From the NCBI GenBank assembly GCA_011390575.1, contig JAABSE010000011.1:102-64101 (forward strand): a stretch of 64,000 nt of DNA. The letters are read 5' to 3'. The position numbers were made by a program, and so were the translations under genes. Every line of letters starts with the position of its first letter. Position 1 is the first letter of the stretch. The stretch is from Sphingobacteriia bacterium (GTDB lineage Bacteria; Bacteroidota; Bacteroidia; Bacteroidales; UBA7960). This document shows, piece after piece, positions 1 to 64,000 of this stretch. Below the pieces are notes generated by a model. It searched no databases and had not been told where the DNA came from. It saw nothing but the letters and a program-made list of their open reading frames with translations.

Positions 1-1
1 G

Positions 2-286
2 ACCGATCAGGAAGAAAATGCCAGGTGGGCCATCGAGGAGTTTCTCGGCAAAACGATACCCGAAGAAGCGTTGCCTGCAGATCTGGTTGTCAGCAAAGCA
101 GAAGACTGGGATGAAGAACTTAAGCCTTCAGCCGGCGATAAAGCCTACTTCAAACCCGTAAAAATTTACGAAGGGGGAGGGGCTTTCCACCAGAAAAAGG
201 AGAAAAACCAAAAGGTCAACCTGGGCGGGCCCGGACGCAAAAAACGCCTGGCGCTCAAAAAAGGGGGAGGGAAAAAGAAAAAATAG
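2..286 (+). CDS. 3' end of a gene truncated by the window edge; Gly/Lys-rich basic tail most consistent with the C-terminal extension of a DEAD-box RNA helicase
   Basis: Frame 2 is open from nt 2 (TDQEENARWAIEEFLGKTIPEEALPADL...) to the stop at 284-286. The TTG start at 71 in the ORF track is an edge artefact. The tail reads ...GGPGRKKRLALKKGGGKKKK. No catalytic motif lies inside the window, so the family call is by resemblance only. Confidence 0.35.
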   Translation, partial: TDQEENARWAIEEFLGKTIPEEALPADLVVSKAEDWDEELKPSAGDKAYFKPVKIYEGGGAFHQKKEKNQKVNLGGPGRKKRLALKKGGGKKKK

Positions 287-317
287 CTTGTGGAAAGAGA
301 CTAAACAGATGTACCTG

Positions 318-1304
318 CTAAAAAATCCCCTTCACAAATTCATCCACGCTTATGTTATGGAAATACTCGCTGAAGTTGATTTGTGATAATTTTTCCCTAA
401 TGGCTTGCTCGTTGTGAGGGGTTTGTTTTAAAAGGTTTTCCACCACCTGGATATCATACTTGTTGAAAAAATCACCAAAGATTTTTGCCTCTTCAATGAC
501 TCCCTTTTTTACATTGAGGTGTATTTCCACAAAACCGCCCTCACTTTTAAAAGCCTTTTGCACGTCGTATTTGGGTGAATGGCCAAAGTTCCAGTTCCAG
601 GTGCCGTACTTTTCTTCCACCAGCTTTTCAATGGCAGCAATATCTTCTGGTGTAAATTCATATTTTTTGCTGCCCGGAAAGTTTTCCATGATATGGTCCA
701 TGATAATATTGCGAAAAGCAAGTACATCCATTTGTTGGGGTAAATGCTCGCTGATGTTGGTAACACGACTGCGCACACTTTTTACGGCCTTGTTCTGATA
801 TTTGAGCGGGTTGATTTTCAGGGCCAGGTGTAAATCATTCATTACGGAGGAGAAAAGCAGCGTACCATGGCGCAGGATGCGGGTTTTGAAAATGTGCTCA
901 GCATTGCCCGAGAACTTTTTCCCTTCAATGGTAAGGTCATTGCGTCCTTCAAATTTGGCATCTACCCCCAGCTTAAGCAGCACTTCCAGGATAGGCACCG
1001 TATAACCTTTGAAATCGGCAATTTTGTTGTCTTCCTTGCTGCTGTTCATGATAAAGGTAAAGTTAAGATTGCCCAAATCATGAAATACAGCGCCACCCCC
1101 CGACAAACGACGTATAACGGTAATGTTTTTTTCTTTTACATAATCCACATTGATTTCGGCCAGGGTATTCTGGTGCTGCCCCACGATAATGGCGTTTTCA
1201 TTGCGCCAAAGCATAAAACAATTTTCTGTGAAGTTTTTCAGTACATACTCTTCCGCCGCCAGGTTAAAGGCCGGATCGGTAAATTCATGGGCTATACAAT
1301 ACAT
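318..1304 (-). CDS. lplA: lipoate--protein ligase
   Basis: 328-aa ORF. It carries ...RRLSGGGAVFHDLGNLNFTFI... and ...GRNDLTIEGKKFSGNA... (lipoyl-AMP Lys region), and its length and C-terminal accessory domain match LplA/LplJ-type ligases. Confidence 0.85.
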   Translation of the reverse strand: MYCIAHEFTDPAFNLAAEEYVLKNFTENCFMLWRNENAIIVGQHQNTLAEINVDYVKEKNITVIRRLSGGGAVFHDLGNLNFTFIMNSSKEDNKIADFKGYTVPILEVLLKLGVDAKFEGRNDLTIEGKKFSGNAEHIFKTRILRHGTLLFSSVMNDLHLALKINPLKYQNKAVKSVRSRVTNISEHLPQQMDVLAFRNIIMDHIMENFPGSKKYEFTPEDIAAIEKLVEEKYGTWNWNFGHSPKYDVQKAFKSEGGFVEIHLNVKKGVIEEAKIFGDFFNKYDIQVVENLLKQTPHNEQAIREKLSQINFSEYFHNISVDEFVKGIF

Positions 1305-1639
1305 TATTCTATTTTTTTTTGGGTAAAACGACTAGGGTTGGTAACAAATTCACTAACAAAATTTCCCTTTGCTTGTTTAGCGTCACCAATTGAAACTTAC
1401 AGTTCATAATACACATAGCGGAAAAAATTAAATTCATTTCCCTTTGATGGATATAATCCTGCCTCGTGTTAAAAATTGTTTAAATTTGATGAAGATTAAA
1501 GGCTAATTATATATAAATAAGACGGGTATAGGATAAAATACTTCGGATTGTTTGCTGATTTCAGTAAATAGAATGGAAACGGAGAAACAGGTTCAATCCC
1601 CCAACATGATATAGTCAATTAAACTAAAACCTTTTTGCT

Positions 1640-2212
1640 ATGAAAACAATCTCAAAAACTATTCTTGTTTTGTTAATTGTAACTTTCGCATGCAATACAG
1701 AAAACCATGATTATCCAAAGAAGTATAGGCTGGTGGAATTTACTGAAGAGAGTGTAGAATTATATACAATAGATGGTATAGTAGGGAATCATACCAACAC
1801 CTTTGATTCAATCAGTAAGCTTGAGTATTTGAAGGGCTATTTAATGAGTGAAATTGTTTTCACATCTGAAAAAAATGCTTCTTTTCTGTTTCCTTCGGGT
1901 GAAAACCAGGAAGGTTGGGAAGAGATTCACGGAAATTTAAATGTTACTTATCAGAATGATTCGATATTTTTTACAAAAGAACTCATTATCGATGAGTATG
2001 ATTTATCCACTGATGTCCGTGGTGTAATGATTAATGAGAATATTGTTTTAAATGGAATACATTTTGAATTAAAAGGAGAAAATACTGGTTTGTGGGGCAC
2101 CAATTATCATCCTTTTTCTTTGGAAAGTGTTTTTGAATACATTTGGAATGATGCTAGTGGAAGTGGAGATACGCTGGAAATTTATCATTTTACATTAGAG
2201 TTTGGAATTTAG
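1640..2212 (+). CDS. hypothetical lipoprotein
   Basis: 190-aa ORF with a signal peptide and lipobox-like Cys (MKTISKTILVLLIVTFAC). It is AT-rich and has no recognisable catalytic motif. Confidence 0.55.
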   Translation: MKTISKTILVLLIVTFACNTENHDYPKKYRLVEFTEESVELYTIDGIVGNHTNTFDSISKLEYLKGYLMSEIVFTSEKNASFLFPSGENQEGWEEIHGNLNVTYQNDSIFFTKELIIDEYDLSTDVRGVMINENIVLNGIHFELKGENTGLWGTNYHPFSLESVFEYIWNDASGSGDTLEIYHFTLEFGI

Positions 2213-3001
2213 ACAGGAGTTGATGAGACGAACTTTCGCTGGCCAGAATTAAATTTACCAAAATGAACCCAGAGTAAAACAAAAAAAATGCAATTGCATT
2301 CTACAAGACTGCATTCGGGGGTAATCCGCGCAAAGCGTTGGAATACTACGTGGGTGAGAATTCCATTCAGCAGATACCCCGAAAGTCTGCTAACAGAAAC
2401 AAAATGTACTGATAATAATGTACTGCTAATTAAAAAACTGGTGTTCGCAATCTGAATAACCGTAGGCCACAATGATGCTTTAATTCTCAGGTTATATTGC
2501 GCTTCATTCTATTCACTGTTGAATGGTTCAATGTGGATTGCTCATTAACAGTAAGGTTTACTTCCCAAAAACAGCACAAACAGAATGATGTCCTCTCCAT
2601 TTTTTGAAGAAGGATGGAAAAAGACAATTTCTGACTACTTTCTGCTTTGATAACGAAAATGGTTGAATATTTAGCCCAATGCAAAAATAACTTGGATTAA
2701 ACGTAATATTTTATTATATTTAAACTATAGTTTAAATCCAAATTGTTAATTATAACATTAGATTCAGATAATATGTGATTGATTGTGCCCATGAATACAA
2801 ACCATCACATATTAGAAAATTGTCTGGTATGATTGAGACAAATATGAAATTACAAATATAGTTGTCTACATTAAATTAAATTAACTTAAAATACCAGTTA
2901 CTGTCAGGCACGTACATACTTTTCCTGACAATCATTTTCCTGGCAAAATGGAATTTAGCTCCCAGCTTTTCTTGCCAGTTTCTAATCAAAAAAAATATAA
3001 A

Positions 3002-4936
3002 ATGAGAATTTTTATTTTCTTTTCATTTGTCCTTTTCCTGATTTCTTCAAATTTAAATACATGGGCTCAGATCCAATGGCAATCACATCCTCTTTCATTG
3101 GAAAAGGAACATCAGGAACGTGTAAAGTTTGGTTATCTGACTGTGACAGAAAGCCGGAACAAGCTCAATTCACGTGAGATCTATATGGCCTTTACGGTTG
3201 TGAAAAGTTATTCTGACAACCCATTACCCGATCCTGTTATCCTCATACCGGGAGGACCCGGTGGTGGTGCTTCAGAGCATGTCAGAATGGTTTTTCAAAG
3301 TGACATAACTCAAAAGATACTGCAAAACCGTGATCTTATATTGGTGGACCCAAGAGGTTGCGGGTACTCGTATCCAGCCATTTGCGATAATCTTAATACG
3401 AAGGAATTTCAGCTGCGATCAACATTTAGCCGTGGACAGGAGAACGCTGTGTTATTCCAGGAGGCCATAAAGGAGTGTGCGGAAATAATTTCTGCATCAG
3501 GGGCAGATGTGAGTGCCTACAGTTCGGTGGAGGTAGCACATGACATTGAAGAACTTCGTATAGCTCTGGGTTATGATCAGTGGAACATTCGGGGACATTC
3601 TTATGGTTCCCGGTTTGGAATGACACTGATACAGCAACATCCTGAATCTGTGAGAAGTGCGGTTTTAAGTGGCCTGGTACGGTTGAATCATTATTACGAT
3701 AAGATTCCGGTTAATCTAAGCCGGTCGTTGCGTATACTGATTGGTTACTGTGAAGCAGATCCCGATTGCAACAAAACCTTTCCTGATCTCGAATCAGATT
3801 TAATTCAGCTGTTAAAAAAACTGGACAATGATCCCATTCCCATCCCAGGATATTTAACAAAAAGTATTTCCGGTGAGTCATACTTTATTACTCCCGATAT
3901 GCTCCTTCAAGGGCTATTCAGACTAGCTTACAGCAAACAGGGATTGGAGATAGTGCCACAGTTAATACATCATCTTGCACAGGGCCATGAGTGGATCGCA
4001 CAAAGCATGACAATGCCCCTTGTTACTCAATTCCATGCTCTTAAAAGTGATATGAATATGATAATAACGAACAATGATGATGAGGTTGATCCTGAGTTTT
4101 TATCCCCCCCAATAAATGATGAACTACATGTGATTATTAGCAATTATTTAAAATATATGCATGATGAAAGTATTGACAAATACTGGCCCGTAATTCGTGG
4201 AACAGAACCTGTTCCGGCAGAAGTCTGGAATCCATCTGATATACCCGTGCTAATGATTTCCGGTGAGTTGGACCCGATAACCCCACCTTCACATGGGGAT
4301 ACTGCAATGGTCTATTTTACCAATGCAGTACATTATGTAATTCCCGGGTCCGGACATTCCCCACATAGTGACGCCCAAATCGATTTTTCAACTTTTTACG
4401 ATAATCCTGAGGTATATTTTGACTCCAACTCTACTATGGACGTGAAGCCTCTCCGATTTGTGACAGATGTTTCCTTAAATCGTGGAGTGTCAGAATTACT
4501 GGCGCGCCTGGGAGCAAAGCATTACAGGCATTTTATTATCCCTGCCATGGCCCTGATGTTTTGCCTGGTTGGCTTTTTATATTTTCCATTCCGGTATATT
4601 CTCAGGAAATTACGAAAAAAACCTACTAAAGGAATTTTCATGCAAATACTTGCTGTCTGGTTGGTTCCTCTTCTTTCGCTTACTGTTGCTGTACTTTTTT
4701 ACTTTGCCATAATGGATGCCATGGCTACCAATCCTTATATGCTGGTATTTGGATTGCCGGGGGAATGGGCCTTTATTAAAATAATCGCAGTTGTTTTAAC
4801 TATTTTATTACTTGTAAACATTTTTATATCCCGAAAAATATGGAGAGACTCAGGCATAAAAGCTCCACTGATTATTTCCTTGCTGGGTGGAATTGGATTT
4901 ACATCCTTTATATGGTTAGCCGGCATGATTATATGA
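3002..4936 (+). CDS. secreted alpha/beta-hydrolase (S33/TAP-like peptidase fold) with a C-terminal four-helix membrane anchor
   Basis: Signal peptide from the ATG at 3002 (MRIFIFFSFVLFLISSNLNTWAQ). GGPGGG oxyanion region, nucleophile elbow GHSYGS, Asp in SGELDPITP and His in GSGHSPH. The last ~150 aa contain four hydrophobic helices. Confidence 0.75.
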   Translation: MRIFIFFSFVLFLISSNLNTWAQIQWQSHPLSLEKEHQERVKFGYLTVTESRNKLNSREIYMAFTVVKSYSDNPLPDPVILIPGGPGGGASEHVRMVFQSDITQKILQNRDLILVDPRGCGYSYPAICDNLNTKEFQLRSTFSRGQENAVLFQEAIKECAEIISASGADVSAYSSVEVAHDIEELRIALGYDQWNIRGHSYGSRFGMTLIQQHPESVRSAVLSGLVRLNHYYDKIPVNLSRSLRILIGYCEADPDCNKTFPDLESDLIQLLKKLDNDPIPIPGYLTKSISGESYFITPDMLLQGLFRLAYSKQGLEIVPQLIHHLAQGHEWIAQSMTMPLVTQFHALKSDMNMIITNNDDEVDPEFLSPPINDELHVIISNYLKYMHDESIDKYWPVIRGTEPVPAEVWNPSDIPVLMISGELDPITPPSHGDTAMVYFTNAVHYVIPGSGHSPHSDAQIDFSTFYDNPEVYFDSNSTMDVKPLRFVTDVSLNRGVSELLARLGAKHYRHFIIPAMALMFCLVGFLYFPFRYILRKLRKKPTKGIFMQILAVWLVPLLSLTVAVLFYFAIMDAMATNPYMLVFGLPGEWAFIKIIAVVLTILLLVNIFISRKIWRDSGIKAPLIISLLGGIGFTSFIWLAGMII

Positions 4937-5156
4937 ATGTACGAAGATATCTGACAATCTTGCTGTTTGTTTCATTTTCTGCTATGGTCCAGGGGCAATC
5001 CAAAGAAAGGATATTCTATTCAACATTTTCCCCACAAGATTGGGATGTTAATATCAAATGTACGGAGAGATTGTAGTATATAATGTAATCACAAAGGAAC
5101 GTTTAAGACTGACCCATAACAAATGGGAAGATGGAACACCGCTTTGGGTGGAATAA
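4933..5156 (+). pseudogene. truncated, frameshifted remnant of a TolB-like PD40 beta-propeller protein
   Basis: The ATG at 4933 overlaps the hydrolase stop (ATGA). It encodes a signal peptide (MNVRRYLTILLFVSFSAMVQGQ) plus ...FSPQDWDVNI, then stops at 5074-5076. A shifted frame continues YQMYGEIVVYNVITKERLRLTHNKWEDGTPLWVE* to 5156. This is the PD40 pattern (W-D-x-x-I-Y ... R-L-T-x-N ... D-x-x-P-x-W). Confidence 0.45.
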
Positions 5157-5225
5157 GTTATTTGAGAATGAATTACCAACCCGGTTTTAACCAATGCAGA
5201 TAATTAACTCGTAAATTAAAAATAT

Positions 5226-5741
5226 ATGAAAACACTTACATCACTTTTCAATCTGATCCTTTTGTCACTGCTGACAGTTATTACATTACCAGCAATGAGC
5301 TACGCTCAATCGCTAACAGATGAAATCAAAGAAGCGGTTCGGGCCGAAATAGGAGAACTCCATCAACAAGAGCAGAAGGCATTCATCGACGGGGATTGTG
5401 AGACCGTCATCTCATTTTATAGTGACGAAGCCACGATTTATCTGGCAGGAAGGAAGGTTGACTTGCCGCAACTCCTTCAGTTCTGTAGCAAGATTCCCCG
5501 CCCGTTCCAGAGAGATGGTGCAACACCCGGGATTAGCGATAATTTCTATGTTTTGTCAGAAAACATCGCTCATTTTGTCAGGACCATTGATTTCGAGCCT
5601 TCCGAAGACGATCCATCTTCCTTCAAGAGGGAGGTGATTACCAAAGTCTGGTCCAGGACAAATGACGAATGGAAAATCGTGCATTTTCATTCTTCGGTGC
5701 ATTCACTGCAGGTAAAAGCTATTCGGAATGGAAACCAATAA
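5226..5741 (+). CDS. secreted SnoaL-like/DUF4440 (NTF2-fold) protein
   Basis: 171 aa with signal peptide ...LPAMSYAQ. The mature ~140-aa domain shows the DUF4440-like pattern (...FIDGDCETVISFYSDEATIYLAG...WKIVHFHSS). Confidence 0.5.
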   Translation: MKTLTSLFNLILLSLLTVITLPAMSYAQSLTDEIKEAVRAEIGELHQQEQKAFIDGDCETVISFYSDEATIYLAGRKVDLPQLLQFCSKIPRPFQRDGATPGISDNFYVLSENIAHFVRTIDFEPSEDDPSSFKREVITKVWSRTNDEWKIVHFHSSVHSLQVKAIRNGNQ

Positions 5742-5753
5742 AACTGTCATTTT

Positions 5754-6039
5754 ATGAAAAAACTTACATCATCTTTCTAAGTGATTCTTTTGCCTCTCAC
5801 TATTTTACCGGCTGAGGCACAGGAATTCCTTGCGATTATGCCCGTCACGGACGCAGGTAACGGATGGTTCACTTCAATCCAATTATAAAGTACTTGTGAA
5901 GAATAATCCTATTGCCACTGTGGATCCGGTAGACGAAGTGGAAATGCACGGCAGCAGCTCAGAGCCGTCATCGCTAAAGGACGACTCTACCGCAGAGCGT
6001 GGCTTGACCGGTTATTGGCCGAGGTGGAGACTCCAGTAG
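5754..6039 (+). pseudogene. gene remnant: signal-peptide-like start interrupted by an in-frame stop, followed by unassignable GC-richer sequence
   Basis: ATG at 5754 reads MKKLTSSF-TAA(5778-5780)-VILLPLTILPAEAQEFLAIMPVTDAGNGWF... This resembles the signal peptide of the upstream gene (MKTLTSLFNLILLSLLTVITLPAMSYAQ). Only a 69-aa ORF (5830-6039) follows. Confidence 0.35.
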
Positions 6040-6274
6040 AACACACTGAAAATCATGAGTAAAGGGGGGTAAGCACACTGTTTGAATGTCCCATCAAACG
6101 CTTTTGTCATATAACCTTCAAAGATTATGGAAGTACGTATTTTGGGGTACATGGCATGTATTTTTCTGTAAAATCAACAAATATTGTTTTTTTATATTTA
6201 TATTTGAATAAAAATTGTAAATATGCTGGAACTTGTAAAAGATTTTATCTCTTTTAACCCAAAAACTAATTCCT

Positions 6275-6865
6275 ATGGAAGAAAATAGTGTTATGAAGAA
6301 TTTTCCTATCATTTGCGTAGGAGGTTCAGCCGGGGGATTAGACGCTTATACCCGACTGCTGCAAAATCTACCGTCAGATTTAGGGGTTGCTATCGTTATT
6401 GTTAATCATGTGAGAACTGTAGCCACATATCTTCATGAGATTCTTCCTCAACATACAGCAATGCCGGTTGAACTTATCACGGAAAAACTGGATATAGAGC
6501 CCAACCACGTATTTGTTATCCCTGAAAATCGCGACTTACATATTCTTGGTGATGAATTCCGGTTAAAACCGATATCAAAACCAAAAGGCTGGCCCAATGT
6601 GATTACGGTTTTTCTGCGTTCTTTAGCAATGCACTGGGAGGGCAAACTCATCGCTATCATTGTATCCGGATATGACGGTGATGGAGCAGAAGCTTTATGC
6701 GAAATTAAAGAAGTGGGTGGTATTACCATCGCACAATTGCCAGATACAGCTACCCAGGCAGATATGCCGGAAAGCGCAATAGCAAGTGGGTGTATAGATT
6801 TTATACTTTCGCCCGGTGATATCGCTAAGGAAATTCAACGAATTGCGAATGCCGATAGACAGTAA
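6275..6865 (+). CDS. stand-alone CheB-type protein-glutamate methylesterase domain protein (no receiver domain)
   Basis: 196 aa with FPIICVGGSAGGLDAY (Ser), VIVNHV (His) and SGYDGDGAEAL (Asp), then GGITIAQ...ESA. This matches the CheB catalytic domain layout. Confidence 0.7.
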   Translation: MEENSVMKNFPIICVGGSAGGLDAYTRLLQNLPSDLGVAIVIVNHVRTVATYLHEILPQHTAMPVELITEKLDIEPNHVFVIPENRDLHILGDEFRLKPISKPKGWPNVITVFLRSLAMHWEGKLIAIIVSGYDGDGAEALCEIKEVGGITIAQLPDTATQADMPESAIASGCIDFILSPGDIAKEIQRIANADRQ

Positions 6866-6949
6866 AGTAAACTATTTAACATTTTCACAATATAGCTTCA
6901 TTTAGAAGAAACGGTTATAAGCAATAAAGTACGGAAGCAATATAAACCT

Positions 6950-7204
6950 TCAAAAGCAATTCTTCTCCTGTAATCCTGCTATCGTTTCATAAATTGGAAA
7001 AAATGCTCTCCAGGGTATGGTTTTTCCCGATTTCGAACTGGGGTTTCCTGAAACAAACTTGCCATGAATAACTCCTTTCTTTCCTTGTCTGGCTTTGCTG
7101 CAAATCAATAACAAATTGAACAAAATACACTCCCCATCGTTATAACCACACTTTCTAAAATTCATAAATTCCTGCTTAGGCTTTGGGAAATGTAAAGCTG
7201 CCAT
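6950..7204 (-). CDS. small hypothetical protein (uncertain)
   Basis: The 121-aa ORF would overlap the divergent cupin gene start. The internal ATG at 7204 (MAALHFPKPKQEF...) gives 84 aa. No motif was recognised. Confidence 0.25.
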   Translation of the reverse strand: MAALHFPKPKQEFMNFRKCGYNDGECILFNLLLICSKARQGKKGVIHGKFVSGNPSSKSGKTIPWRAFFPIYETIAGLQEKNCF

Positions 7205-7298
7205 AGGAAGAGTTTTCAATCTTATCAGGTGGTTTGAATAATGAATGCATTTAATCAGATAAAATAAATTCAAGAACATTAACTTAAAACGATTTGTT

Positions 7299-7865
7299 AT
7301 GAGAAAATCTAACATTACCAGGAACAGTTTTTATTTTGCAGCAGGCATGTTTATCTTTTTGCTCATGGCTGCTTGTCAGCCTCAGCCGGCAGCGGATGAA
7401 GCTGAGACACGAGATTCGGAAATGACAGAGTCATCTGCTGAGGATATGGGGCAAAAGCCATGGGTGCTGAATATCGAGGAGGCAACTGTAAACAATCAGT
7501 TTTATCGTGAAGCCAAATGGACCGGTGATTATATGCAAATGGTTCTGATGTCGCTCAAGCCGGGAGAAGTCATAAACCTGGAACTGCATAATGATATCGA
7601 CCAATTCATTCGTATTGAGCAGGGAGAGGCACGTGTATTGATGGGAGAAACTAAGGAAAACCTTTTGTTTGATGAAACCGTTTCCGACGATTGGGCCATC
7701 TTTATCCCCGCCGGCTACTGGCATGAGGTAAGGAATACCGGAAATACCGACCTGAAACTGTATACCATTTATACACCTGCTGAGCATGCCTCAGGAACCA
7801 GGCACGAAACCTATGAAGAGGCTGAAGCTCATGGGCATGACCATGATCACGATCATGATCATTGA
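7299..7865 (+). CDS. cupin-domain lipoprotein with C-terminal His/Asp-rich tail
   Basis: Lipobox (FLLMAAC). Cupin motifs are ...LELHNDIDQFIRIEQGEARV... and ...IPAGYWHEVRNTG... The tail is EAHGHDHDHDHDH. Confidence 0.7.
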   Translation: MRKSNITRNSFYFAAGMFIFLLMAACQPQPAADEAETRDSEMTESSAEDMGQKPWVLNIEEATVNNQFYREAKWTGDYMQMVLMSLKPGEVINLELHNDIDQFIRIEQGEARVLMGETKENLLFDETVSDDWAIFIPAGYWHEVRNTGNTDLKLYTIYTPAEHASGTRHETYEEAEAHGHDHDHDHDH

Positions 7866-7956
7866 TTCTCTCACAAATTCTTTTTCCGGGGAAGGTTAAA
7901 AGCCGGCCCGAAATGTTCGCAGAGATATTTCCACCCCTTCTTTTCCCTGAATAATT

Positions 7957-7997
7957 AAAACGTGTATCTGTCAGCCTGGCTGACAGATACACGTTTT
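7957..7997. terminator. bidirectional intrinsic terminator between the convergent cupin gene and fbaB
   Basis: Perfect 15-bp stem cgtgtatctgtcagc / gctgacagatacacg (7961-7975 / 7979-7993) with a 3-nt loop. It is flanked by AAAA on the left and TTTTT on the right. Confidence 0.75.
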
Positions 7998-8027
7998 TGG
8001 TTTATACCGGTATTTAAACTCCTTACT

Positions 8028-9101
8028 TCAGGCGATGGTTATTTCTTTACTCAAATATACGTCCTGTATAAGATTGAGCAGTTCCACTCCTTCTTTCATG
8101 GGACGCTGAAAAGCTTTTCTGCCGGAAATCAATCCTGAGCCGCCGGCCCGTTTATTGATTACTGCAGTTTTGGCTGCCTCAGCAAAGTCACTTTCCCCTC
8201 CGGAGGCTCCACCGGAATTGATCAAACCGATTTTGCCCATGTAGCAGTTGGCAACCTGATACCTGCACAAGTCGATAGGGTGATCAGAAGACAGTTTATC
8301 ATACATGTCAGGATGGGTTTTGCCGAAATTGACAGCTTTGAACCCACCATTTGATTCGGGCAGTTTTTGCTTGATAATATCGGCCTTAATGGTCACACCC
8401 AAATGATTGGCCTGCCCCGTTAAATCGGCTGCTGTATGGTAGTCCTTTTCTTTGGTTTTGAAAGCATTGTTGCGGGTATAACACCACAATATGGTAGCCA
8501 TTCCCAGTTCATGCGCCCTTTCAAAGGCTTCTGCTACTTCAGTGATTTGCCGGTTGGATTCTTCCGACCCGAAGTAAATAGTGGCACCTACTGCTGCAGC
8601 CCCCAGATTCCACGCTTCTTCCACACTGCTAAACATGATCTGGTCGTACTTGTTGGGGTAAGTCATCAACTCATTATGGTTGATTTTTACCACGAACGGA
8701 ATCTTGTGGGCATATTTTCTGGCATTCAATGCCAATCCCCCCAGGGTAGAAGCCACAGCATTACAACCGCCCTCTATGGCCAGCCTGATTATGTTTTCCG
8801 GGTCGAAGTATTGGGGGTTGGGAGCAAAGGAGCTTCCTCCCGTATGTTCTATCCCCTGGTCAACCGGCAAAATAGACATATAGCCGGTTCCGCCAAGTCT
8901 ACCGTGGTTGTATATTCTCGACAAATTAACCAGGGTGCGGGTATTGCGGTCGCTTTGCGAGAAAATCTGGTCAACGGTATCAGGACCGGGCAGATACAAA
9001 TCTTTTTTGGGAATGGTGGTTGATTCATGTTCAAGCAATGATTTTGATGCATCTCCCAAAAGTTTTTCAATGTCATTGATTGTGTTTTTCATATTATCCA
9101 T
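8028..9101 (-). CDS. fbaB: class I fructose-bisphosphate aldolase (DhnA/FbaB type)
   Basis: Nearly colinear with E. coli FbaB as I remember it (...[20 protein letters not shown]..., ...[20 protein letters not shown]..., ...[10 protein letters not shown]..., ...[19 protein letters not shown]...). The start is taken at the internal ATG at 9101 (MDNMKNT...). The ORF-track start at 9173 adds a hydrophobic extension. Confidence 0.9.
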
Positions 9102-9461
9102 AATTTGCGTTTTAATAAATGCGTTTAAATTCAAAGTTGCTACTAATGTAATCAAAATTGCCGTCGAATGCAACTTCTGTGTGGATTGATGTACAGGGCT
9201 TTCCCCCCCCCTCTCAAAATACTCTCATCAGAAATAACTGGCAGAAAATGTAATTCTCAGCCACCTATAATCAGACGGACCAGCGTCAGGCGCTTGAGGG
9301 CATTTAATTTTGTTGTACTGTTATTTGAAAAATTTCTGTTAAAATTAACAAATAACGTAATATAAAATTTATATTTGAAGAAAAATTGAAAATTCATCGG
9401 GAGGATGTGGCGAAACGATGTTTAAAGTATCGTATGTTTGTAATACTAATAATACTCCAGT

Positions 9462-10703
9462 ATGAAGATAAAATTATTGGTTATTAGTTTAGTATTGTCT
9501 GGGATTCAGGTTCTTTCTCAGCAAAATCCTGCTTTGGAATTCTTTAAAGCAGGGGAAGAGTTAATGGAAAACCATAAGTTTGAAGAGGCGATAGAGCCTT
9601 TTAGTAAAGCTATTGACCTCAATCCCGCAAACATTACTTTTTTTTACCACAGAGGTTATAGCTTTTTTAAATTAAGGGACTATCAAAGTGCGCGCAGCGA
9701 TTTTAAAATTTGTGTGGGAGTGGTTCCCAACGATCCTGATTACAATTTCTTTTTGGGCTTGAGCGAAAGCAAATTAGATAATTTTGTTGAAGCACTGAAA
9801 TACTTCAATACAGCAATTTCTATGAATAAAAGTAAGTATGAATATTTCTTTCATCGTGGCATTGTGCATCTTAAGAAAAGAGACTATAAATCTTCGCTAT
9901 CCGACTTTAATTCTTCAATTGCTATAAATCCTAATCATATTTTGTCTTATTATAACAGAGGACTAGCAAATTATAAACTGGGAAGAAATGATAATGCTTG
10001 TATTGATTGGAAAATAGCATTAGATGCTGATGCAAATTTATCTGTAAAATATTATAATAAAATTTGTCCTCAGGTAAATCTGGATGAATGGCATGAACTG
10101 CATAACACTCCGAACGATAATATTGTAATTAAACCTGCTTTTCAAGGGGGTAATATGGATAGTTTTACAGAGTATGTCATGAAGAACTTACAATACCCCG
10201 GGAATTCTTCCTTTCAGCTAAATGAAGGAAGAGTTATTTCTCGATTCGTTGTGGGTGCAAAGGGAAGTATTGATGGAGTTGAGATTCTTCAATCAGCTTC
10301 AAAAGAGCTTGATGAAGAAGTAAAGCGCGTGATTGAAGCTTCCGGCAGATTGTGGGATGGTGGTACGGTCAATGGGATACCTTCAGATTTTAAGTTAACA
10401 ATCTCTTTGAAATTTATGTTTGCAGAAAAGCAATATAAAATAGAAGAATATGAAGCATCAGGGGATGATTCCTTCGCAAAAAATGATTTTGATTCTGCCA
10501 TAAACTTTTATACTAAAGCTTTAGAACTTGATTCAAGTAATGTTGAAATCCATAAAAAGAGAATTGCAGCCCTTGTAAAAAGAGGTAGTCCTATTCCCGC
10601 TGAGATTAATTCTATCGGATTGGACAAGTTTAAAAAAATTTATTACAGGTATAACACTCCTGATGGCATTCATATCCATTCATCCAGTGAAAATATCAGA
10701 TAA
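9462..10703 (+). CDS. secreted TPR-repeat protein with an embedded TonB_C-like domain
   Basis: Signal peptide. TPR pattern (...AIEPFSKAIDLNPANITFFYHRGYSFFKLRDYQSA...). Central TonB C-terminal-like module (...PAFQGGNMDSFTEYVMKNLQYP...GRVISRFVVGAKGSIDGVEIL...). A TPR follows at the C-terminus. Confidence 0.65.
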   Translation: MKIKLLVISLVLSGIQVLSQQNPALEFFKAGEELMENHKFEEAIEPFSKAIDLNPANITFFYHRGYSFFKLRDYQSARSDFKICVGVVPNDPDYNFFLGLSESKLDNFVEALKYFNTAISMNKSKYEYFFHRGIVHLKKRDYKSSLSDFNSSIAINPNHILSYYNRGLANYKLGRNDNACIDWKIALDADANLSVKYYNKICPQVNLDEWHELHNTPNDNIVIKPAFQGGNMDSFTEYVMKNLQYPGNSSFQLNEGRVISRFVVGAKGSIDGVEILQSASKELDEEVKRVIEASGRLWDGGTVNGIPSDFKLTISLKFMFAEKQYKIEEYEASGDDSFAKNDFDSAINFYTKALELDSSNVEIHKKRIAALVKRGSPIPAEINSIGLDKFKKIYYRYNTPDGIHIHSSSENIR

Positions 10704-10965
10704 TGATCAACTTGCAACAACAGCAAATATGTTTTACGAATTAATTTTAAAGAAACAATGTAATTGAAAAGGGTTGGTGAAATGAGGCGGACCTATAAAA
10801 CAATTAAAAATTATTGAAAATGAACCGAGCCATGACAAAAGTTTTGACACATCGCGGTTGATTATAATTTCTCAACAAGGCATAAAGTACAATACCGATA
10901 TTGGTGGCTAGCTCTCCACGCATGCGCGGGACAGGCATCTGACCACTTTAATAAAATTATAACAG

Positions 10966-12012
10966 ATGAAACAGGTTTTAATAAGTATTTTCGTATTAAT
11001 ATTAATCAACGGTAAATCTTTTGGCCAGGAAACAGTACGGCTTTTTTTGAATGAGAATTTTGAAAGCACTGATAGTTTAAATGCATCCTATATCAGGGAA
11101 GCGACTATTATCAATGAACACTATCATATTACAGATTATAATATAAATGGGGAAATTATTCATTATGGTGAATATATTTCTGTAAATCCATGGATTGAAG
11201 ATGGGGTGACCAAAAACTACAGCGCACCCGGCGTATTATACTCAGAAGGTAATTATGACAACGGACAGATAACAGGGGAGTGGCTTTATTATAATGCTTT
11301 TGAACAGTCTGTAGATACTGTTTATTATGACTGGGATAAAATTAATTCCATAACCGGGGATTGTTATCCGGATGATAAAAAATTGAAGTATAACAGGAGG
11401 GAATCCAGGGAAATTGAAACGATAGTGGATGCTTTTACTGAATTTTTTCACAGCAATATTCACTTTCCGGCCCGCACACAAAGAGATGAATTAGGCAGCT
11501 ACGCATCTATTTATTTTGTAATGGAAGATCATGGCAGGATAAGGTGCCTGAACATACACCGTATTGAAGATGCCGATTTAATAGCTGAAGTGCAGAGGGT
11601 TGTGTCTGAGTTCAATTATACCAAAAGCTCAAAGAAACCCTTGAAAATTAATCTCTCATGGACATTTGATGATTACGCACAGGAAAATGATACTCTTTCA
11701 GAAGTTGACAGACAAATGCCAACTTTTTCGGGTGGAGGGTTTAGCCGCTTTGAGAACTATATCTACGCGAATATGATTTATCCCGAGCATACGGGTAATA
11801 TGGGAATTCAAGGGACAGTTATTGTGAGGTTTTTTGTTGAAACGGATGGAAGTGTATCCAATGTAGAAATAATGAAAAGTGTAGACCCTTATTTAGATGC
11901 TGAAGTCTTAAGAGTGGTAAAGGCAAGTCCCCGGTGGGAACCTGGTAAAGAGGATGGTGAGCCCGCAAGAATGTTTATGATGTTCCCGGTTCGTTTTAGC
12001 ATTAAATATTAG
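10966..12012 (+). CDS. secreted MORN/YwqK-repeat protein with two TonB_C-like domains
   Basis: Signal peptide. MORN-variant repeat (...YSEGNYDNGQITGEWLYYN...). Canonical TonB_C at the C-terminus (...PTFSGGGFSRFENYIYANMIYPEH...GTVIVRFFVETDGSVSNVEIMKSVDPYLDAEVLRVV...). Confidence 0.65.
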   Translation: MKQVLISIFVLILINGKSFGQETVRLFLNENFESTDSLNASYIREATIINEHYHITDYNINGEIIHYGEYISVNPWIEDGVTKNYSAPGVLYSEGNYDNGQITGEWLYYNAFEQSVDTVYYDWDKINSITGDCYPDDKKLKYNRRESREIETIVDAFTEFFHSNIHFPARTQRDELGSYASIYFVMEDHGRIRCLNIHRIEDADLIAEVQRVVSEFNYTKSSKKPLKINLSWTFDDYAQENDTLSEVDRQMPTFSGGGFSRFENYIYANMIYPEHTGNMGIQGTVIVRFFVETDGSVSNVEIMKSVDPYLDAEVLRVVKASPRWEPGKEDGEPARMFMMFPVRFSIKY

Positions 12013-12106
12013 GTGTCAATTGTTAAATTTACCCTGGCATTTCTTTTCACTACGCTTTCTTGTATCAATGCAGACAAATATTAGTCCGAACCCAAGCTGC
12101 AATAAT

Positions 12107-12751
12107 ATGAAAAAAGTATACTTAATTATGATTTCTTTATTGGTATTTCATTCCTGTAAAAAGGACGAAATAACAATTGATTATTATCCGTTAAATATTG
12201 GTAATTATTGGGTTTACGGGCATGATTGGGATGGTATGAGTGGTAGTGGATATGATTATCTAACCATTGATAGTATCTTCATTCAAAATGATACTATTAT
12301 CAATGGATTTACATATTTTGTAATTGAACGTGCTCCAAATCTATTTAATGAAGACTGGAGTATTGTTGATAACGTAAGAGACTCTTTAGGTTACATTGTT
12401 AATTGTAAAGGAGACATACTTTTCTCATCAACAAACTTTACTGACATCCTTTTTACTGAGGTTACCCTGTTGGGCTCTGATACATTTTATGTTGCATCTT
12501 ATCAAATGGAAGAGCCCGATTATAACATAAAAGTGCCGGCTGGCAGTTTTCGTGTTTTAAACTATAAGGGTACCGTTATAGAAAACGATAATATATTTCC
12601 ACCATGGGTTGAGTTATTCAACAAGGTGAAAAATAACTACTATGCAATGGGCATCGGGAAAGTTCAGGATTCTTACTTGTTAGCGGGAGGTCAGGGCGAG
12701 GCCCGTATTATGCACAGAAAGTTATTACGTTATAATATTGTGGCTAAATAA
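12107..12751 (+). CDS. hypothetical lipoprotein
   Basis: The ATG at 12107 gives MKKVYLIMISLLVFHSCKKDE (lipobox). The ORF-track TTG start at 12020 is unlikely. No family was recognised. Confidence 0.5.
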   Translation: MKKVYLIMISLLVFHSCKKDEITIDYYPLNIGNYWVYGHDWDGMSGSGYDYLTIDSIFIQNDTIINGFTYFVIERAPNLFNEDWSIVDNVRDSLGYIVNCKGDILFSSTNFTDILFTEVTLLGSDTFYVASYQMEEPDYNIKVPAGSFRVLNYKGTVIENDNIFPPWVELFNKVKNNYYAMGIGKVQDSYLLAGGQGEARIMHRKLLRYNIVAK

Positions 12752-13045
12752 TTTACTTAATAAATGGTCAAAACCACACGGAAGAAGTGAGTAGGATATT
12801 CTGGGATATTTTGGAGCAACCTTACTGTTAAACACAACAGATGTCTTATGCTATAGAAAAAAATGTTCGCCTGGTAATGAGAAGCATTGTAAAGTCAAAA
12901 CAGAATGGAGGATTTTAAAAATCTAATTGAAAGATTTGAAAATAAATAGTTTTATTTCCCAATATACAAAAGCTCGATTGGCTGTTCTGAGAATGCTACA
13001 CCCCGCATTTACGGCAACCGGGTTTCATTATTAACCCATTTGAGC

Positions 13046-13081
13046 AAAAAAAGCAGAAGCCCATCCGGACTTCTGCTTTTT
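13046..13081. terminator. bidirectional intrinsic terminator (convergent lipoprotein gene / S8 protease gene)
   Basis: Stem gcagaag / cttctgc (13053-13059 / 13070-13076) extended by A:T pairs. An A-run lies on the left and TTTT on the right. Confidence 0.65.
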
Positions 13082-13122
13082 GCTTGTATGTGAAAATATT
13101 TCCGGCTCTGCCGGTATGTTCG

Positions 13123-16100
13123 CTATTGAATTACTACTTTCTTCATAATTCCTGTGTTACCGATGCGTAGCATGTATACTCCGGGCAGGATTCCTTCCAG
13201 TTCCAGTGAGGTTTTGATATGTCCGCTTTCGTGGATGGTTTGCTCCGTTACTTTGCTGCCTCCCATACTGTATAATGCGATTTGCAGCTCTTCCTGCCCC
13301 TCATGGAGAAGTTCAATCCAGAGTTTGTCGTGGGCGGGGTTGGGGTATAAGGTTAGTCCATAAGTATCTGTAATGGCATGGACAGACGTTGCTTCACTAA
13401 AGTGAGCTACCAGATGAATGTGCATCGGAATCATAAACGTGAAGATTGTCTCTTCCGATGCAATAAATTCTCCGTCAGCATCCTCCCAGTGAAGGAACTC
13501 ATAGTTCTCCGCTGGTATGGCTTCTATGGTAACATCTTCATAATGTTCATATACGCCCGCACCTGTAACCGTCCCGCCTTCCAAAGGTTCTGCAGTTAAT
13601 TCCAGCTCATACTGATACAGGGCAAAAACAACATGGATTTGGTGGTCAGAAATTACATTGTTGAGCACAAGTCGCAGGTAATCTGGTCCCGATTCTACCT
13701 GTTCCATTACAGAAGTGCCATCCAGCAAAACATCCACGAGTTCGCCGCCTTCCACATGAGCCATATGAAGGGTGAAGTCTTCTCCATGCTCAACAATAGC
13801 CAGTTCTTCCGGATCGGTTTCTCCGGGGCCTTCACTGGTAATGGTAATGCTATAGGATGGTGATTCTGTAGTAAAGGAAACCGGGCCACCCCATTCACTG
13901 GTGTAATTTGTCTGACACACGGCCCTCACATATGCCTGATAGGCTGTTGAGTGGTCAAGATCCTGAATGACATAAGGAGTTTCGGTAATATCTTCGATGA
14001 GAATTCCTTCGGATTCCGCATCAAAACCTTCTTCACCGTAAAGGATCTCCCAGCTGGTTTCATCTCCCTGGGGTGTCCAGGATATCTCAATGCTGCTGGT
14101 GGTGGGCAATAGAGCGGTAATATCTGCAGGCGTAAGGCAATCTTCCAGCAATTCCTGGTAAACAACCAGGTCATCTACACTCCAGCCATTGATACTGAAA
14201 GAACTTTCACCATGTGCCCTGAAACGGATCTGGAACATTTGTCCCTGCATATCCGGTATCAGCAGTCCGGTCACAACATGTTCCTGATCTCCGCCGCCAA
14301 CACCTTCATTGGTGTATGTCTCCAGTGTTGCCCATTCATCTGCATCGAAGGCTTTGTATTCAACCGACATCTGTTCCAGGTTGTTGTTATTGTAGTTGTT
14401 GAGGAACAACACAAAGTCAACTTTTACTGACTCTTCCAGGTTGCTCGCATCCAGCAAGGGGCTGGTCAGGGAGAATGAATACCCTACCTGTGAGGGGCTC
14501 CAGTTAAAAGTGGCATGAGGTGCACCGCTGACAGAGGATGGCGGGGGATAGGTGGACCCAAAGCCCCAGTTGCCCTGGCCATTGGGGAAAGACCAGCATT
14601 CTAATGAACCTGCGTCAAAAGCCTCTGTAAAAGGCAGTGTGAATATATCGCAAATGGTAGAGAAGCTTGCCGGTCCGGTCCAGATACTGATATCTTCATC
14701 GCCGCAAATGGCACGCACATACACATCGTATGGGGTTACATTTTCCAATCCTTCCAGCAGAAATTCCGACTGGGTAAGATCGCTGACCAGCGTACCACTA
14801 TTGTCAGGGTTAAAGCCTGCTGGTCCCCAGCTAAGTTCCCAGGTGGTTTCCTGTCCAACAGGAGTCCACTCCACGAAAGCCGAAGCAGCTGTTATTTGAG
14901 AAACCTGTAAATCAACTGGTGCCGGGCAGGTGGCAAGGGTCTGGAAGCTCAGTGGGCCATGCCACAGGCTCAGGTCGTTATCCCCGCAATCGGCTCTTAC
15001 ATATACCTGGTAAGAAGTAAAGGTGGACAATCCGTCCAGAAAATATGTAGTGGCAGAGAGGCCTTCTACCAGTGTACCCTCACTTTCGGGGTCAAAGCCG
15101 GGGCTTCCCCATACCAAATCCCACAGGGTTTCTTCTCCTACTGCTTCCCAGGTGATGTCTGCACTGTTGGACGTCAGGTTGCTAACGGCCAGTTCAGTGG
15201 GTTGGGGGCAGGAGAAGGAATATACATTGAAATTATCAATGACCCAGTGATTGAGGTTGTAGGAGTTTTCTCCCTGGGCCTTGAATCTTATCATAAAGGT
15301 TTCGTTCAATGCCCAGGGTGTAATATCCACAAAATGGGTTTCCCAGGTTATATCGCCTTCGCTGTTGTCAAAGGTCAGCACATCGGTCCATTCATCACCT
15401 GAACCCACCTGTACTATCATCTCTTCCAACGTGTTGGAGCTGTAATTGTTAAGAAATAAATCAAATTCCAGGGCGATAGCACTTCCGGGAATGTTTCCAT
15501 CCAGCGGAGGGCTTTCCAGGGCAAACTCATAGTTGGTAACCGAAGGGCTCCAGTTGAATTCAATGGCCGGGGCCGGGTTCCCGCGGGAGGATTCCATTTT
15601 CCAGTTGCCTGGTCCGTCGGGAAATGCCCAGCAGTATGGGATGTCTCCTGAACTGAACGGTTCGAATACAGGCAAGACTGTAACGCCACACTGGGTGTAG
15701 GTATGTGCAGTGCGACCCATGGAATATTTCACCTCAGCGTCAACAGACCATAATTTATAGTAATATAATGTAGCGGCATTGAGTTCGGTATGTTCGAAAG
15801 AGGCAGTGTCGCCCACGAATAAAACTGTACCGCCACCCTCAATGTTATCGCCTGCTGTGTAGGTTGTTCCTTCCTGGGGTATGCCGAATGTGCCGTTGGG
15901 GCTCCATGCCAGCATTACAATGTCTCCGGCATCATTTTGGTTCCAGCTGAGATCAATTTGTGAATCACTCGAACCAAATGCCGTAAAATCGGAAGGATTG
16001 GAAGGCAGGGTCAGGTAAAGTTGTGAGAGAACCACTGCCGTGTGGGCATTGAGTCTTCCGGCTCCCAGTTGCCCGATAAAACCCGGGTTGGAACCGTAAT

Positions 16101-17511
16101 GGTTGTCGGTGGTATTGATCAGAATATCAGCCACATCTTCGGGCGAAAATTCGCCATAAACAGCCGAAAGCATGAGGGCTGCTACCCCTGATACGTGCGG
16201 GCAGGCCATGGAGGTACCCTGGTAATAGCCATACTGGTTGCCGTTGAGCGTACTCAGTACGCCTCTTTCGGTAACAGTATTGGTTTCTCCTCCCGGAGCC
16301 GAAATGTCAATCCAGTCTCCATAATTGGAGTACCATGATTTGGCATCCTGGTTATTGGTAGCCGCGACAGAAAAGCAACCCGAGTAATACCCCGGATAGT
16401 AATCTGCAGATGAATCGCTGTTTCCTGCAGCAAATATGGTGATACCACCGTCCATGGCCTCCCCTCCTCCGTTTACATTGAAGTAATCGATGGCATCGAG
16501 TACATTTTGCTCAAAAAAGCCGGAAGAGGTGTAGCCCCATGAGTTCTGGCTGATGGCCGCTCCGTTGTCGGCCGCATAAACGGGTGCAAGATGAAAGCCG
16601 CCGTTGCTGCCGGAAGTAAAAACCTGGCAAGACATCAGTCTTACCCCGTCATTTTCGCCTGAGCCACCGGCAACTCCGCCAACTCCGATGTTATTGTTAC
16701 TCACAGCAGCAATGGTTCCTGCCACGTGGGTGCCGTGATTGTGGGGTTCAATGGTGGGTGTGTCATCAACAAAGTTATAACCGATTTGCGGCCACATATT
16801 GCCGGTCAGATCATTATGATTATGGTCTATTCCACCATCAACGATGGCCACAATCACAGCCGTATCTCCCTTTTCCAGTTCCCAGGCCTGGGTAAGACTG
16901 ATGTCTTTGCCCGGGGTGCCGTTTTGCTGTCCGGTATTATGATAGTGCCATTGATTGTCGAACTGGGGATCGTTGGGGGTCCATTTTGCGGACTTCCTGA
17001 GCTTTTCGCGATCAATAAAACGGAAGTCACTCTCCTCGTGTGTGCCGATGATTTCCTTTACCAGCACGGGTTCAGCAATTTCTATTTCTCTCAGTTGAGC
17101 ATATTGTTCAATCACTGAAGGGATATCTGCTTTTTCGTCCAGCTCCAGTCGGTACCATAGGTGAAAGCCCCAGGCTTTGTGTCTTTCTGTAAAGCTGTTT
17201 TTCAGGGCACCGGAATTGAAATGCTGCCGGGCAGATTTTACACCGTACATTTTGTTAAGCCTGTCGAGTTGTGGAATGTGAAATTGCACGGTTCCATCCT
17301 TGTCGGTTGACATCGGATTTTGCTCCAGGTGCTTTGCATAATCCACCCTGAATTTTATCACAAGTTCTCCCTTGTGATAGTCAGTTTCTTTTAGCTGTTG
17401 GTAGTTGAGTACGGGTCTTTCTCCCCGTATTACGCGGTAATTCTCCCCGCCATAGAGCCATGTTCCGGTTGAGAGAAACATGAGAAGAAGGTAAAATAAT
17501 CTAACATGCAT
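13123..17511 (-). CDS. multidomain S8 (subtilisin-like) serine protease, T9SS cargo
   Basis: Signal peptide and propeptide. Catalytic triad VAIVDGGID / HGTHVAGTIAA / GTSMACPHVSG. Three FN3-like modules (CPQPTELAV..., CPAPVDLQV..., CLTPADITA...) alternate with MAM/choice-of-anchor-J-like modules. Two Listeria-Bacteroides-type repeats follow. The C-terminal sorting domain is LTLYPNPAHDKLWIEL...MLRIGNTGIMKKVVIQ. Confidence 0.9.
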   Translation of the reverse strand: MHVRLFYLLLMFLSTGTWLYGGENYRVIRGERPVLNYQQLKETDYHKGELVIKFRVDYAKHLEQNPMSTDKDGTVQFHIPQLDRLNKMYGVKSARQHFNSGALKNSFTERHKAWGFHLWYRLELDEKADIPSVIEQYAQLREIEIAEPVLVKEIIGTHEESDFRFIDREKLRKSAKWTPNDPQFDNQWHYHNTGQQNGTPGKDISLTQAWELEKGDTAVIVAIVDGGIDHNHNDLTGNMWPQIGYNFVDDTPTIEPHNHGTHVAGTIAAVSNNNIGVGGVAGGSGENDGVRLMSCQVFTSGSNGGFHLAPVYAADNGAAISQNSWGYTSSGFFEQNVLDAIDYFNVNGGGEAMDGGITIFAAGNSDSSADYYPGYYSGCFSVAATNNQDAKSWYSNYGDWIDISAPGGETNTVTERGVLSTLNGNQYGYYQGTSMACPHVSGVAALMLSAVYGEFSPEDVADILINTTDNHYGSNPGFIGQLGAGRLNAHTAVVLSQLYLTLPSNPSDFTAFGSSDSQIDLSWNQNDAGDIVMLAWSPNGTFGIPQEGTTYTAGDNIEGGGTVLFVGDTASFEHTELNAATLYYYKLWSVDAEVKYSMGRTAHTYTQCGVTVLPVFEPFSSGDIPYCWAFPDGPGNWKMESSRGNPAPAIEFNWSPSVTNYEFALESPPLDGNIPGSAIALEFDLFLNNYSSNTLEEMIVQVGSGDEWTDVLTFDNSEGDITWETHFVDITPWALNETFMIRFKAQGENSYNLNHWVIDNFNVYSFSCPQPTELAVSNLTSNSADITWEAVGEETLWDLVWGSPGFDPESEGTLVEGLSATTYFLDGLSTFTSYQVYVRADCGDNDLSLWHGPLSFQTLATCPAPVDLQVSQITAASAFVEWTPVGQETTWELSWGPAGFNPDNSGTLVSDLTQSEFLLEGLENVTPYDVYVRAICGDEDISIWTGPASFSTICDIFTLPFTEAFDAGSLECWSFPNGQGNWGFGSTYPPPSSVSGAPHATFNWSPSQVGYSFSLTSPLLDASNLEESVKVDFVLFLNNYNNNNLEQMSVEYKAFDADEWATLETYTNEGVGGGDQEHVVTGLLIPDMQGQMFQIRFRAHGESSFSINGWSVDDLVVYQELLEDCLTPADITALLPTTSSIEISWTPQGDETSWEILYGEEGFDAESEGILIEDITETPYVIQDLDHSTAYQAYVRAVCQTNYTSEWGGPVSFTTESPSYSITITSEGPGETDPEELAIVEHGEDFTLHMAHVEGGELVDVLLDGTSVMEQVESGPDYLRLVLNNVISDHQIHVVFALYQYELELTAEPLEGGTVTGAGVYEHYEDVTIEAIPAENYEFLHWEDADGEFIASEETIFTFMIPMHIHLVAHFSEATSVHAITDTYGLTLYPNPAHDKLWIELLHEGQEELQIALYSMGGSKVTEQTIHESGHIKTSLELEGILPGVYMLRIGNTGIMKKVVIQ

Positions 17512-17576
17512 GGTTTTTAGGTTTATAGTTCAACCGTAAAAATAGTCAAATTATTTCTACCAGTATAAATGCAATC

Positions 17577-18911
17577 CTACATAATTTTTTCCATTAATTC
17601 TCCGCTGAGTCGAAAAATGTCCACTTCCAGGCTTTTCAGAGAAAAAAGCAATTCGATTTTCTGGTTTTGTACCCTGAGTGAGGTCAATTGGGCCTGTCTG
17701 AATTCAAATCCACTGATGGCACCGGCCTGCAGTTGCTCTTCTGCAATAACCAGTGAGTTTTCGGCTGCCTTCAGGCTTTGGTCAAGGAGCTTGTATTGTA
17801 TTAAATACGATTCATACCGGTTTAACAGACTTGCCATTTGTGATGTCAGCATCGCCCGCACATCACTGGTGGATAGTTCTGAGCTTTCTTTGGCAAGCAT
17901 TGCATTGCGTATCCTTGTATTTTGCTGTCCTCCATCATAAAGGTTAAACCGCACCCTTACTCCATACTGGCCTCCCAATGCAGTGGAGGTTTCCAGGAAA
18001 CCTACTTCATTGGTTTGATTAGAATACGAGTAATTGCCAAACAAACTTACTACCGGATAGCGTGCCGATCGTTCTATTCTTACTGTTGTTTCGGCAACCA
18101 ATTCTTCCAGGCGGGCCCTCTCTAAATCCAGGTTACTGGCAAGAGCTTTTTCCACCAGTTCATCCATCAAACCCACCCCGGTTAAATCAACTGCAGATGC
18201 AGCAGGAGTAAAATCAAAGCCCGGTTCACGAAGGGTAATCCGGTTGATTTGTATTTGCAGTTCTCTTACCTGCATGGCTCTCATGGCCACCATGGCGCTG
18301 TCGGAGTTGTAGTCAATCAATGCCTGCTGGTATAGCAATGCATTGCCGGTACCTACATTTTGTTTTTGTTCTTCCAGTTGCAAGCGGAAGGCAGAAACTT
18401 CCAGCGATTTCTTCACCGTTTCCAGTACCTGGTTTTCCATCAAAAGCTGATAATACAGCCGGGTAATATCGGCCACGGTTTGCTCAATAAAATACCGCGT
18501 ATCGTTATTGCTTAGCTGTTCAAGGTGCGACAATCGGTCGCGTTGTGCAAACATCCTGAAGCCGTCAAATATCGTCCAGTTGAGTTCAATAATGGCGTCC
18601 TGTCGGGTACTGCGGGCATTGTCGCCGCTACGAATATCTCCGTTGAAGAAACTCTGCTCCGTATTCTGAATGCCCTGAAAAACATCTCCTCTCAAATCAA
18701 TGGATGGCAAAAAACCGGCATTGCCCAAATTGTTGTTGTTTTGGGCCATTTGCCCGGTATTGCGGAGTACCTGAAGCTGGTAGTTTTCCTGCAATGTTCG
18801 GTCAATAAGCTCTTTCAGCGATAAAGTCTGCTGCGAAGAGACCGGAAGCGTAAAAACAATCAACAGGAGCAAAAGTATGAAGCCCTGGTTTCTGAATATG
18901 GTTTGGTTCAT
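17577..18911 (-). CDS. TolC-family outer-membrane efflux protein
   Basis: 444 aa with a signal peptide and an internally duplicated coiled-coil/beta pattern. It is the last gene of the RND operon. Confidence 0.85.
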   Translation of the reverse strand: MNQTIFRNQGFILLLLLIVFTLPVSSQQTLSLKELIDRTLQENYQLQVLRNTGQMAQNNNNLGNAGFLPSIDLRGDVFQGIQNTEQSFFNGDIRSGDNARSTRQDAIIELNWTIFDGFRMFAQRDRLSHLEQLSNNDTRYFIEQTVADITRLYYQLLMENQVLETVKKSLEVSAFRLQLEEQKQNVGTGNALLYQQALIDYNSDSAMVAMRAMQVRELQIQINRITLREPGFDFTPAASAVDLTGVGLMDELVEKALASNLDLERARLEELVAETTVRIERSARYPVVSLFGNYSYSNQTNEVGFLETSTALGGQYGVRVRFNLYDGGQQNTRIRNAMLAKESSELSTSDVRAMLTSQMASLLNRYESYLIQYKLLDQSLKAAENSLVIAEEQLQAGAISGFEFRQAQLTSLRVQNQKIELLFSLKSLEVDIFRLSGELMEKIM

Positions 18912-18973
18912 AAGTATTAGATTGATATTTCTTAATCAATGACAGGGAAGCTTCTTTGGGAATTACCTTATCG

Positions 18974-21900
18974 TTATGGGTTTTCCGTGGTGCTTTCCTG
19001 ATCATCTTCTTCGGTTACGAATGTTTTCTTTTTGGATGCAATGAAGGTATACAGTGCCGGGATGATAAACAAAGTGAGAACAAGAGAAAACAGCAATCCT
19101 CCGATAATTACCACTCCCATAGGAATGCGGCTGTTGGATGTTCCCCCGAGAGAAATAACCAGCGGAAGCGCTCCAAGGGCCGTTGCCAGGCTGGTCATGA
19201 TAATGGGTCGGATTCTTTCTGCCGCAGCGTCCATAACTGCCTCCATACGCTCCATTCCTTCCAGCCGTTTCTGGTTGGCAAATTCCACAATCAAAATCCC
19301 GTTCTTGGTAACAATCCCCACAAGTACAATCATCCCAATCTGGCTGAAAATATTGATGGTTTGCCCAAAGACCCACAAAGAGAGCAATGCTCCGGTAAGG
19401 GCAAGAGGAACGGTAAACATGATGGTCAGCGGATCCCTGAAGCTTTCAAACTGGGCTGCCAGGGTCAGGTAAATGAGAATGAGGGCAAATAGAAATACCA
19501 GCAACAGGTTGTCTGCACTTTCGGTGTAATCGGCTGATGTTCCGGTAAGTGCGGTAAAGAAACTATCATCCAGTACTTTTGCAGCGATTTCATCCATGGC
19601 ATCTAAACCATCGCCCAGGGTATAACCAGGTGCAGTGGAGGCAGAGATGGTGGCAGATGAATACCGGTTGAAGCGCAAAAGTTGAGGCGGGAGACTTTCC
19701 TGCCGGAATCGCACGACCGTTTCCAGAGATACCATTTCTCCGGATTCTGTTCGCACCCGGATGTCCGAGATGCTTTCGGGTGTGGCCCGCTGGTGTCTTT
19801 CTGCCTGCGCGATAACAAAATACTGCTTCCCGTCACGAATGAAAAAGCCCGCCCGTTGTTCACTGAAGTATGTTTGCAGGGTTTCCGCGATATCTCTTAC
19901 GCTGATGCCCATATCAAACGCCTTTTCGCGATCAATATCCAGCACCAGTTCAGGTTTGGTAAAACGCAGATCTACATCCACCACATCAAAGGCGGGATGC
20001 TGTCGGGCTTCACTCAGAAACTCCGGCAGATATTCTTCCAGTTTCTGAAGATTGGGTGCCTGCAAAACGTATTGTACCGGTAAGGCTCTTCCTCCTCCTG
20101 TTCCTCCGCTGATAGTAGGTTGTTGCACCACAAAACTGTTGGCCAGATTATACCTGGCAAGATAGGGGCGAAGTTCATTGGCCAGCTCCATCTGGGTTCT
20201 GTTGCGCTCATTGGGGGGGGCAAGCATAAGGCGAATGAATCCCGTGTTGACCGAAACAGAGGCTCCGAAGCCGGGAGAAGTTACCGACAACAGGTAGTCC
20301 ACTTCGGGCAAGGTATCAAGGAGCTCAATCAACTGAAGCTGATATTCATCCATCATTTCATAGGACAGCCCTTCGGGAGCGGTGCTGATGATGGTCATGG
20401 CGCTTTTGTCATCCAGTGGGGCAAGTTCTGTTGGCAGATTGGTAAACAGAAGGAATACTCCCACAGCCATAACAATTACGGCAGGGAAAGACCAAACCCG
20501 GTATCGCATAAACCTTTTCAACCAGCCGGGATAGCGGGTCAGAATATAATCAATGGGCATTCTTACATATCTCAAAAACCGGTATTCCTGCTTTGACTTT
20601 GTAAGCATTCTTGACGAAAGCATAACAGTAAAGGTCAGGGAAATAAAAGTAGAGATGATAACCGCTCCTGATACTACCATGGCAAATTCCCTGAAAAGCC
20701 GACCGGTAAGCCCCTGCATGAAAAAGATGGGGAGAAAAACGCTGACAAGGGTCACGGTGGTGGCAATGATGGCAAAAAATACCTGCCGGGCACCTTTGAA
20801 GGCTGCCTGGATGGGTTTCATCCCCTGTTCAATTTTGGCATAGATGTTTTCCATCATAACGATGGCATCATCTACTACCAGACCTGTAGCCAGCAGCAGT
20901 CCCAGCAAGGTAAGTACGTTGATGGAAAAACCTGACATGTATAAAAAAGCAAAACTTCCCAGCAAGGAAATAGGGATAGTAATAATGGGGATGAAAGTGG
21001 TTCGGAAACTTCTCAAAAAAACAAAGATGATGAGCAATACCAACAGGAATGCAACAAAAATGGTATATTGCACGTCCCGTATGGAACGCCTGATGCTGCT
21101 GGTAATATCCAGACCTACCCCAATAGTAATATCGTCAGGTATTTCCTGCTGCATTTGTTCCACCCTTCGCTGCGCTTCATCTACAATTTCGATAAAATTG
21201 GACCCGGGTTGCGGTTGCATAGCAACTCCCACCATGGGTATAGCATTGTTTCCCCGCAGGATGGATTTCTCATTTTGTGCCCCCAGCACTGCTCTCCCCA
21301 CATCCTTCAGACGAATCAGGGTGTTGTCGCGCCGGGCGATAATCAGGTTGTCATATTCTTCTTCTGTGTTGAGGCGTCCATAGGTTTGAATAGTAATATA
21401 GGTTCTGTCTCCTTCAACCTGACCGGAGGGGAGTTCCACATTCTGACTGCTGAGCGCATTGCGGATATCGGCAGGGGTGATGTTAAAGGCATCCATTTTT
21501 TCCACGTCCAGAATAAGGCGCATGGCATACCTTTTTTGCCCCCATATATTGATTTGGCTGACTCCTTCAATGGTTTGCAGACGCTCAGCAAAAACATTAT
21601 CGGCAATTTCTGTCAGTTCCAGCAGACTTCGCTGGTCGCTGGAAAGAGTAACTGTATAAATGGTTTGTGCATCGGCATCAGCCTTGGAAACAATGGGTGG
21701 GTCTGCATCAGGAGGAAGGTTGCGCACTGCCTGGGCAACACGGTCACGCACATCATTGGCGGCATTGTCAAGGTTACGGCCCAGCTCAAACTCTACGGTA
21801 ATTGTGCTGCGCCCGGTGGAAGAGATAGAGCTTATCCTTTTGATACCATCTACCCGGTTTACCGATTCTTCGAGGGGTTCGGTAATCTGAGATTCGATAA

Positions 21901-22072
21901 TCTGGGCGTTGGCACCGGTGTAGTCTGTTCGCACAGTTATAATGGGTGGATCAACACTGGGATATTCCCGAACTCCGAGACTGAAGAATGCCACCAGTCC
22001 GAAAATTACAATGGCAATGGCAAATACACTGGCCAGTACCGGTCTTTTAATACTTATATCGGATAAAGTCAT
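18974..22072 (-). CDS. RND (AcrB/HAE1-type) efflux permease
   Basis: 1032 aa starting MTLSDISIKRPVLASVFAIAI... with two large periplasmic loops and 12 TM segments. It overlaps the adaptor gene by 4 nt (ATGA). Confidence 0.95.
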   Translation of the reverse strand: MTLSDISIKRPVLASVFAIAIVIFGLVAFFSLGVREYPSVDPPIITVRTDYTGANAQIIESQITEPLEESVNRVDGIKRISSISSTGRSTITVEFELGRNLDNAANDVRDRVAQAVRNLPPDADPPIVSKADADAQTIYTVTLSSDQRSLLELTEIADNVFAERLQTIEGVSQINIWGQKRYAMRLILDVEKMDAFNITPADIRNALSSQNVELPSGQVEGDRTYITIQTYGRLNTEEEYDNLIIARRDNTLIRLKDVGRAVLGAQNEKSILRGNNAIPMVGVAMQPQPGSNFIEIVDEAQRRVEQMQQEIPDDITIGVGLDITSSIRRSIRDVQYTIFVAFLLVLLIIFVFLRSFRTTFIPIITIPISLLGSFAFLYMSGFSINVLTLLGLLLATGLVVDDAIVMMENIYAKIEQGMKPIQAAFKGARQVFFAIIATTVTLVSVFLPIFFMQGLTGRLFREFAMVVSGAVIISTFISLTFTVMLSSRMLTKSKQEYRFLRYVRMPIDYILTRYPGWLKRFMRYRVWSFPAVIVMAVGVFLLFTNLPTELAPLDDKSAMTIISTAPEGLSYEMMDEYQLQLIELLDTLPEVDYLLSVTSPGFGASVSVNTGFIRLMLAPPNERNRTQMELANELRPYLARYNLANSFVVQQPTISGGTGGGRALPVQYVLQAPNLQKLEEYLPEFLSEARQHPAFDVVDVDLRFTKPELVLDIDREKAFDMGISVRDIAETLQTYFSEQRAGFFIRDGKQYFVIAQAERHQRATPESISDIRVRTESGEMVSLETVVRFRQESLPPQLLRFNRYSSATISASTAPGYTLGDGLDAMDEIAAKVLDDSFFTALTGTSADYTESADNLLLVFLFALILIYLTLAAQFESFRDPLTIMFTVPLALTGALLSLWVFGQTINIFSQIGMIVLVGIVTKNGILIVEFANQKRLEGMERMEAVMDAAAERIRPIIMTSLATALGALPLVISLGGTSNSRIPMGVVIIGGLLFSLVLTLFIIPALYTFIASKKKTFVTEEDDQESTTENP

Positions 22073-23142
22073 TGGCCGGCCTCCTGGTTTAGTTTCCTGA
22101 CCTGAACCTCGCTGCCATCACGAATACCCATTAAACCAGTAAGCATAATGGTGTCTCCTTCCTGCAATCCATCAAGGATGTTGACTCTGCCACGGGTTGA
22201 AGTGCCGATTTCAACCTCACGACGCTGTGCTTTTCCCTCGCGCACAAGGTACACTACCTGGGCATTCAATTCGGAGATGATGGATTCTGTGGGGATGAGA
22301 ATGGCATTATCATTTTCTTCAACATCCAGAATTACACGGGCAAAGTCGCCGGGGATAAACTTTTGCTCACCATTGTCCAGAATGCCCCTCAGCCTGAGGT
22401 TGCGGGTGTTGGCATTGATAACCGGATCCAGTGCATAAACTTTTGCAAAAGTAGTATCGGCAGAAGAAGATGAAATAACCATGACTTCCATTCCCTGAGC
22501 GGCCACTGCGGAATAACGTGCCGGAATATCAAAATTTATTTTTAGTTGCTGGTTTTGTACCAGCTTGGTAATCATTTCTCCCTGAGACATATACGCTCCG
22601 GGGCTGAAGTCTCTCATTCCCAGGGTTCCGCTGAATGGAGCCCTGATGTTTGCCAGTTCAATGCGTACCTGCAGTTCTTCGATGCGGGCTTCCAGATCGC
22701 TCACTGTGGCAAGAGCCTGATCTACACTCTCCTGGCTGGCACCCTCAATCTCGAGCAACCTGTTTCTGCGGTCCAGTTCACTTTGGGCAGAAACCAGTTG
22801 CGCCTCCAGCCCCTTTTTCTGTGCCTGCCATGTGCGGCTGTCGATCTCGACCAGCAAGGCCCCTTTCTGCACATATTCTCCTTCGTTGAAAAGAATCCTG
22901 AGAACATTTCCTGCCACCGGTGTTCTTAATTCAACAGATTCATAGGGCATCAATTCGCCGGTAGAGCGGATGGTGATGGTGTGTGGCTCGGGTTCTATCC
23001 GGTATCCTTCAACGCTGGTGGCACGGGAACCCTGCCGGGAGGAATCCTTATCAGACGAGCAGGATATCATCAGAATTCCAACAAGAAAGAGCCATTGGAA
23101 CAGAAGGGTTTTGGATTTATAAAAAAAAGGATTTTTTGACAT
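22069..23142 (-). CDS. RND efflux periplasmic adaptor (membrane-fusion protein)
   Basis: Lipoprotein signal (...ILMISCSS). Coiled-coil hairpin and lipoyl-like motif (...VSDLEARIEELQVRIELANIRAPFSGTLG...). Confidence 0.9.
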   Translation of the reverse strand: MSKNPFFYKSKTLLFQWLFLVGILMISCSSDKDSSRQGSRATSVEGYRIEPEPHTITIRSTGELMPYESVELRTPVAGNVLRILFNEGEYVQKGALLVEIDSRTWQAQKKGLEAQLVSAQSELDRRNRLLEIEGASQESVDQALATVSDLEARIEELQVRIELANIRAPFSGTLGMRDFSPGAYMSQGEMITKLVQNQQLKINFDIPARYSAVAAQGMEVMVISSSSADTTFAKVYALDPVINANTRNLRLRGILDNGEQKFIPGDFARVILDVEENDNAILIPTESIISELNAQVVYLVREGKAQRREVEIGTSTRGRVNILDGLQEGDTIMLTGLMGIRDGSEVQVRKLNQEAGQ

Positions 23143-23304
23143 TGCCTAAAGGGTTTTATGTTTAAGGTTTGGTATTATGTTTCGAAAAATGTGTTCTTTT
23201 TCGAAAAGCAATGTGTAACCCCGGGGTTTTGCATTGCTCATTTAAACACCCTATTAAACATCCCTGATGGCAGATGGTTTACAGACAAAAATATTTTTTA
23301 ACAC

Positions 23305-23741
23305 TATAATAATGTCAACCCTTCGGGTTTGAAGGTAGTGCGAGGTAATAACTGTGCTATAATCCTGTCAGCCCTTCGGGCTTTTGAATGAGGGGGATAA
23401 TAATTTTGCTAAAATCCTAACAGCCCTTGGGGCTTTGTGGATCTAAAATATCATGGCCTGCTCATAACCAATATAGCTGAAGGGATGAATTATAACAACT
23501 TTGTGAGGCTAAACTCTTTCGGCATTTATTAGCACCCAATAATCCCGAAAGGATGACACTATTATAGAATTACGGGTTATGAAATACAACCCCAATCCCG
23601 AAGGGATGAGAATTATAGCAACTTTGTGAGGCTAAACTCTTTCGGCATTTATCAGCACCCAATAATCCCGAAAGGATGACAATATTATAGAAATACAGGT
23701 TATGAAATACAACCCCAATCCCGAAGGGATGACATTATTAT
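23305..23741. repeat. cluster of 8 copies of a REP-like core TATAAT-N2-3-TGTCA-N-CCCTTCGGG, 3 forward then 5 reverse-complement
   Basis: Forward cores at 23305-23327, 23358-23380 and 23410-23432 (degenerate). Reverse cores (CCCGAA[AG]GGATGA...ATTATA) at 23477-23495 (degenerate), 23544-23566, 23597-23617, 23667-23689 and 23720-23741. Spacing is ~52-53 or 67-70 bp. Confidence 0.85.
23496..23741. repeat. 2 x 123-bp tandem duplication inside the repeat cluster
   Basis: Unit 1 is 23496-23618 and unit 2 is 23619-23741, both starting caactttgtgaggctaaactctttcggcatttat. Hand alignment gives about 9 mismatches in 123, concentrated in the last 12 nt. Confidence 0.9.
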
Positions 23742-23753
23742 TAGTGCAATGTA

Positions 23754-24473
23754 TTATACACTGCGTGAGGGTAGAAACTTCCATACAGTAACCACAGCCA
23801 TGACGCCTATGGCCAGGTATGCCGCAATAACAATAGCAGGATGATTGCCGGTTTGTCTGATAACAATACCAGCGAAAGCCCAAATGACTGCCAGACCCAC
23901 AAACGGATTGTTTAATCTTACCAGTGCTGCGGTGGTAATCAGCAATCCTGCAGCAATCATTATAATGGCCCAGGTTTGCTCAGAGATACCCCATCCTCCC
24001 CAGTTTGAGGCCACCAGTATGGCTGTAACATTCGCTATGGTAGCAATGCAAATCCAGCCCAGGTAAATGCCAAAAGCTGCTTTTATTAATCCCGGTGGAA
24101 TATGCTGAATCCTTGTGCCGATAAATACAAGACTTGCCAGTATAATTAGCATGAACAGTAGGGAAAGGGATAGTTTTTCGTAATGCCATGCCACAATCCA
24201 CAATGCATTGAAAAGGCTGCTTATGGCAAATGCCCATCCGATGGCTTCTATTACCTGTTGGTTGCTCTGGCGAAACTGAATTACAACAAATATCAAAAGA
24301 AGCAGGTATATGATACCCCAGATGGAAAAAGTGATTCCGGCAGGGACAAAAAGATTGGGATATTGAGCCGAGAGTTCTCCGGTGGTTTTGTCATTCAAGG
24401 GCAAAGCATTGGCCAGGTAGTTCAATCCTATCATCAGGCCGAATAAAACGAGGTTTACAATCTTCAGGTTCAT
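23754..24473 (-). CDS. TspO/MBR-related tryptophan-rich membrane protein (long form)
   Basis: 239 aa with ~7 hydrophobic helices. Trp-rich, N-terminal pattern ...LNYLANALPLNDKTTGELSAQYPNLFVPAGITFSIWGIIY... as in proteins annotated tryptophan-rich sensory protein. Confidence 0.55.
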   Translation of the reverse strand: MNLKIVNLVLFGLMIGLNYLANALPLNDKTTGELSAQYPNLFVPAGITFSIWGIIYLLLLIFVVIQFRQSNQQVIEAIGWAFAISSLFNALWIVAWHYEKLSLSLLFMLIILASLVFIGTRIQHIPPGLIKAAFGIYLGWICIATIANVTAILVASNWGGWGISEQTWAIIMIAAGLLITTAALVRLNNPFVGLAVIWAFAGIVIRQTGNHPAIVIAAYLAIGVMAVVTVWKFLPSRSV

Positions 24474-24622
24474 AGGCGCAGGTTTTTATCCTGCTAAGAT
24501 AAAGTCTTTTCCTTCTTCAACCCTCATCTTTATAAAATGATTCTGTAATTTTTGATGCATTTTTAAGCCCGGGCCTTTGCGGTAAAAGGGAAAAGTAACT
24601 GAAACAAGCGATGGGGGTGGCT

Positions 24623-25156
24623 TTATATTTCCTTTTTTAAAGTCCACTGGTTGTTGATAAATGAAACTTCAGACAGGTGTTTTTCTGTTTCGTCAAATTG
24701 GAGTGTAAGATCCGGGGTGCCGGCTGGTCCCTTTTCTGAAGGGGTTCCTCTTCGGGTAAAAATGTGCAGGCCGGGTTGAAAATATTGCGCCAGTCCACCC
24801 GACTCGCATATTACTGGTGTAGTGGGTGGAATGAACTGCTGAAGGCTTTCTGCCGCTGCCTGCAAGGCTTCTCTTTTACAGAATACAACCAGCACATGGG
24901 TGGCGCCGGCTTGGAGAAAACGTGAGCTGTCTTTGTCTTTATCGGCATAGATTTCGCGAAAAATCACAAAATCCTCCTGCTTTTCCAGCAGTGGAAGCTC
25001 ATAGTCGACAGCATGAAAATGGGGCGAAATTTTAACGGCAGCTATCTTGTGCTCCCTGAACGCACTGATGAGCCGGCAAACCAGTGTGGTTTTTCCGGAG
25101 TTTTGTCCGCTCCCGGAAACAAGCAAAAAATTAGGCAGTTGCTTCATGGGGAGCAA
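24623..25156 (-). CDS. MobB-like P-loop NTPase
   Basis: Walker A GSGQNSGKTT near the N-terminus, followed by ...VKISPHFH... and ...DSSRFLQAGA... This parallels E. coli MobB (GTGKTT ... IKHTHH ... DSYELRKAGA). Confidence 0.45.
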   Translation of the reverse strand: MLPMKQLPNFLLVSGSGQNSGKTTLVCRLISAFREHKIAAVKISPHFHAVDYELPLLEKQEDFVIFREIYADKDKDSSRFLQAGATHVLVVFCKREALQAAAESLQQFIPPTTPVICESGGLAQYFQPGLHIFTRRGTPSEKGPAGTPDLTLQFDETEKHLSEVSFINNQWTLKKEI

Positions 25157-25172
25157 AATTAGCTTTTTTGAC

Positions 25173-26834
25173 TTAATCTTCCCTCAGGTCACTGCTTTCT
25201 TCGCGAATGGCCCTGAACTCAGTACCCTCTTCCCATTGAGGCCACTTTCTGCTGTTGGCTAATTCTTTTCCGGTATTGAAAAACAGCCAGAGATTCTGAT
25301 CCAGGCCTTTCCAGTCCCACATATCGTGAATGATGTCTTCCGTTGAATGGTACCTGCTTTCCTGATCTTCCAGTACCTGTTCTGCAAAACGTTCGTTTCG
25401 GCCTGAAAAATCGGTTCCACTGTTGGCATAAATCATAGGCACACCCTGTTTGACAAAGTTAAAATGGTCTGAACGGTAAAAATATCCTCTTTCCGGATAG
25501 CGCTCTCGTATCAGTACCCGGTTTTGCTTGTCAGCTTGTTGCTTCAAAATGTTTTGAAAATCAGTAGAACCATAACCGATAACCACGATATCACGGGTAG
25601 GACCATAAACGTTCAGCCCATCGATATTTATTCCTCCTGCTGTGGTTTCTAAAGGGAAAAGTGGGTTTAGTGAGTAGTATTGTGAGCCAATAAGTCCAGA
25701 TTCTTCGGCGGTAACAGCAATAAAAACCACCGTTCTTTCAGGGGCAGGATTCATTTGGGCAAATTTTTTGGCAATGACCATGATGGCAGCTGTCCCGGTA
25801 GCATTGTCTATGGCTCCGTTATAAATTCGTACTTCATCATCATCTGTAACCGTTTTGCCAAGGTGATCCCAGTGGGCCATATAGATGACCGTTTCATCAG
25901 GGTATTTGCTCCCTTTCACATAACCGGCAATGTTGGCTGATTCCGATTCAATGTAAGTAAGGTTGAAATTTACTGATGCTTTCAGGTCCAGGTCAATGGG
26001 TTCAAAATCCTGGTTGAGTGCCCTTTGTTTTAAGTCCTCCAACTCAAATCCTGCCAGTTCCATCAAGGCTTCGGCTGATTCTTTGTGGAGCCAGCCTTCC
26101 ACTTGTGCGGCGGGTTCTCCGTTGTTGCCTCCCATCTTATACTGCGGACCAGACCACGAGTTTTTTACCACATCCCAGCCATAACCGGCAGGACCTGTTT
26201 CGTGGATGATCAATACTCCTGCTGCTCCTTGCCGGGCGGCTTCCTCATATTTATAGGTCCACCTGCCGTAATAGGTCATCGCAAACCCGTTAAACAGGTT
26301 GTCATCCTTCAATTCGTATCCGGGATCGTTGACAAGCACAATCACCGTTTTGCCTTTCACATCAAGACCTTTATAGTCATTCCAGTTGTATTCGGGAGCT
26401 ACAATGCCATAGCCCGCAAAAACCAATTCGCTTTTGTCAAGATAAATACTGTCTGTAAGTTGAGAAGACCCAACCATCATTTGATCAAAATAGGAAAAGG
26501 ATAATTCGTTGATGGTGTCTGCAATGGTAAGGGCAGAAAAATTCCGTCCTGTTATTTCAACCAGGGGAACAGATTGTCTGAAGCTGCCGTTGTTGGCTGG
26601 TTTTAATCCCATTCTTCTGAATTCGGCTTCGATAAAAGCTTTGGTCTTTTTACCCCCGGGGGTGGTAGGAGCCCGTCCTTCAAAATTATCGGAAGATAAG
26701 GTTTCAACAAAATGTTTGTATCGGTCGCTGAAAACGGGAATTTCAACTTCCTCCCGGTTGTTGCATGCAGTAAAAATCAGTGCTAAGGTAAATGACAATA
26801 GCAATGTCGGAATAAATCTTCTTGAGAGGTTCAT
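25173..26834 (-). CDS. M28-family aminopeptidase lipoprotein with PA domain
   Basis: Start at the ATG at 26834 (MNLSRRFIPTLLLSFTLALIFTAC). Motifs are ...HWDHLG..., ...GAIDNATGTAAIM..., ...AVTAEESGLIGSQYY... and ...YHSTEDI... Confidence 0.85.
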   Translation of the reverse strand: MNLSRRFIPTLLLSFTLALIFTACNNREEVEIPVFSDRYKHFVETLSSDNFEGRAPTTPGGKKTKAFIEAEFRRMGLKPANNGSFRQSVPLVEITGRNFSALTIADTINELSFSYFDQMMVGSSQLTDSIYLDKSELVFAGYGIVAPEYNWNDYKGLDVKGKTVIVLVNDPGYELKDDNLFNGFAMTYYGRWTYKYEEAARQGAAGVLIIHETGPAGYGWDVVKNSWSGPQYKMGGNNGEPAAQVEGWLHKESAEALMELAGFELEDLKQRALNQDFEPIDLDLKASVNFNLTYIESESANIAGYVKGSKYPDETVIYMAHWDHLGKTVTDDDEVRIYNGAIDNATGTAAIMVIAKKFAQMNPAPERTVVFIAVTAEESGLIGSQYYSLNPLFPLETTAGGINIDGLNVYGPTRDIVVIGYGSTDFQNILKQQADKQNRVLIRERYPERGYFYRSDHFNFVKQGVPMIYANSGTDFSGRNERFAEQVLEDQESRYHSTEDIIHDMWDWKGLDQNLWLFFNTGKELANSRKWPQWEEGTEFRAIREESSDLRED

Positions 26835-26895
26835 AAACAGATATTTTGTTAACACAAAAGATAGAAACAAAAATACCCGGGTAATGTTGACCTGC

Positions 26896-27246
26896 TCATG
26901 AAATGAGTTGCATTGTGTCCGGTAATTTTGCGGCAGCCAGCTGGCTTAAGGGGATGGTTCGTCTGAGGTAGATGCTCCGGGTATCGTGCCAGGGCTGGAG
27001 TGCTCCTCGCTCAAAACGGGTGTCGTAACTGGGGTCGTTGAGTCTTTGACGCAACGGCACAGGTACAATGAGAGTATCTCCGGAGCTTTCTTCCGGCTTT
27101 TCTGTTTTTACGGGTGTTTTTTCGGGATTGTCAGCATACAGGTTGACCGGTGTGTAAGCCATCATGGCTGTGAAAACGATGATGGCTATCACAGAAAACT
27201 TTAAAACTCCAGATATTTGGGCTATAAATTTTTCCATTCCGGACAA
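26896..27246 (-). CDS. hypothetical single-pass membrane protein
   Basis: 116 aa with one TM helix (VLKFSVIAIIVFTAMMAY). It lies immediately upstream of the M28 gene on the same strand. Confidence 0.4.
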   Translation of the reverse strand: MSGMEKFIAQISGVLKFSVIAIIVFTAMMAYTPVNLYADNPEKTPVKTEKPEESSGDTLIVPVPLRQRLNDPSYDTRFERGALQPWHDTRSIYLRRTIPLSQLAAAKLPDTMQLIS

Positions 27247-27332
27247 TTGTTTTTTGTCGCACTTTGTACATTACAAATGTAATGATTTTTAGTAAAGTTT
27301 GCATATCAGAACATTAGAGATTTTTCCAAAAT

Positions 27333-27361
27333 AAAAAAGGGTGCCAGAAAAACCGGCACCC
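27333..27361 (-). terminator. intrinsic terminator of the 1160-aa gene
   Basis: Stem gggtgcc / ggcaccc (27339-27345 / 27355-27361). The A-run at 27333-27338 is a U-tract on the minus strand. Confidence 0.65.
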
Positions 27362-27382
27362 TTTAACTACTTCTTTAAACTC

Positions 27383-27418
27383 AAGCTTAGCCTTAGCCTA
27401 AGCCTCAGCCTAATCCTT
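27383..27418. repeat. hexanucleotide microsatellite (AGCCTN)x6 spanning the stop codon of the 1160-aa gene
   Basis: The sequence reads aagctt agcctt agccta agcctc agccta atcctt. The stop codon (27410-27412) lies in unit 5. Confidence 0.8.
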
Positions 27419-30400
27419 AAAAAGCGGGTCCGCACCAATAGTGCCCACCAGGTCTTCCAGGTATTCGGGCCGTTCCACTTTGGCAAGCTCAGCTTTGGCT
27501 CTGTCCAGTTTTTCTCCAAGATTAAGTTCGAGAGTAACCGGTTGGTTAACTTCACTGGACATAAACTCTTCCAGGTATCGGATGTGTTTTTTCCAGAGTG
27601 CAATATCTTTTTGCTGCTTCAGTTGGAGTCTTTCCTTGTACCAGTCGCTGTTGATGACATATTCTCTTGTAAACAATCCGCGGATTTCCGGATCATTGAT
27701 GTCCTTGTTGTTGTAATGTCCGTGTGCCATAATATGCAGCAGGGCTTTCAGCGGTGGTATTGCAGATTCTACGCTTCCATCAGCAAAATATTGCAAAGCC
27801 ACTTTTTGCTGTGCCTCACAGATATTTTTGATGCCATCCACAAAATCTTCCATGGACTGCATCTCAGGACGCAATACTTCTTTGGAGAAGATATTCATGG
27901 GTTCTTCAAATATTCTACCCAGGTATTTGAAGGCAAAAGCCTCGTTGATACGGTAGCCCAGGCGGCTGGCCAGAATTTTCTCTCCCTTGTGTTCAAAGTC
28001 GTCTATTTTGTCCAGCAAGCCTTCTTTGATGAGAAATTCTCCGGATTTCTCGTTGGCATCCAGTCGACACCATAACTCAGGGATGAGGATGCTAAGGTCG
28101 TGATCAAACCTGTATCTGGGGCCTATGTGACCGGCAGCACTTGAAAAAGCATTGTAGCCGGTAAGGATATAAGATACCAGAGCATTGTTAAGGTCTGTTG
28201 TGGGCACCAGCATATTGAAGGGGCCTTTGGTGAGGGCACCTTCGGAGCCTGCACCTGTAGTAGAAGGCGATTTGCCGGTAAGGCTGCACACAAAATCCAT
28301 AAATAATTCGGGCAGTTCCTGGTAATGGATGGGTGCATATACACTCAGAGGTCTGATTCCTTTCTTTTTATTAGAAGGGTTGTTGCGTCTGCCGGGCAAA
28401 ACATCGTTTACCGGGAACAAGGTCGGTTTGTCGAGAGGCACTTTTCGGGCAAAACGTACACCCACATGGGCCAGATAGCCATCTGCAGGGTTGTTAAACT
28501 CAGGTCTTGACTGCAGGTATCTTGGATTTTCAGAAATAGAACCATCAGCAAGCCGGCGGGGGTGAGAGGGCGAAATGAAATATACCCCGCTATCATCCTG
28601 TGCTCCATATTTAATCAGGTCTTTGATGGGTTGCGTGTATTTGTCAAACCCGATGGCTTCTTCAATAATTTCTTTCCCATCTTTTGCTGTCAGGGGCTGA
28701 TAATTGGTGGTAAAATTATTCATCTGCGACAGGTCGGCTTCAGCCTGTTTGTCATATCCACGGTTAATGGCTTCATCGGGCCGCTGGAAGAAGAGGTATT
28801 CACAGTTTTGTACAAACTTTACACTCTTGCGGGTAGAGCCCGGGCGTAAGTATTCCAGTTTGCTGGCCGGCAGGGTAAGGGTTGCAGAAATATCATCTTC
28901 CATCTGTACTTTCGCTGCTGCAATAAAGTCGGGACGCAATGAAAATACATTCCACGAACCATTCTCTTCATAACCAACCCTAAGGTAGGAAGTGCTGATT
29001 TTCCTGTTGTCAAACATCAGGGCGTGGCCCTTACGTCCGTTTACACGGTCAACAGAAAAATACTCATGCCAGTCCTTGTTCTGGTTACCCGAAGTAAGAC
29101 TAATACGCTTAATAAGCAATACCAGGGCTTTAACATGATCAGGTATATTTTTGAGGTATTTGTTGTAAGTAACGCTATATCCTCTGTAGGGGGTCAAAAG
29201 CTTGATGACGGAACCCAATGTTCGTTTGTTGTCAAGTAGTTTGCGCTTGTCAGAACCATGACGCGAGCGATCCTCCCAGCGGGTGCTGAAGTCATAATCA
29301 ATTACTTCCTGTGCTTTGGCAAAGTCTTTTTCAATATCATCAATAAAGAAGTTGCCATAAATAATTGCATTAAGCAATGATTTTGATATTTCAGATTTTC
29401 CCCCACCGGAAACGGTGCTGGGCTTGTGCAAAAAGCTTCCTTCTGCCTGGGTCACCACAAGGCGCCAATCCGGTGCAAAGGGGTGTTTTTCCATGTGCAC
29501 TTTAAATCCACAGGGCAGCACGTAATAATGGTTTTTCAGCAGATTGATTTGTCTTTCCTTTCCTTTGTAATCCCAGGAAACCGTGCTTTTATAAAGGTCA
29601 ATTCTGGCATTTTCGGGGACGTAAACCACCTCGGGCAATTGTTTGTCAATACCGTAATTTTCTTCCTTCAGGTGCATCATGGGTGCATAATGCTTTTTGA
29701 TATCCTCAAATGTGTAAGCATCGGGGAATCTTTCGGTTAAGACCTTTGCATCAAAATAGTTTCCCATATTTCTTCTGGAAAAGGCAAGTGCACCACCTGC
29801 ATGCTCCTCTTCACAATTACCGCTCAGGTTGGCTGCATAGGAAAGTTGGGTTTTTACTTCCTTCTTACTGTAACCAAAATAATTGTCGGCAATCAGGGTA
29901 ACCACCACACCGCTCTCGTCGCGGCAGGTAAGTTTAAAAGCTGTGCCATCGTTATAGTATTCATTTTCATCTTTCCAGCACATACCGTCTTTTCTCATCT
30001 TTTCACTTGCATCTTCCCAGTGTGGCAGTCCGATGTCTTTCTTTTTCATCTTAGTGAGATGGGGGGCAAGGATAACACAGCCGGTATGTCCCGACCAGTG
30101 CTCGGGGTCGAGTCCTGCATCGTTTTTGTGCAGATAGGGGTCTCCTGCATTGCCAAAAATGCTTTCTACAAAATCAAGGTTACTCACAAAAGCTCCGGGG
30201 GCAAAAAAGCGAAATTCAATGCTTTTCTGGGGCGAGTAATCTTTCACTTCAGGGCTTACCGTGGGGCGCAGCATAAGAGAAACAAATACTTTGGCCTTTT
30301 TTTCCTGTGAAGCAGTAAAAGGAAGAATCATGTAGTCTTCCGGTGGATTCAGGGCTGCATTAAGCAGATGGGCGAAAGCAATTTTGGGAACAGCCTTTTT

Positions 30401-30892
30401 GTCTTCAGGAATGGGCAGTCCCCCTTTTACAATATGAAACGACCCTTTGGTAGTGCGGCGGTCGCTGGCCGGATTGTGCAGAATGCCTTGGCGGATGCGG
30501 TAGGATTCGTAGTGGGGTGTACTGTAAGAATTTTTGTCGGGAGGAAGGCTTACTTCGCGTCCTATACCCGGCTTGTCAAGTACAAACGAGTCAAACGGTA
30601 TGCGAAGGTTTTTGTCGAATTCCACATCGCTCAGATAATTGTTGATGAAATTCTGGATGCGCTTGTCAACCGGGTTGATAACCTCTTTCGAGAGCAGGCG
30701 CATTTTTTCTTTATAATTGTTGAGAAGACTTTCGGCAAGGTTTACAAATTCCTGTTCTGTCATTCCGTCTTCCTGGATGTGGAGTTGCCCCTCAAAGATG
30801 GGTTGGCCCATGGATGCCAGTTTCATGTTAATATAGCGTATTACATCGCGACGGCGACGACCTGTAATAGGTTCTGTGGAATGATAGTTCAT
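27410..30892 (-). CDS. large cytosolic enzyme, candidate PPi-dependent phosphoenolpyruvate carboxykinase (PPi-PEPCK family)
   Basis: The uninterrupted 1160-aa ORF is certainly a gene. The function call rests on size (~130 kDa, as for the Entamoeba/Propionibacterium PPi-PEPCKs), a PEPCK kinase-1a-like loop VSGGGKSE (compare LSGTGKTT), the absence of motifs of other 1100-1200-aa enzymes (no Fe-S Cys clusters, no biotin/lipoyl site) and a central-metabolism neighbourhood. Confidence 0.4.
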   Translation of the reverse strand: MNYHSTEPITGRRRRDVIRYINMKLASMGQPIFEGQLHIQEDGMTEQEFVNLAESLLNNYKEKMRLLSKEVINPVDKRIQNFINNYLSDVEFDKNLRIPFDSFVLDKPGIGREVSLPPDKNSYSTPHYESYRIRQGILHNPASDRRTTKGSFHIVKGGLPIPEDKKAVPKIAFAHLLNAALNPPEDYMILPFTASQEKKAKVFVSLMLRPTVSPEVKDYSPQKSIEFRFFAPGAFVSNLDFVESIFGNAGDPYLHKNDAGLDPEHWSGHTGCVILAPHLTKMKKKDIGLPHWEDASEKMRKDGMCWKDENEYYNDGTAFKLTCRDESGVVVTLIADNYFGYSKKEVKTQLSYAANLSGNCEEEHAGGALAFSRRNMGNYFDAKVLTERFPDAYTFEDIKKHYAPMMHLKEENYGIDKQLPEVVYVPENARIDLYKSTVSWDYKGKERQINLLKNHYYVLPCGFKVHMEKHPFAPDWRLVVTQAEGSFLHKPSTVSGGGKSEISKSLLNAIIYGNFFIDDIEKDFAKAQEVIDYDFSTRWEDRSRHGSDKRKLLDNKRTLGSVIKLLTPYRGYSVTYNKYLKNIPDHVKALVLLIKRISLTSGNQNKDWHEYFSVDRVNGRKGHALMFDNRKISTSYLRVGYEENGSWNVFSLRPDFIAAAKVQMEDDISATLTLPASKLEYLRPGSTRKSVKFVQNCEYLFFQRPDEAINRGYDKQAEADLSQMNNFTTNYQPLTAKDGKEIIEEAIGFDKYTQPIKDLIKYGAQDDSGVYFISPSHPRRLADGSISENPRYLQSRPEFNNPADGYLAHVGVRFARKVPLDKPTLFPVNDVLPGRRNNPSNKKKGIRPLSVYAPIHYQELPELFMDFVCSLTGKSPSTTGAGSEGALTKGPFNMLVPTTDLNNALVSYILTGYNAFSSAAGHIGPRYRFDHDLSILIPELWCRLDANEKSGEFLIKEGLLDKIDDFEHKGEKILASRLGYRINEAFAFKYLGRIFEEPMNIFSKEVLRPEMQSMEDFVDGIKNICEAQQKVALQYFADGSVESAIPPLKALLHIMAHGHYNNKDINDPEIRGLFTREYVINSDWYKERLQLKQQKDIALWKKHIRYLEEFMSSEVNQPVTLELNLGEKLDRAKAELAKVERPEYLEDLVGTIGADPLFKD

Positions 30893-31213
30893 CTGAATAA
30901 CATTTTAAAGATTTGACATAATAAAACCCAATAACACTACACACAAAAATTGCACATACGATTTTGCCATTGCAAAACAGGATGCAGTTGTTGTGGTGTT
31001 GGTTTTACGTTATATTTTTTGATTGCCATCCGGGGCTTGTCCAAACCATTGTAAACCTTGGAGAGCATCGGCGAACACCTCCCATAATGCTGTCAGGCGG
31101 GCGGTATTGCCTGTGGTACAAAGATAAGAATATAAATGATTCAGAACGGGGCAGAGAGGGGGAAAACAGCATGCCAGATGCTGAAATATTTGAAAATCAG
31201 GATGACCTCAAAG

Positions 31214-31244
31214 CAAAAAAAGGCCATCCTGTGAAGGACAGCCT
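31214..31244 (-). terminator. probable intrinsic terminator of gdh (minus strand)
   Basis: Imperfect stem ggccatcct / ggacagcc (31222-31230 / 31236-31243). The A8 run at 31214-31221 is a U-tract on the minus strand. Confidence 0.45.
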
Positions 31245-31268
31245 TTTGAATGAAAATATTTACAGGAG

Positions 31269-32606
31269 TTATATAACGCCCTGGTCTATCATTGCATCAG
31301 CAACTTTGATAAAACCTGCAACGTTAGAACCTTTTACATAGTTTACAAATCCAGTCTCATCTTTTCCATGTTTAACACATGCTTCATGGATGTTGATCAT
31401 GATCTGGTGCAGTTTTTCTTCTACCTCTTCTGCAGTCCAGTTCAGTTTCATGGCGTTCTGGGTTTGTTCCAGACCTGAAGTGGCAACACCACCTGCGTTG
31501 GAAGCTTTTCCGGGGCCGTAAAGAATTTTGGCTTTCAGGAAAATCTCCATGGCTTCAGGAGTACAAGGCATGTTGGCACCTTCTGAAACGCACATTACAC
31601 CATTGTTAACCAAAGTTTGAGCATCTTCAGCGTTGAGCTCATTCTGGATAGCGCAAGGAAGGGCAACATCAACCTTCACTTCCCACGGGCGCTTTCCTTC
31701 GAAGAACTGAGCGTTGGGGAATTCATAGGTGTAAGGCTTAACAATGTCCTGGTTGGAAGCACGCAGCTCAAGCAGGTAATCAATCTTCTCGCCACTGATA
31801 CCATCGGGGTCATAAACGTATCCGTCAGGTCCGCTGATGGTAACTACTCTTGCTCCCAGTTGGGTAGCTTTGATGATAGAACCCCATGATACGTTACCGA
31901 AACCAGATACAGAAACAATTTTTCCTTTCATGGATTCACCGCGGGTTTTGAGCATTTCTTCAGCGAAATAAACATTGCCAAAACCGGTAGCTTCAGGACG
32001 AATCAATGATCCACCCCATCCACGACCTTTGCCGGTGAATACGCCATGATGTTCGCCTACAAGCTTTTTGTACATGCCAAACATATATCCAATCTCGCGG
32101 CCACCAACGCCGATATCTCCGGCAGGAATATCTCTGTCGGGTCCGACATATTTGTAAAGCTCAGCCATGAAAGCCTGGCAGAAACGCATGATTTCAGCGT
32201 TGGATTTTCCTTTGGGGTCAAAATCGCTACCACCTTTTGCACCACCCATAGGCAGGGTAGTAAGACTGTTTTTGAAAATCTGTTCGAAACCGAGGAACTT
32301 CAAACCACCTTCTGTAACACTGGGGTGGAAACGACAGCCCCCTTTGTAAGGTCCAATGGCATTGTTGAACTGCACGCGGTAACCTCTGTTTACCTGTACG
32401 TTACCTTTGTCGTCCATCCACTGAACTTTGAATTTGATAACTCTGTCGGGTTCAATAATTCTTTCTATGATGTTTGCAGCTTCATACTTCGGGTTTTCTT
32501 TCACTACGTCTTCAATAGTTTCCAAAACCTCTTTCACTGCCTGAAGGAACTCAGGTTGACCGGGATTTTTTTTCTCCAGGTCGGCCATAATTTTTTCCAA
32601 GTTCAT
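31269..32606 (-). CDS. gdh: glutamate dehydrogenase (hexameric 50-kDa class), paralog 1
   Basis: 445 aa. Active-site Lys region [17 protein letters not shown]. Dinucleotide fold VSGFGNVSWG...VVTISGPDGYVYDPDG. Confidence 0.95.
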   Translation of the reverse strand: MNLEKIMADLEKKNPGQPEFLQAVKEVLETIEDVVKENPKYEAANIIERIIEPDRVIKFKVQWMDDKGNVQVNRGYRVQFNNAIGPYKGGCRFHPSVTEGGLKFLGFEQIFKNSLTTLPMGGAKGGSDFDPKGKSNAEIMRFCQAFMAELYKYVGPDRDIPAGDIGVGGREIGYMFGMYKKLVGEHHGVFTGKGRGWGGSLIRPEATGFGNVYFAEEMLKTRGESMKGKIVSVSGFGNVSWGSIIKATQLGARVVTISGPDGYVYDPDGISGEKIDYLLELRASNQDIVKPYTYEFPNAQFFEGKRPWEVKVDVALPCAIQNELNAEDAQTLVNNGVMCVSEGANMPCTPEAMEIFLKAKILYGPGKASNAGGVATSGLEQTQNAMKLNWTAEEVEEKLHQIMINIHEACVKHGKDETGFVNYVKGSNVAGFIKVADAMIDQGVI

Positions 32607-32783
32607 ATCTGAGTATTTTTTTAAGTTGATAATAAGGGTGAAACGTTAATTGTTTATCAATTAACAGGGCGAAATTAGCCTTATTTTACTGATTGGCAAA
32701 GCAATTTGAGAAAATTATTTTAACGCAAATTAATAAGCGGATAAGCCTGTGGAATAGTGCTTTGGCGCGTTGTTAATTTTCTA

Positions 32784-35700
32784 TCAATTCAAAGGTTTGC
32801 AAACAATTCCCTTTTTCTTTCTACCGTCAATTTTTACAATTGCCGGTTGCGAAAAACGGATGTGCCGTACAAATTCATCCTCAAAAATTGCAGGTTGCTG
32901 GTTAAGAAATTTTACATCATAAAATCCCTCTTTGATAAAAGGGTTGATGGTAAAATATCCCACATTGAAAGATGTCAGATTCTGGAAGAAATGGGTTCCC
33001 TGGCTTGGGTCAATCTGAAAGTTCTTCAGACCTGCTTCAATAATGAGCCTGGCGGCAGAAATCTGCGACCATTTTACCGGTACTCCCAGCCATGGATCGC
33101 TGGAACCCCAGCGGCCCGGGCCAATAAGAATGTAGTTATCCTTGCGTTGGGTAAAACCGGTATTCAGCTTGTCAATGGTTTGAGCGATGGTTTTGGTATG
33201 GGCAGGGTCGAAAACATCCGGTTTTACATACACCACATCCTTCACATTGTCTACAATGCCATTGCCCAGTGCCTGTTCACTGTATATGATGGTTTCTTCT
33301 TCCTTGTGTTCTTCAAGGTCAATCTGATTTTTTTCCTGGGTTTCGACTACGGGCCGGATTTGCAGGAAATGAAATATCCGGGGTTGGTTTTCAGGCGTGT
33401 CAAGATTGACCGAGAACTCAATTTCCACCTGGTTGTTCATTTCCATCTGACCGATCTTCAGGATTTTTTGCAGAATTTCTGACAAAGGGAAGGAGTTGTA
33501 CTTGAGGATGTTGGAGAATGTAATGATCTTTTTTCCTCCTTCATAGATGCCATCGCGAATAATCTGGTCATGGTAGTCGAAGGTTGATGCAACAAATTTG
33601 AGGGCTTTGTCATTTTCTGCATGCTTGATGCGCAATTTGAGCAGGTTAATGGTTTCATCTACCGATGAGTGAAATTTCTCCGGGTCCAGGTCCAATGCAT
33701 AAAATTCTTTCTGGCTGTCGGTAAGTGCAAGCTCAGGCACCGAAAGTTGTAATACCTTTTGGGGATATTTGGGGCAGAACCTCATAGAAATTCCCCCTTC
33801 CACAATGGTTTTCCCCAGACCGAAAGCGATGTTGGCAATGCCATCTTCATATTTCTCGGGTTCTATAGGATAAAAATTGATAGAGCGTGCCACACCTGAT
33901 ATGGCAGGATAGAATCGGTTTCCATAGCTTCTGCCGGATATTTCCTGGATTACCACACCCATTTTTTCCTCATCAATCACATTGGAAGTGGCCGCAATGT
34001 AAGCTTTACTTTCTTTATAGAAAACAGAAGCATAAACGCTTTTGATGGCCTGTTCCAGCTGGAAGGTTCTTATTCGGTCATCGTGATGGTTGTTAGGAAT
34101 CATAAAAGTGGAATAGACCCCGGCAAAGGGCTGATAATGACTGTCTTCCAGTAAGCTGGAAGAGCGAACGGCAAGGGGGGATTTGATGGCTTCGCAAATT
34201 TCGGCAACATACTTGCGCATGCGCGAAGGAGTAATGGCATTGCTGAATTTCTCAATGACTTCTTCGTCGGAAACATCGGACAGTGCAAAATCATACAGGT
34301 TATTGTCCTCCATAAATTCATCAAAAAGGTCGGTAGTGAGCACAACGGTTCTGGGGATGGTTACCATGGCATCTTCCCAGTGAAACATCAGTTTGTATTT
34401 ATTAATGAAGGAGTCAATAAATGCCAGACCGCGGGCTTTGCCACCCAGCTGGCCGTCGCCCAGGCGGGTAAAGATAGCATATTCATCTATGTGGCTGGCG
34501 ATAATGCCTCGGCCCTTGGTTTTCCGGTAATTGGCAATGGTGTCAATCAGATAGCTCCTGATTTCTTCAATGTTGTTGAAATCATCCATGCTCTTCTGGG
34601 CAAATACATTGGCAATGGAAAACAAGGCCCTGGCCTTGAGCCAGCGGGAGAAGTGGTTGTTGGAAACATGATAAATGAGAGATTTGGAGTCTAGTCTGGA
34701 AATTTTTACCTGCAGCGAGTGCAGATTGTTGGCCCTGTCAATCTCCACATCTCTTTCGGGATCTCTGAACACAAAATCACCAAACCCATAGTTTTCCTTA
34801 ATGTAATGCTTGAGCTCCAGGAGCAGGGTTTGCGAATATTTATTGATGAAGTTTACGCCCAGTTCTTCCATCACAGCATAATCCCAGTCATCGGAAGATT
34901 GGAGCAAAACAGGCATTTTTGAGCCTTCATCTCTTATAAGCCGGGCCAGTTTGATGCCGGCTTCCTTGTCTTTTTCCCCATCTCTGTAATAAGATATGTC
35001 GGAAATGACCCCGAGCAGGTTATGTTTGTATTTATGGTACAATTCTACAGCATCATCAAAGGTTTTTGCCAGCAAAATCTTGGGTCGTGCCCGCATGCGA
35101 AGGGTTTTGCGGTGCTCGTTGAGCCCTTCGGTCATCAGTTCGTTGGTTTGTTCGAAAATTGCTTTGTAAATCGTGGGCAGGTACGAGGAATAGTAACGGA
35201 TAGAATCCTCCACCAGCAGTATGGCTTGCACTCCTTTTTGTTCTACATCATAATCGGCGTTCATCTTGTCTTCCAGGAGCTTGATGATGGCCAGCAACAA
35301 ACCGGGGTTGCCCAGCCAGCAAAATACGTAATCAATGGAACTCAGGTCCTCATTGGCCAGCTTCAGGGTTACCTCCCTTGAAAAATGGGTGAGTACCACA
35401 ATGGGAATATCCGTATAGCGTCGCTTTACCTTTTTGGCCATTTCAAAAGCATCTATCTTACCCACGTTGAGCATGGTAATCACCAGGTCAAACTTCTTCT
35501 TCTCCAGCAGCTCGAAGGCTTTTTCCGATGAGCTTGCCTGTGTGAACTGCGGAGGATAACGCAGGTTCTTGGAAGTGTACTCCAGGAAAATCTTTTCATT
35601 GATCCTGCCGTCTTCTTCCAGCATGAAAGCATCATAGTTGGAGCAGATGAGCAAAACATTGATGATTCGCTCCTGCATCAACTCCTGGTATGAAATTTCA

Positions 35701-35786
35701 TTGAACTCGTGCCTGTCGGTGGAGAAGAGTTCGTTGTATTTGTATTTTGACCGGGATTCTTTTAAGTGTGTTGTGTTATCTTCCAT
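32784..35786 (-). CDS. pseudo-receiver + receiver + PEP/pyruvate-binding-type (PPDK_N ATP-grasp) domain protein with an uncharacterised C-terminal domain
   Basis: 1000 aa. REC2 motifs are ILLVEDS...LLGVISDISY...PVLLQSS...FINK. ATP-grasp motifs are GGKARGLAF, LAVRSSSLLEDSHYQPFAGVYSTF, MGVVIQE, ISGVARSINFYP and EIEFSVNLD. The C-terminal domain has GPGRWGSSDPWLGVPVKWSQIS and DPSQGTHFFQNLTSFNVGYF. Confidence 0.8.
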   Translation of the reverse strand: MEDNTTHLKESRSKYKYNELFSTDRHEFNEISYQELMQERIINVLLICSNYDAFMLEEDGRINEKIFLEYTSKNLRYPPQFTQASSSEKAFELLEKKKFDLVITMLNVGKIDAFEMAKKVKRRYTDIPIVVLTHFSREVTLKLANEDLSSIDYVFCWLGNPGLLLAIIKLLEDKMNADYDVEQKGVQAILLVEDSIRYYSSYLPTIYKAIFEQTNELMTEGLNEHRKTLRMRARPKILLAKTFDDAVELYHKYKHNLLGVISDISYYRDGEKDKEAGIKLARLIRDEGSKMPVLLQSSDDWDYAVMEELGVNFINKYSQTLLLELKHYIKENYGFGDFVFRDPERDVEIDRANNLHSLQVKISRLDSKSLIYHVSNNHFSRWLKARALFSIANVFAQKSMDDFNNIEEIRSYLIDTIANYRKTKGRGIIASHIDEYAIFTRLGDGQLGGKARGLAFIDSFINKYKLMFHWEDAMVTIPRTVVLTTDLFDEFMEDNNLYDFALSDVSDEEVIEKFSNAITPSRMRKYVAEICEAIKSPLAVRSSSLLEDSHYQPFAGVYSTFMIPNNHHDDRIRTFQLEQAIKSVYASVFYKESKAYIAATSNVIDEEKMGVVIQEISGRSYGNRFYPAISGVARSINFYPIEPEKYEDGIANIAFGLGKTIVEGGISMRFCPKYPQKVLQLSVPELALTDSQKEFYALDLDPEKFHSSVDETINLLKLRIKHAENDKALKFVASTFDYHDQIIRDGIYEGGKKIITFSNILKYNSFPLSEILQKILKIGQMEMNNQVEIEFSVNLDTPENQPRIFHFLQIRPVVETQEKNQIDLEEHKEEETIIYSEQALGNGIVDNVKDVVYVKPDVFDPAHTKTIAQTIDKLNTGFTQRKDNYILIGPGRWGSSDPWLGVPVKWSQISAARLIIEAGLKNFQIDPSQGTHFFQNLTSFNVGYFTINPFIKEGFYDVKFLNQQPAIFEDEFVRHIRFSQPAIVKIDGRKKKGIVCKPLN

Positions 35787-35836
35787 TGAAAAAAAGCGTA
35801 TTGGAGTTTCTTACTAAGGTTTTTCTGCCTGTAATT

Positions 35837-38800
35837 TTATATTTGCTGTTTTTGCTTTTTTGATTCATCTTCTGCATCAGGTTCTTCTGCTTCGTTGTTG
35901 AAATAAATCAGGGAAGCCCTGTTTTTACCATCCATAATTATTTCCAGGGGTTTGTCAAACCTCACGTGACGGAAATAACGTGTGGTGTTGATGGTTTCGC
36001 ACTCTTCAAGCTTCTCCCAGTTGATGTAATCAATCAAGTCGTTGTGTTTTACTGAAAAGTACCCTACATTCATTGAAATTACATTGTGAAAGAAGTGTGA
36101 TCCCAGCGATGCATCCAGGGGAAAGTCTTCCATGCTTACTTCTACTATGATTTTTGCGTTGGAAATGTGCGACCATGCCACAGGGATTCCAATAAATCTG
36201 TCGCGGGTACCCCAGCGTCCAGGGCCCACGAGGATGTACTTCCTGTTTTCTTCAACCATTTTGCGGTTGAGCATCTCAATTTCGTCACGCATTTTTTCGG
36301 TTTTGAGCTTATCGAATTTTTCGGGATCAATGTAAATTACATCACAGATATCTTCAATGATGCCGTTGCCCATTCCGTTTTCAGAATACAGAAGCAGTCG
36401 TTCGTTGTCGATGACATCAAGATTAATTTCGTTGGTAATGATATTTTTAATCAGGGGCTTGATTTGCAACAGGTAAAACGAGGCCCTGCCTTCCTGATCT
36501 TTGTTCAAATCTACCGCAAATTCAATTTCAATAGGCGAACCCATGGCTTCTGAAACAATATCGAGAATTACCTCAATGGTTTTAGCCATAGGCATATAAT
36601 CATATTTGAGAATATTGGCAAAGTTAATCACCCTGGGCCCGGGCTGGGTTAAACCTGGGATGGTTCTCTCACTGGAATAATCGTAAACCGAAGCAGAATG
36701 TTTGATGGTGCCGTGTTTTTCTGCCTGCGATATTTCAAGTTTGCACAGTGCAGCGTCTTCCCCTTCCAGCAGGTTCATTTTTTTTCGGGCCATATCAATG
36801 GCGTAAAAGTGTAGTTGTGAATTTTTAAACAGATCCTTTGGGGTGTATATTTCCAATTGCGGATGTACCGGCGAAAAACGAAATGTCTTTTCTCCCTCCA
36901 CAACATATTTTCCCAGGCCCACAGCGGCCACAGCAAAACCTTCATCGGGCTTCATGTAGGAAAAAGGGTAGAAATTATAGGACTGTGCCACTCCACTGAT
37001 ATGTGGGTAGAAGTAATTTTCGTAAAGGTTTCCGGCTACCTCCTGAATGATTACAGCCATTTTTTCTTCTTCAATTTTGTAGTTTACCGCCTTGAAGTAA
37101 GATTGTGCTGTGGGGGAAAAGATGGACGCAAATACCAGTTTGATGGCATTCATGGTTTGTTTGAGGCGTTCGTTGGGATCGGGGTGGTTGTTGGGTAGCA
37201 GGAAGGTATCAAAAATGCCGGCAAAGGGTTGCATCAGCGAGTCTTCAAAAAGACTGGAAGAGCGTATGGCCAGCGGCCTGGTAATGAGAGAAAGATAAAC
37301 TTTCAGCCGCTTCACAAGGGTAGGGGATAAGTCACCTTCCACAAAGTGCTCTTTGATGATTTGATAGTCCTGCTCCTCGTATATTTTATCGTATAACTTG
37401 TTTCTCTGGATAAACTGCTCAAACTCTTCGGCACCGATAATGGAAGTTTTGGGAGCTCTGATGTTGATATCGGGTACAATTTCTTTAAAAGAAAAGTTGT
37501 TGATGAGCATATTGATGAAAGCAAGCCCTCTCCCTTTGCCTCCCAGCGAACCGGGTGCCAGGCTAACCACATTGGTTTCATCGAGCAACAGCGATTCTTC
37601 AAAATTTACAACCTTTCCTTTTTGTCGCTCCTGGATGCAACTTTCAATGATGTCAATCATGTATTTTCTTACTGCGCCCGGGCATTCAAAATCTTCCACT
37701 TTGAGCGGCTTAATCTTTTTGGCGATTTGTATTTCTCCCCGTGCCATGAGCCAGTGTGAGAAATGGTTCTTTCGGGCATGGTATATCAATGATTTTTCGG
37801 GTATGGAACGCAGGTGCGACTGAAACTCCTTCATCGAGCGTGCCACCGCAATCTCTTTGCGCCCCTCCTCATCTCTGTATACAAAGTTCCCAAAGCCCAG
37901 GTAATAATTGATAAAACTCTGCAAATCCTGTTTGAGGGTTTCGGAGTTTTTATTGATAAAAGTTGACTTGAGCAGGTAGGCATTTTGAGCATTTTCAATA
38001 TCCGAAGATTGCAACACAACAGGCAGGTCCGGCATTTGATCTCTTACATAGCTCACCAGGCTTAATCCGGCATGCTCATCCAGTTTTCCGTTTTTCTCAA
38101 ACTTTACATCTGATATAAGGCACAAAAGATTTTCTCGGTATTGGTCGAACAAGGTGAGGGCCTCAGCATAATTAGAAGCAAGAATAATCTTGGGCCTGAC
38201 GCGCATCTTCAACAGCTTATGGGTTTCATCGGAATTGACCTCTTCAATGAGTTGCTGGGTTTGCTCTATGACAATGGAGTAAAGAATGGGCAGATACCTT
38301 GAGTAATACTTTGCCGAATCTTCTACCAGCAATATTACTCTCACCATACCTATGCTTATGTCATTCTCTACATTCATGCGGTCTTCGATAAACTTAACCA
38401 TGGCAAGAAAAACGTTGGAATCTCCGTTCCAGACGAAAATTTTGTCAATGGAGCTGATGTTTTTGTTGCCATCTTCAAACATACCAATGTCACTGTTATT
38501 GTTGAGCAGCAAAAAAATCGGGAGGTTGTGGTATATCTGCTTAATGATACGGCTGAGTTGGATAGGGGTGTTTTTATCCACCCCCATCATTACAATGACC
38601 ATGTCAAAGTGCTTTTCCTGCAGTTTTTCCAGGGCTTCTTCGGGGGTGGATACCCCTGTTATGCGCGGTGCAGAAGATAAATTCAGCTGATAATATTCTC
38701 CTCTTACCTGTTCGAAGAACCGCCCTTCCTGTTCAATAATGTATGCGTCATAAAGATTGGCTACCAGGAGGATTTCCCTTACCTTATTGGGCATCAGGTC

Positions 38801-39424
38801 ATGGTAAATATCTCTGTCAGAGTGGTGCTTGATCAGGAATTTTTGCAACAACTGGCGGCTCATGGCTGCGTGTGTCCTTTCCGATTCGGGCTTTTCCTGA
38901 TCTTTCTGCATCGTACTTTTTTGCAGCAAATCTTTTCCGATAAAAGTATTGAGGTAACCCGAAATGAGCGAACTGAGGTTGTTGATCAAATCTCTTTCTT
39001 CCATCAGAAACGGGCCTTCGTCCTGTTGGGTATGTTCTTTCAGATAGAATACCTCAATGGAGCCCTCTTTTCCGTCAATGGTTTCAAAGGATTTTCGCTG
39101 GCACCAGGAGGTTTCCTTGAATTTGGCACTGCTGACAAACGAGTCTTTTCCATATTTGATTCGTGCAATGGCATCATCAGGGTATTGCCATGCAGCCGGA
39201 AGAATTTTGGCTATTTCGCCGAGCATTTCCACAATAGATGCACCTTCACGACGCAGTATATTGGTGGTTTTGTTAATGGCTCCCAGCTCCTTGAGTCTCT
39301 CCCGCTTTTCAGTCAGGATTTTCTCAATCTCTTCCTGGCTTATGGTAAACCGGGTCAGGTCTTGAGGATTAATATCTTTTGAAGTAGAATCTTCTTTGCC
39401 GGGAACAAAAGCACTGTCTTTCAT
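35837..39424 (-). CDS. paralog of the previous gene with an extra N-terminal sensor-like module
   Basis: 1195 aa. N-terminal module ...ILPAAWQYPDDAIARI...EGPFLMEERDLINNL... REC2 motifs are VILLVEDS...LLCLISDVKF...PVVLQSS...FINK. ATP-grasp motifs are GGKGRGLAF, LAIRSSSLFEDSLMQPFAGIFDTF, MAVIIQE, ISGVAQSYNFYP and EIEFAVDLN. The C-terminal domain has GPGRWGTRDRFIGIPVAWSHIS and DASLGSHFFHNVISMNVGYF. Confidence 0.8.
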   Translation of the reverse strand: MKDSAFVPGKEDSTSKDINPQDLTRFTISQEEIEKILTEKRERLKELGAINKTTNILRREGASIVEMLGEIAKILPAAWQYPDDAIARIKYGKDSFVSSAKFKETSWCQRKSFETIDGKEGSIEVFYLKEHTQQDEGPFLMEERDLINNLSSLISGYLNTFIGKDLLQKSTMQKDQEKPESERTHAAMSRQLLQKFLIKHHSDRDIYHDLMPNKVREILLVANLYDAYIIEQEGRFFEQVRGEYYQLNLSSAPRITGVSTPEEALEKLQEKHFDMVIVMMGVDKNTPIQLSRIIKQIYHNLPIFLLLNNNSDIGMFEDGNKNISSIDKIFVWNGDSNVFLAMVKFIEDRMNVENDISIGMVRVILLVEDSAKYYSRYLPILYSIVIEQTQQLIEEVNSDETHKLLKMRVRPKIILASNYAEALTLFDQYRENLLCLISDVKFEKNGKLDEHAGLSLVSYVRDQMPDLPVVLQSSDIENAQNAYLLKSTFINKNSETLKQDLQSFINYYLGFGNFVYRDEEGRKEIAVARSMKEFQSHLRSIPEKSLIYHARKNHFSHWLMARGEIQIAKKIKPLKVEDFECPGAVRKYMIDIIESCIQERQKGKVVNFEESLLLDETNVVSLAPGSLGGKGRGLAFINMLINNFSFKEIVPDINIRAPKTSIIGAEEFEQFIQRNKLYDKIYEEQDYQIIKEHFVEGDLSPTLVKRLKVYLSLITRPLAIRSSSLFEDSLMQPFAGIFDTFLLPNNHPDPNERLKQTMNAIKLVFASIFSPTAQSYFKAVNYKIEEEKMAVIIQEVAGNLYENYFYPHISGVAQSYNFYPFSYMKPDEGFAVAAVGLGKYVVEGEKTFRFSPVHPQLEIYTPKDLFKNSQLHFYAIDMARKKMNLLEGEDAALCKLEISQAEKHGTIKHSASVYDYSSERTIPGLTQPGPRVINFANILKYDYMPMAKTIEVILDIVSEAMGSPIEIEFAVDLNKDQEGRASFYLLQIKPLIKNIITNEINLDVIDNERLLLYSENGMGNGIIEDICDVIYIDPEKFDKLKTEKMRDEIEMLNRKMVEENRKYILVGPGRWGTRDRFIGIPVAWSHISNAKIIVEVSMEDFPLDASLGSHFFHNVISMNVGYFSVKHNDLIDYINWEKLEECETINTTRYFRHVRFDKPLEIIMDGKNRASLIYFNNEAEEPDAEDESKKQKQQI

Positions 39425-39627
39425 GTGTTGATGGGGTTGGTTATTTCAGCTTCCTAAAATAGTAAAACTATGAGATTAGAGGCTCGTTTTCAGAAAAAAA
39501 ACTTTTCTGTTGTTAGAGAGCGGTAATGCAACTAAATTCCATTACTAAAAATATTCCACAAATCCAAGAAAAAAGTAAAAAATATTTGTTTTGATAAAAT
39601 ATAATAAGGGGTTTTGTTTTTACCTAA

Positions 39628-41013
<1,386 letters not shown>

Positions 41014-41035
41014 TAATTCTGTTTTAATAAGGGTG

Positions 41036-41071
41036 AAGGGCACTTCGGTATCATTACCGGGTGCCCTTTTT
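41036..41071 (+). terminator. intrinsic terminator of gdhA
   Basis: Stem aagggcac / gtgccctt (41036-41043 / 41061-41068) followed by TTTT. The 3' arm abuts the stop codon of the convergent trmJ-like gene. Confidence 0.6.
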
Positions 41072-41774
41072 ACTTCACCCGCCCATGATACTTTTTCAGG
41101 TAAAATTTGCAGAAAGAATGGAAAAGGTTGATATCGTCTTTGTTCATGATCATTAATCGCTCCATGATGCGTGTATAGATGATGTTGCCGGGCTGCATTT
41201 CTACATCAGCAAGAATTTGTCTTGCTTTGTCCCTCACTACCGGCAACTCAGATTCAACAGGCATTTGTTCTGTTATGGTTTCGCGGTTCAGGGTGAGTCT
41301 GCTGAGATGAGAAGCGTAAACCATCACGGATTGTGCAAGGTTGAGAGAGGGATATTTACTGTACATGGGTACGGTTGACAATACATGGCACAAAGCCAGT
41401 TGTTCGTTGCTCAAACCCGATTCCTCCCCTCCGAATACAATGGCAACCTGATTTATTGTGTTGCCCTTTGCAGTGATAATCTCTGCCAAATTCTCCACAG
41501 GGTGATAGGTTTCGGCAACATTACGGTTTTTAGCGGTAGAGCCAATGACCAGATCAAAACGGCTGATAGCTTCCTGGAGTGTGTCGAAAACAACTGCACT
41601 TTCAAGAATATCATGAGAGGCATGGGCGGTGGCTCTGGCTCTTTCTCCCAGATGGTTGGCCATGGGAGCAACGAGCAGCAGATGGAAAATCCCCATGGTT
41701 TTGAGGGCACGTGCAGCGGCACCGATATTTTCTTCGCGCGCCGGATTTACCAGCACAAAGGTTAGTTCAGGCAA
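41070..41774 (-). CDS. trmJ: SpoU/TrmH-family tRNA (cytidine/uridine-2'-O)-methyltransferase, TrmJ-like
   Basis: 234 aa, colinear with E. coli TrmJ from memory (...VLVNPAREENIGAAARALKTMG..., ...VIGSTAKNR..., ...VAIVFGGEESGLSNEQLALCH..., ...PSLNLAQSVMVYA...). Confidence 0.75.
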   Translation of the reverse strand: MPELTFVLVNPAREENIGAAARALKTMGIFHLLLVAPMANHLGERARATAHASHDILESAVVFDTLQEAISRFDLVIGSTAKNRNVAETYHPVENLAEIITAKGNTINQVAIVFGGEESGLSNEQLALCHVLSTVPMYSKYPSLNLAQSVMVYASHLSRLTLNRETITEQMPVESELPVVRDKARQILADVEMQPGNIIYTRIMERLMIMNKDDINLFHSFCKFYLKKYHGRVK

Positions 41775-41869
41775 GGTGAAAGCGGTATAAGGTTATGTAT
41801 TTTCCGGATTTGCTCCATAGCAAACGGGTGGGCAAACTTATGCAAACTCTTTTAACCGGCAAATTGTTT

Positions 41870-42604
41870 TCATGAATATCGTTGCATCATTACCTTAAGG
41901 TATCTGTCTCTGATGGCTGTAAGTTGATCCATAGTGAGGTTTTCTCTGTATATACGCACCAGCTCAGTTATCTTTCCTTTTTCCATGAAAGCAGCCCGGG
42001 CAGCATCAAAAAACTGCAGTGTGGTGTCGTGTTTTACCTCTGTGGTCAGGACTTTAAAGTCATCCCAGCTCACATAACGGGGAATGATGAAGTAGGCTCT
42101 GTGGGGACGGTCATTTTCCTTGTAAACCCCTTCAAGTTCCTGCATGGGTGTAAAATGCAGAAACTTGTTCAACTGAATGATTCCCATCTGATTGGTGAGC
42201 TTGCGGGAACTTTTTTTCAACTTAATCCCCATTTCATTAAACATTTCCTGGATGGCATGTATCTGGTTGTAACGTTTGAGGTTATGCATTCTTATTACAT
42301 GGTAATTATCTGTTGCAATGAAAATATTTCCCGGTGTGGCGTCCAGTGCGGGATAACAATTTGATCGGATGGTTTCCAGGGCCCTGAAAATGGTTTCATA
42401 GGGGTAGAACTGATCGAGCACCCAATACAAATGCTCTGGTTTTTCATCTTTGGGTTGATCCGCGTAATATCCATAAAAAGGGGCAACCGCTTCCAGGATC
42501 ATGATGTTCAGGTCCAGATTTTCGTCAGAGATACATGAGAGAGGTTCTTCCTTGGTAATCCAACCGTACCGTTCAATTGCATTCACAGATTTTGTAGTTT
42601 CCAT
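41870..42604 (-). CDS. hypothetical cytosolic protein
   Basis: Clean 244-aa ORF with normal codon composition. I recognise no motif. Confidence 0.55.
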   Translation of the reverse strand: METTKSVNAIERYGWITKEEPLSCISDENLDLNIMILEAVAPFYGYYADQPKDEKPEHLYWVLDQFYPYETIFRALETIRSNCYPALDATPGNIFIATDNYHVIRMHNLKRYNQIHAIQEMFNEMGIKLKKSSRKLTNQMGIIQLNKFLHFTPMQELEGVYKENDRPHRAYFIIPRYVSWDDFKVLTTEVKHDTTLQFFDAARAAFMEKGKITELVRIYRENLTMDQLTAIRDRYLKVMMQRYS

Positions 42605-42820
42605 GTTTAGAGATTTATTAAATATCAGATATGTTAAAGGTAAGCCAATTCTACCGAAAAAACAAGATGAGGGCGCATCAATTATCGGGGAAAAAGCAAG
42701 AATTTATCATATTGGATACAGATGAATGGTTGTGTAACTTTGCTGCCATTCATCTGTAGCCAATGATGATTTTCAGAGTGAACTTCTCTTGTTTTCAGGC
42801 ACCTGTCTTTTCAGGAGAAT

Positions 42821-43630
42821 TTATTGTTGATTATGCAAATGTACATCCATCTGAGGGAATGGAATGTTGATGCCTTCCTTAGCAAAGGTTTTGTAAACCT
42901 TTTCGTTCATATCAAAAAATACACCCCAGAAATCGCCTGAATTGGCCCAGGCTCGTACGGTAATATTTACGCTGCTGTCACCCAGTTCTCCCAGGGCAAT
43001 AAAAGGTTCAGGGTCTTTGAGTATCCGTTCATCTTCCTGCAACAATTTCAGCAGTACTTCTTTGGCCTGATCATAACTGTCGCCATAGGCAATGCCAAAG
43101 GACCAGTCGGCCCTGCGGATGGGCTTAACGGAATAATTGGTCAGCGAATTGGTGGCTAATTCACTGTTGGGAATGATGATTACCACATTTTGAGGCGTTT
43201 TCAGCATAGTGACAAAAATCTGAATTTCTTCTACAGTTCCCGAATGCCCCTGCGCTGTAATAAAATCTCCCACCTTGTAGGGTTTAAAGATCAAAATAAT
43301 GACTCCTCCTGCAAAATTCTGCAAAGTTCCCGATAGTGCCAGGCCAATGGCCAGACCAGCGGCACCCAGAATCGCAATAAATGAGGTTACGGCAATGCCT
43401 ACCATACTCATTACGCTGATGATTAGCAGTATTTTTAGTATAATGGCAATCATACTGGAAAGAAAGCCGCGAAGCGATGGGTCCATTTCCCGTTTTTCGA
43501 ATGCATTTTTAATATACCGGGTAATACTCCCAATTACCCATAAACCTATTATAAGAACTACAATTGCCCCTAATACTTTTGGTCCGTAATTCACCAGAAA
43601 CTCAACAAAGTTTTCTTGTAAGTTTTCCAT
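42821..43630 (-). CDS. MscS-family mechanosensitive channel
   Basis: 269 aa with three N-terminal TM helices, then ...GDFITAQGHSGTVEEIQIFVTMLKTPQNVVIIIPNSEL..., the MscS beta-domain signature. Confidence 0.9.
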   Translation of the reverse strand: MENLQENFVEFLVNYGPKVLGAIVVLIIGLWVIGSITRYIKNAFEKREMDPSLRGFLSSMIAIILKILLIISVMSMVGIAVTSFIAILGAAGLAIGLALSGTLQNFAGGVIILIFKPYKVGDFITAQGHSGTVEEIQIFVTMLKTPQNVVIIIPNSELATNSLTNYSVKPIRRADWSFGIAYGDSYDQAKEVLLKLLQEDERILKDPEPFIALGELGDSSVNITVRAWANSGDFWGVFFDMNEKVYKTFAKEGINIPFPQMDVHLHNQQ

Positions 43631-43715
43631 AATTATAAAACTAGTTGGTTAATACTTCATTTCAATTAAAATAAATTTAAAATTAACAATAAAAATTGTA
43701 ATGCGAAGAGTTGAT

Positions 43716-43747
43716 AAAAAAAAGACTGCCTTGCGACAGTCTTTTTT
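43716..43747 (-). terminator. probable terminator of the TonB-receptor operon
   Basis: Stem aagactg / cagtctt (43722-43728 / 43737-43743). An A-run lies on the left (U-tract on the minus strand) and a T-run on the right. Confidence 0.5.
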
Positions 43748-43790
43748 ACTTTATCAACAGATTTGTGAAGATTATTCAATCCTTGGTTGT

Positions 43791-45500
43791 TTACTCGTCA
43801 GCCACCACACTGATGCGGCTTACCTGCCAGCCTGAGGCTTGTGAGGATGTGCTTATGTATTTGAGTGCAACATGTATAGTCTGTCCGTCGAATTGTGAAA
43901 TATCAATATTTCCGCTTTCAACATAAGTCCAGTTGTCTCCGGGGGGGCGATTGTACCCGGTCAGTTCCACCCAGGTGCCCGAGGCTGTGGGGTCTGATTC
44001 ATCATAGTCATTGGCTACCATAACTTTCAGGTCGTCATAACTGGAAAGGTAATTGATGGCCTCTCTGATGTTTAGAGAAACGTTGGTTTCGCCGCTAAGA
44101 TCAATGGCAGGGGATACCAGCCAGTCTTCATTGGCAATAGCGCCTCCATCAAAACCATTCATATAGGCAGAGCCACCGTCAAAAGTTACATGATTCCATT
44201 CCTGGGGTCCGGTGATGTTGAATGCTGTGAAAGTGCCCAGGTCGGAGTCAAAGTTCTCTTCAAAAACCGTTTGTACCGGGTCGGGATCAGGATCAGGATC
44301 GGGCATTCCTTCCATCCAGAACTGATAGGTGTCGCGCAGGCCGGGTACTCCGAAATACGCTGTAAGGTTACCTCTGAGTTTTACCAACTCTCCCAGGTTT
44401 TCAGGATTATCCACCAGGTTGATGGCATCTCTTACGTCTCCAATGGGTAACTGCACCATAAGCAGGACAGATGTATTGGTTTCATCCGGTGAGTCGGCCA
44501 GCATGATGTTGGAGTTGGTACGGAAGGGAGCGTTGAAATTGTCCTCAAAGGGATCTACATCTGTTTCCCGCACACCTACAATGTAGCCCTGCACCCACAT
44601 GCCTGAACCAGTGTTGTTGCCAATGGCAGCAGCTACGTTGAAGGGAGATTCGAAAGATCCGTCGCCTTCGGGTCCTCCTTCAATTTCGCAACGGGTGCCA
44701 TTCATATCCAGGTCTTCGTATTCGTTGATTACCAGTTGATAATCGTTGACGAATTTGGTTAGGACAGCCTTAATGGTTCCATTGCCCTCCGGGACATCAT
44801 ACGAGGCAAAATCGGCAAAACTGCTGGTTCTTACAATAATGGTATTGCCATCACAGTCGGTAATGGTCCGGTTGGTGGTTTGGTTGGGATTGGCAAATGG
44901 GGTGCCCAGGTTGGCCTCTGTGAATTGAACATTTTCCAGTTGCACCATGGTATAAATGTGATCATCCAGGTTGCCTCCAAGGGAAAGGATCGTGGGCTCA
45001 GGAATCTCACCGCCAGAGATGCGGAAGATATGATCGGGTAATTTGTTGGTTTCAATGCCTCCCAGCCTTAGTCCACCGGAATCATATACGGTACCTCCCA
45101 GCTGCACAATACCGCCGTATGAGCCCAGAATCAAGTCTTGCACTTTGATATACAGTTGCTGTCCCAAAGGGTATTGTTCGTAAAGATCGTTGTCGTTGAT
45201 TTTTAGTTCAATCCCACCGCTATCATCGCTAATGATAATCTGACGGTAAAAATTGCCGCTACGGTCGTTGGCTGCCACCACGGCACCGATGATGAGATCC
45301 TCTTCAATGGTAACAAAATCTTCCGAACCATCATACATTTGCTTAAGTTCAGCAATAGTAGTATTGGGAACCAGGGAGGGGTCGAGGGATTCTAAAGGGG
45401 GAACATCCAGTTCTCTTTCGCATGCTGCAAACAAGGAAACAAAGAATGCTGCCAGAAAGATATAGTGAAATTTACTGTTTTTTATATACATGGTATTCAA
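43791..45500 (-). CDS. surface lipoprotein: OB-like (DUF5689-type) N-terminal modules plus a C-terminal choice-of-anchor-J/MAM-like domain
   Basis: Lipobox (...VSLFAAC). Module ...TIAELKQMYDGSEDFVTIEEDLIIGAVVAANDRSGNFYRQIIISDDSGGIELKI... A (PD)4 linker. The C-terminal domain reads FEENFDSDLGTFTAFNITGPQEWNH...EDWLVSPAIDLSG... The DUF5689 assignment is from memory of the family, not a search. Confidence 0.55.
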   Translation of the reverse strand: MNTMYIKNSKFHYIFLAAFFVSLFAACERELDVPPLESLDPSLVPNTTIAELKQMYDGSEDFVTIEEDLIIGAVVAANDRSGNFYRQIIISDDSGGIELKINDNDLYEQYPLGQQLYIKVQDLILGSYGGIVQLGGTVYDSGGLRLGGIETNKLPDHIFRISGGEIPEPTILSLGGNLDDHIYTMVQLENVQFTEANLGTPFANPNQTTNRTITDCDGNTIIVRTSSFADFASYDVPEGNGTIKAVLTKFVNDYQLVINEYEDLDMNGTRCEIEGGPEGDGSFESPFNVAAAIGNNTGSGMWVQGYIVGVRETDVDPFEDNFNAPFRTNSNIMLADSPDETNTSVLLMVQLPIGDVRDAINLVDNPENLGELVKLRGNLTAYFGVPGLRDTYQFWMEGMPDPDPDPDPVQTVFEENFDSDLGTFTAFNITGPQEWNHVTFDGGSAYMNGFDGGAIANEDWLVSPAIDLSGETNVSLNIREAINYLSSYDDLKVMVANDYDESDPTASGTWVELTGYNRPPGDNWTYVESGNIDISQFDGQTIHVALKYISTSSQASGWQVSRISVVADE

Positions 45501-45513
45501 ATTTAAATGTCAT

Positions 45514-46884
45514 TTACTGCTGGATGTCGTCCAGGTTACGAATATTAATGTTGGGGGTATTATAAATACTTACAATCCCTGTAAGGGTAAAGGTTCCCTG
45601 GGGTATTGGGTCATTGGCAAAGGTTGCATCGTTGCGGGTAAAAAGTGAAATGCTTGCCGTACCATCGTTTAGGGTTCTGTCGCCTGCAAAAGTGGCCCCT
45701 CCCGAAATCGTAGAATTGGGTATGCTCACAAGCTTCGATTCATAAATATCCATATTGTCCAGGATATTTTGAATGGTAGTCACCTCCGGCTCAACGATGA
45801 TATTGGTTTCAGAGAGGCTTGCGTTTCCGACGGGAATATTGTTGATTTGCAGCAGTCCGTTGAATTCAGACAGCTCCAGTGTACCGGCAAAAATTGTGAT
45901 CCGATCCCAGAGGTTAAACTGGTGGTTGTCTTCAAAACGGATAGCAATAGCACCGCTGGCATCCTGAAGGTAGGCGTTTCGTCCGGCAATATTTTCGTTC
46001 ATACGGTCCGAGGTTATTACCCCAACAATGGATTTTCCTGCAGGAATAGATGTAGCTCCATCATTAAAAAGCTGCCTTACTTCAGCCAGGGTGATAACAT
46101 CTTCGTTGTCCTGTTCAGAACATCTGGGCCCTTCCATGTTTACTTCCGAAAGCTCACGGATGTAAAGCTGCCTGTCATTGTTAAATTGCGCAAGTATTCC
46201 TGTAATACTTCCATTCCCTTCAGGTACCAGCGAATCGGCAAAGCTTGCATACCCACTGGTTCTGACAATGATTTCACTGCCATTGCAATCGCGAAGGGTT
46301 TTGTTTTGTGCCAGCAGGTTTTCACTGTCGGCATAGGATGTACCCAGGTCGTTGGGGTGAAATTCCACATTGTTGAGCCTGACCAGTCTGCCCTGCATAG
46401 AAGCATCATTGAGCAGGGTTATGATGTCGGTATCAAAGGGTTCAACAATTACCCCAGTCTTTAGTTTTACAATGTTGTTTCCGGTATGAACCGAATCAAT
46501 TTGCAACATCTCATTAAAAGCATCCAGACGGGTACCCTTCAGATTCACCCTCACCGAGTCTCCCTGATAGAGCCCGCCGGGCGACATCAGGCGCAGGTTA
46601 ATGGCGGCGGTTTCGTCCTGGATAAAGGCATTCCTGTATATATTGCCCGATGAGCCGTCCATGGTAATCACACCATGAATGGAGATATCTTCGGTAAACC
46701 TGATGGCCTGATCGTCATTGTCGGAAAACATCTGACGAACTTCAGCAATGGTTTTGGGTTCTCCCAGGGGTATATCCAGCGGGTCGGGTGTGTCAAAATC
46801 ATAGTTGACACATGCATTCATGATAAGCATGGTGGCCACCAATGTGCCTGCTATCATGGATATTTTCTGAATTGTTTTTTTCAT
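45514..46884 (-). CDS. surface lipoprotein with two tandem OB-like (DUF5689-type) modules
   Basis: Lipobox (...MLIMNAC). Internal duplication: ...TIAEVRQMFSDNDD...ISIHGVITMDGSSGNIYRNAFIQDETAAINLRL... and ...TLAEVRQLFNDGAT...SIVGVITSDRMNENIAGRNAYLQDASGAIAIRF... Confidence 0.5.
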   Translation of the reverse strand: MKKTIQKISMIAGTLVATMLIMNACVNYDFDTPDPLDIPLGEPKTIAEVRQMFSDNDDQAIRFTEDISIHGVITMDGSSGNIYRNAFIQDETAAINLRLMSPGGLYQGDSVRVNLKGTRLDAFNEMLQIDSVHTGNNIVKLKTGVIVEPFDTDIITLLNDASMQGRLVRLNNVEFHPNDLGTSYADSENLLAQNKTLRDCNGSEIIVRTSGYASFADSLVPEGNGSITGILAQFNNDRQLYIRELSEVNMEGPRCSEQDNEDVITLAEVRQLFNDGATSIPAGKSIVGVITSDRMNENIAGRNAYLQDASGAIAIRFEDNHQFNLWDRITIFAGTLELSEFNGLLQINNIPVGNASLSETNIIVEPEVTTIQNILDNMDIYESKLVSIPNSTISGGATFAGDRTLNDGTASISLFTRNDATFANDPIPQGTFTLTGIVSIYNTPNINIRNLDDIQQ

Positions 46885-47044
46885 TATATATGAGTTTTCT
46901 TATTTTCGATTTCTTTTCTTACCAGCATCACCTTTTTCAAAGTTTAAGCAAAACAGTGAATTCTTTTATTGCTGTTTTGCTGCATTGCATAAGACTGGTA
47001 TTCTGCTTTAGTGGTTTACAGTTAATTTCCAGATGTTATTTTTC

Positions 47045-49606
47045 TTACATTCTGAAAGCAAGATTGATAAAAAATGACCTTCCGTAAAGATAGAAATACT
47101 TAGGAGGGAAGCGGTCAATGCTGGCCGCATCATACCTTAGCTGTTCAAAACCTCCCATGGCAAAATCCTGCTTGTCGAGCACGTTACTCACGCTGATGTT
47201 GAGGTTGATGAAAAACTGACGATCTATACGCCATGATTTTCCTGCAAATACATCAAGGGTAACAGCATTGTTTAGTTTTTCCTGTTCAATCACACTCTGC
47301 CAGCCCGGGTCGGTGTCAAGAAATCCTTCCAGTGCCTGCGCTGTTCGTCTGTCAGGGTTAATATCTATGTATATGTCACCAAAGTAGTTTACATTGGTTC
47401 CCACAAACCAGTATCTTGTTGAATTGTAGCGCAAACCGGCAGAGGCTGCCGTATGGGTCATTCCTCCTACTTTGTAGTTTTTCCAGTAAACCGTTCTTTC
47501 TTCGGCAAGCACTTCACGGTCGTTGTCGCGTGTGATGGTTACCGTAGGTCTGTTGGAATAGATATAATCACCTGTACCGGCCATCAGGCTCATGTCGAGG
47601 GTTGGAGACAATTTAACGTCAGCACCAAACTCAATACCCAGGTGGGTTTGATCTACGCCATGCATGCTGTAGTTGACGAAAGTACGGTATTCTTCGTGGT
47701 AGAAACTTCTGCTCCAGGTTTGATCGGTAAACTGGGTGTAGAAAAGGGTAAGTCTGGTTTTTACGGAGGGACTTCGCACAATATAACTCAGATCTCCTGA
47801 ATAAACAGATTCGCTGTTAAGTACAGGAATTAAATCATCTCTTACCCTTGAAGAAATGTAAGCATTCCGGAAGAAGGGAGCCCTTGTCATGTAAGCCGCA
47901 TTGGCAGTAAAATAGTGTCTCCCGGTGAGTTTGAAGGTAGTTCCCCCTTTCAGCCCGAAGTTGGTGAAGTTTTGTTTTTCGCTATCACCGTAGGAATTTT
48001 CGGGGAAACGTCCATTTCTCATGTGACCTGTGCGCCAGAAAGTGGTTTGTGATACATTACCACTTACAAAGAAATCCCAGCGGGGCAAAACCCACTCGCT
48101 TTGTGCGAACAGCTCATACGAATTGATGTTTCCGGTAAAATCATATCCAAATTTGTCGCCTTCAGCTACCAGGCGATTGGGGTTGTCGAGGTCATTTTGA
48201 GAAAAATCAACATCAGAAGATTCTCTCAGGGCAAACTGGTCAATGTCAACCCACCAGTCGGCTCCCAGCAAGTCATCTACGAGTTTGTACTGATGTGTTT
48301 TAGCCAGGGAAATGTTGAACCCTCCGCTTATGACAGTTTGCTCGTTAAGCTGAATGTTGGCAATTGAATTGAAAACCAGTTGATTACGGTCGGTTCTGCG
48401 GTCTTCCACCATAAACATGGCACGATTGCCTGTCACATTGTTGCCACTGACTCCGTCAACATTGGATTGCGTAAACAGGTTTTTCATATTGTACTGATGC
48501 ATCAAATCCCAGTTGAGTTGTCTGAAGGTTTCGTCTTCACGCCATAGGTTGGTATATTTATCAAACATCAGCTCGTCATCCTGGTAAAAACTGGGTAAAT
48601 ACCTGTAGTAATCAGGGCGGGGGTCATGTCCTTCCAGGGGTGTATCAAAAGGTTTTGTGGCATCATACCAGTTCAGTGCAGTTGAACTTCCCTTTCCGAA
48701 AGAATATGCCGCTGAAGTCTGGATATGAAAATCGGGCGTTACGTCGAAATAATGGTTAAGCATCAGCCAGGGAGTGTGGTAATGGTTGATGCGGGAGTTT
48801 CTTACCTCTCCGCCCTGAAAACCCCAGTTGGGATTGTAATAGTTGTTGTCAGCCAGATCGTAGGCTTCCTGGGTAGACACACCGGGTCTTCCGGTCCTGG
48901 AAGGAGCACCAAAAGCAATCAGACCAAGGCTGTGTTTGTCACTGAGCTTTCTTTCTACAGAAAGGAAATAGCCATAAGCGTCGTAAAATGTTCCTTTCAC
49001 ATATCCCTCTTCAGCTACCCTGCGGGAGCCACTCAGGGTGAACGCCCAGCCATTATCCTGCATGCCGGTGCTGTAGGTAAACATAGCACGATGGGTATAG
49101 GATTTGTTGGAGTTGGAGTAGGTTAATCGCGTGTTGGGGCTGTACATGGATGCACGGGTGGTAATATTGGTGGCACCTCCGATACCTCCGAAATGTTCTC
49201 TGGCCACACCAATGCCGCTGTGCGATACCGTATTACGGGTAGCATCATTGAGCCCTCCCCAGGTAGAATAAAAAGCCCTGCCGGTTTCGGGGTCGTTCAC
49301 CGGAATGCCATTGATCATCACTATCGTGTTTTCACTGTCGTAGCCTCTGATTCGGTAGCGGGCAGAACCAAAGTTGTATCCTGCAGTAGACACATAAATA
49401 TCACGTGAACCTTGGAGCAGGCTCGAAATATCATGTGATTCTGCATCTCCTTCAATATCGTCGAAACTGATGGAGGGTAAATCAAAACCCTGGGTGTGTT
49501 CCACCACGGTGGTGTCACTTTCACTTTCGCCCGAGGGCTCCTGAGCACTCAAGGTGACACTGAGCAGAAGGAATAATCCTGTAAAAAAAGTTATCGTTTT
49601 ATACAT
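47045..49606 (-). CDS. TonB-dependent outer-membrane receptor
   Basis: Start at the ATG at 49606 (MYKTITFFTGLFLLLSVTLSAQE). Plug motif ...RIRGYDSENTIVMINGIPVNDPETG... A ~650-aa beta-barrel follows. No SusD-like partner is present. Confidence 0.9.
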   Translation of the reverse strand: MYKTITFFTGLFLLLSVTLSAQEPSGESESDTTVVEHTQGFDLPSISFDDIEGDAESHDISSLLQGSRDIYVSTAGYNFGSARYRIRGYDSENTIVMINGIPVNDPETGRAFYSTWGGLNDATRNTVSHSGIGVAREHFGGIGGATNITTRASMYSPNTRLTYSNSNKSYTHRAMFTYSTGMQDNGWAFTLSGSRRVAEEGYVKGTFYDAYGYFLSVERKLSDKHSLGLIAFGAPSRTGRPGVSTQEAYDLADNNYYNPNWGFQGGEVRNSRINHYHTPWLMLNHYFDVTPDFHIQTSAAYSFGKGSSTALNWYDATKPFDTPLEGHDPRPDYYRYLPSFYQDDELMFDKYTNLWREDETFRQLNWDLMHQYNMKNLFTQSNVDGVSGNNVTGNRAMFMVEDRRTDRNQLVFNSIANIQLNEQTVISGGFNISLAKTHQYKLVDDLLGADWWVDIDQFALRESSDVDFSQNDLDNPNRLVAEGDKFGYDFTGNINSYELFAQSEWVLPRWDFFVSGNVSQTTFWRTGHMRNGRFPENSYGDSEKQNFTNFGLKGGTTFKLTGRHYFTANAAYMTRAPFFRNAYISSRVRDDLIPVLNSESVYSGDLSYIVRSPSVKTRLTLFYTQFTDQTWSRSFYHEEYRTFVNYSMHGVDQTHLGIEFGADVKLSPTLDMSLMAGTGDYIYSNRPTVTITRDNDREVLAEERTVYWKNYKVGGMTHTAASAGLRYNSTRYWFVGTNVNYFGDIYIDINPDRRTAQALEGFLDTDPGWQSVIEQEKLNNAVTLDVFAGKSWRIDRQFFINLNISVSNVLDKQDFAMGGFEQLRYDAASIDRFPPKYFYLYGRSFFINLAFRM

Positions 49607-49950
49607 AAAATAATAGTTGGTTATGTTATTTTTAAAGTATTCGGGGTAAAAAGCAAATTGAATAGTTAACTGATTGTAGCTTGCCGAAAAACCAGATTGG
49701 TAATGACGGGCAGTTCTTAATACATTTGATCGTAAGCCAGAGGTCAAAATATTTTCCCAATAAAAAATTAAATCTATGTTTGTTTTAAATTGTTTATTTT
49801 TGGGGCCTCAAAATTAAAGAATCTTTTACAATATTTACAGGTAACCAGAAGTAAAAAAATAAAGAACCGGGTTGCCGGCAGGCTAAAAGGAAAATTGAGT
49901 TGTTTCCAGGCTTGAGGTATTCATCAGACAAACATTATAAAGCAAAGTTT

Positions 49951-51018
49951 ATGACCCATTTACACAACACTGTCAAAGCAATTATCTTTTCATTCATTGT
50001 CCTTATTCCGTTTTTTTCGTTTCAAAATGTTTATTCGCAGGAGGGAGGTTCCAATCTTGTTCCGGTGTGTATCGGCTATTACAATGTTGAAAATCTGTTT
50101 GATACCATCAACGATCCCGAACGAAATGATGATGAATTTACCCCTGAAGGGAATATGGGATGGACTTCGAATCGGTATAATGAAAAACTGAACCGGCTGG
50201 CGGAAGTCATTTCAAAGATAGGCATTGAACTGACACCCGACGGGCCTGCTGTTATGGGGCTTTCAGAAATTGAAAATGAAGAAGTAGTATGGGATTTGGT
50301 TCGGGAAGAAGGAATTAAAGACCGCGACTACCAGGTAATATATAAGAGGGGCAGGGACCGCAGGATCGATAATGCTTTTATATATAATCCGAAATATTTT
50401 GAAGTTACAGCAACCCAAAATGTCCCGGTAATTATTGAAGATATGCCTGATTTTCGCACCCGTAATCAATTGGTGATTTCAGGATTGTTGCTTGATGAAC
50501 CTATCCATTTTATCGTGGCCCACTGGCCTTCCAGAAGCGGAGGAGAGAAAAGAAGTATGCCCCTGAGAATTGCTGCTGCAGAAACAGGAAGGTCCATTGT
50601 GGATTCGCTCAAAGCTTTAGACCCCGGCGCCAGAATCATATACATGGGTGACCTGAACGATGACCCTACCGACAGGTCGGTTAAAAACCACCTGAAAACA
50701 GGACGGGATAAAGATAAGCTTAAGCCGGATCAGTTGTTTAATCCTTTTGAAGACTTTGCCCGGCAGGGAATAGGTTCACTTGCCTACAGAGATTCATGGA
50801 ATATGTTTGACCAGATAATTCTTTCCCAGTCTCTGCTGGAAGATGACTTTAGCGACTTTACTTTTTACAAGGCAGAAGTTTTCAACAAACCTTTTCTGCG
50901 TCAGACTTCAGGCCGTTTTCAGGGATATCCTTTTAGATCCCATGCAGGAGGTGTTTATTTGGGGGGATACAGCGACCACTTTCCTACCTATATTTATTTG
51001 ATTCGTGAAGCAAAATAA
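49951..51018 (+). CDS. secreted endonuclease/exonuclease/phosphatase (EEP)-fold protein
   Basis: The ATG at 49951 gives a signal peptide (MTHLHNTVKAIIFSFIVLIPFFSFQNVYSQ). EEP motifs are ...GYYNVENLFD..., ...GLSEIEN..., ...MGDLNDDP... and ...YSDHFP... Confidence 0.8.
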   Translation: MTHLHNTVKAIIFSFIVLIPFFSFQNVYSQEGGSNLVPVCIGYYNVENLFDTINDPERNDDEFTPEGNMGWTSNRYNEKLNRLAEVISKIGIELTPDGPAVMGLSEIENEEVVWDLVREEGIKDRDYQVIYKRGRDRRIDNAFIYNPKYFEVTATQNVPVIIEDMPDFRTRNQLVISGLLLDEPIHFIVAHWPSRSGGEKRSMPLRIAAAETGRSIVDSLKALDPGARIIYMGDLNDDPTDRSVKNHLKTGRDKDKLKPDQLFNPFEDFARQGIGSLAYRDSWNMFDQIILSQSLLEDDFSDFTFYKAEVFNKPFLRQTSGRFQGYPFRSHAGGVYLGGYSDHFPTYIYLIREAK

Positions 51019-51024
51019 ACTCAT

Positions 51025-51300
51025 ATGCCCAGGACTATTATTTCTAAACTACAGGAAAATCCTGATTATTTGAAAAATGCTGCAGCAAGAAGCAACGCCG
51101 CAAAAAAGAAAACCAGGTACAAGCAGATTTCATTCAAGATAACCGATGCTCAAAAGGAAGCCCTGGAGATAATCTGTAAAAGGCAAAAGACCACTCCTGT
51201 GCGTTATTTAAAGTCTGTTATCAGAAAGCAAACTTCCCGCTACAAAGCAACTCCACAGCCGGTAAGTTACGTCACTGAGAATCAATTGCAACTGTTTTAG
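51025..51300 (+). CDS. small basic protein, possibly ribbon-helix-helix DNA-binding
   Basis: 91 aa starting 7 nt after the EEP gene. The segment ...KQISFKITDAQKEALEIICKRQKTTPVRYLKSVI... has the beta-strand-helix-helix pattern of CopG/MobC-type proteins. Evidence is weak. Confidence 0.35.
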   Translation: MPRTIISKLQENPDYLKNAAARSNAAKKKTRYKQISFKITDAQKEALEIICKRQKTTPVRYLKSVIRKQTSRYKATPQPVSYVTENQLQLF

Positions 51301-51516
51301 GATAGTTACTTCTGAGAGATTTTATTTGCTGCGGAGCATATTGAGCGCATGGCAATGCGTCGCATGAGTTTTCTTTGAAGGAATGCAAATTTCTGGCAGG
51401 CCTGTAAGCTTAATTATTTTTACTATTTTTTTCCGATACATAGATTATTGAATCGATAAATTAGCTAAATTTGGAAATAAATAAAATAAAAATAGTGCCT
51501 TCTGCAAATTGATTTC

Positions 51517-54219
51517 ATGTTGTTGACAAGTTTTTCTTCTCTCGCATATTCCTGTCTGATTCCGGGTGTATCCATCCCTAAGTTATTGATGTCCGAAAAC
51601 TTTGCCATGACCGGTTTTTTTCAATGGCAATTCATGCAAATCCCGGCTTTTTTCAATGCTTTCTTTTGGTATGCTTTGCTGATATTATTATTGTTGGTTT
51701 CAGTTTTTTTACTGGGAAAATTGACATGGAGTTGGGCATTGAAAAGAGAAGTAGATAAAAAAATCAGACAACTACATCAGCAATTTATTGAAGAAAATAA
51801 TTTAAAAGGAGCCAAAGAACAGAGTGATCCAGGCAATGATTTCTTTTCTCCTGAAGCCATTGCCTTCATCAAACAAAGAAACGATAATCCTTCCTTAGCT
51901 GCAGTTAAGGCTGAAGCTCCCTTTTTCAACCCCCATCCAACGAGTTTATCAGATAATCGTTACAGAGAATTTGCACAATTGCTTCCCGATTTGGTTTTTG
52001 AAACCGATGCGGAAGGAAACCTGCTTTTTGTCAATCAGGCAGGTTTTGATATTCTGGGGTTTTCTCCTGAAATTCTGAAACAGGAAAAAATCAATGTTTT
52101 TGATTTTGTCGATCCACGTGATGTCGATAAGGCCAGAGAGAATTTTCAACGGATTATTGCCAACAAAAGAGCAGAGGATTCTGAATACAGAATAATTGAT
52201 GGACAAAAGGTCGTGATGACTGTTTTGTCTTATGCATTGCCGGTTATCCGCAACGGACGGGTAGAAGGATTAAGAGGATTGCTGGTAGATATTTCACAAA
52301 GGAAAAAGAACGAAGAAACCATACGGATTCTTAAGGACATTGTGAGCCATGTAGGATTGGGAATCAATGTTTTTCGACTGGCAGACTCTGCCAGCCCTGT
52401 GCGTTTTATTCTGGAAATGGTTAATGAAGCCTCAGAGAAATTCATGCGGTTTTCCAAACCTGAAAATATTGGGAAAAGCCTTGATGATATATCCCCTCTG
52501 CTTCGCAAACAAAATCTGCACGAATACCTCAACCAGGCCATCGTTTCCAATGCATCTGTAGAAGTTGATGATTTTGTTTACCAACCCGATCCTACCATAG
52601 AAGCTAAAATACTTAATCTGAAAATCTTTCCTTTGCCACAAAACCGGGTGGTATTGCTCATGGAAGACATTTCAGCAAGAAAAAAAGCAGAACAGCAATC
52701 CCAGATGACCAATTTTGGGCTGGAGCATGCGGGGGATATCATTTTATGGGTGGATGAAAACGCCCGGTTTTTATATGCCAACGAAACGGCCTGCCAGAAA
52801 TACGGAAACACTCGCGAAGAATTACTGGGAATGACAGTGACAGATGTGGATTCGAGGGTAACCATGATGCAATGGTACGAATTGATCCAGATACTTGAGA
52901 ACAAGCCTTCTCTCACCATGGAGTCCATTCATAAAACCAGCGGCGGCGATACGTTTCCTGTGGAAATTTCTATCAATAAATTTGTTTTCGATGGTAAGGC
53001 TTATTTCTTCACTTTTGTACGCGATATCAGCGAAAGAAAGAAAAATGATGAACTGGAACAGAATATCCAGGTTGCCCGAAAATCTGCTGCGCTAAAGCAA
53101 CAGTTTCTGGCTAATATGAGCCACGAAATTCGTACTCCCATGACCGGAATTATGGGAATGACTTCGTTGCTCATGCGAACCAACCTTAGCCCTGCACAAC
53201 AGGAATATGTGAGAAATATCAAAATTTCATCCGAGAACCTTCTCAATATTATCAACGATGTGCTGGATTTGAGCAAAATTGAGGCAGGCAAGATGGAGCT
53301 CAAGCCCAACAGGATATCTTTTGGTGAGCTTGTAGATGAAATCCATGAGATTTTCCAGCACCAGGCTCAGAGCAAAGGAATCTTGTTTACCACATCTATC
53401 GATCCGCTGATTCCTGCCAATATCATAGTCGACGACCAGCGACTAAAGCAGGTGCTGAACAACTTATTGTCCAACGCCTTTAAATTTACCGATGAAGGAG
53501 AAATATCAGTGGCCTTTGGTGTAGAATACAAGCGTGAAAAAGAGCTTTTGCTTTCCTGCCTGGTTAAAGATACAGGAATGGGTATCGGGACAGAAAATCA
53601 GCGGCAGATATTTGAAAAATTCACCCAGATTGACACTTCCCTCATCAGACCTTTCGAAGGAACAGGCCTGGGCCTTGCCATATGCCGTGAACTTACTCAG
53701 CTCATGGGAGGGGAAATCAGCGTTAGCAGTGAGCTGGGAAAAGGAAGTACCTTCTCTTTTACCTTTAAAGCCCAGTACGACAAAAGCGACAATGAAACCT
53801 CTGCCGCTGCCAAGGTAAGGGACTTTAATGATTTGAAATTAAATGTACTTCATGTTGAAGATAAGCTCCTTAACCAAAAAGTGGTGGGTTTTATTCTTTT
53901 CAATGCCGGCTGCAATGTAGACTTTGTGAAAAACGGACAGGAAGCCATTGATATTTACCAACCGGGCAGGTACGACATCATTCTTATGGATATTCAAATG
54001 CCTGTTATGGATGGAATTTCTGCCTACAAAGAACTTAAACGCATACATGGCAGTAGCTTGTGTCCGGTCATTGGGCTTAGCGCCAATGCCTTGGAAGGAG
54101 ATGCCCAGAAATACATAGCCCAGGGTCTGGATGATTATATCGTAAAACCGTTCCCTCCCAGTGTGCTATATGATAAACTTAATAAATGGGCAGGCAAACT
54201 CAAGCCTGGCAGATCATAG
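51517..54219 (+). CDS. hybrid sensor histidine kinase (TM, PAS x3, HisKA, HATPase_c, REC)
   Basis: H-box FLANMSHEIRTPMTGIMG, N-box LLSNAFKFT, G-boxes DTGMGI and GTGLGLAI. C-terminal receiver ...VLHVEDKLLNQ...YDIILMDIQMPVMDG... Confidence 0.9.
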   Translation: MLLTSFSSLAYSCLIPGVSIPKLLMSENFAMTGFFQWQFMQIPAFFNAFFWYALLILLLLVSVFLLGKLTWSWALKREVDKKIRQLHQQFIEENNLKGAKEQSDPGNDFFSPEAIAFIKQRNDNPSLAAVKAEAPFFNPHPTSLSDNRYREFAQLLPDLVFETDAEGNLLFVNQAGFDILGFSPEILKQEKINVFDFVDPRDVDKARENFQRIIANKRAEDSEYRIIDGQKVVMTVLSYALPVIRNGRVEGLRGLLVDISQRKKNEETIRILKDIVSHVGLGINVFRLADSASPVRFILEMVNEASEKFMRFSKPENIGKSLDDISPLLRKQNLHEYLNQAIVSNASVEVDDFVYQPDPTIEAKILNLKIFPLPQNRVVLLMEDISARKKAEQQSQMTNFGLEHAGDIILWVDENARFLYANETACQKYGNTREELLGMTVTDVDSRVTMMQWYELIQILENKPSLTMESIHKTSGGDTFPVEISINKFVFDGKAYFFTFVRDISERKKNDELEQNIQVARKSAALKQQFLANMSHEIRTPMTGIMGMTSLLMRTNLSPAQQEYVRNIKISSENLLNIINDVLDLSKIEAGKMELKPNRISFGELVDEIHEIFQHQAQSKGILFTTSIDPLIPANIIVDDQRLKQVLNNLLSNAFKFTDEGEISVAFGVEYKREKELLLSCLVKDTGMGIGTENQRQIFEKFTQIDTSLIRPFEGTGLGLAICRELTQLMGGEISVSSELGKGSTFSFTFKAQYDKSDNETSAAAKVRDFNDLKLNVLHVEDKLLNQKVVGFILFNAGCNVDFVKNGQEAIDIYQPGRYDIILMDIQMPVMDGISAYKELKRIHGSSLCPVIGLSANALEGDAQKYIAQGLDDYIVKPFPPSVLYDKLNKWAGKLKPGRS

Positions 54220-54431
54220 CATAGATTTTCTTTTTTCATTATTCTTCTGACCCAGCTGCATGATATTACAGGTATTTGATTGTGAGATGCTTGTCGTGGT
54301 AGACTCCTGAACGAAGAGAATTCCAGCTTCTTTTAATCCTGGTTTATAACCTCCTGCACCTTGTATACTTAGGCCTATAGATTTGAAATCCAGCGGATTA
54401 CGTGATGACATATTTTTTTCAAAAAAATCTG

Positions 54432-54459
54432 TTGAAAAAAGAAAAATATTGTATATTTG
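54432..54459 (+). promoter_or_regulatory. Bacteroidota-type promoter for tRNA-His
   Basis: TATATTTG (54452-54459) matches the -7 consensus TAnnTTTG. A TTG at 54432-54434 sits ~17 nt upstream (-33-like). The tRNA starts at 54475. Confidence 0.45.
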
Positions 54460-54474
54460 CACTCGCAATTAAAC

Positions 54475-54549
54475 GGTGGCTATAGCTCAGCAGGTTAGAG
54501 CATCAGATTGTGGTTCTGAGGGTCGTGGGTTCGAATCCCATTAGCCACC
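54475..54549 (+). tRNA. tRNA-His (anticodon GTG) with genomically encoded G-1; no encoded CCA
   Basis: Hand-folded cloverleaf. G-1 plus acceptor GTGGCTA/TAGCCAC plus C73. D stem gctc/gagc. Anticodon stem tcaga/tctga with loop ttGTGgt. T arm gtggg-ttcgaat-cccat. Confidence 0.9.
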
Positions 54550-54558
54550 CACCTCCAA

Positions 54559-54598
54559 ACAAAAAAAGGTTGTCCGGAAAACGGACAACCTTTTTTTT
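54559..54598. terminator. bidirectional intrinsic terminator (tRNA-His / convergent beta-barrel gene)
   Basis: Stem ggttgtccg / cggacaacc (54568-54576 / 54582-54590). A7 lies on the left and T8 on the right. Confidence 0.75.
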
Positions 54599-54627
54599 CG
54601 CCCTTTTTCAAGGGATTCAATATGCTT

Positions 54628-55104
54628 TTAGTTGATGGTATACCTGAGGGTAACGCCTGCACCAATCCAGAACCTAACATTGGGAATAAGGTTTAAAGCA
54701 GGAGTGACATCAAAACCAACTGTAATGGGAAGGTCTTCTATTTTGTATTCAAGACCTACGACTCCCATAGCACCTACAGTACTGAAATTTCCCGATTCAT
54801 TGCTGCCATACCAGGGACTGTAGCTGCGGTCATAAAATCCCAGGTGTGCTCCGGCACCATAATACCAGTTAAGGCCGGGAGCGTCAAATGCGTTGGTGTG
54901 TCTTTGATACATACCAGCCAAAACGACACCACGATAATGTGTTGCAATTACACCTTCTATGGCATCACTACCGGAAATAAAGTGTTTGACCGACAGACCA
55001 CTGTAAAATCCTCCACGCACACCTAAACCTGTTTTGTAATCCTGGGCTTTTAAACTTCCTACACCCAGTAATAGAAGAAATACAATCAACGATATCTTTT
55101 TCAT
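54628..55104 (-). CDS. small outer-membrane beta-barrel protein
   Basis: 158 aa with a signal peptide (...GVGSLKAQ). Alternating Gly/aromatic beta-strand pattern, with terminal ...GAGVTLRYTIN. Confidence 0.55.
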   Translation of the reverse strand: MKKISLIVFLLLLGVGSLKAQDYKTGLGVRGGFYSGLSVKHFISGSDAIEGVIATHYRGVVLAGMYQRHTNAFDAPGLNWYYGAGAHLGFYDRSYSPWYGSNESGNFSTVGAMGVVGLEYKIEDLPITVGFDVTPALNLIPNVRFWIGAGVTLRYTIN

Positions 55105-55274
55105 TGGATTAAATTTTAATTTAATAATTGTTTGATTTGAATTAATTTGATTTTGTGTTTTGGTTTTGTTTTACTTTTTTGCAATTTAAGAAGAATAATT
55201 CAGATATACAAGGGTAAAAACATCTGTTTGGATTCTGGCCGGAAGCTTATTCTCTCTGTTCTAATGACATGAAA

Positions 55275-56411
55275 TCAATCAGATTGAATATTCAGCCAGA
55301 CCCAGACAGGATAATGATCCGAGTATACCTGGCTGCCAGTGTTAAAGTTGTAAGGGGTAAACTCGTTGGAGTGCAATATATAGTCAATTCTAAAGCCAGG
55401 AATAGCTCCTATGTATGTCTGACCTAGTCCTGTTCCGCTTTTGAAAGCGTCGCTCAGATTTCGGGTCATTTCTCTGTAGGTCCAGGAAGCAGGAGTGTCG
55501 TTGAAATCACCGGTCAGGATTACCGGATAGGGACTGCTGCTGATGTGGTCTGAAACGATTTTCACCTGTTCAGTTCGTTCGATATATGCCTGCTTAAGTC
55601 GGTTCAGGATGCGCAGGCTCCCTTGTTTAAGATAGTCTGTTTGTGTTATTTGTCCTGCGTTGGTAAGGCTTTCCACGAAACCATAATCCTCCGGACTTAA
55701 GCCTATGGATTCAAAATGCACATTGTAAACCCGAATGGTGTCGCTGTCAACCACTATATCAGAATAGATGCCCATATTGCCCATCTGCGAAGGGAAGTTG
55801 AGTGTTCCTTTATGAATTATGGGCCATGCCGAAAAGGTTGCCACGCCAAAAAAGTTGATGTCGCGCGAAGATCTGCTGTACTCTGCGTGTGTATGTCTTG
55901 CACGCAGAATGTCGGGCAGGGTATCAAGGGTTTTGAAGGCTCCACCCTTATCGTATACAAATTCCTGGAAGCAAATAATGTCAAAATCCTTTTCCTGTAA
56001 AAAGCGAAATATATTATTTCTCTGTGTAAAATTAAGTTCCCACCGGGGCCCATAATTGTACAGGTCAAATACCCTCACATTGTAACTTACAACGCTGATG
56101 TTTTTCCCTTCGTCGGGCAGAGATGCAGAGGTGTTGCTCCATTGAAAGAAGCTTTTCACTTGTGGCCAGCCCAGAAGAATGGCTATCAGGGATATAAGAA
56201 AATATAGTCGAAACCTTATAAGCCAATAGGCAATAAACAGGATATTGATGGTCAGGATGGCAGGATACACCAGTCCGGCAAATGCCAATGGCCAGAAATC
56301 AGCCGGACTGATTCTGACTCCTGCATATACAAGCAGCAATGCCAGCACTGCAAGCTGATTAAGCAAGAGTATAATCCATGTAAAAAACGACTTTTTTCTA
56401 CGCGTCTTCAC
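55275..56411 (-). CDS. membrane-anchored endonuclease/exonuclease/phosphatase-family protein
   Basis: Three N-terminal TM helices, then EEP motifs ...VVSYNVRVFD..., ...CFQEF..., ...TGDFNDTP... and ...YSDHYPV... Confidence 0.75.
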   Translation of the reverse strand: MKTRRKKSFFTWIILLLNQLAVLALLLVYAGVRISPADFWPLAFAGLVYPAILTINILFIAYWLIRFRLYFLISLIAILLGWPQVKSFFQWSNTSASLPDEGKNISVVSYNVRVFDLYNYGPRWELNFTQRNNIFRFLQEKDFDIICFQEFVYDKGGAFKTLDTLPDILRARHTHAEYSRSSRDINFFGVATFSAWPIIHKGTLNFPSQMGNMGIYSDIVVDSDTIRVYNVHFESIGLSPEDYGFVESLTNAGQITQTDYLKQGSLRILNRLKQAYIERTEQVKIVSDHISSSPYPVILTGDFNDTPASWTYREMTRNLSDAFKSGTGLGQTYIGAIPGFRIDYILHSNEFTPYNFNTGSQVYSDHYPVWVWLNIQSD

Positions 56412-56429
56412 AAATTTTCCTGATTGAAG

Positions 56430-57326
56430 TTAATTCTTGTTGCTCAGTTTGAAAAGAATCTCTTTTTCTTCACTGGTCAGGCTCTGGTAGCCGTGCTGTG
56501 AAATCTTGTCAAGGATCTGATCCATCCTTTTCTGATTTTCTGCTTTTTGTCGGTTGTATTCCTCGTCGCTGACAGGTTTCTTGCTGCGGTATTCCACCCG
56601 CATGGTTGGTCTGGGTTTGAATATACTGCCTATTGCTCTTATCCAGGTACTTGCAAATTTACCGGGATCTTTGCCTTTTTTCAGAAGCATGATATACAAA
56701 AATCCCCAAAGAGCGCCTCCCAGGTGAGCCAGGTGTCCGCCTGAATTGCCTTTATCAATGCTCAGCAAGTCTACCACTACAAAAAATACTGCAATATATT
56801 TCAGCTTAATCCTTCCAATCAGAATAAGGGGAAGTTCGTAGTTAGGCATATAGGAGGCAATAGCAATAAAAATGGCCAGAACAGATGCTGAAGCCCCGAT
56901 GGCCACGGCTAAATTCTTGTCCTCGTTGAAAACCGGGAATAAATTGTAAGCCAGAATAAAAAACAGGGCACCAAAAAGACCACCAATAATATAAGTGCCG
57001 GTCAGGCGATTTTCTCCCAGGAAATCTCTGAACAACCGTCCTCCAATATACAGCATAAACATATTGAAGAAGATATGGAAAAAATCGAAATGCAAAAACA
57101 TGTAAGTGAAAAGTGTCCAGGGGCGGGTAATCAGTGTGTCAGCATTTGAGGGCACCCCAAACCAGTTGATAATGCCACTGTAGGCTGATGGGGCATCGAA
57201 GAGGAAAAAGAGTACACGGATGATTCCTACCAACACGAAAATGGCTACATTGATGCCGATAAGGCGCGAAAGCACCGAACCCCGGGCAAAAAAATCGCGT
57301 ATCTCACTGAAAATTGATGAATGCAT
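56430..57326 (-). CDS. rhomboid-family intramembrane serine protease
   Basis: Motifs HFDFFHIFFNM, catalytic GASASV and AHLGGALWG. Soluble C-terminal tail. Confidence 0.85.
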   Translation of the reverse strand: MHSSIFSEIRDFFARGSVLSRLIGINVAIFVLVGIIRVLFFLFDAPSAYSGIINWFGVPSNADTLITRPWTLFTYMFLHFDFFHIFFNMFMLYIGGRLFRDFLGENRLTGTYIIGGLFGALFFILAYNLFPVFNEDKNLAVAIGASASVLAIFIAIASYMPNYELPLILIGRIKLKYIAVFFVVVDLLSIDKGNSGGHLAHLGGALWGFLYIMLLKKGKDPGKFASTWIRAIGSIFKPRPTMRVEYRSKKPVSDEEYNRQKAENQKRMDQILDKISQHGYQSLTSEEKEILFKLSNKN

Positions 57327-57465
57327 ATTGTCTCCTTTATTTTATCTTTTTAGCAACGTGGTAAAGCTTGTAAAAGTATCTGTCTGCTTTCATTTCCTTC
57401 AACGGAATTTGCTGTTTTTATTGTCCCAATCCGGTTAACCGATTCGAAAAGGCATCAAGGAAAAT

Positions 57466-58305
57466 TTAATACAGCTTCCCCTTGCTTTTCCAGTAACGTA
57501 TGAGCAGGTAACCGAAAAGCATTCCGCCCAGGTGAGCAAAGTGCGCCACATTGCTTCCCGGACGTGAAATCCCAAAGTATAATTCCATGGCACCATAAGC
57601 AATAACAAAATATTTGGCTTTGATAGGAATGGCAAAGAAAAGATATATCAATGAATTGGGGAAAAGCATACCAAATGCAAGCAGAATACCAAATACTGCA
57701 CCCGATGCACCAACTACAACCGGCAGATTCAGAAAGTCAATTTTATATTGATTGAGAAAGTTTACGGCTCTGACCATGGCCTGGTTGGGGGCATCATTGA
57801 TCAGGCTGTTATAATCTCTCAAAAACAGCCTGAAATTATTGTTGATTTCCTGTGAACCGATTTTGAAATACTCTGATTCAAGAAACATTTTCAGGCTTTC
57901 GGGGTCGGGATTGTTGAGCACTTCGTTTATGGCTCTCAATGTTGGGAGCATTTGCCAGTATAGGATGGCATAATGCAGCAAAGCTGCCCCCAGGCCTGTA
58001 ACGATGTAATAAAGCAGAAATCTTTTGGGACCCCATACATTTTCCAGTACATTTCCAAACATCCACAGGGCAAACATGTTGAAAAACAAGTGCGTAGGGC
58101 TCCCGTGCATAAACATGTAGGAGATAAACTGATAGGGTGCAAAATTCTGGGATCCGGGAAAGTGTAACCCCAGTATTCTGTAAAGGTCAATACCGAAGGA
58201 GTTGCCCAGGGCGATGGTGGCCAGGTAAAACAAGCCATTGATTATCAAAAGATTCTTTACGATGGGGGGAAGTAATGTAAAACCTCCTGGCCTGAATTGT
58301 TGCAT
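57466..58305 (-). CDS. rhomboid-family intramembrane serine protease (second copy, with a ~60-aa inserted loop)
   Basis: Motifs HGSPTHLFFNM, catalytic GASGAVFG and AHLGGMLFG. The hydrophilic insert ...NEVLNNPDPESLKMFLESEYFKIG... lies before the Ser helix. Confidence 0.85.
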   Translation of the reverse strand: MQQFRPGGFTLLPPIVKNLLIINGLFYLATIALGNSFGIDLYRILGLHFPGSQNFAPYQFISYMFMHGSPTHLFFNMFALWMFGNVLENVWGPKRFLLYYIVTGLGAALLHYAILYWQMLPTLRAINEVLNNPDPESLKMFLESEYFKIGSQEINNNFRLFLRDYNSLINDAPNQAMVRAVNFLNQYKIDFLNLPVVVGASGAVFGILLAFGMLFPNSLIYLFFAIPIKAKYFVIAYGAMELYFGISRPGSNVAHFAHLGGMLFGYLLIRYWKSKGKLY

Positions 58306-58478
58306 AGAAAAAATGTTTATAAACGAAAATCTAACAAGGATGCAGGGACTATGTTTGTAATGAATAAAAAAATACGGGTTTCAAGAGTTTATAATCCCCG
58401 GATTATAAAGTCGCACTCTGTCAGTAGACCGGCAAAATTACGATTTTTGTTAAATAATTAATCTCAAAACGCAAGGTA

Positions 58479-60344
58479 CTATTTAAATTTATCCCCTATT
58501 TCATCCATTCCCAGCATATGGAGGGTAGGTTTTCCTGCAGGGGTTTGAAAAGGCATTTCGCAAGAGAACAATTCATCGGTCAGCGCATTCATCTCTTCGG
58601 TGGATAAAGCTTTACCTGTTTTCACTGCAAGGCTTTTGGCCAGCGACCGGGCCAGATTCACCCTGGTGTCAAGCTTTACACTGGCATCGTTTTTCTTAAA
58701 GTTTTCCAGAATAGACTCCATGATCAGTTGCAGATTTTCGTTGTCTGCCAAATCAGTGGGTACTGCATTGATCATGTATGAGTTGTGACTAAAATCGCTG
58801 ATGTCGAATCCCAGGGCGGCGATTTCCGGTCGTATTTCTTTGAGCAGCTCTGCCTCGGGTTCAGAGAGTTTAATTTGCTCGGGATACAATAGAGTTTGGG
58901 AGGACGCTTTCCTGTTCTCAAGCATCCTGAGGTGTTTCTCAAATAGTATCCTCTCGTGTGCCCGCTGCTGGTCTATAACCATCAGTCCTGACTTTATAGA
59001 AGTTAGGATATATCTGCCGTGCAGGTGCATAAATTTCTTTCCCTGTGGCTTATCCTGGCTTTCCTGCCAGTCGGGGCTGATGATGGTTTGTTGAGATACC
59101 GGTTGCTCCTGCTCAGTTATATGCTGTCTGCTTCTCTGGCCGGAAGAGGTGGAAGGCGGGGGAAATAGTTTCTCCCATTGTTGCGGATTCGCCCGGGTGG
59201 TGAGATTTTTTCCGGCCCTGGAGGAGCTTTTCTCCGGTTCGAAAGGATTGAATTCGGGATTTACATCAATGGTGGGAGCAACCACAGGTTTGGTTTTGTC
59301 GAATTTTACGTCGTCAAAGGCGGTTTCGCGCTCAAAGTCCAGGCTGGGAACGATATTAAACTTTCCCAGGCTGCGCTTTACGGCAGCTTTGATGATTTGG
59401 TAAATAAACTTTTCATCCTGGAACTTAATTTCTGTTTTGGTAGGATGCACGTTTACATCAATCTGTGCCGGGTCTATCTGCATAAAAAGGAAAAAGGCAG
59501 GGTAGGCATCATTGGGGATGAGTTCTTCAAAACCGTTTTCTACGGCATGGTTGAGATACGGCGATTTGATGAATCTGTTATTGACAAAAAAGTACTGGTC
59601 TGACTTTCGTTTTTTTGCAAATTCGGGTTTGAGGATGTATCCCTGAATGCTTACGATTTGTGTATCTTCCTCGATAGGTATCAGACGTGGCTTGTAATGG
59701 CTGCCAAAAAGACTGATAATCCGGCTTCCAAGGTTGCCAGTTGGTGCCTGCGTAACGAGTTGATTGTTATGGTAATAGCTGAATGCCGTTTGTGGGTGGG
59801 CCAGTGCCACCCTTACAAACTCATTGAATACATGGGCTTTTTCTACGTTGTCGGTTTTAAGAAAATTACGGCGGGCGGGTGTATTAAAAAACAGGTTTTT
59901 CACTGCGATGGTTGTCCCTTTGGGTGCCTGGCATTGATGCTGCGACTCAAGCTTCGAGCCTTCCATGATCATCTCTGTTGCCAGCGGAGTATCTTCGGTG
60001 CGTGTTTTCAGTTCTACACGCGCTACCGAAGCGATGGAGGCCAGCGCTTCGCCTCTGAAACCCATGGTGGTAAGTGCCCATAAATCGCGGGCATTGGTGA
60101 TTTTGCTGGTAGCATGACGTTCAAAGCACATGCGTGCGTCAGTTTCCGACATCCCTTTGCCATTGTCTGTTACCTGAATCAGGGTGCGTCCTGCATCCTT
60201 AACAATGAGCTTGATATCGGTTGCCCCTGCATCGATGGAGTTTTCAAGCAGCTCCTTTACTACGGATGCAGGTCGTTGTACTACTTCTCCTGCAGCAATC
60301 TGGTTGGCAACTGAATCGGGAAGAAGTTTGATGATATCTGACAT
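58479..60344 (-). CDS. mutL: DNA mismatch repair protein MutL
   Basis: GHL ATPase motifs ...VVKELLENSIDAGA..., ...DNGKGM... and ...GFRGEALASI... C-terminal dimerisation domain ...HAAHERILFE-like (QRAHERILFEK). Confidence 0.95.
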   Translation of the reverse strand: MSDIIKLLPDSVANQIAAGEVVQRPASVVKELLENSIDAGATDIKLIVKDAGRTLIQVTDNGKGMSETDARMCFERHATSKITNARDLWALTTMGFRGEALASIASVARVELKTRTEDTPLATEMIMEGSKLESQHQCQAPKGTTIAVKNLFFNTPARRNFLKTDNVEKAHVFNEFVRVALAHPQTAFSYYHNNQLVTQAPTGNLGSRIISLFGSHYKPRLIPIEEDTQIVSIQGYILKPEFAKKRKSDQYFFVNNRFIKSPYLNHAVENGFEELIPNDAYPAFFLFMQIDPAQIDVNVHPTKTEIKFQDEKFIYQIIKAAVKRSLGKFNIVPSLDFERETAFDDVKFDKTKPVVAPTIDVNPEFNPFEPEKSSSRAGKNLTTRANPQQWEKLFPPPSTSSGQRSRQHITEQEQPVSQQTIISPDWQESQDKPQGKKFMHLHGRYILTSIKSGLMVIDQQRAHERILFEKHLRMLENRKASSQTLLYPEQIKLSEPEAELLKEIRPEIAALGFDISDFSHNSYMINAVPTDLADNENLQLIMESILENFKKNDASVKLDTRVNLARSLAKSLAVKTGKALSTEEMNALTDELFSCEMPFQTPAGKPTLHMLGMDEIGDKFK

Positions 60345-60366
60345 GTATAAAGGAGAAAGTTCAGGT

Positions 60367-60645
60367 TTAGGTTAGAAAGATGTAATAAAAAACTATGCCG
60401 ATAACAAGCAGAATGGCCAGTACCCTGAGGTTGGCGTTTTTCTGTGCTGTTTGGGGGCTGTTGCGTTTCCAGCGCAACTCCATGCGCTCGCGCAAGGCTT
60501 CCGCGTATTCTTTGTCTGTTTCTTCAAAGGCCGTTTTCAGCCGTTTGTTACGCTCTTCCTTTGCTTTGTCCCAGTATACGGGCTTATAATTGTACTGCTT
60601 GTTTTTGTTTGTTTTAAAAAATGTAAGTGCCATATTATCCTCCAA
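60367..60645 (-). CDS. small tail-anchored membrane protein, hypothetical
   Basis: 92 aa. The N-terminal part is basic and coiled. The C-terminal TM helix is LRVLAILLVIGIVFYYIFL. It ends 22 nt upstream of mutL. Confidence 0.45.
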   Translation of the reverse strand: MEDNMALTFFKTNKNKQYNYKPVYWDKAKEERNKRLKTAFEETDKEYAEALRERMELRWKRNSPQTAQKNANLRVLAILLVIGIVFYYIFLT

Positions 60646-60765
60646 TCATTGTTTCGTACGTAAGCCCCGGTTTTTATTTCGTTTTCCTGAGTGCAAAGTT
60701 ACAAAATAATGGGCTTGCAAAAAACGGCATCCTGTCCCATATATCCTTAAAATCCATAGGGAAAC

Positions 60766-61548
60766 CTATTTAAGTCCAACAATGATTTTTTCCCTGTCAT
60801 CCACAAGAATTTTTCCATTCCTGAAGTGGCTTTTCAGCTCACTGGTATCCACCAGCTTCACGCTGAATCCGGCCCGCTTGATTCTGTCAATATAGTCAGC
60901 ACCATAAATACGAACATGGTCTTTCTGTCCGAAAACCCTTTCTCTCTCTTCTTTGGAGGTGACAGAAAAATCTTCAAAAGTAGCCTTCATTTTCCAGGAG
61001 ATGGGAACCTGCAAAATAGCTTCTCCTCCCGGTTTCAACACGCGGTAAATTTCCCTGAGGGCTTTTGCATCATCGGGGATATGTTCCAGCACATGGCTGA
61101 CAATAATCAGGTCAAAACGTGCATCGGCAAATGGTATTTTGGTCAGATCTATATACACCATCTTCCTGCAAAAGGGATATCTTTCCGTATCAATGTCTCC
61201 GCAGATGTAGTCAATATTGGGGTAGGATTGAAACACATGAGTGAAGGCCTCTTCGGGAGCAATATGCAATACACTGTAATTTTTTCTGGTGAAAACGCCC
61301 GTTTTTTCCAGGTAAGTGAATAACAGCTGTTGCCGCTTCCCGCTCATGCATACCGGGCAGTTGTCATGTTCCGAATAGCCACCTCCAATGATTTCCAGCT
61401 TTGTAAATAAATCTGATTCCACTCCGGATGGATGTAACAACCGCAAATGACTCTTGCATACATTGCAATAGTATTTGTTGCCGAAAAAGAACATCTTTTT
61501 GAGCAGGATTTTCAGGTTGCGGGGCAGTAGTTTTTTAACGAACATCAT
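60766..61548 (-). CDS. class I SAM-dependent methyltransferase
   Basis: Start at ATG 61548/61545 (MMFVKK...), which avoids an 86-nt overlap with the flippase gene. A Cys-rich N-terminus (CNVC...CPVC) is followed by ...VLHIAPE..., ...FDLIIVSHVLEHIPDD... and ...LKPGGEAIL... Confidence 0.7.
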   Translation of the reverse strand: MMFVKKLLPRNLKILLKKMFFFGNKYYCNVCKSHLRLLHPSGVESDLFTKLEIIGGGYSEHDNCPVCMSGKRQQLLFTYLEKTGVFTRKNYSVLHIAPEEAFTHVFQSYPNIDYICGDIDTERYPFCRKMVYIDLTKIPFADARFDLIIVSHVLEHIPDDAKALREIYRVLKPGGEAILQVPISWKMKATFEDFSVTSKEERERVFGQKDHVRIYGADYIDRIKRAGFSVKLVDTSELKSHFRNGKILVDDREKIIVGLK

Positions 61549-62986
61549 TTTCCAGCGTTTTTTCTTTGAAAGGCGAAAGGGGATAAGTAAGGGCAAAATA
61601 CAACAGAGCAAATACAACAAACTCCGCCCCGGCCAGTATAAACGGATGGTAAGCAGGAAGGTAAGGTTTTACTATTATGTGAATCAACACCTGAGCAACC
61701 ATGATGCCGGCAATAACCAGCAGGAATTTCCGGTTTTTGGGTGTGTGCAGATAATTGGATGAGGCAGACAGGTAATAAAAAACGAAAAGCACCAGATAGC
61801 TGAACAGGGTAGTATATGCCGCAATGGTATATGCCATTCTGGGAATGAGGTAAAGATTGAGCGATAGATTGACCATTGTGGCAATGAATACGCCCAGGTA
61901 CAGTAAACGCAACCGGTTGAAGAATTTCAGTTTGATGGATGAGAAATGGCACAAACCATCCAGCATAAATCCGAATGCTATCAGGGGAATAATGTGCCAT
62001 GCTTCGCGAAAATCAGGTCCCAGCAGCAGGGTGGCAATTTCCTGCGCATACAGCGAAATGTATACTGCCATGGGGAAAATGATATAAAAATACCATCGAA
62101 AAGTATTGGAAACATAGGTGTCGGTAGACTTCTTGTTCTTTTCAATATTGTTAATCAGATAGGGATTGAAGGCTGCATTGAGTACCGTGATGATGGCCAT
62201 TATACTCATCTGGCCCAGCATATAAGTTTGATTGTAAATTCCGGTTTTGTCGAGCCCGTGAAAGTGGTTGATGATCCATCGGTCGCTGGAAATGAGCAGG
62301 AAAGTAGCCAGCATGGTCAGGGTACCGGCAAATCCATAATTCACAAATCGCTTCAGATCGTTTCGGGCAATCACCGAAAAGTCAGGGAAAAGCGTAAAGC
62401 TGCTCCTGTAGAGTAGGAAAACCAGAAAAGCGGCATTCACCACGGCCGGAGCCAGGAAAAAGGCACTGATCCCGAAATCCAGTCCAAAAGTCAGTATCAG
62501 CAACAGGATAAATCCTCCGGCGGTGCGGGTGCTGTTTACGATATTGTAAAAACCCGAGCGTCCTTCAATCCGGTGGGTAATCATCAGGATGGTGATGAGC
62601 TCCTGGGTGAGAAGATTGGCAGCCCCGAAAAGGATTAATGGTTTAATGTTATTGTTGGGTGTAAGAAGAAACCAAATGGCGGTTACCAGCAGGATGGAAG
62701 CAGCAGAAATAATGAAAAATGCCGAAACGGCATGGTGAAACCGCTTTATGATTCCCCGTTTTTTATATTTCAGATAATATCGCCAGATGGAAGTGCGTAT
62801 CCATTCCAGCTTCAAAGCTGAGAGATATAGAAAAATCAGGTAAACCAATGTGTATTGTCCGTATTCTTCAGGACTGAAAACCCGGGTAAAAACAGGTGAG
62901 CGCAACAGCAATACCGCCATCGGCATGAAGGCTCCGGCAACATACCATAGTAAATCTTTCCTTATCCTGTCAGTACCGTATTGCAT
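61535..62986 (-). CDS. Wzx-like oligosaccharide/polysaccharide flippase
   Basis: 483 aa with ~12-14 TM helices. The composition and position next to a glycosyltransferase are typical of MOP-superfamily flippases. Confidence 0.75.
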   Translation of the reverse strand: MQYGTDRIRKDLLWYVAGAFMPMAVLLLRSPVFTRVFSPEEYGQYTLVYLIFLYLSALKLEWIRTSIWRYYLKYKKRGIIKRFHHAVSAFFIISAASILLVTAIWFLLTPNNNIKPLILFGAANLLTQELITILMITHRIEGRSGFYNIVNSTRTAGGFILLLILTFGLDFGISAFFLAPAVVNAAFLVFLLYRSSFTLFPDFSVIARNDLKRFVNYGFAGTLTMLATFLLISSDRWIINHFHGLDKTGIYNQTYMLGQMSIMAIITVLNAAFNPYLINNIEKNKKSTDTYVSNTFRWYFYIIFPMAVYISLYAQEIATLLLGPDFREAWHIIPLIAFGFMLDGLCHFSSIKLKFFNRLRLLYLGVFIATMVNLSLNLYLIPRMAYTIAAYTTLFSYLVLFVFYYLSASSNYLHTPKNRKFLLVIAGIMVAQVLIHIIVKPYLPAYHPFILAGAEFVVFALLYFALTYPLSPFKEKTLENDVR

Positions 62987-63042
62987 AGATTTTGTTGTTC
63001 TCTTTTGCTCAGTATCTATTATTCTTTAGGGGTCAGAGGTGA

Positions 63043-64000
63043 TTAACCTTCCGAATTGCTACTTATGGGAAGGGTTCTGGTTGACAACATCGTATGGTAA
63101 ATTGATTCCAGATGCCGTTCCATTTTTTCCCAGTTAAATTCTTTTTCATACAAATCCAGGCAGTTGCTCTTTTGTGTCTTGTAAAATAGGGTATCTGTCA
63201 TGAGTTTTTTCATGGCTTCCGCAATTTCAGGAACCTGTTCCGGATCAACGGCAATGCCTGTGTTGTATTGCCGGGTAATGTGCCCCATGTGCCCAACATT
63301 GCTGCATACGGCAGGCAATCCAAAGGCAATATACTCGAATGTTTTGATGGGCATGATGGTCTGGTTGACAAGCTGTTTGTTGAAGATGGCAATACCACAA
63401 CGGGAAGCATTGTACAGCTCCATCACCTGCCTGTAGGGCACCGGCGGCATTATTGTTACGAGGTCATCCAGATTGTTTTCTGCCAGGAATTGCGTCATAT
63501 CATCCTCCAGCCCTTCATCACAAATTACCCCAACCAGCAATAGTTTAACCGGGATGTCTTCACTCTTTAAAAGTTTTACGGCTTTCAGCATTTCCATGGC
63601 ACCCCGACGCCGGCGGATTCCTCCGGCATAAATAAAATCGTATTTTTTGTTCTTTGAGTCCTGAAAATCAGCCGCTCCGGTATCGCAATAATTGTAAATG
63701 ATTTCCACTTTTTTGTTTGGAAAGTGGTGGCGAAACTTTCCTGCCACATTTTCTTCTGTTGCAATGATCAGGTCGTGAACCACAGAAGTTTTCAGCTCCC
63801 AATGATGGATGTAACGGGCGTACAGCTTCATGAATTTCCTGAAAAGAAAACCCTTGTATTCACCATCGGCAATAGTAATGGGGTAGGGTTCATGCACGTC
63901 GTAAACAAGGAGGGGATTCTGTGGTAGAGTTTTTAGCTGCCGGGCAATTTTGTTGAGCTGCAAATCATGAAGATGGTATACATCGGCTTTCAATTCTGCA
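63043..64000 (-). CDS. GT4-family (GT-B fold) glycosyltransferase, N-terminus beyond the window
   Basis: The C-terminal domain shows the sugar-donor binding pattern (...FIYAGGIRRRRG..., ...PIKTFEYIAFGLPAV...). The reading frame is still open at nt 64000. Confidence 0.8.
   Translation of the reverse strand, partial: AELKADVYHLHDLQLNKIARQLKTLPQNPLLVYDVHEPYPITIADGEYKGFLFRKFMKLYARYIHHWELKTSVVHDLIIATEENVAGKFRHHFPNKKVEIIYNYCDTGAADFQDSKNKKYDFIYAGGIRRRRGAMEMLKAVKLLKSEDIPVKLLLVGVICDEGLEDDMTQFLAENNLDDLVTIMPPVPYRQVMELYNASRCGIAIFNKQLVNQTIMPIKTFEYIAFGLPAVCSNVGHMGHITRQYNTGIAVDPEQVPEIAEAMKKLMTDTLFYKTQKSNCLDLYEKEFNWEKMERHLESIYHTMLSTRTLPISSNSEG

What the first reader, a model, noticed from the sequence alone, without database searches (positions are those of the whole stretch)
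27410..30892. 1160-aa enzyme: candidate PPi-dependent PEP carboxykinase beside gdh
This is one uninterrupted 1160-aa cytosolic ORF with its own terminator. I recognise no standard large-enzyme motifs in it: no Fe-S clusters, no biotinyl/lipoyl Lys motif, and no Rossmann GxGxxG near the N-terminus. It does have a loop VSGGGKSE that parallels the PEPCK kinase-1a loop LSGTGKTT. The ~130-kDa size matches the rare PPi-type PEPCK family known from Entamoeba histolytica and Propionibacterium freudenreichii. If correct, the organism carries a PPi-linked anaplerotic or propionate/succinate-fermentation step encoded directly next to the GDH block.
Basis: inference. Interest (0 to 1): 0.55.

Follow-up and report, generated by a model that had tools for sequence, protein, structure and literature searches.

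The report
Ordinary pyrophosphate-dependent PEP carboxykinase gene

Summary
The ORF at 27410-30892 (minus strand; 1160 aa, 132.5 kDa) is real and has its own terminator.

**Family assignment**
- It matches both solved PPi-dependent PEPCK structures end to end: Actinomyces israelii 6K31 and Propionibacterium freudenreichii 8E1U, E = 0, about 1100 bits, 45% identity.
- It is 43% identical to the Entamoeba orthologue.
- An AlphaFold2 model (pLDDT 87.8) superposes on both crystal structures at TM 0.89-0.95.
- The next-best structural hits are all ATP- and GTP-PEPCKs.
It lies in a strand-loop-helix and gives the best, though weak, profile alignment to the ATP-PEPCK P-loop.

**Why it looked orphan**
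- The local Pfam and NCBIfam libraries have no model for it.
- Public sources already label relatives as "PPi-type PEP carboxykinase" or "PEP carboxykinase (diphosphate)".
- The family has more than 8000 sequence clusters in many phyla.

**Local points**
- The gene was found in 11 of 21 other species of the genus, all of which keep ATP-PEPCK.
- Where present in the genus, it lies directly downstream of gdh behind gdh's own terminator. It is not near gdh in 80 loci from other taxa.
- The genome also has PEPC, PPDK, two Na+-pyrophosphatases and a PPi-type PFK candidate.

This scan has met the same family several times on other DNA. Verdict: already known, low interest.

The parts
27410..30892 (-). 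Coding sequence of the PPi-dependent PEP carboxykinase (1160 aa, 132.5 kDa)
   Evidence: ORF and translation. Full-length E = 0 matches to PDB 6K31 and 8E1U. Fold TM 0.89-0.95. Single copy in the genome.
29390..29413 (-). Codons for VSGGGKSE (residues 494-501), a P-loop-like phosphate-binding loop
   Evidence: S495, G498, K499 and E501 are invariant, and V494, G496 and S500 are at least 90% conserved, in 22 sequences down to 26% identity. In the model a strand at 486-490 is followed by a loop and then a helix from 501. The best hhalign local match is to GLSGTGKTT of ATP-PEPCK, E 0.011.
29852..29881 (-). Codons for YFGYSKKEVK (residues 338-347), the counterpart of the YGGEMKKG motif of ATP-PEPCK. 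H364 follows 20 residues later.
   Evidence: Y338, G340, K343, K344 and H364 are invariant. They fall in the second hhalign local alignment to ATP-PEPCK, E 0.15, collinear with the P-loop match. Equivalence to the E. coli catalytic residues is inferred.
28214..28255 (-). Codons for GAGSEGALTKGPFN (residues 880-893), the most conserved block of the family and a candidate mobile active-site lid
   Evidence: E884, T888, K889 and F892 are invariant. Residues 881-890 are the only internal stretch of about 10 residues in the model with pLDDT below 50. The lid role is inference.
27336..27364 (-). Intrinsic-terminator-like hairpin after the gene
   Evidence: 12-bp stem, 7 G-C pairs, followed by TTTATTTT.
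30893..31217 (-). Upstream intergenic region of about 325 nt that should hold the gene's own promoter
   Evidence: It lies between the gdh terminator and the ATG. No Rfam family matches here at E <= 1. The promoter was not located.
31218..31247 (-). Terminator-like hairpin of the upstream gdh gene, separating the two transcription units
   Evidence: 13-bp stem followed by TTTGCTTT.

Best explanation
The gene encodes a pyrophosphate-dependent PEP carboxykinase, also called PEP carboxytransphosphorylase (EC 4.1.1.38). The enzyme catalyses PEP + Pi + CO2 <-> oxaloacetate + PPi. It is built on the classical PEPCK fold with large insertions. A P-loop-like SGGGKSE holds the phosphate or pyrophosphate. 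A KK...H...DD set probably binds the catalytic metal, by analogy with K212/K213, H232 and D268/D269 of E. coli PckA (inferred). A conserved flexible loop (GAGSEGALTKGPFN) may close over the site (inferred). The gene is transcribed on its own. In this Bacteroidales bacterium it is an accessory third route at the PEP-oxaloacetate node, beside ATP-PEPCK and PEP carboxylase. Its most likely role is carboxylation of PEP to oxaloacetate for the fumarate/succinate/propionate branch. The energy of PEP would be stored in PPi, which PPDK, a PPi-type phosphofructokinase or the Na+-pumping pyrophosphatases could then use. The enzyme identity is shown by homology and fold. The direction and physiological role are inferred.
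For: Identity: only two PDB hits, both PPi-PEPCKs, full length, E = 0, 1106 and 1102 bits. The Foldseek top 10 are all 6K31 or 8E1U chains at TM 0.88-0.95, 45% identity. Ranks 11-50 are ATP- then GTP-PEPCKs, E 7e-8 to 4e-4, target-normalised TM about 0.5-0.6. The model has pLDDT 87.8 and pTM 0.87. It is 43% identical to the Entamoeba dispar orthologue, whose 90%-identity cluster also holds an E. histolytica fragment and E. nuttalli proteins. Relatives carry PF26300 and the names 'PPi-type phosphoenolpyruvate carboxykinase' (UniRef) and 'phosphoenolpyruvate carboxykinase (diphosphate)' (JGI, 84% identical P0005). All 42 family-invariant columns are present in this protein. Own transcription unit: terminators on both sides. 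Role: the genome has PPDK (TIGR01828, 1267 bits), two Na+-translocating PPases, and a PFK with GGDDT/PKTMDND, the PPi-type signature known from the literature. It also has methylmalonyl-CoA mutase and a fumarate reductase/succinate dehydrogenase flavoprotein. PPi-PEPCK is reported to prefer carboxylation kinetically (McLeod & Holyoak 2021, 2023, as cited in PMC12547629). Two carriers outside the genus lack an intact ATP-PEPCK: none was found in G033, and G046 has two pieces missing the middle of the profile. That fits an overlapping function.
Against: No activity data exist for any Bacteroidota member. The catalytic-residue mapping rests on motif order and a statistically weak hhalign result (probability 3.8%), because the structural papers (Chiba 2019; McLeod & Holyoak 2023) could not be read here. 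The reaction is reversible, and in Methylotuvimicrobium extracts the enzyme is credited with malate -> OAA -> PEP (PMC6860931), so the direction in this organism is open. The genome also has a soluble family-I pyrophosphatase, which argues against a strictly PPi-conserving economy. ATP-PEPCK and PEPC are both present, and 10 of 21 congeners do without the gene, so its contribution is dispensable.
Confidence: 0.9

Rival explanations
1. Same enzyme, opposite physiological direction. It works cataplerotically or gluconeogenically (OAA + PPi -> PEP + Pi + CO2), draining C4 acids produced from glutamate and other amino acids via the neighbouring glutamate dehydrogenases. It would use waste PPi in place of ATP.
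For: The reaction is reversible, and the malate -> OAA -> PEP direction is proposed for a methanotroph (PMC6860931). The gene sits directly downstream of gdh in every genus member where both genes lie on one contig. An M28 aminopeptidase gene lies two genes downstream. PEP carboxylase and ATP-PEPCK already cover carboxylation.
Against: The gdh adjacency is absent from all 80 loci of other taxa, and the two genes are separated by a terminator and about 325 nt. A kinetic preference for carboxylation is reported for the family. No expression data are available.
Confidence: 0.3
2. A family member that has changed chemistry: a different phosphoryl donor or acceptor, or a non-catalytic regulatory paralogue, rather than a true PPi-PEPCK.
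For: Identity to characterised enzymes is only 43-45%. No Bacteroidota member has been assayed. The gene is accessory and coexists with two other PEP-carboxylating enzymes.
Against: Every invariant column of a 22-sequence alignment reaching 26% identity is retained, including the P-loop, KK, H and DD motifs. The gene is single copy. It aligns over its full length without domain loss or gain. Bacteroidales homologues form a smooth identity series from 91% to 56%, as expected of an orthologue under steady constraint.
Confidence: 0.05
3. A recently acquired foreign gene, inserted by horizontal transfer between gdh and the downstream genes, whose presence says little about the host's core metabolism.
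For: Presence/absence is patchy: 11 of 21 congeners, 12 of 36 in the family, 3 of 24 genomes from other families of the order. In G015 the flanking synteny is intact but the gene is missing. A 75%-identical copy is labelled as coming from a Planctomycetota MAG.
Against: Gene GC (45.6%) equals that of its neighbours (gdh 45.3%, M28 44.3%). No mobile-element genes are adjacent. The nearest homologues follow Bacteroidales taxonomy (genus, then Perlabentimonas, Williamwhitmania, Salinivirgaceae, Marinifilaceae). Divergence within the genus (77-91%) is in step with the neighbouring RR-PPDK_N genes (76-93%). Together these point to old residence with repeated loss.
Confidence: 0.1

Closest known systems
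PPi-dependent PEPCK of Propionibacterium freudenreichii (PEP carboxytransphosphorylase, EC 4.1.1.38; PDB 8E1U)
   Same: Full-length collinear match over residues 14-1158, 1102 bits, 45% identity, TM 0.91-0.95. Same size class (1131 vs 1160 aa). All shared motifs are kept, including SGGGKSE.
   Different: Different phylum (Bacteroidota vs Actinomycetota). Here it is an accessory gene coexisting with ATP-PEPCK and PEPC. Regulation such as the malate site seen in 8E1U was not examined.
PPi-PEPCK of Actinomyces israelii (AiPEPCK, PDB 6K31)
   Same: 1106 bits over residues 48-1156, 45% identity, TM 0.88-0.93.
   Different: The N-terminal 47 residues are not aligned. No biochemical data exist for the present protein.
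Entamoeba PPi-PEPCK, represented by the E. dispar orthologue P0124
   Same: 43% identity over 1108 columns, with the same motifs.
   Different: The review PMC8100219 states that Entamoeba histolytica has three paralogues and no other PEPCK. This genome has one copy plus ATP-PEPCK.
ATP-dependent PEPCK (PckA; PF01293, TIGR00224)
   Same: Shared core fold (Foldseek E 7e-8, target-normalised TM about 0.6). The same order of motifs, Y-G-x-x-KK, then H, then S-G-x-G-K-[ST], then DD. Same substrates, PEP and OAA.
   Different: No significant sequence similarity: no Pfam hit and hhalign probability 3.8%. About twice the size, with large insertions. The phosphoryl donor is PPi instead of ATP. The genome's real PckA is a separate gene on contig C198.

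Membership tests
PPi-dependent PEPCK (EC 4.1.1.38; PF26300-bearing family) | Significant full-length sequence similarity to the biochemically and structurally characterised members | tested here: met
   E = 0, 1106 and 1102 bits to 6K31 and 8E1U, covering residues 48-1156 and 14-1158. 43% identity to the Entamoeba-type orthologue.
PPi-dependent PEPCK (EC 4.1.1.38; PF26300-bearing family) | Single polypeptide of about 1100-1200 residues with the same fold | tested here: met
   1160 aa, 132.5 kDa. AF2 model pLDDT 87.8, TM 0.89-0.95 to both crystal structures over about 1150 columns.
PPi-dependent PEPCK (EC 4.1.1.38; PF26300-bearing family) | Retention of family-invariant residues (R146, K343/K344, H364, S495/G498/K499/E501, D666/D667, R704/D706, R791, E884/T888/K889, H931) | tested here: met
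   42 columns are invariant in a 22-sequence alignment reaching 26% identity, and all are present in this protein. That these are the catalytic residues is inferred, not read from the structure papers.
PPi-dependent PEPCK (EC 4.1.1.38; PF26300-bearing family) | Use of PPi/Pi, not ATP or GTP, in the PEP <-> OAA reaction | not testable with these tools
   Needs an enzyme assay.
PPi-dependent PEPCK (EC 4.1.1.38; PF26300-bearing family) | Homodimeric assembly (per Chiba 2019 as cited in PMC10441589) and inhibition by malate (PMC8100219; malate is bound in 8E1U) | not tested
   Only a monomer was modelled. The literature statements are, and the 8E1U entry title is.
ATP/GTP-dependent PEPCK (PF01293 / PF00821) | Match to the family profile above its threshold | tested here: not met
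   No Pfam or NCBIfam hit. The profile-profile comparison with 21 ATP-PEPCKs gave probability 3.8%. Only fold-level similarity was found. It is therefore related in fold but is not a member.

The most novel reading that the evidence does not exclude
The recurrent placement of PPi-PEPCK beside the GDH-linked receiver/PPDK_N ATP-grasp genes might reflect a regulatory or metabolic module. That module would couple glutamate/2-oxoglutarate status to the PEP-oxaloacetate node through PPi. The placements seen are: this genus; a Spirochaetia MAG where an RR-PPDK_N gene lies directly upstream on the same strand (L061); and another genome noted earlier in this scan (e1-980170).
Probability: 0.07. Interest if true: 0.45.

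Novelty: already known. Interest (0 to 1): 0.12.

Why it matters
The practical value is annotation. NCBI records mostly call this protein 'hypothetical', because NCBIfam and the local Pfam-A copy searched here have no model for it. Metabolic reconstructions of these Bacteroidales, probably from saline or alkaline habitats, would therefore miss a PPi-linked step at the PEP-oxaloacetate node. Recognising it adds a fourth PPi-handling activity to PPDK, the Na+-pyrophosphatases and the PFK candidate. It also shows that PPi-PEPCK is an optional supplement to ATP-PEPCK in this genus. It does not change what is known about the enzyme family.

Tried and rejected
- **Pfam-A and NCBIfam scans of the protein:** no hit. 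This reflects the libraries, not the protein, because the big protein database tags all relatives with PF26300.
- **Profile-profile alignment (hhalign) of the family against 21 Bacteroidota ATP-PEPCKs:** run to prove the P-loop equivalence. The right motifs align and are collinear, but the statistics are weak (E 0.011 and 0.15, probability below 4%). The equivalence stays an inference supported by fold similarity.
- **Reading Chiba et al. 2015 and 2019 for catalytic residues:** not held in the library by DOI or PMC id. McLeod & Holyoak 2023 was seen only as a citation in other papers.
- **The look-up of encoding contigs for synteny:** It was replaced by the genome search, the fetch from genomes and the search for related loci.
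- **Riboswitch or leader in the 325-nt upstream region:** Rfam found nothing at E <= 1.
- **Operon with gdh:** rejected because of the intervening terminator and because gdh is absent from all 80 loci of other taxa.
- **Replacement of ATP-PEPCK within the genus:** rejected, because pckA is present in 21 of 21 congeners.
- **Recent horizontal acquisition:** judged unlikely on composition and on the identity gradient.
Full report
**Observation**

The window holds one uninterrupted ORF at 27410-30892 on the minus strand, with an ATG start and 1160 codons.
- The product is 132.5 kDa with pI 6.9. Its longest hydrophobic run is 6 residues, so it is probably soluble.
- A strong terminator-like hairpin follows the stop at 27364-27336.
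- The motif VSGGGKSE is at residues 494-501.
- The local Pfam-A and NCBIfam libraries return nothing for the protein.
- The upstream neighbour (31269-32606, minus strand) is a glutamate dehydrogenase.

**Identity**

- phmmer against all PDB chain sequences returns exactly two hits. Both are pyrophosphate-dependent PEPCKs: Actinomyces israelii 6K31 (1106 bits, residues 48-1156) and Propionibacterium freudenreichii 8E1U (1102 bits, residues 14-1158), each at E = 0.
- An AlphaFold2 model built on a 22-sequence alignment has mean pLDDT 87.8 and pTM 0.87.
- Foldseek places all chains of 6K31 and 8E1U first, at TM 0.88-0.95 and 45% identity. Ranks 11-50 are ATP-PEPCKs, then GTP-PEPCKs (E 7e-8 to 4e-4).
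- A 50%-cluster representative (P0124) turned out to be the Entamoeba dispar protein. Its 90%-identity cluster also holds an E. histolytica fragment and E. nuttalli proteins. It is 43% identical to the query over 1108 columns.
- In the large protein collection, more than 8000 90%-identity clusters match, the scoring limit. The 120 listed all carry PF26300.
- Where a source gives a functional name rather than 'hypothetical protein', it is 'PPi-type phosphoenolpyruvate carboxykinase' (UniRef) or 'phosphoenolpyruvate carboxykinase (diphosphate)' (JGI). One JGI-named protein is 84% identical to this one.

The gene is therefore an ordinary orthologue of a characterised family (EC 4.1.1.38).

**Active-site features**

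In an alignment of 22 members reaching 26% identity, 42 columns are invariant. They fall into recognisable blocks:

| Block | Invariant residues |
|---|---|
| DRRTT | R146, T148 |
| YFGYxKKEVK | Y338, G340, K343, K344 |
| EEEH | H364 |
| VSGGGKSE | S495, G498, K499, E501 |
| EDDI | D666, D667 |
| QRPD | R704, D706 |
| NPRYLQ | N789, R791 |
| GAGSEGALTKGPFN | E884, T888, K889, F892 |
| DHD | H931 |

- The order R ... Y-G-x-x-KK ... H ... S-G-x-G-K-[ST] ... DD ... R is that of the catalytic residues of E. coli PckA. Those residues are named in the PDB mutant titles returned (R65, Y207, G209, K212, K213, S250, K254, D269). Large insertions separate the blocks here.
- A profile-profile comparison against 21 Bacteroidota ATP-PEPCKs gave, as its best local alignment, TVSGGGKSEISKS against GLSGTGKTTLSAD. 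Its second alignment includes NYFGYSKKEVK against the Y-GGE-KK block. Both are collinear, but both are statistically weak (E 0.011 and 0.15).
- In the model, the SGGGKSE loop lies between a strand (486-490) and a helix (from 501), the classical P-loop arrangement.
It is supported by fold, motif order and local geometry, not by sequence statistics.
- Residues 881-890, inside the most conserved block, are the only internal stretch of about 10 residues with pLDDT below 50. I suggest a mobile lid; this is inference.

**Transcription and neighbourhood**

- gdh ends with its own terminator-like hairpin at 31247-31218. About 325 nt then precede the ATG of the large gene. No Rfam family matches this spacer. 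The two genes are separate transcription units.
- In seven congeners where both genes are on one contig (G001, G002, G003, G006, G007, G012, G013), PPi-PEPCK lies directly downstream of gdh.
- In G015 (97% complete, no PPi-PEPCK found) the block gdh2 / RR-PPDK_N / RR-PPDK_N / gdh1 / orf116 / MobB-like / orf239 / HlyD / AcrB is preserved. Both PPi-PEPCK and the M28 peptidase gene are missing.
- In 80 loci from other taxa, no gdh lies within 6 kb of the gene. These taxa include Marinifilaceae, Prolixibacteraceae, Flavobacteriaceae, Spirochaetota, Methylococcales, Planctomycetota, Verrucomicrobiota and Bacillota.

The adjacency is a genus-level habit, not a conserved functional pairing.

**Distribution**

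- The gene was found in 16 of 61 genomes in all, the window's own included: 11 of 21 congeners, 12 of 36 genomes of the family, and 3 of 24 from other families of the order.
- ATP-PEPCK is in all 21 congeners. Within the genus, PPi-PEPCK is therefore an add-on and not a replacement.
- Two carriers outside the genus lack an intact pckA. None was found in G033 (96% complete). G046 has two fragments missing the middle of the profile. This hints at functional overlap.
- Gene GC equals that of the flanks. The identity series follows Bacteroidales taxonomy: genus 77-91%, Perlabentimonas 78%, Williamwhitmania 68%, Salinivirgaceae 66%, Marinifilaceae about 60%. I favour old residence with repeated loss over recent transfer.

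**Metabolic setting (own genome: 4.1 Mb, 198 contigs, 89.9% complete)**

| Enzyme | Result |
|---|---|
| ATP-PEPCK | TIGR00224, 822 bits |
| GTP-PEPCK | not found |
| PEP carboxylase | present |
| PPDK | TIGR01828, 1267 bits |
| PEP synthase | present |
| Pyruvate kinase | present |
| Phosphofructokinases | four PFK-family genes: one clear ATP-PfkA, and one with GGDDT/PKTMDND (the Asp/Lys signature known for PPi-PFKs) |
| Na+-translocating pyrophosphatases | two |
| Soluble pyrophosphatase | one |
| Methylmalonyl-CoA mutase | present |
| Fumarate reductase/succinate dehydrogenase flavoprotein | present |

This is the typical Bacteroidales succinate/propionate equipment plus a PPi economy.

**Mechanism and role**

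- Shown: the protein belongs to the PPi-PEPCK family and keeps all of its invariant residues.
- Inferred: it catalyses PEP + Pi + CO2 <-> OAA + PPi.
- The family is reported to favour carboxylation kinetically (McLeod & Holyoak 2021 and 2023, as cited in PMC12547629). The genome can use PPi in several ways.
- The most likely role is therefore PEP carboxylation feeding the reductive C4 branch, with the phosphoryl energy saved as PPi.
- The reverse, cataplerotic direction is a real alternative. It is proposed for a methanotroph (PMC6860931) and would fit amino-acid catabolism beside gdh. I put it at about 0.3.

**Comparison and verdict**

The protein is a plain member of a known family with two crystal structures. 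Public resources already label close relatives. This scan has reached the same conclusion on several other genomes. The local details are minor: accessory status, the genus-specific position next to gdh, and coexistence with ATP-PEPCK and PEPC. Novelty: already known. Interest: low.

Noticed in passing
L002:1429-3705 (own genome, contig C198): The genome's ATP-PEPCK is 759 aa. The PckA model ends at residue 547, and about 210 extra C-terminal residues follow with no Pfam match. Open frames of 760-800 aa recur across the whole family f1, whereas most other families of the order have 535-570 aa. This looks like a conserved, family-wide C-terminal extension of PckA with unknown function.
   Followed up: partly
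window 25173-30892 versus L013 (G015:C1): In a congener with otherwise identical gene order, two genes are missing: PPi-PEPCK (27410-30892) and the M28 peptidase (25173-26870). The small orf116 between them is retained. These look like two separate single-gene presence/absence differences in one 6-kb stretch.
   Followed up: partly
L061:1435-8294 (Spirochaetia MAG): A 1005-aa receiver + PPDK_N protein lies directly upstream of PPi-PEPCK on the same strand, with no gdh nearby. It is 40% identical to the window's two RR-PPDK_N genes at 32784-39424.
   Followed up: partly
G046:C22:17657-18612 and G033 (relatives): Two PPi-PEPCK carriers outside the genus lack an intact ATP-PEPCK. In G046 the gene matches only profile positions 2-171 and 318-464, in two frames. 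In G033 (96% complete) none was found. This may be replacement of pckA by the PPi enzyme.
   Followed up: no
L007:1327-2514 (own genome, contig C128): A 396-aa PFK-family protein carries GGDDT and PKTMDND, the Asp/Lys pair associated with PPi-dependent phosphofructokinases. It is below the cut-off of every NCBIfam PFK model.
   Followed up: partly
window 27386-27419: A hexanucleotide repeat (period 6, 5.7 copies, 82% matches) spans the last codons and the stop of the PPi-PEPCK gene, just before its terminator.
   Followed up: partly
P0025: A 75%-identical homologue is labelled 'Candidatus Brocadiae bacterium' (Planctomycetota). That is closer to the query than most Bacteroidales copies. It is either a binning error or a recent transfer out of Bacteroidales.
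   Followed up: no
window 27410-30892 (annotation libraries): The local Pfam-A copy and NCBIfam release 20 have no model that hits this family, although the precomputed table lists PF26300. NCBI records for relatives mostly read 'hypothetical protein'. The enzyme is systematically under-annotated.
   Followed up: yes

Follow-up and report, generated by a model that had tools for sequence, protein, structure and literature searches.

The dikinases PpsA and PPDK carry a PPDK_N ATP-grasp with all its signature motifs and, directly after the LQ.RP strand, a second domain, the swivel phosphohistidine domain (PF00391); a PEP/pyruvate TIM barrel (PF02896) completes the enzymes. Their relatives phosphorylate rifampin, glucans, prodigiosin precursors and the amide of glutamine. 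Rifampin phosphotransferase, the PigC/RedH prodigiosin ligases and the L-glutamine kinase Cj1418 use the same ATP-grasp on non-pyruvate substrates; no member of this group is known to lack the swivel His domain or to be linked to gdh, and all are devoid of receiver domains. Downstream of Cj1418, a nucleotidyltransferase activates the phosphorylated product. A kinase-like enzyme, a phosphoesterase, a nucleotidyltransferase and sensors are the make-up of covalent-modification cycles, such as that of GlnE/GlnD for glutamine synthetase. The glutamine kinase establishes that the dikinase family is able to act on a nitrogen-assimilation metabolite (PMC11800397). PleD-type regulators place a tandem of receiver and pseudo-receiver N-terminal to an enzymatic output, and PleD is activated by phosphorylation-driven rearrangement and dimerisation (summarised in PMC12632262).

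In a 64,000-nucleotide stretch of Bacteroidales DNA (the window), two paralogous genes, RPK1 and RPK2, combine elements of these systems. The sequence-only reading had described two same-strand genes (1000 and 1195 aa, 50-nt gap) with a shared four-part architecture; both open reading frames were recovered at exactly those positions, and Pfam, AlphaFold and alignment bore out the architecture. The proteins are 38% identical over 978 aa (BLASTP, E = 0). From the N to the C terminus, RPK1 consists of a pseudo-receiver, a receiver, a helical linker, a PPDK_N ATP-grasp and a new C-terminal domain, and RPK2 has the same order behind a sensor module. The full-length AlphaFold model of RPK1 has a pLDDT of 86.5 and a pTM of 0.79. 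The features are listed below in window coordinates.

31218–31247, minus strand: terminator-like hairpin (13 pairs and a T run), just past the gdhA stop
31269–32606, minus strand: gdhA, glutamate dehydrogenase (Pfam ELFV_dehydrog; NCBIfam PRK14030 and PRK09414, above cutoffs)
32784–35786, minus strand: RPK1, 1000 aa
32787–33293, minus strand: RPK1 C-terminal domain, residues 832–1000 (GPGRWGS at 889–895; SQGTHFF with H932)
33351–34472, minus strand: RPK1 PPDK_N ATP-grasp, residues 439–812 (PF01326, E = 1.8e-36)
34515–34775, minus strand: RPK1 helical linker, residues 338–424, weakly DUF5752-like
34791–35225, minus strand: RPK1 receiver, residues 188–332 (E193, D194, D263, S297, K316)
35238–35660, minus strand: RPK1 pseudo-receiver, residues 43–183 (M105 at the acceptor, W157 near the Lys position)
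35837–39424, minus strand: RPK2, 1195 aa, paralog of RPK1
35897–36397, minus strand: RPK2 C-terminal domain, residues 1010–1176 (GPGRWGT; LGSHFFHN with H1110)
36452–37549, minus strand: RPK2 PPDK_N ATP-grasp, residues 626–991 (PF01326, E = 2.3e-38; motifs intact)
37901–38338, minus strand: RPK2 receiver, residues ~363–508 (acceptor D439; aligns with the RPK1 receiver)
38351–38776, minus strand: RPK2 pseudo-receiver, residues ~217–358 (M279 at the acceptor; aligns with the RPK1 pseudo-receiver)
38951–39349, minus strand: RPK2 N-terminal sensor-like module, residues ~26–158 (LPAAWQYPDD...EGPFLMEERDLINNL)
39673–41013, plus strand: gdhB, second glutamate dehydrogenase (Pfam match; NCBIfam PRK09414, 767 bits against a 536-bit cutoff)

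The pair is flanked by two gdh genes. gdhA follows RPK1 after 177 nt in the same orientation, and RPK1 orthologs likewise have it downstream, whereas gdhB is divergent from RPK2 across a 248-nt spacer and is kept there in close relatives. The hairpin at 31218–31247 is likely to mark the end of an RPK2-RPK1-gdhA transcript; co-transcription is inferred because this strong terminator-like site follows gdhA and none comparable lies between the three genes. The absence of an adjacent histidine kinase was confirmed to a distance of ~12 kb in the window, where the nearest kinase is a hybrid kinase at 51517–54219. Neither a nucleotidyltransferase nor a Metallophos gene is present in the window. PPi-PEPCK is also encoded there.

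The ATP-grasp of both proteins is predicted from its residues to be catalytically intact. The PF01326 match covers nearly the whole profile (positions 3–326 of 328 in RPK1), and the motifs GGK, RSSS..ED, [IV]E[IL]EF and LQ.RP are invariant. Among 49 family sequences, K450, R541, S542–S544, E547, D548, Q614, E788, E790 and Q809 of RPK1 do not vary, and R811 is kept in 48. Unlike PpsA/PPDK, RPKs lack PF00391 and PF02896 and bear N-terminal receiver and sensor modules. Neither PEP-utilizers nor PEP-utilizers_C was matched by Pfam in RPK1 or RPK2, and NCBIfam PEP synthase equivalogs scored ~50 bits against cutoffs of 600–880. As had been proposed, RPK1 and RPK2 are not canonical dikinases, because they have no homologous phosphohistidine or PEP/pyruvate domain. 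The best partial NCBIfam matches were the non-pyruvate dikinase relatives PigC, RedH and RPH.

The N-terminal receivers differ in their acceptor sites. Residues 43–183 of RPK1 form a (βα)5 fold in the AlphaFold model; Pfam Response_reg matched residues 80–140 above cutoff (E = 2e-8) and residues 253–307 of RPK2 below it (24.9 against 30.2 bits). The acceptor-equivalent residue is M, T, F, L or V and is never D or E in 49 members, in keeping with the claim that this domain lacks the acceptor Asp, and a nearly invariant Trp takes the Lys position. The second receiver, which was said to have a canonical pocket, escaped Pfam in both proteins. Its family profile matched PDB receiver structures, RssB among them (E = 0.006), with D263 aligned on their acceptor Asp. 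In the model, residues 188–332 adopt a (βα)5 fold with a long α1 insertion and a hairpin after β3, and at least 90% of the 49 sequences share each of E193, D194, D263, S297 and K316. This receiver is divergent but intact.

Foldseek searches with the whole RPK1 model returned PleD (top match, E = 3e-7) and tandem-receiver proteins as best matches. RPKs differ from PleD in that the pseudo-receiver comes before the receiver instead of after it; an α1 insertion of ~25 residues lengthens the receiver, which Pfam misses, the output domain is an ATP-grasp rather than GGDEF, and two paralogous regulators are encoded in tandem. The linker was modelled as two strands followed by five helices. DUF5752 fell under the Pfam cutoff on the RPK1 linker (E = 0.005) and reached 24.4 bits against a 23-bit cutoff on the equivalent region of RPK2. 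The N-terminal module of RPK2, without a Pfam match, had been described as of a type seen on many sensor kinases. It does occur on histidine kinases, but in just 3 of 51 matches; outside the window it stands alone or is fused to PAS, GerE, NTP_transf_2 or HisKA/HATPase. Judged by sequence similarity, its main home is the N terminus of the long gdh-linked partners of other phyla (31–35% identity, E = 1e-16 to 1e-19), which are described below.

The C-terminal domain had been described as ~200 aa long and unassignable. The length is closer to 170 aa, and the second part of the description held. Pfam gave no match even at E ≤ 10, and a profile search of PDB sequences gave chance-level matches only. 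The AlphaFold model of the RPK1 domain is of high confidence (pLDDT 95.3, pTM 0.91), but Foldseek against PDB and BFVD returned nothing below E = 0.01 (none of 602 matches reached 0.001), with TM-scores never above 0.34. A profile built from the domain family recovered the RPK2 domain at E = 3.8e-72, and 1741 clusters of the representative library carry it, always directly after PPDK_N in stand-alone and fused proteins, at the spot of the swivel phosphohistidine domain of dikinases. The motifs GPGRWG[ST].D..LG[IV]PV.W and S.G.HFF.N are invariant, and the signature residues do not vary across short, long and RPK types. H932 (RPK1), present in all 49 sequences, starts helix 932–939 behind a lower-confidence loop in the models. 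Phosphohistidines of HPr, enzyme I, PPDK and succinyl-CoA synthetase likewise sit at helix N-termini. On the model, this His is a candidate non-homologous phosphocarrier, although the domain has no detectable relation to any phosphocarrier domain (Pfam, PDB profile search, Foldseek); it could also serve as a catalytic base, bind a ligand or coordinate a metal. The claim that the proteins have no phosphohistidine thus stands by homology, and the invariant His qualifies it.

ATP-grasp and C-terminal domain together form a core that is also found by itself, as a protein of ~585 aa, in Acidobacteriota, Eisenbacteria, Zixibacteria, Planctomycetota and Ignavibacteria. In these groups the operon has a nearly invariant order, gdh, short core, long paralog, in which the long paralog consists of sensor module, core and nucleotidyltransferase; a convergent metallophosphoesterase usually accompanies it. 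All six loci looked up for core-only proteins of different phyla had this order, and five had the Metallophos gene. In a metagenomic survey of 80 core loci, counted over testable loci only, gdh immediately preceded the short core in 66 of 74 and the long partner followed it in 65 of 67; the nucleotidyltransferase was present in 35 of 38 and Metallophos in 26 of 38. The short gene overlaps or directly adjoins the long one, an arrangement that suggests a stoichiometric complex. The neighbourhood of the cluster contains no other conserved pathway genes. Recurrent gdh linkage, raised in the sequence-only reading for Bacteroidota, reaches much further: the core family without receivers has it as its ancestral context in five or more phyla besides Bacteroidota. 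Among testable Bacteroidales loci, 59 of 73 keep the RPK tandem. In 44 of 52 its neighbour is gdh (21) or a KorAB-like 2-oxoacid:ferredoxin oxidoreductase (23), which substitutes for gdh in other Bacteroidales.

We propose, tentatively and with a probability of about 0.4, that the RPK pair works at the 2-oxoglutarate/glutamate node as a phosphotransfer system that depends on ATP and is gated by signals. From ATP, the ATP-grasp would transfer a phosphoryl or pyrophosphoryl group, most plausibly onto the invariant His (H932 in RPK1, H1110 in RPK2) at the helix N terminus behind the flexible loop. The group would then be handed to a target at the node, likeliest the co-encoded glutamate dehydrogenase, whose activity would thereby be switched. 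The link between the pair and this enzyme is one of gene order only, and the KorAB-like neighbour in about half of the Bacteroidales loci fits a shared metabolic node better than glutamate dehydrogenase as the substrate. A literature search returned no support for the proposed function of the family.

The pair might instead be a small-molecule kinase or ligase, a reading that we consider possible but doubtful. A metabolite of the node (glutamate, glutamine, 2-oxoglutarate or a derivative) would be bound by the C-terminal domain and (pyro)phosphorylated; glutamate dehydrogenase would make this substrate or use it up, with the receivers doing no more than adjusting flux. The partial matches to PigC, RedH and RPH point this way, as do neighbours drawn from one pathway segment (KorAB-like oxidoreductase, glutamate dehydrogenase and, in the window, PPi-PEPCK). 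With its nucleotidyltransferase, the long partner could go on to activate the product of the phosphorylation (compare Cj1418; PMC11800397). Against this, no characterised small-molecule member is known to lack the swivel His domain, whereas RPKs do lack it; dedicated sensor and receiver domains on each subunit, together with a phosphoesterase partner, would be odd for a biosynthetic enzyme, and the cluster draws in no other conserved pathway genes.

It is improbable that each RPK is a self-contained, non-canonical phosphorelay, in which the ATP-grasp phosphorylates the C-terminal His and this His passes the group to the acceptor Asp (D263 or D439) of the same protein or of its paralog, which would make it its own or its partner's histidine kinase. 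Dikinase ATP-grasps make phosphohistidine, the His is invariant and the acceptor site is complete; such a relay would also account for the missing cognate kinase, since a histidine kinase next to the pair is absent both from the window and from 80 related loci. However, receiver-less cores with the same His are both ancestral and widespread, so feeding a receiver cannot be the primary role of the His, and the output of the system is left undefined. We give equally little credence to RPKs as non-catalytic or slowly hydrolysing nucleotide sensors, in which the ATP-grasp would read adenylate energy charge and the assembly would bind glutamate dehydrogenase or another partner allosterically, without covalent transfer. 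An adenine-phosphoribosyltransferase-like subunit does confer AMP control on Thermus glutamate dehydrogenase, and the strict gdh linkage, to the exclusion of other pathway genes, and the multiple sensor modules are consistent with a sensor. The invariance of all catalytic ATP-grasp residues in both subunits over large evolutionary distances argues for chemistry rather than mere binding, and the conserved phosphoesterase partner implies a phosphorylated species. That the C-terminal domain is a highly diverged swivel domain, making RPKs ordinary dikinases with the third, substrate-binding module in trans, is likewise improbable: it sits in the swivel position straight after LQ.RP, with a Gly-containing β-hairpin at its start and an invariant [ST]-H at a helix start, but PF00391 gave no match even at E ≤ 10, no dikinase, enzyme I or RPH chain was among the best 50 Foldseek PDB matches listed, and its LG[IV]PV motif lies N-terminal to the His, the reverse of the order in PEP-utilizers domains.

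Under the preferred reading of a signal-gated phosphotransfer system, the pair in other phyla bears a ligand-sensor module and a nucleotidyltransferase, and the accompanying metallophosphoesterase would reverse the mark. The likeness to GlnE/GlnD is a functional analogy only, that of a sensor-equipped, ATP-using modifier tied to a central ammonia-assimilation enzyme; the long partner of other phyla carries NTP_transf_2/Polbeta, a parallel whose homology basis is the Pfam match, and the RPKs of the window have no nucleotidyltransferase. Since the window holds neither this gene nor Metallophos, a modification cycle would need another closure here. RPK1 and RPK2 are the Bacteroidales version of a widespread gdh-linked gene pair, uncharacterised and unstudied, in which both subunits gained the pseudo-receiver and receiver modules and RPK2, by sequence homology, retained the sensor module of the long partner. 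In Bacteroidales, gating would instead fall to the tandem on each subunit: once a small phosphodonor, or a kinase not encoded next to the pair, has phosphorylated D263 or D439, the tandem would rearrange and oligomerisation would change, as in PleD, and RPK2 would additionally respond through its ligand-sensor module.

RPK1 and RPK2 are our working names for two adjacent genes, each encoding a pseudo-receiver, a receiver, a PPDK_N ATP-grasp and a new C-terminal domain. They occupy exactly the positions that a sequence-only reading had assigned to the two open reading frames. The genes are separated by 50 nt, and their products share 38% identity across 978 residues. Two glutamate dehydrogenase (GDH) genes, gdhA and gdhB, flank the pair, and both exceed the NCBIfam GDH cutoffs. 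The relevant features are these:

27410-30892, minus strand: PPi-dependent PEP carboxykinase, 1160 aa, downstream of gdhA
31218-31247, minus strand: strong hairpin of terminator type, with 13 pairs and a T run behind them, 22 nt past the gdhA stop
31269-32606, minus strand: gdhA, 177 nt after RPK1
32784-35786, minus strand: RPK1, 1000 aa
35837-39424, minus strand: RPK2, 1195 aa
39673-41013, plus strand: gdhB, divergent from RPK2
41870-42604, minus strand: ORF, 244 aa, no Pfam or NCBIfam match
51517-54219, plus strand: hybrid histidine kinase (PAS-PAS-HisKA-HATPase_c-receiver), 900 aa
54476-54550, plus strand: tRNA-His (GTG), the sole Rfam or ARAGORN match in the window

The order gdhB (divergent), RPK2, RPK1, gdhA identifies a gdh-linked pair, that is, tandem paralogs of a PPDK_N plus C-terminal domain core adjoining gdh. 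A single RPK2-RPK1-gdhA transcript is plausible because the terminator-like hairpin follows gdhA and the gaps between the three genes hold no comparable structure. A sigma-70 promoter scan gave 17 sites against 16.8 expected, with Bacteroidota promoters falling outside its model, and an Rfam search found no riboswitch or other regulatory RNA near the gdh/RPK locus. The PEP carboxykinase aligns end to end with PDB entries 6k31 and 8e1u (E = 0) and is recognised by no Pfam or NCBIfam model; it lies 3' of gdhA in the closest relatives only (loci L001, L006, L010 and L078). The 244-aa ORF is kept beside a SpoU methylase gene and gdhB in the close relatives L005 and L007. G+C content is 0.36-0.41 in the first 14 kb (window 1-14000) versus 0.41-0.50 beyond, with the boundary near the 3' end of a T9SS-sorted subtilase gene (1462 aa, 13123-17511).

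Pfam covers the PPDK_N profile (PF01326) nearly full-length in both proteins (E 1.8e-36 for RPK1 and 2.3e-38 for RPK2), and every ATP-grasp catalytic motif is kept. The ATP-grasp is common to the RPKs, to PEP synthase/PPDK and to their non-pyruvate relatives RPH, PigC/RedH and glutamine kinase, but the other defining features of dikinases are missing from RPK1 and RPK2. The swivel phosphohistidine domain (PF00391) was found neither on the whole proteins (E<=0.1) nor on their isolated C-termini (E<=10), and the TIM barrel (PF02896, PEP-utilizers_C) had no match in either. Both proteins end about 170 aa past the ATP-grasp. The best NCBIfam PEP synthase models scored 28-50 bits against cutoffs of 598-883, and the PEP synthase, RPH and PigC equivalogs aligned with part of the ATP-grasp only (∼50 bits against cutoffs of 600-1300). 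These searches uphold the proposal, made from the translations, of a PPDK_N ATP-grasp without a phosphohistidine or PEP/pyruvate domain. A weak Pfam match to DUF5752 lies between the receivers and the ATP-grasp.

The last 170 residues have no Pfam match even at E<=10. They had been described as an unassignable domain, which stands, and as ∼200 aa long, which has to be shortened to ∼170. Modelled alone with AlphaFold, the domain is predicted very confidently (pLDDT 95.3, pTM 0.91) and is without a structural relative. A Foldseek search of the PDB returned nothing below E 0.07; its best matches (best E 0.08) were thioredoxin-fold proteins with TM-scores up to 0.29, and no dikinase chain was among the best 50 PDB matches listed. 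BFVD gave no match below E 0.01, and the TM-score never exceeded 0.34 in either database. A profile search of PDB sequences yielded chance-level longin-domain matches only (E 0.01). The domain sits where dikinases have their swivel phosphohistidine domain, without detectable kinship to it. The Pfam, profile and Foldseek results gave no support to a degenerate swivel phosphohistidine domain, and we consider it improbable that the domain is an ordinary swivel domain that has diverged very far. The GPGRWG motif fits the GxGxxG pattern of a Rossmann dinucleotide-binding loop; we set this assignment aside because no helix follows the loop in the model.

Searching 1.84 billion representative proteins placed the C-terminal domain in 1741 clusters, and PPDK_N precedes it in every case examined. 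Its hosts include ∼580-aa proteins consisting of PPDK_N and the domain alone, and proteins of 1500-1650 aa with two copies. The positions invariant in RPK1, RPK2 and two further types of the family are G-x-G-R-W-G-[ST], LG, E917 and S-x-G-x-H-F-F. H932 is present in 49/49 sequences and, in the AlphaFold model, is the first residue of helix 932-939; the loop preceding it is modelled with lower confidence.

A full-length AlphaFold model of RPK1 (49-sequence alignment; pLDDT 86.5, pTM 0.79) contains two consecutive (beta-alpha)5 units, residues 43-183 and 188-332. The first matches Response_reg (E 2e-8). Its acceptor position is M105, occupied by M, T, F, L or V in the family and never by D or E (49 members), and a nearly invariant Trp lies near the Lys position; on these two grounds the unit is a pseudo-receiver. 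In the second unit, E193, D194, D263, S297 and K316 are each present in at least 90% of sequences. The family profile of this unit matches RssB and other receiver structures, with D263 aligned on the RssB acceptor Asp, and we predict a phospho-competent receiver. Both assignments agree with the sequence-only reading, which had seen a first receiver-like domain lacking the acceptor Asp and a second with a canonical pocket. Pfam detects the pseudo-receiver only; the second receiver, whose alpha1 contains an insertion of two helices (∼25 residues) and whose beta3 is followed by a hairpin, is too divergent to reach the Response_reg gathering threshold. Foldseek with the whole RPK1 model ranked PleD and other tandem-receiver proteins first. 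In PleD, receiver phosphorylation alters contacts with a pseudo-receiver and drives dimerisation (PMC12632262). By analogy, the N-terminus of the RPKs may work in a similar way.

No kinase adjoins the receivers in the window or in the related loci, as had been suggested for the former. The pair has no histidine kinase or nucleotidyltransferase gene beside it, and the window ORFs scanned include no Metallophos gene. The one kinase seen in the window is the hybrid histidine kinase, 12 kb from RPK2, a candidate source of phosphoryl groups for the orphan receivers. RPK2 has an additional sensor-like module at its N-terminus (residues ∼26-158). Searched alone, this module was found as a stand-alone protein or fused to PAS, GerE or nucleotidyltransferase domains, and to histidine kinases in three cases. 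Its description as a module of sensor kinases is thus correct for those three cases and too narrow for the rest, which include PAS and GerE proteins and the long gdh-linked partners discussed below.

We surveyed 80 loci from species-representative genomes, all of them MAGs and mostly Bacteroidales. The RPK2-RPK1 tandem is conserved in 59/73 testable loci, down to 55% identity. The immediate neighbours of the pair fall into two classes: gdh genes, as in the window, or a 2-oxoacid:ferredoxin oxidoreductase. The latter is of the two-subunit OAFO/KorAB type, lies directly upstream of the pair on the same strand and, we infer, is specific for 2-oxoglutarate. Of the 52 loci with sufficient flanking sequence, 44 have one or the other no more than two genes away. 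Genetically, the pair is coupled to gdh or to a 2-oxoacid oxidoreductase. A 1231-aa fusion of a GltD-like Fer4_20/Pyr_redox_2 module and a molybdopterin-oxidoreductase/NuoG-like module also occurs near Bacteroidales RPK loci (cluster 22, 7 loci), 3-4 genes away in L014, L023 and L029, with two shorter conserved genes (about 173 and 592 aa) ahead of it.

The linkage to gdh extends beyond Bacteroidales. With a receiver-less core protein as query, we looked up six matches, each from a different lineage (Terriglobales, Eisenbacteria, Zixibacteria, Planctomycetota, Ignavibacteria and one unassigned). Every one of these loci has gdh followed by a ∼585-aa core-only (short) protein and then a long PPDK_N protein of 920-1069 aa, whose gene overlaps or abuts the short one at its start. 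The long protein starts with a sensor-like module and ends with an NTP_transf_2/Polbeta nucleotidyltransferase; between them lie, in this order, an ATP-grasp that is intact and the same C-terminal domain as in the RPKs (E 1e-27 to 1e-33; motifs GPGRWGS and SFGTHFFQD). A convergent 286-aa Metallophos gene is present in five of the six; its product matches nothing among PDB sequences or NCBIfam models that would distinguish a protein phosphatase from a nucleotide phosphodiesterase. In Eisenbacteria (L084), the Metallophos gene has as its neighbour a further PPDK_N paralog of 780 aa, the third at that locus. A scan of 80 further metagenome loci, counted over those testable for each feature, found gdh immediately upstream in 66/74, the long partner downstream in 65/67, its N-terminal module in 64/67, its C-terminal nucleotidyltransferase in 35/38 and Metallophos in 26/38. 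The gdh linkage, for which a survey across Bacteroidota had been proposed, recurs both within Bacteroidales and outside it.

Compared with the short proteins of the six loci, the cores of RPK1 and RPK2 show 35-42% identity; with the long type the figure is 27-30%. All signature residues of the PPDK_N and GPGRWG / S.G.HFF core are common to the RPKs and the short proteins. Of the two domains that flank the core in the long partner, the sensor module is present in RPK2 (the partners' N-terminal modules are 31-35% identical to RPK2 residues ∼26-158) and the nucleotidyltransferase is missing; both RPK cores are short-type. From this closest resemblance to the short type we conclude that the two Bacteroidales genes descend from a duplicated short-type core and that each then acquired the pseudo-receiver/receiver tandem. 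RPK2 has the long-type sensor module in addition.

Our preferred reading, to which we give a probability of about 0.4, is that the pair transfers phosphoryl (or pyrophosphoryl) groups from ATP, under the control of signals, at the 2-oxoglutarate/glutamate node. The phosphoryl carrier would probably be the invariant His, and GDH would be the most likely target; the chief weakness of this reading is that gene order is all that connects the pair with GDH. In Bacteroidales the inputs would be receiver phosphorylation and the RPK2 sensor module, and in the other phyla the Metallophos enzyme may serve as the eraser. A small-molecule kinase or ligase acting on a metabolite of the same node is a doubtful but serious alternative. 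We see little chance of a self-contained relay from ATP-grasp to His to Asp, a model weakened because the receiver-less core is ancestral. A non-covalent nucleotide-sensing regulator is likewise a slim prospect.

The preferred phosphotransfer system has a broader form that we regard as unlikely: pan-bacterial post-translational control of GDH, in which the ATP-grasp pair writes a covalent mark on GDH, the metallophosphoesterase erases it and the Bacteroidales writer has been rewired to two-component signalling. As writers, the two dikinase-type ATP-grasp proteins would bear a phosphohistidine carrier domain of new fold, joined in most phyla by a nucleotidyltransferase. Such a system would be a GDH counterpart of the GlnE/GlnD cascade of glutamine synthetase.

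GDH stands where carbon and nitrogen metabolism meet. The covalent cascade that controls glutamine synthetase is a textbook example; we know of no comparable dedicated control machinery for bacterial GDH. Older work reportedly described a reversible inactivation of GDH in Bacteroides, as well as genes downstream of gdhA that act in trans. A literature search for this inactivation found nothing, and the RPK pair is a candidate for the activity behind it. Public annotations of the relatives read 'PEP/pyruvate-binding domain-containing protein', 'phosphoenolpyruvate synthase', 'response regulator' or 'CheY-like chemotaxis protein'. Our literature search found no description of the architecture, the C-terminal domain or the operon. 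Searches on PPDK_N with response regulators, on DUF5752, on B. thetaiotaomicron locus tags, and on GDH with ATP-grasp, nucleotidyltransferase and metallophosphoesterase returned nothing relevant. The ATP-grasp family is known; undescribed are the domain that partners it, the class of response-regulator output and the operon linked to gdh. A conserved gene set without assigned function is tightly linked to gdh in six phyla or more; it comprises a short core, a long core that also has the sensor and nucleotidyltransferase domains, and a phosphoesterase. In Bacteroidales the RPKs represent a new enzymatic output class for response regulators.
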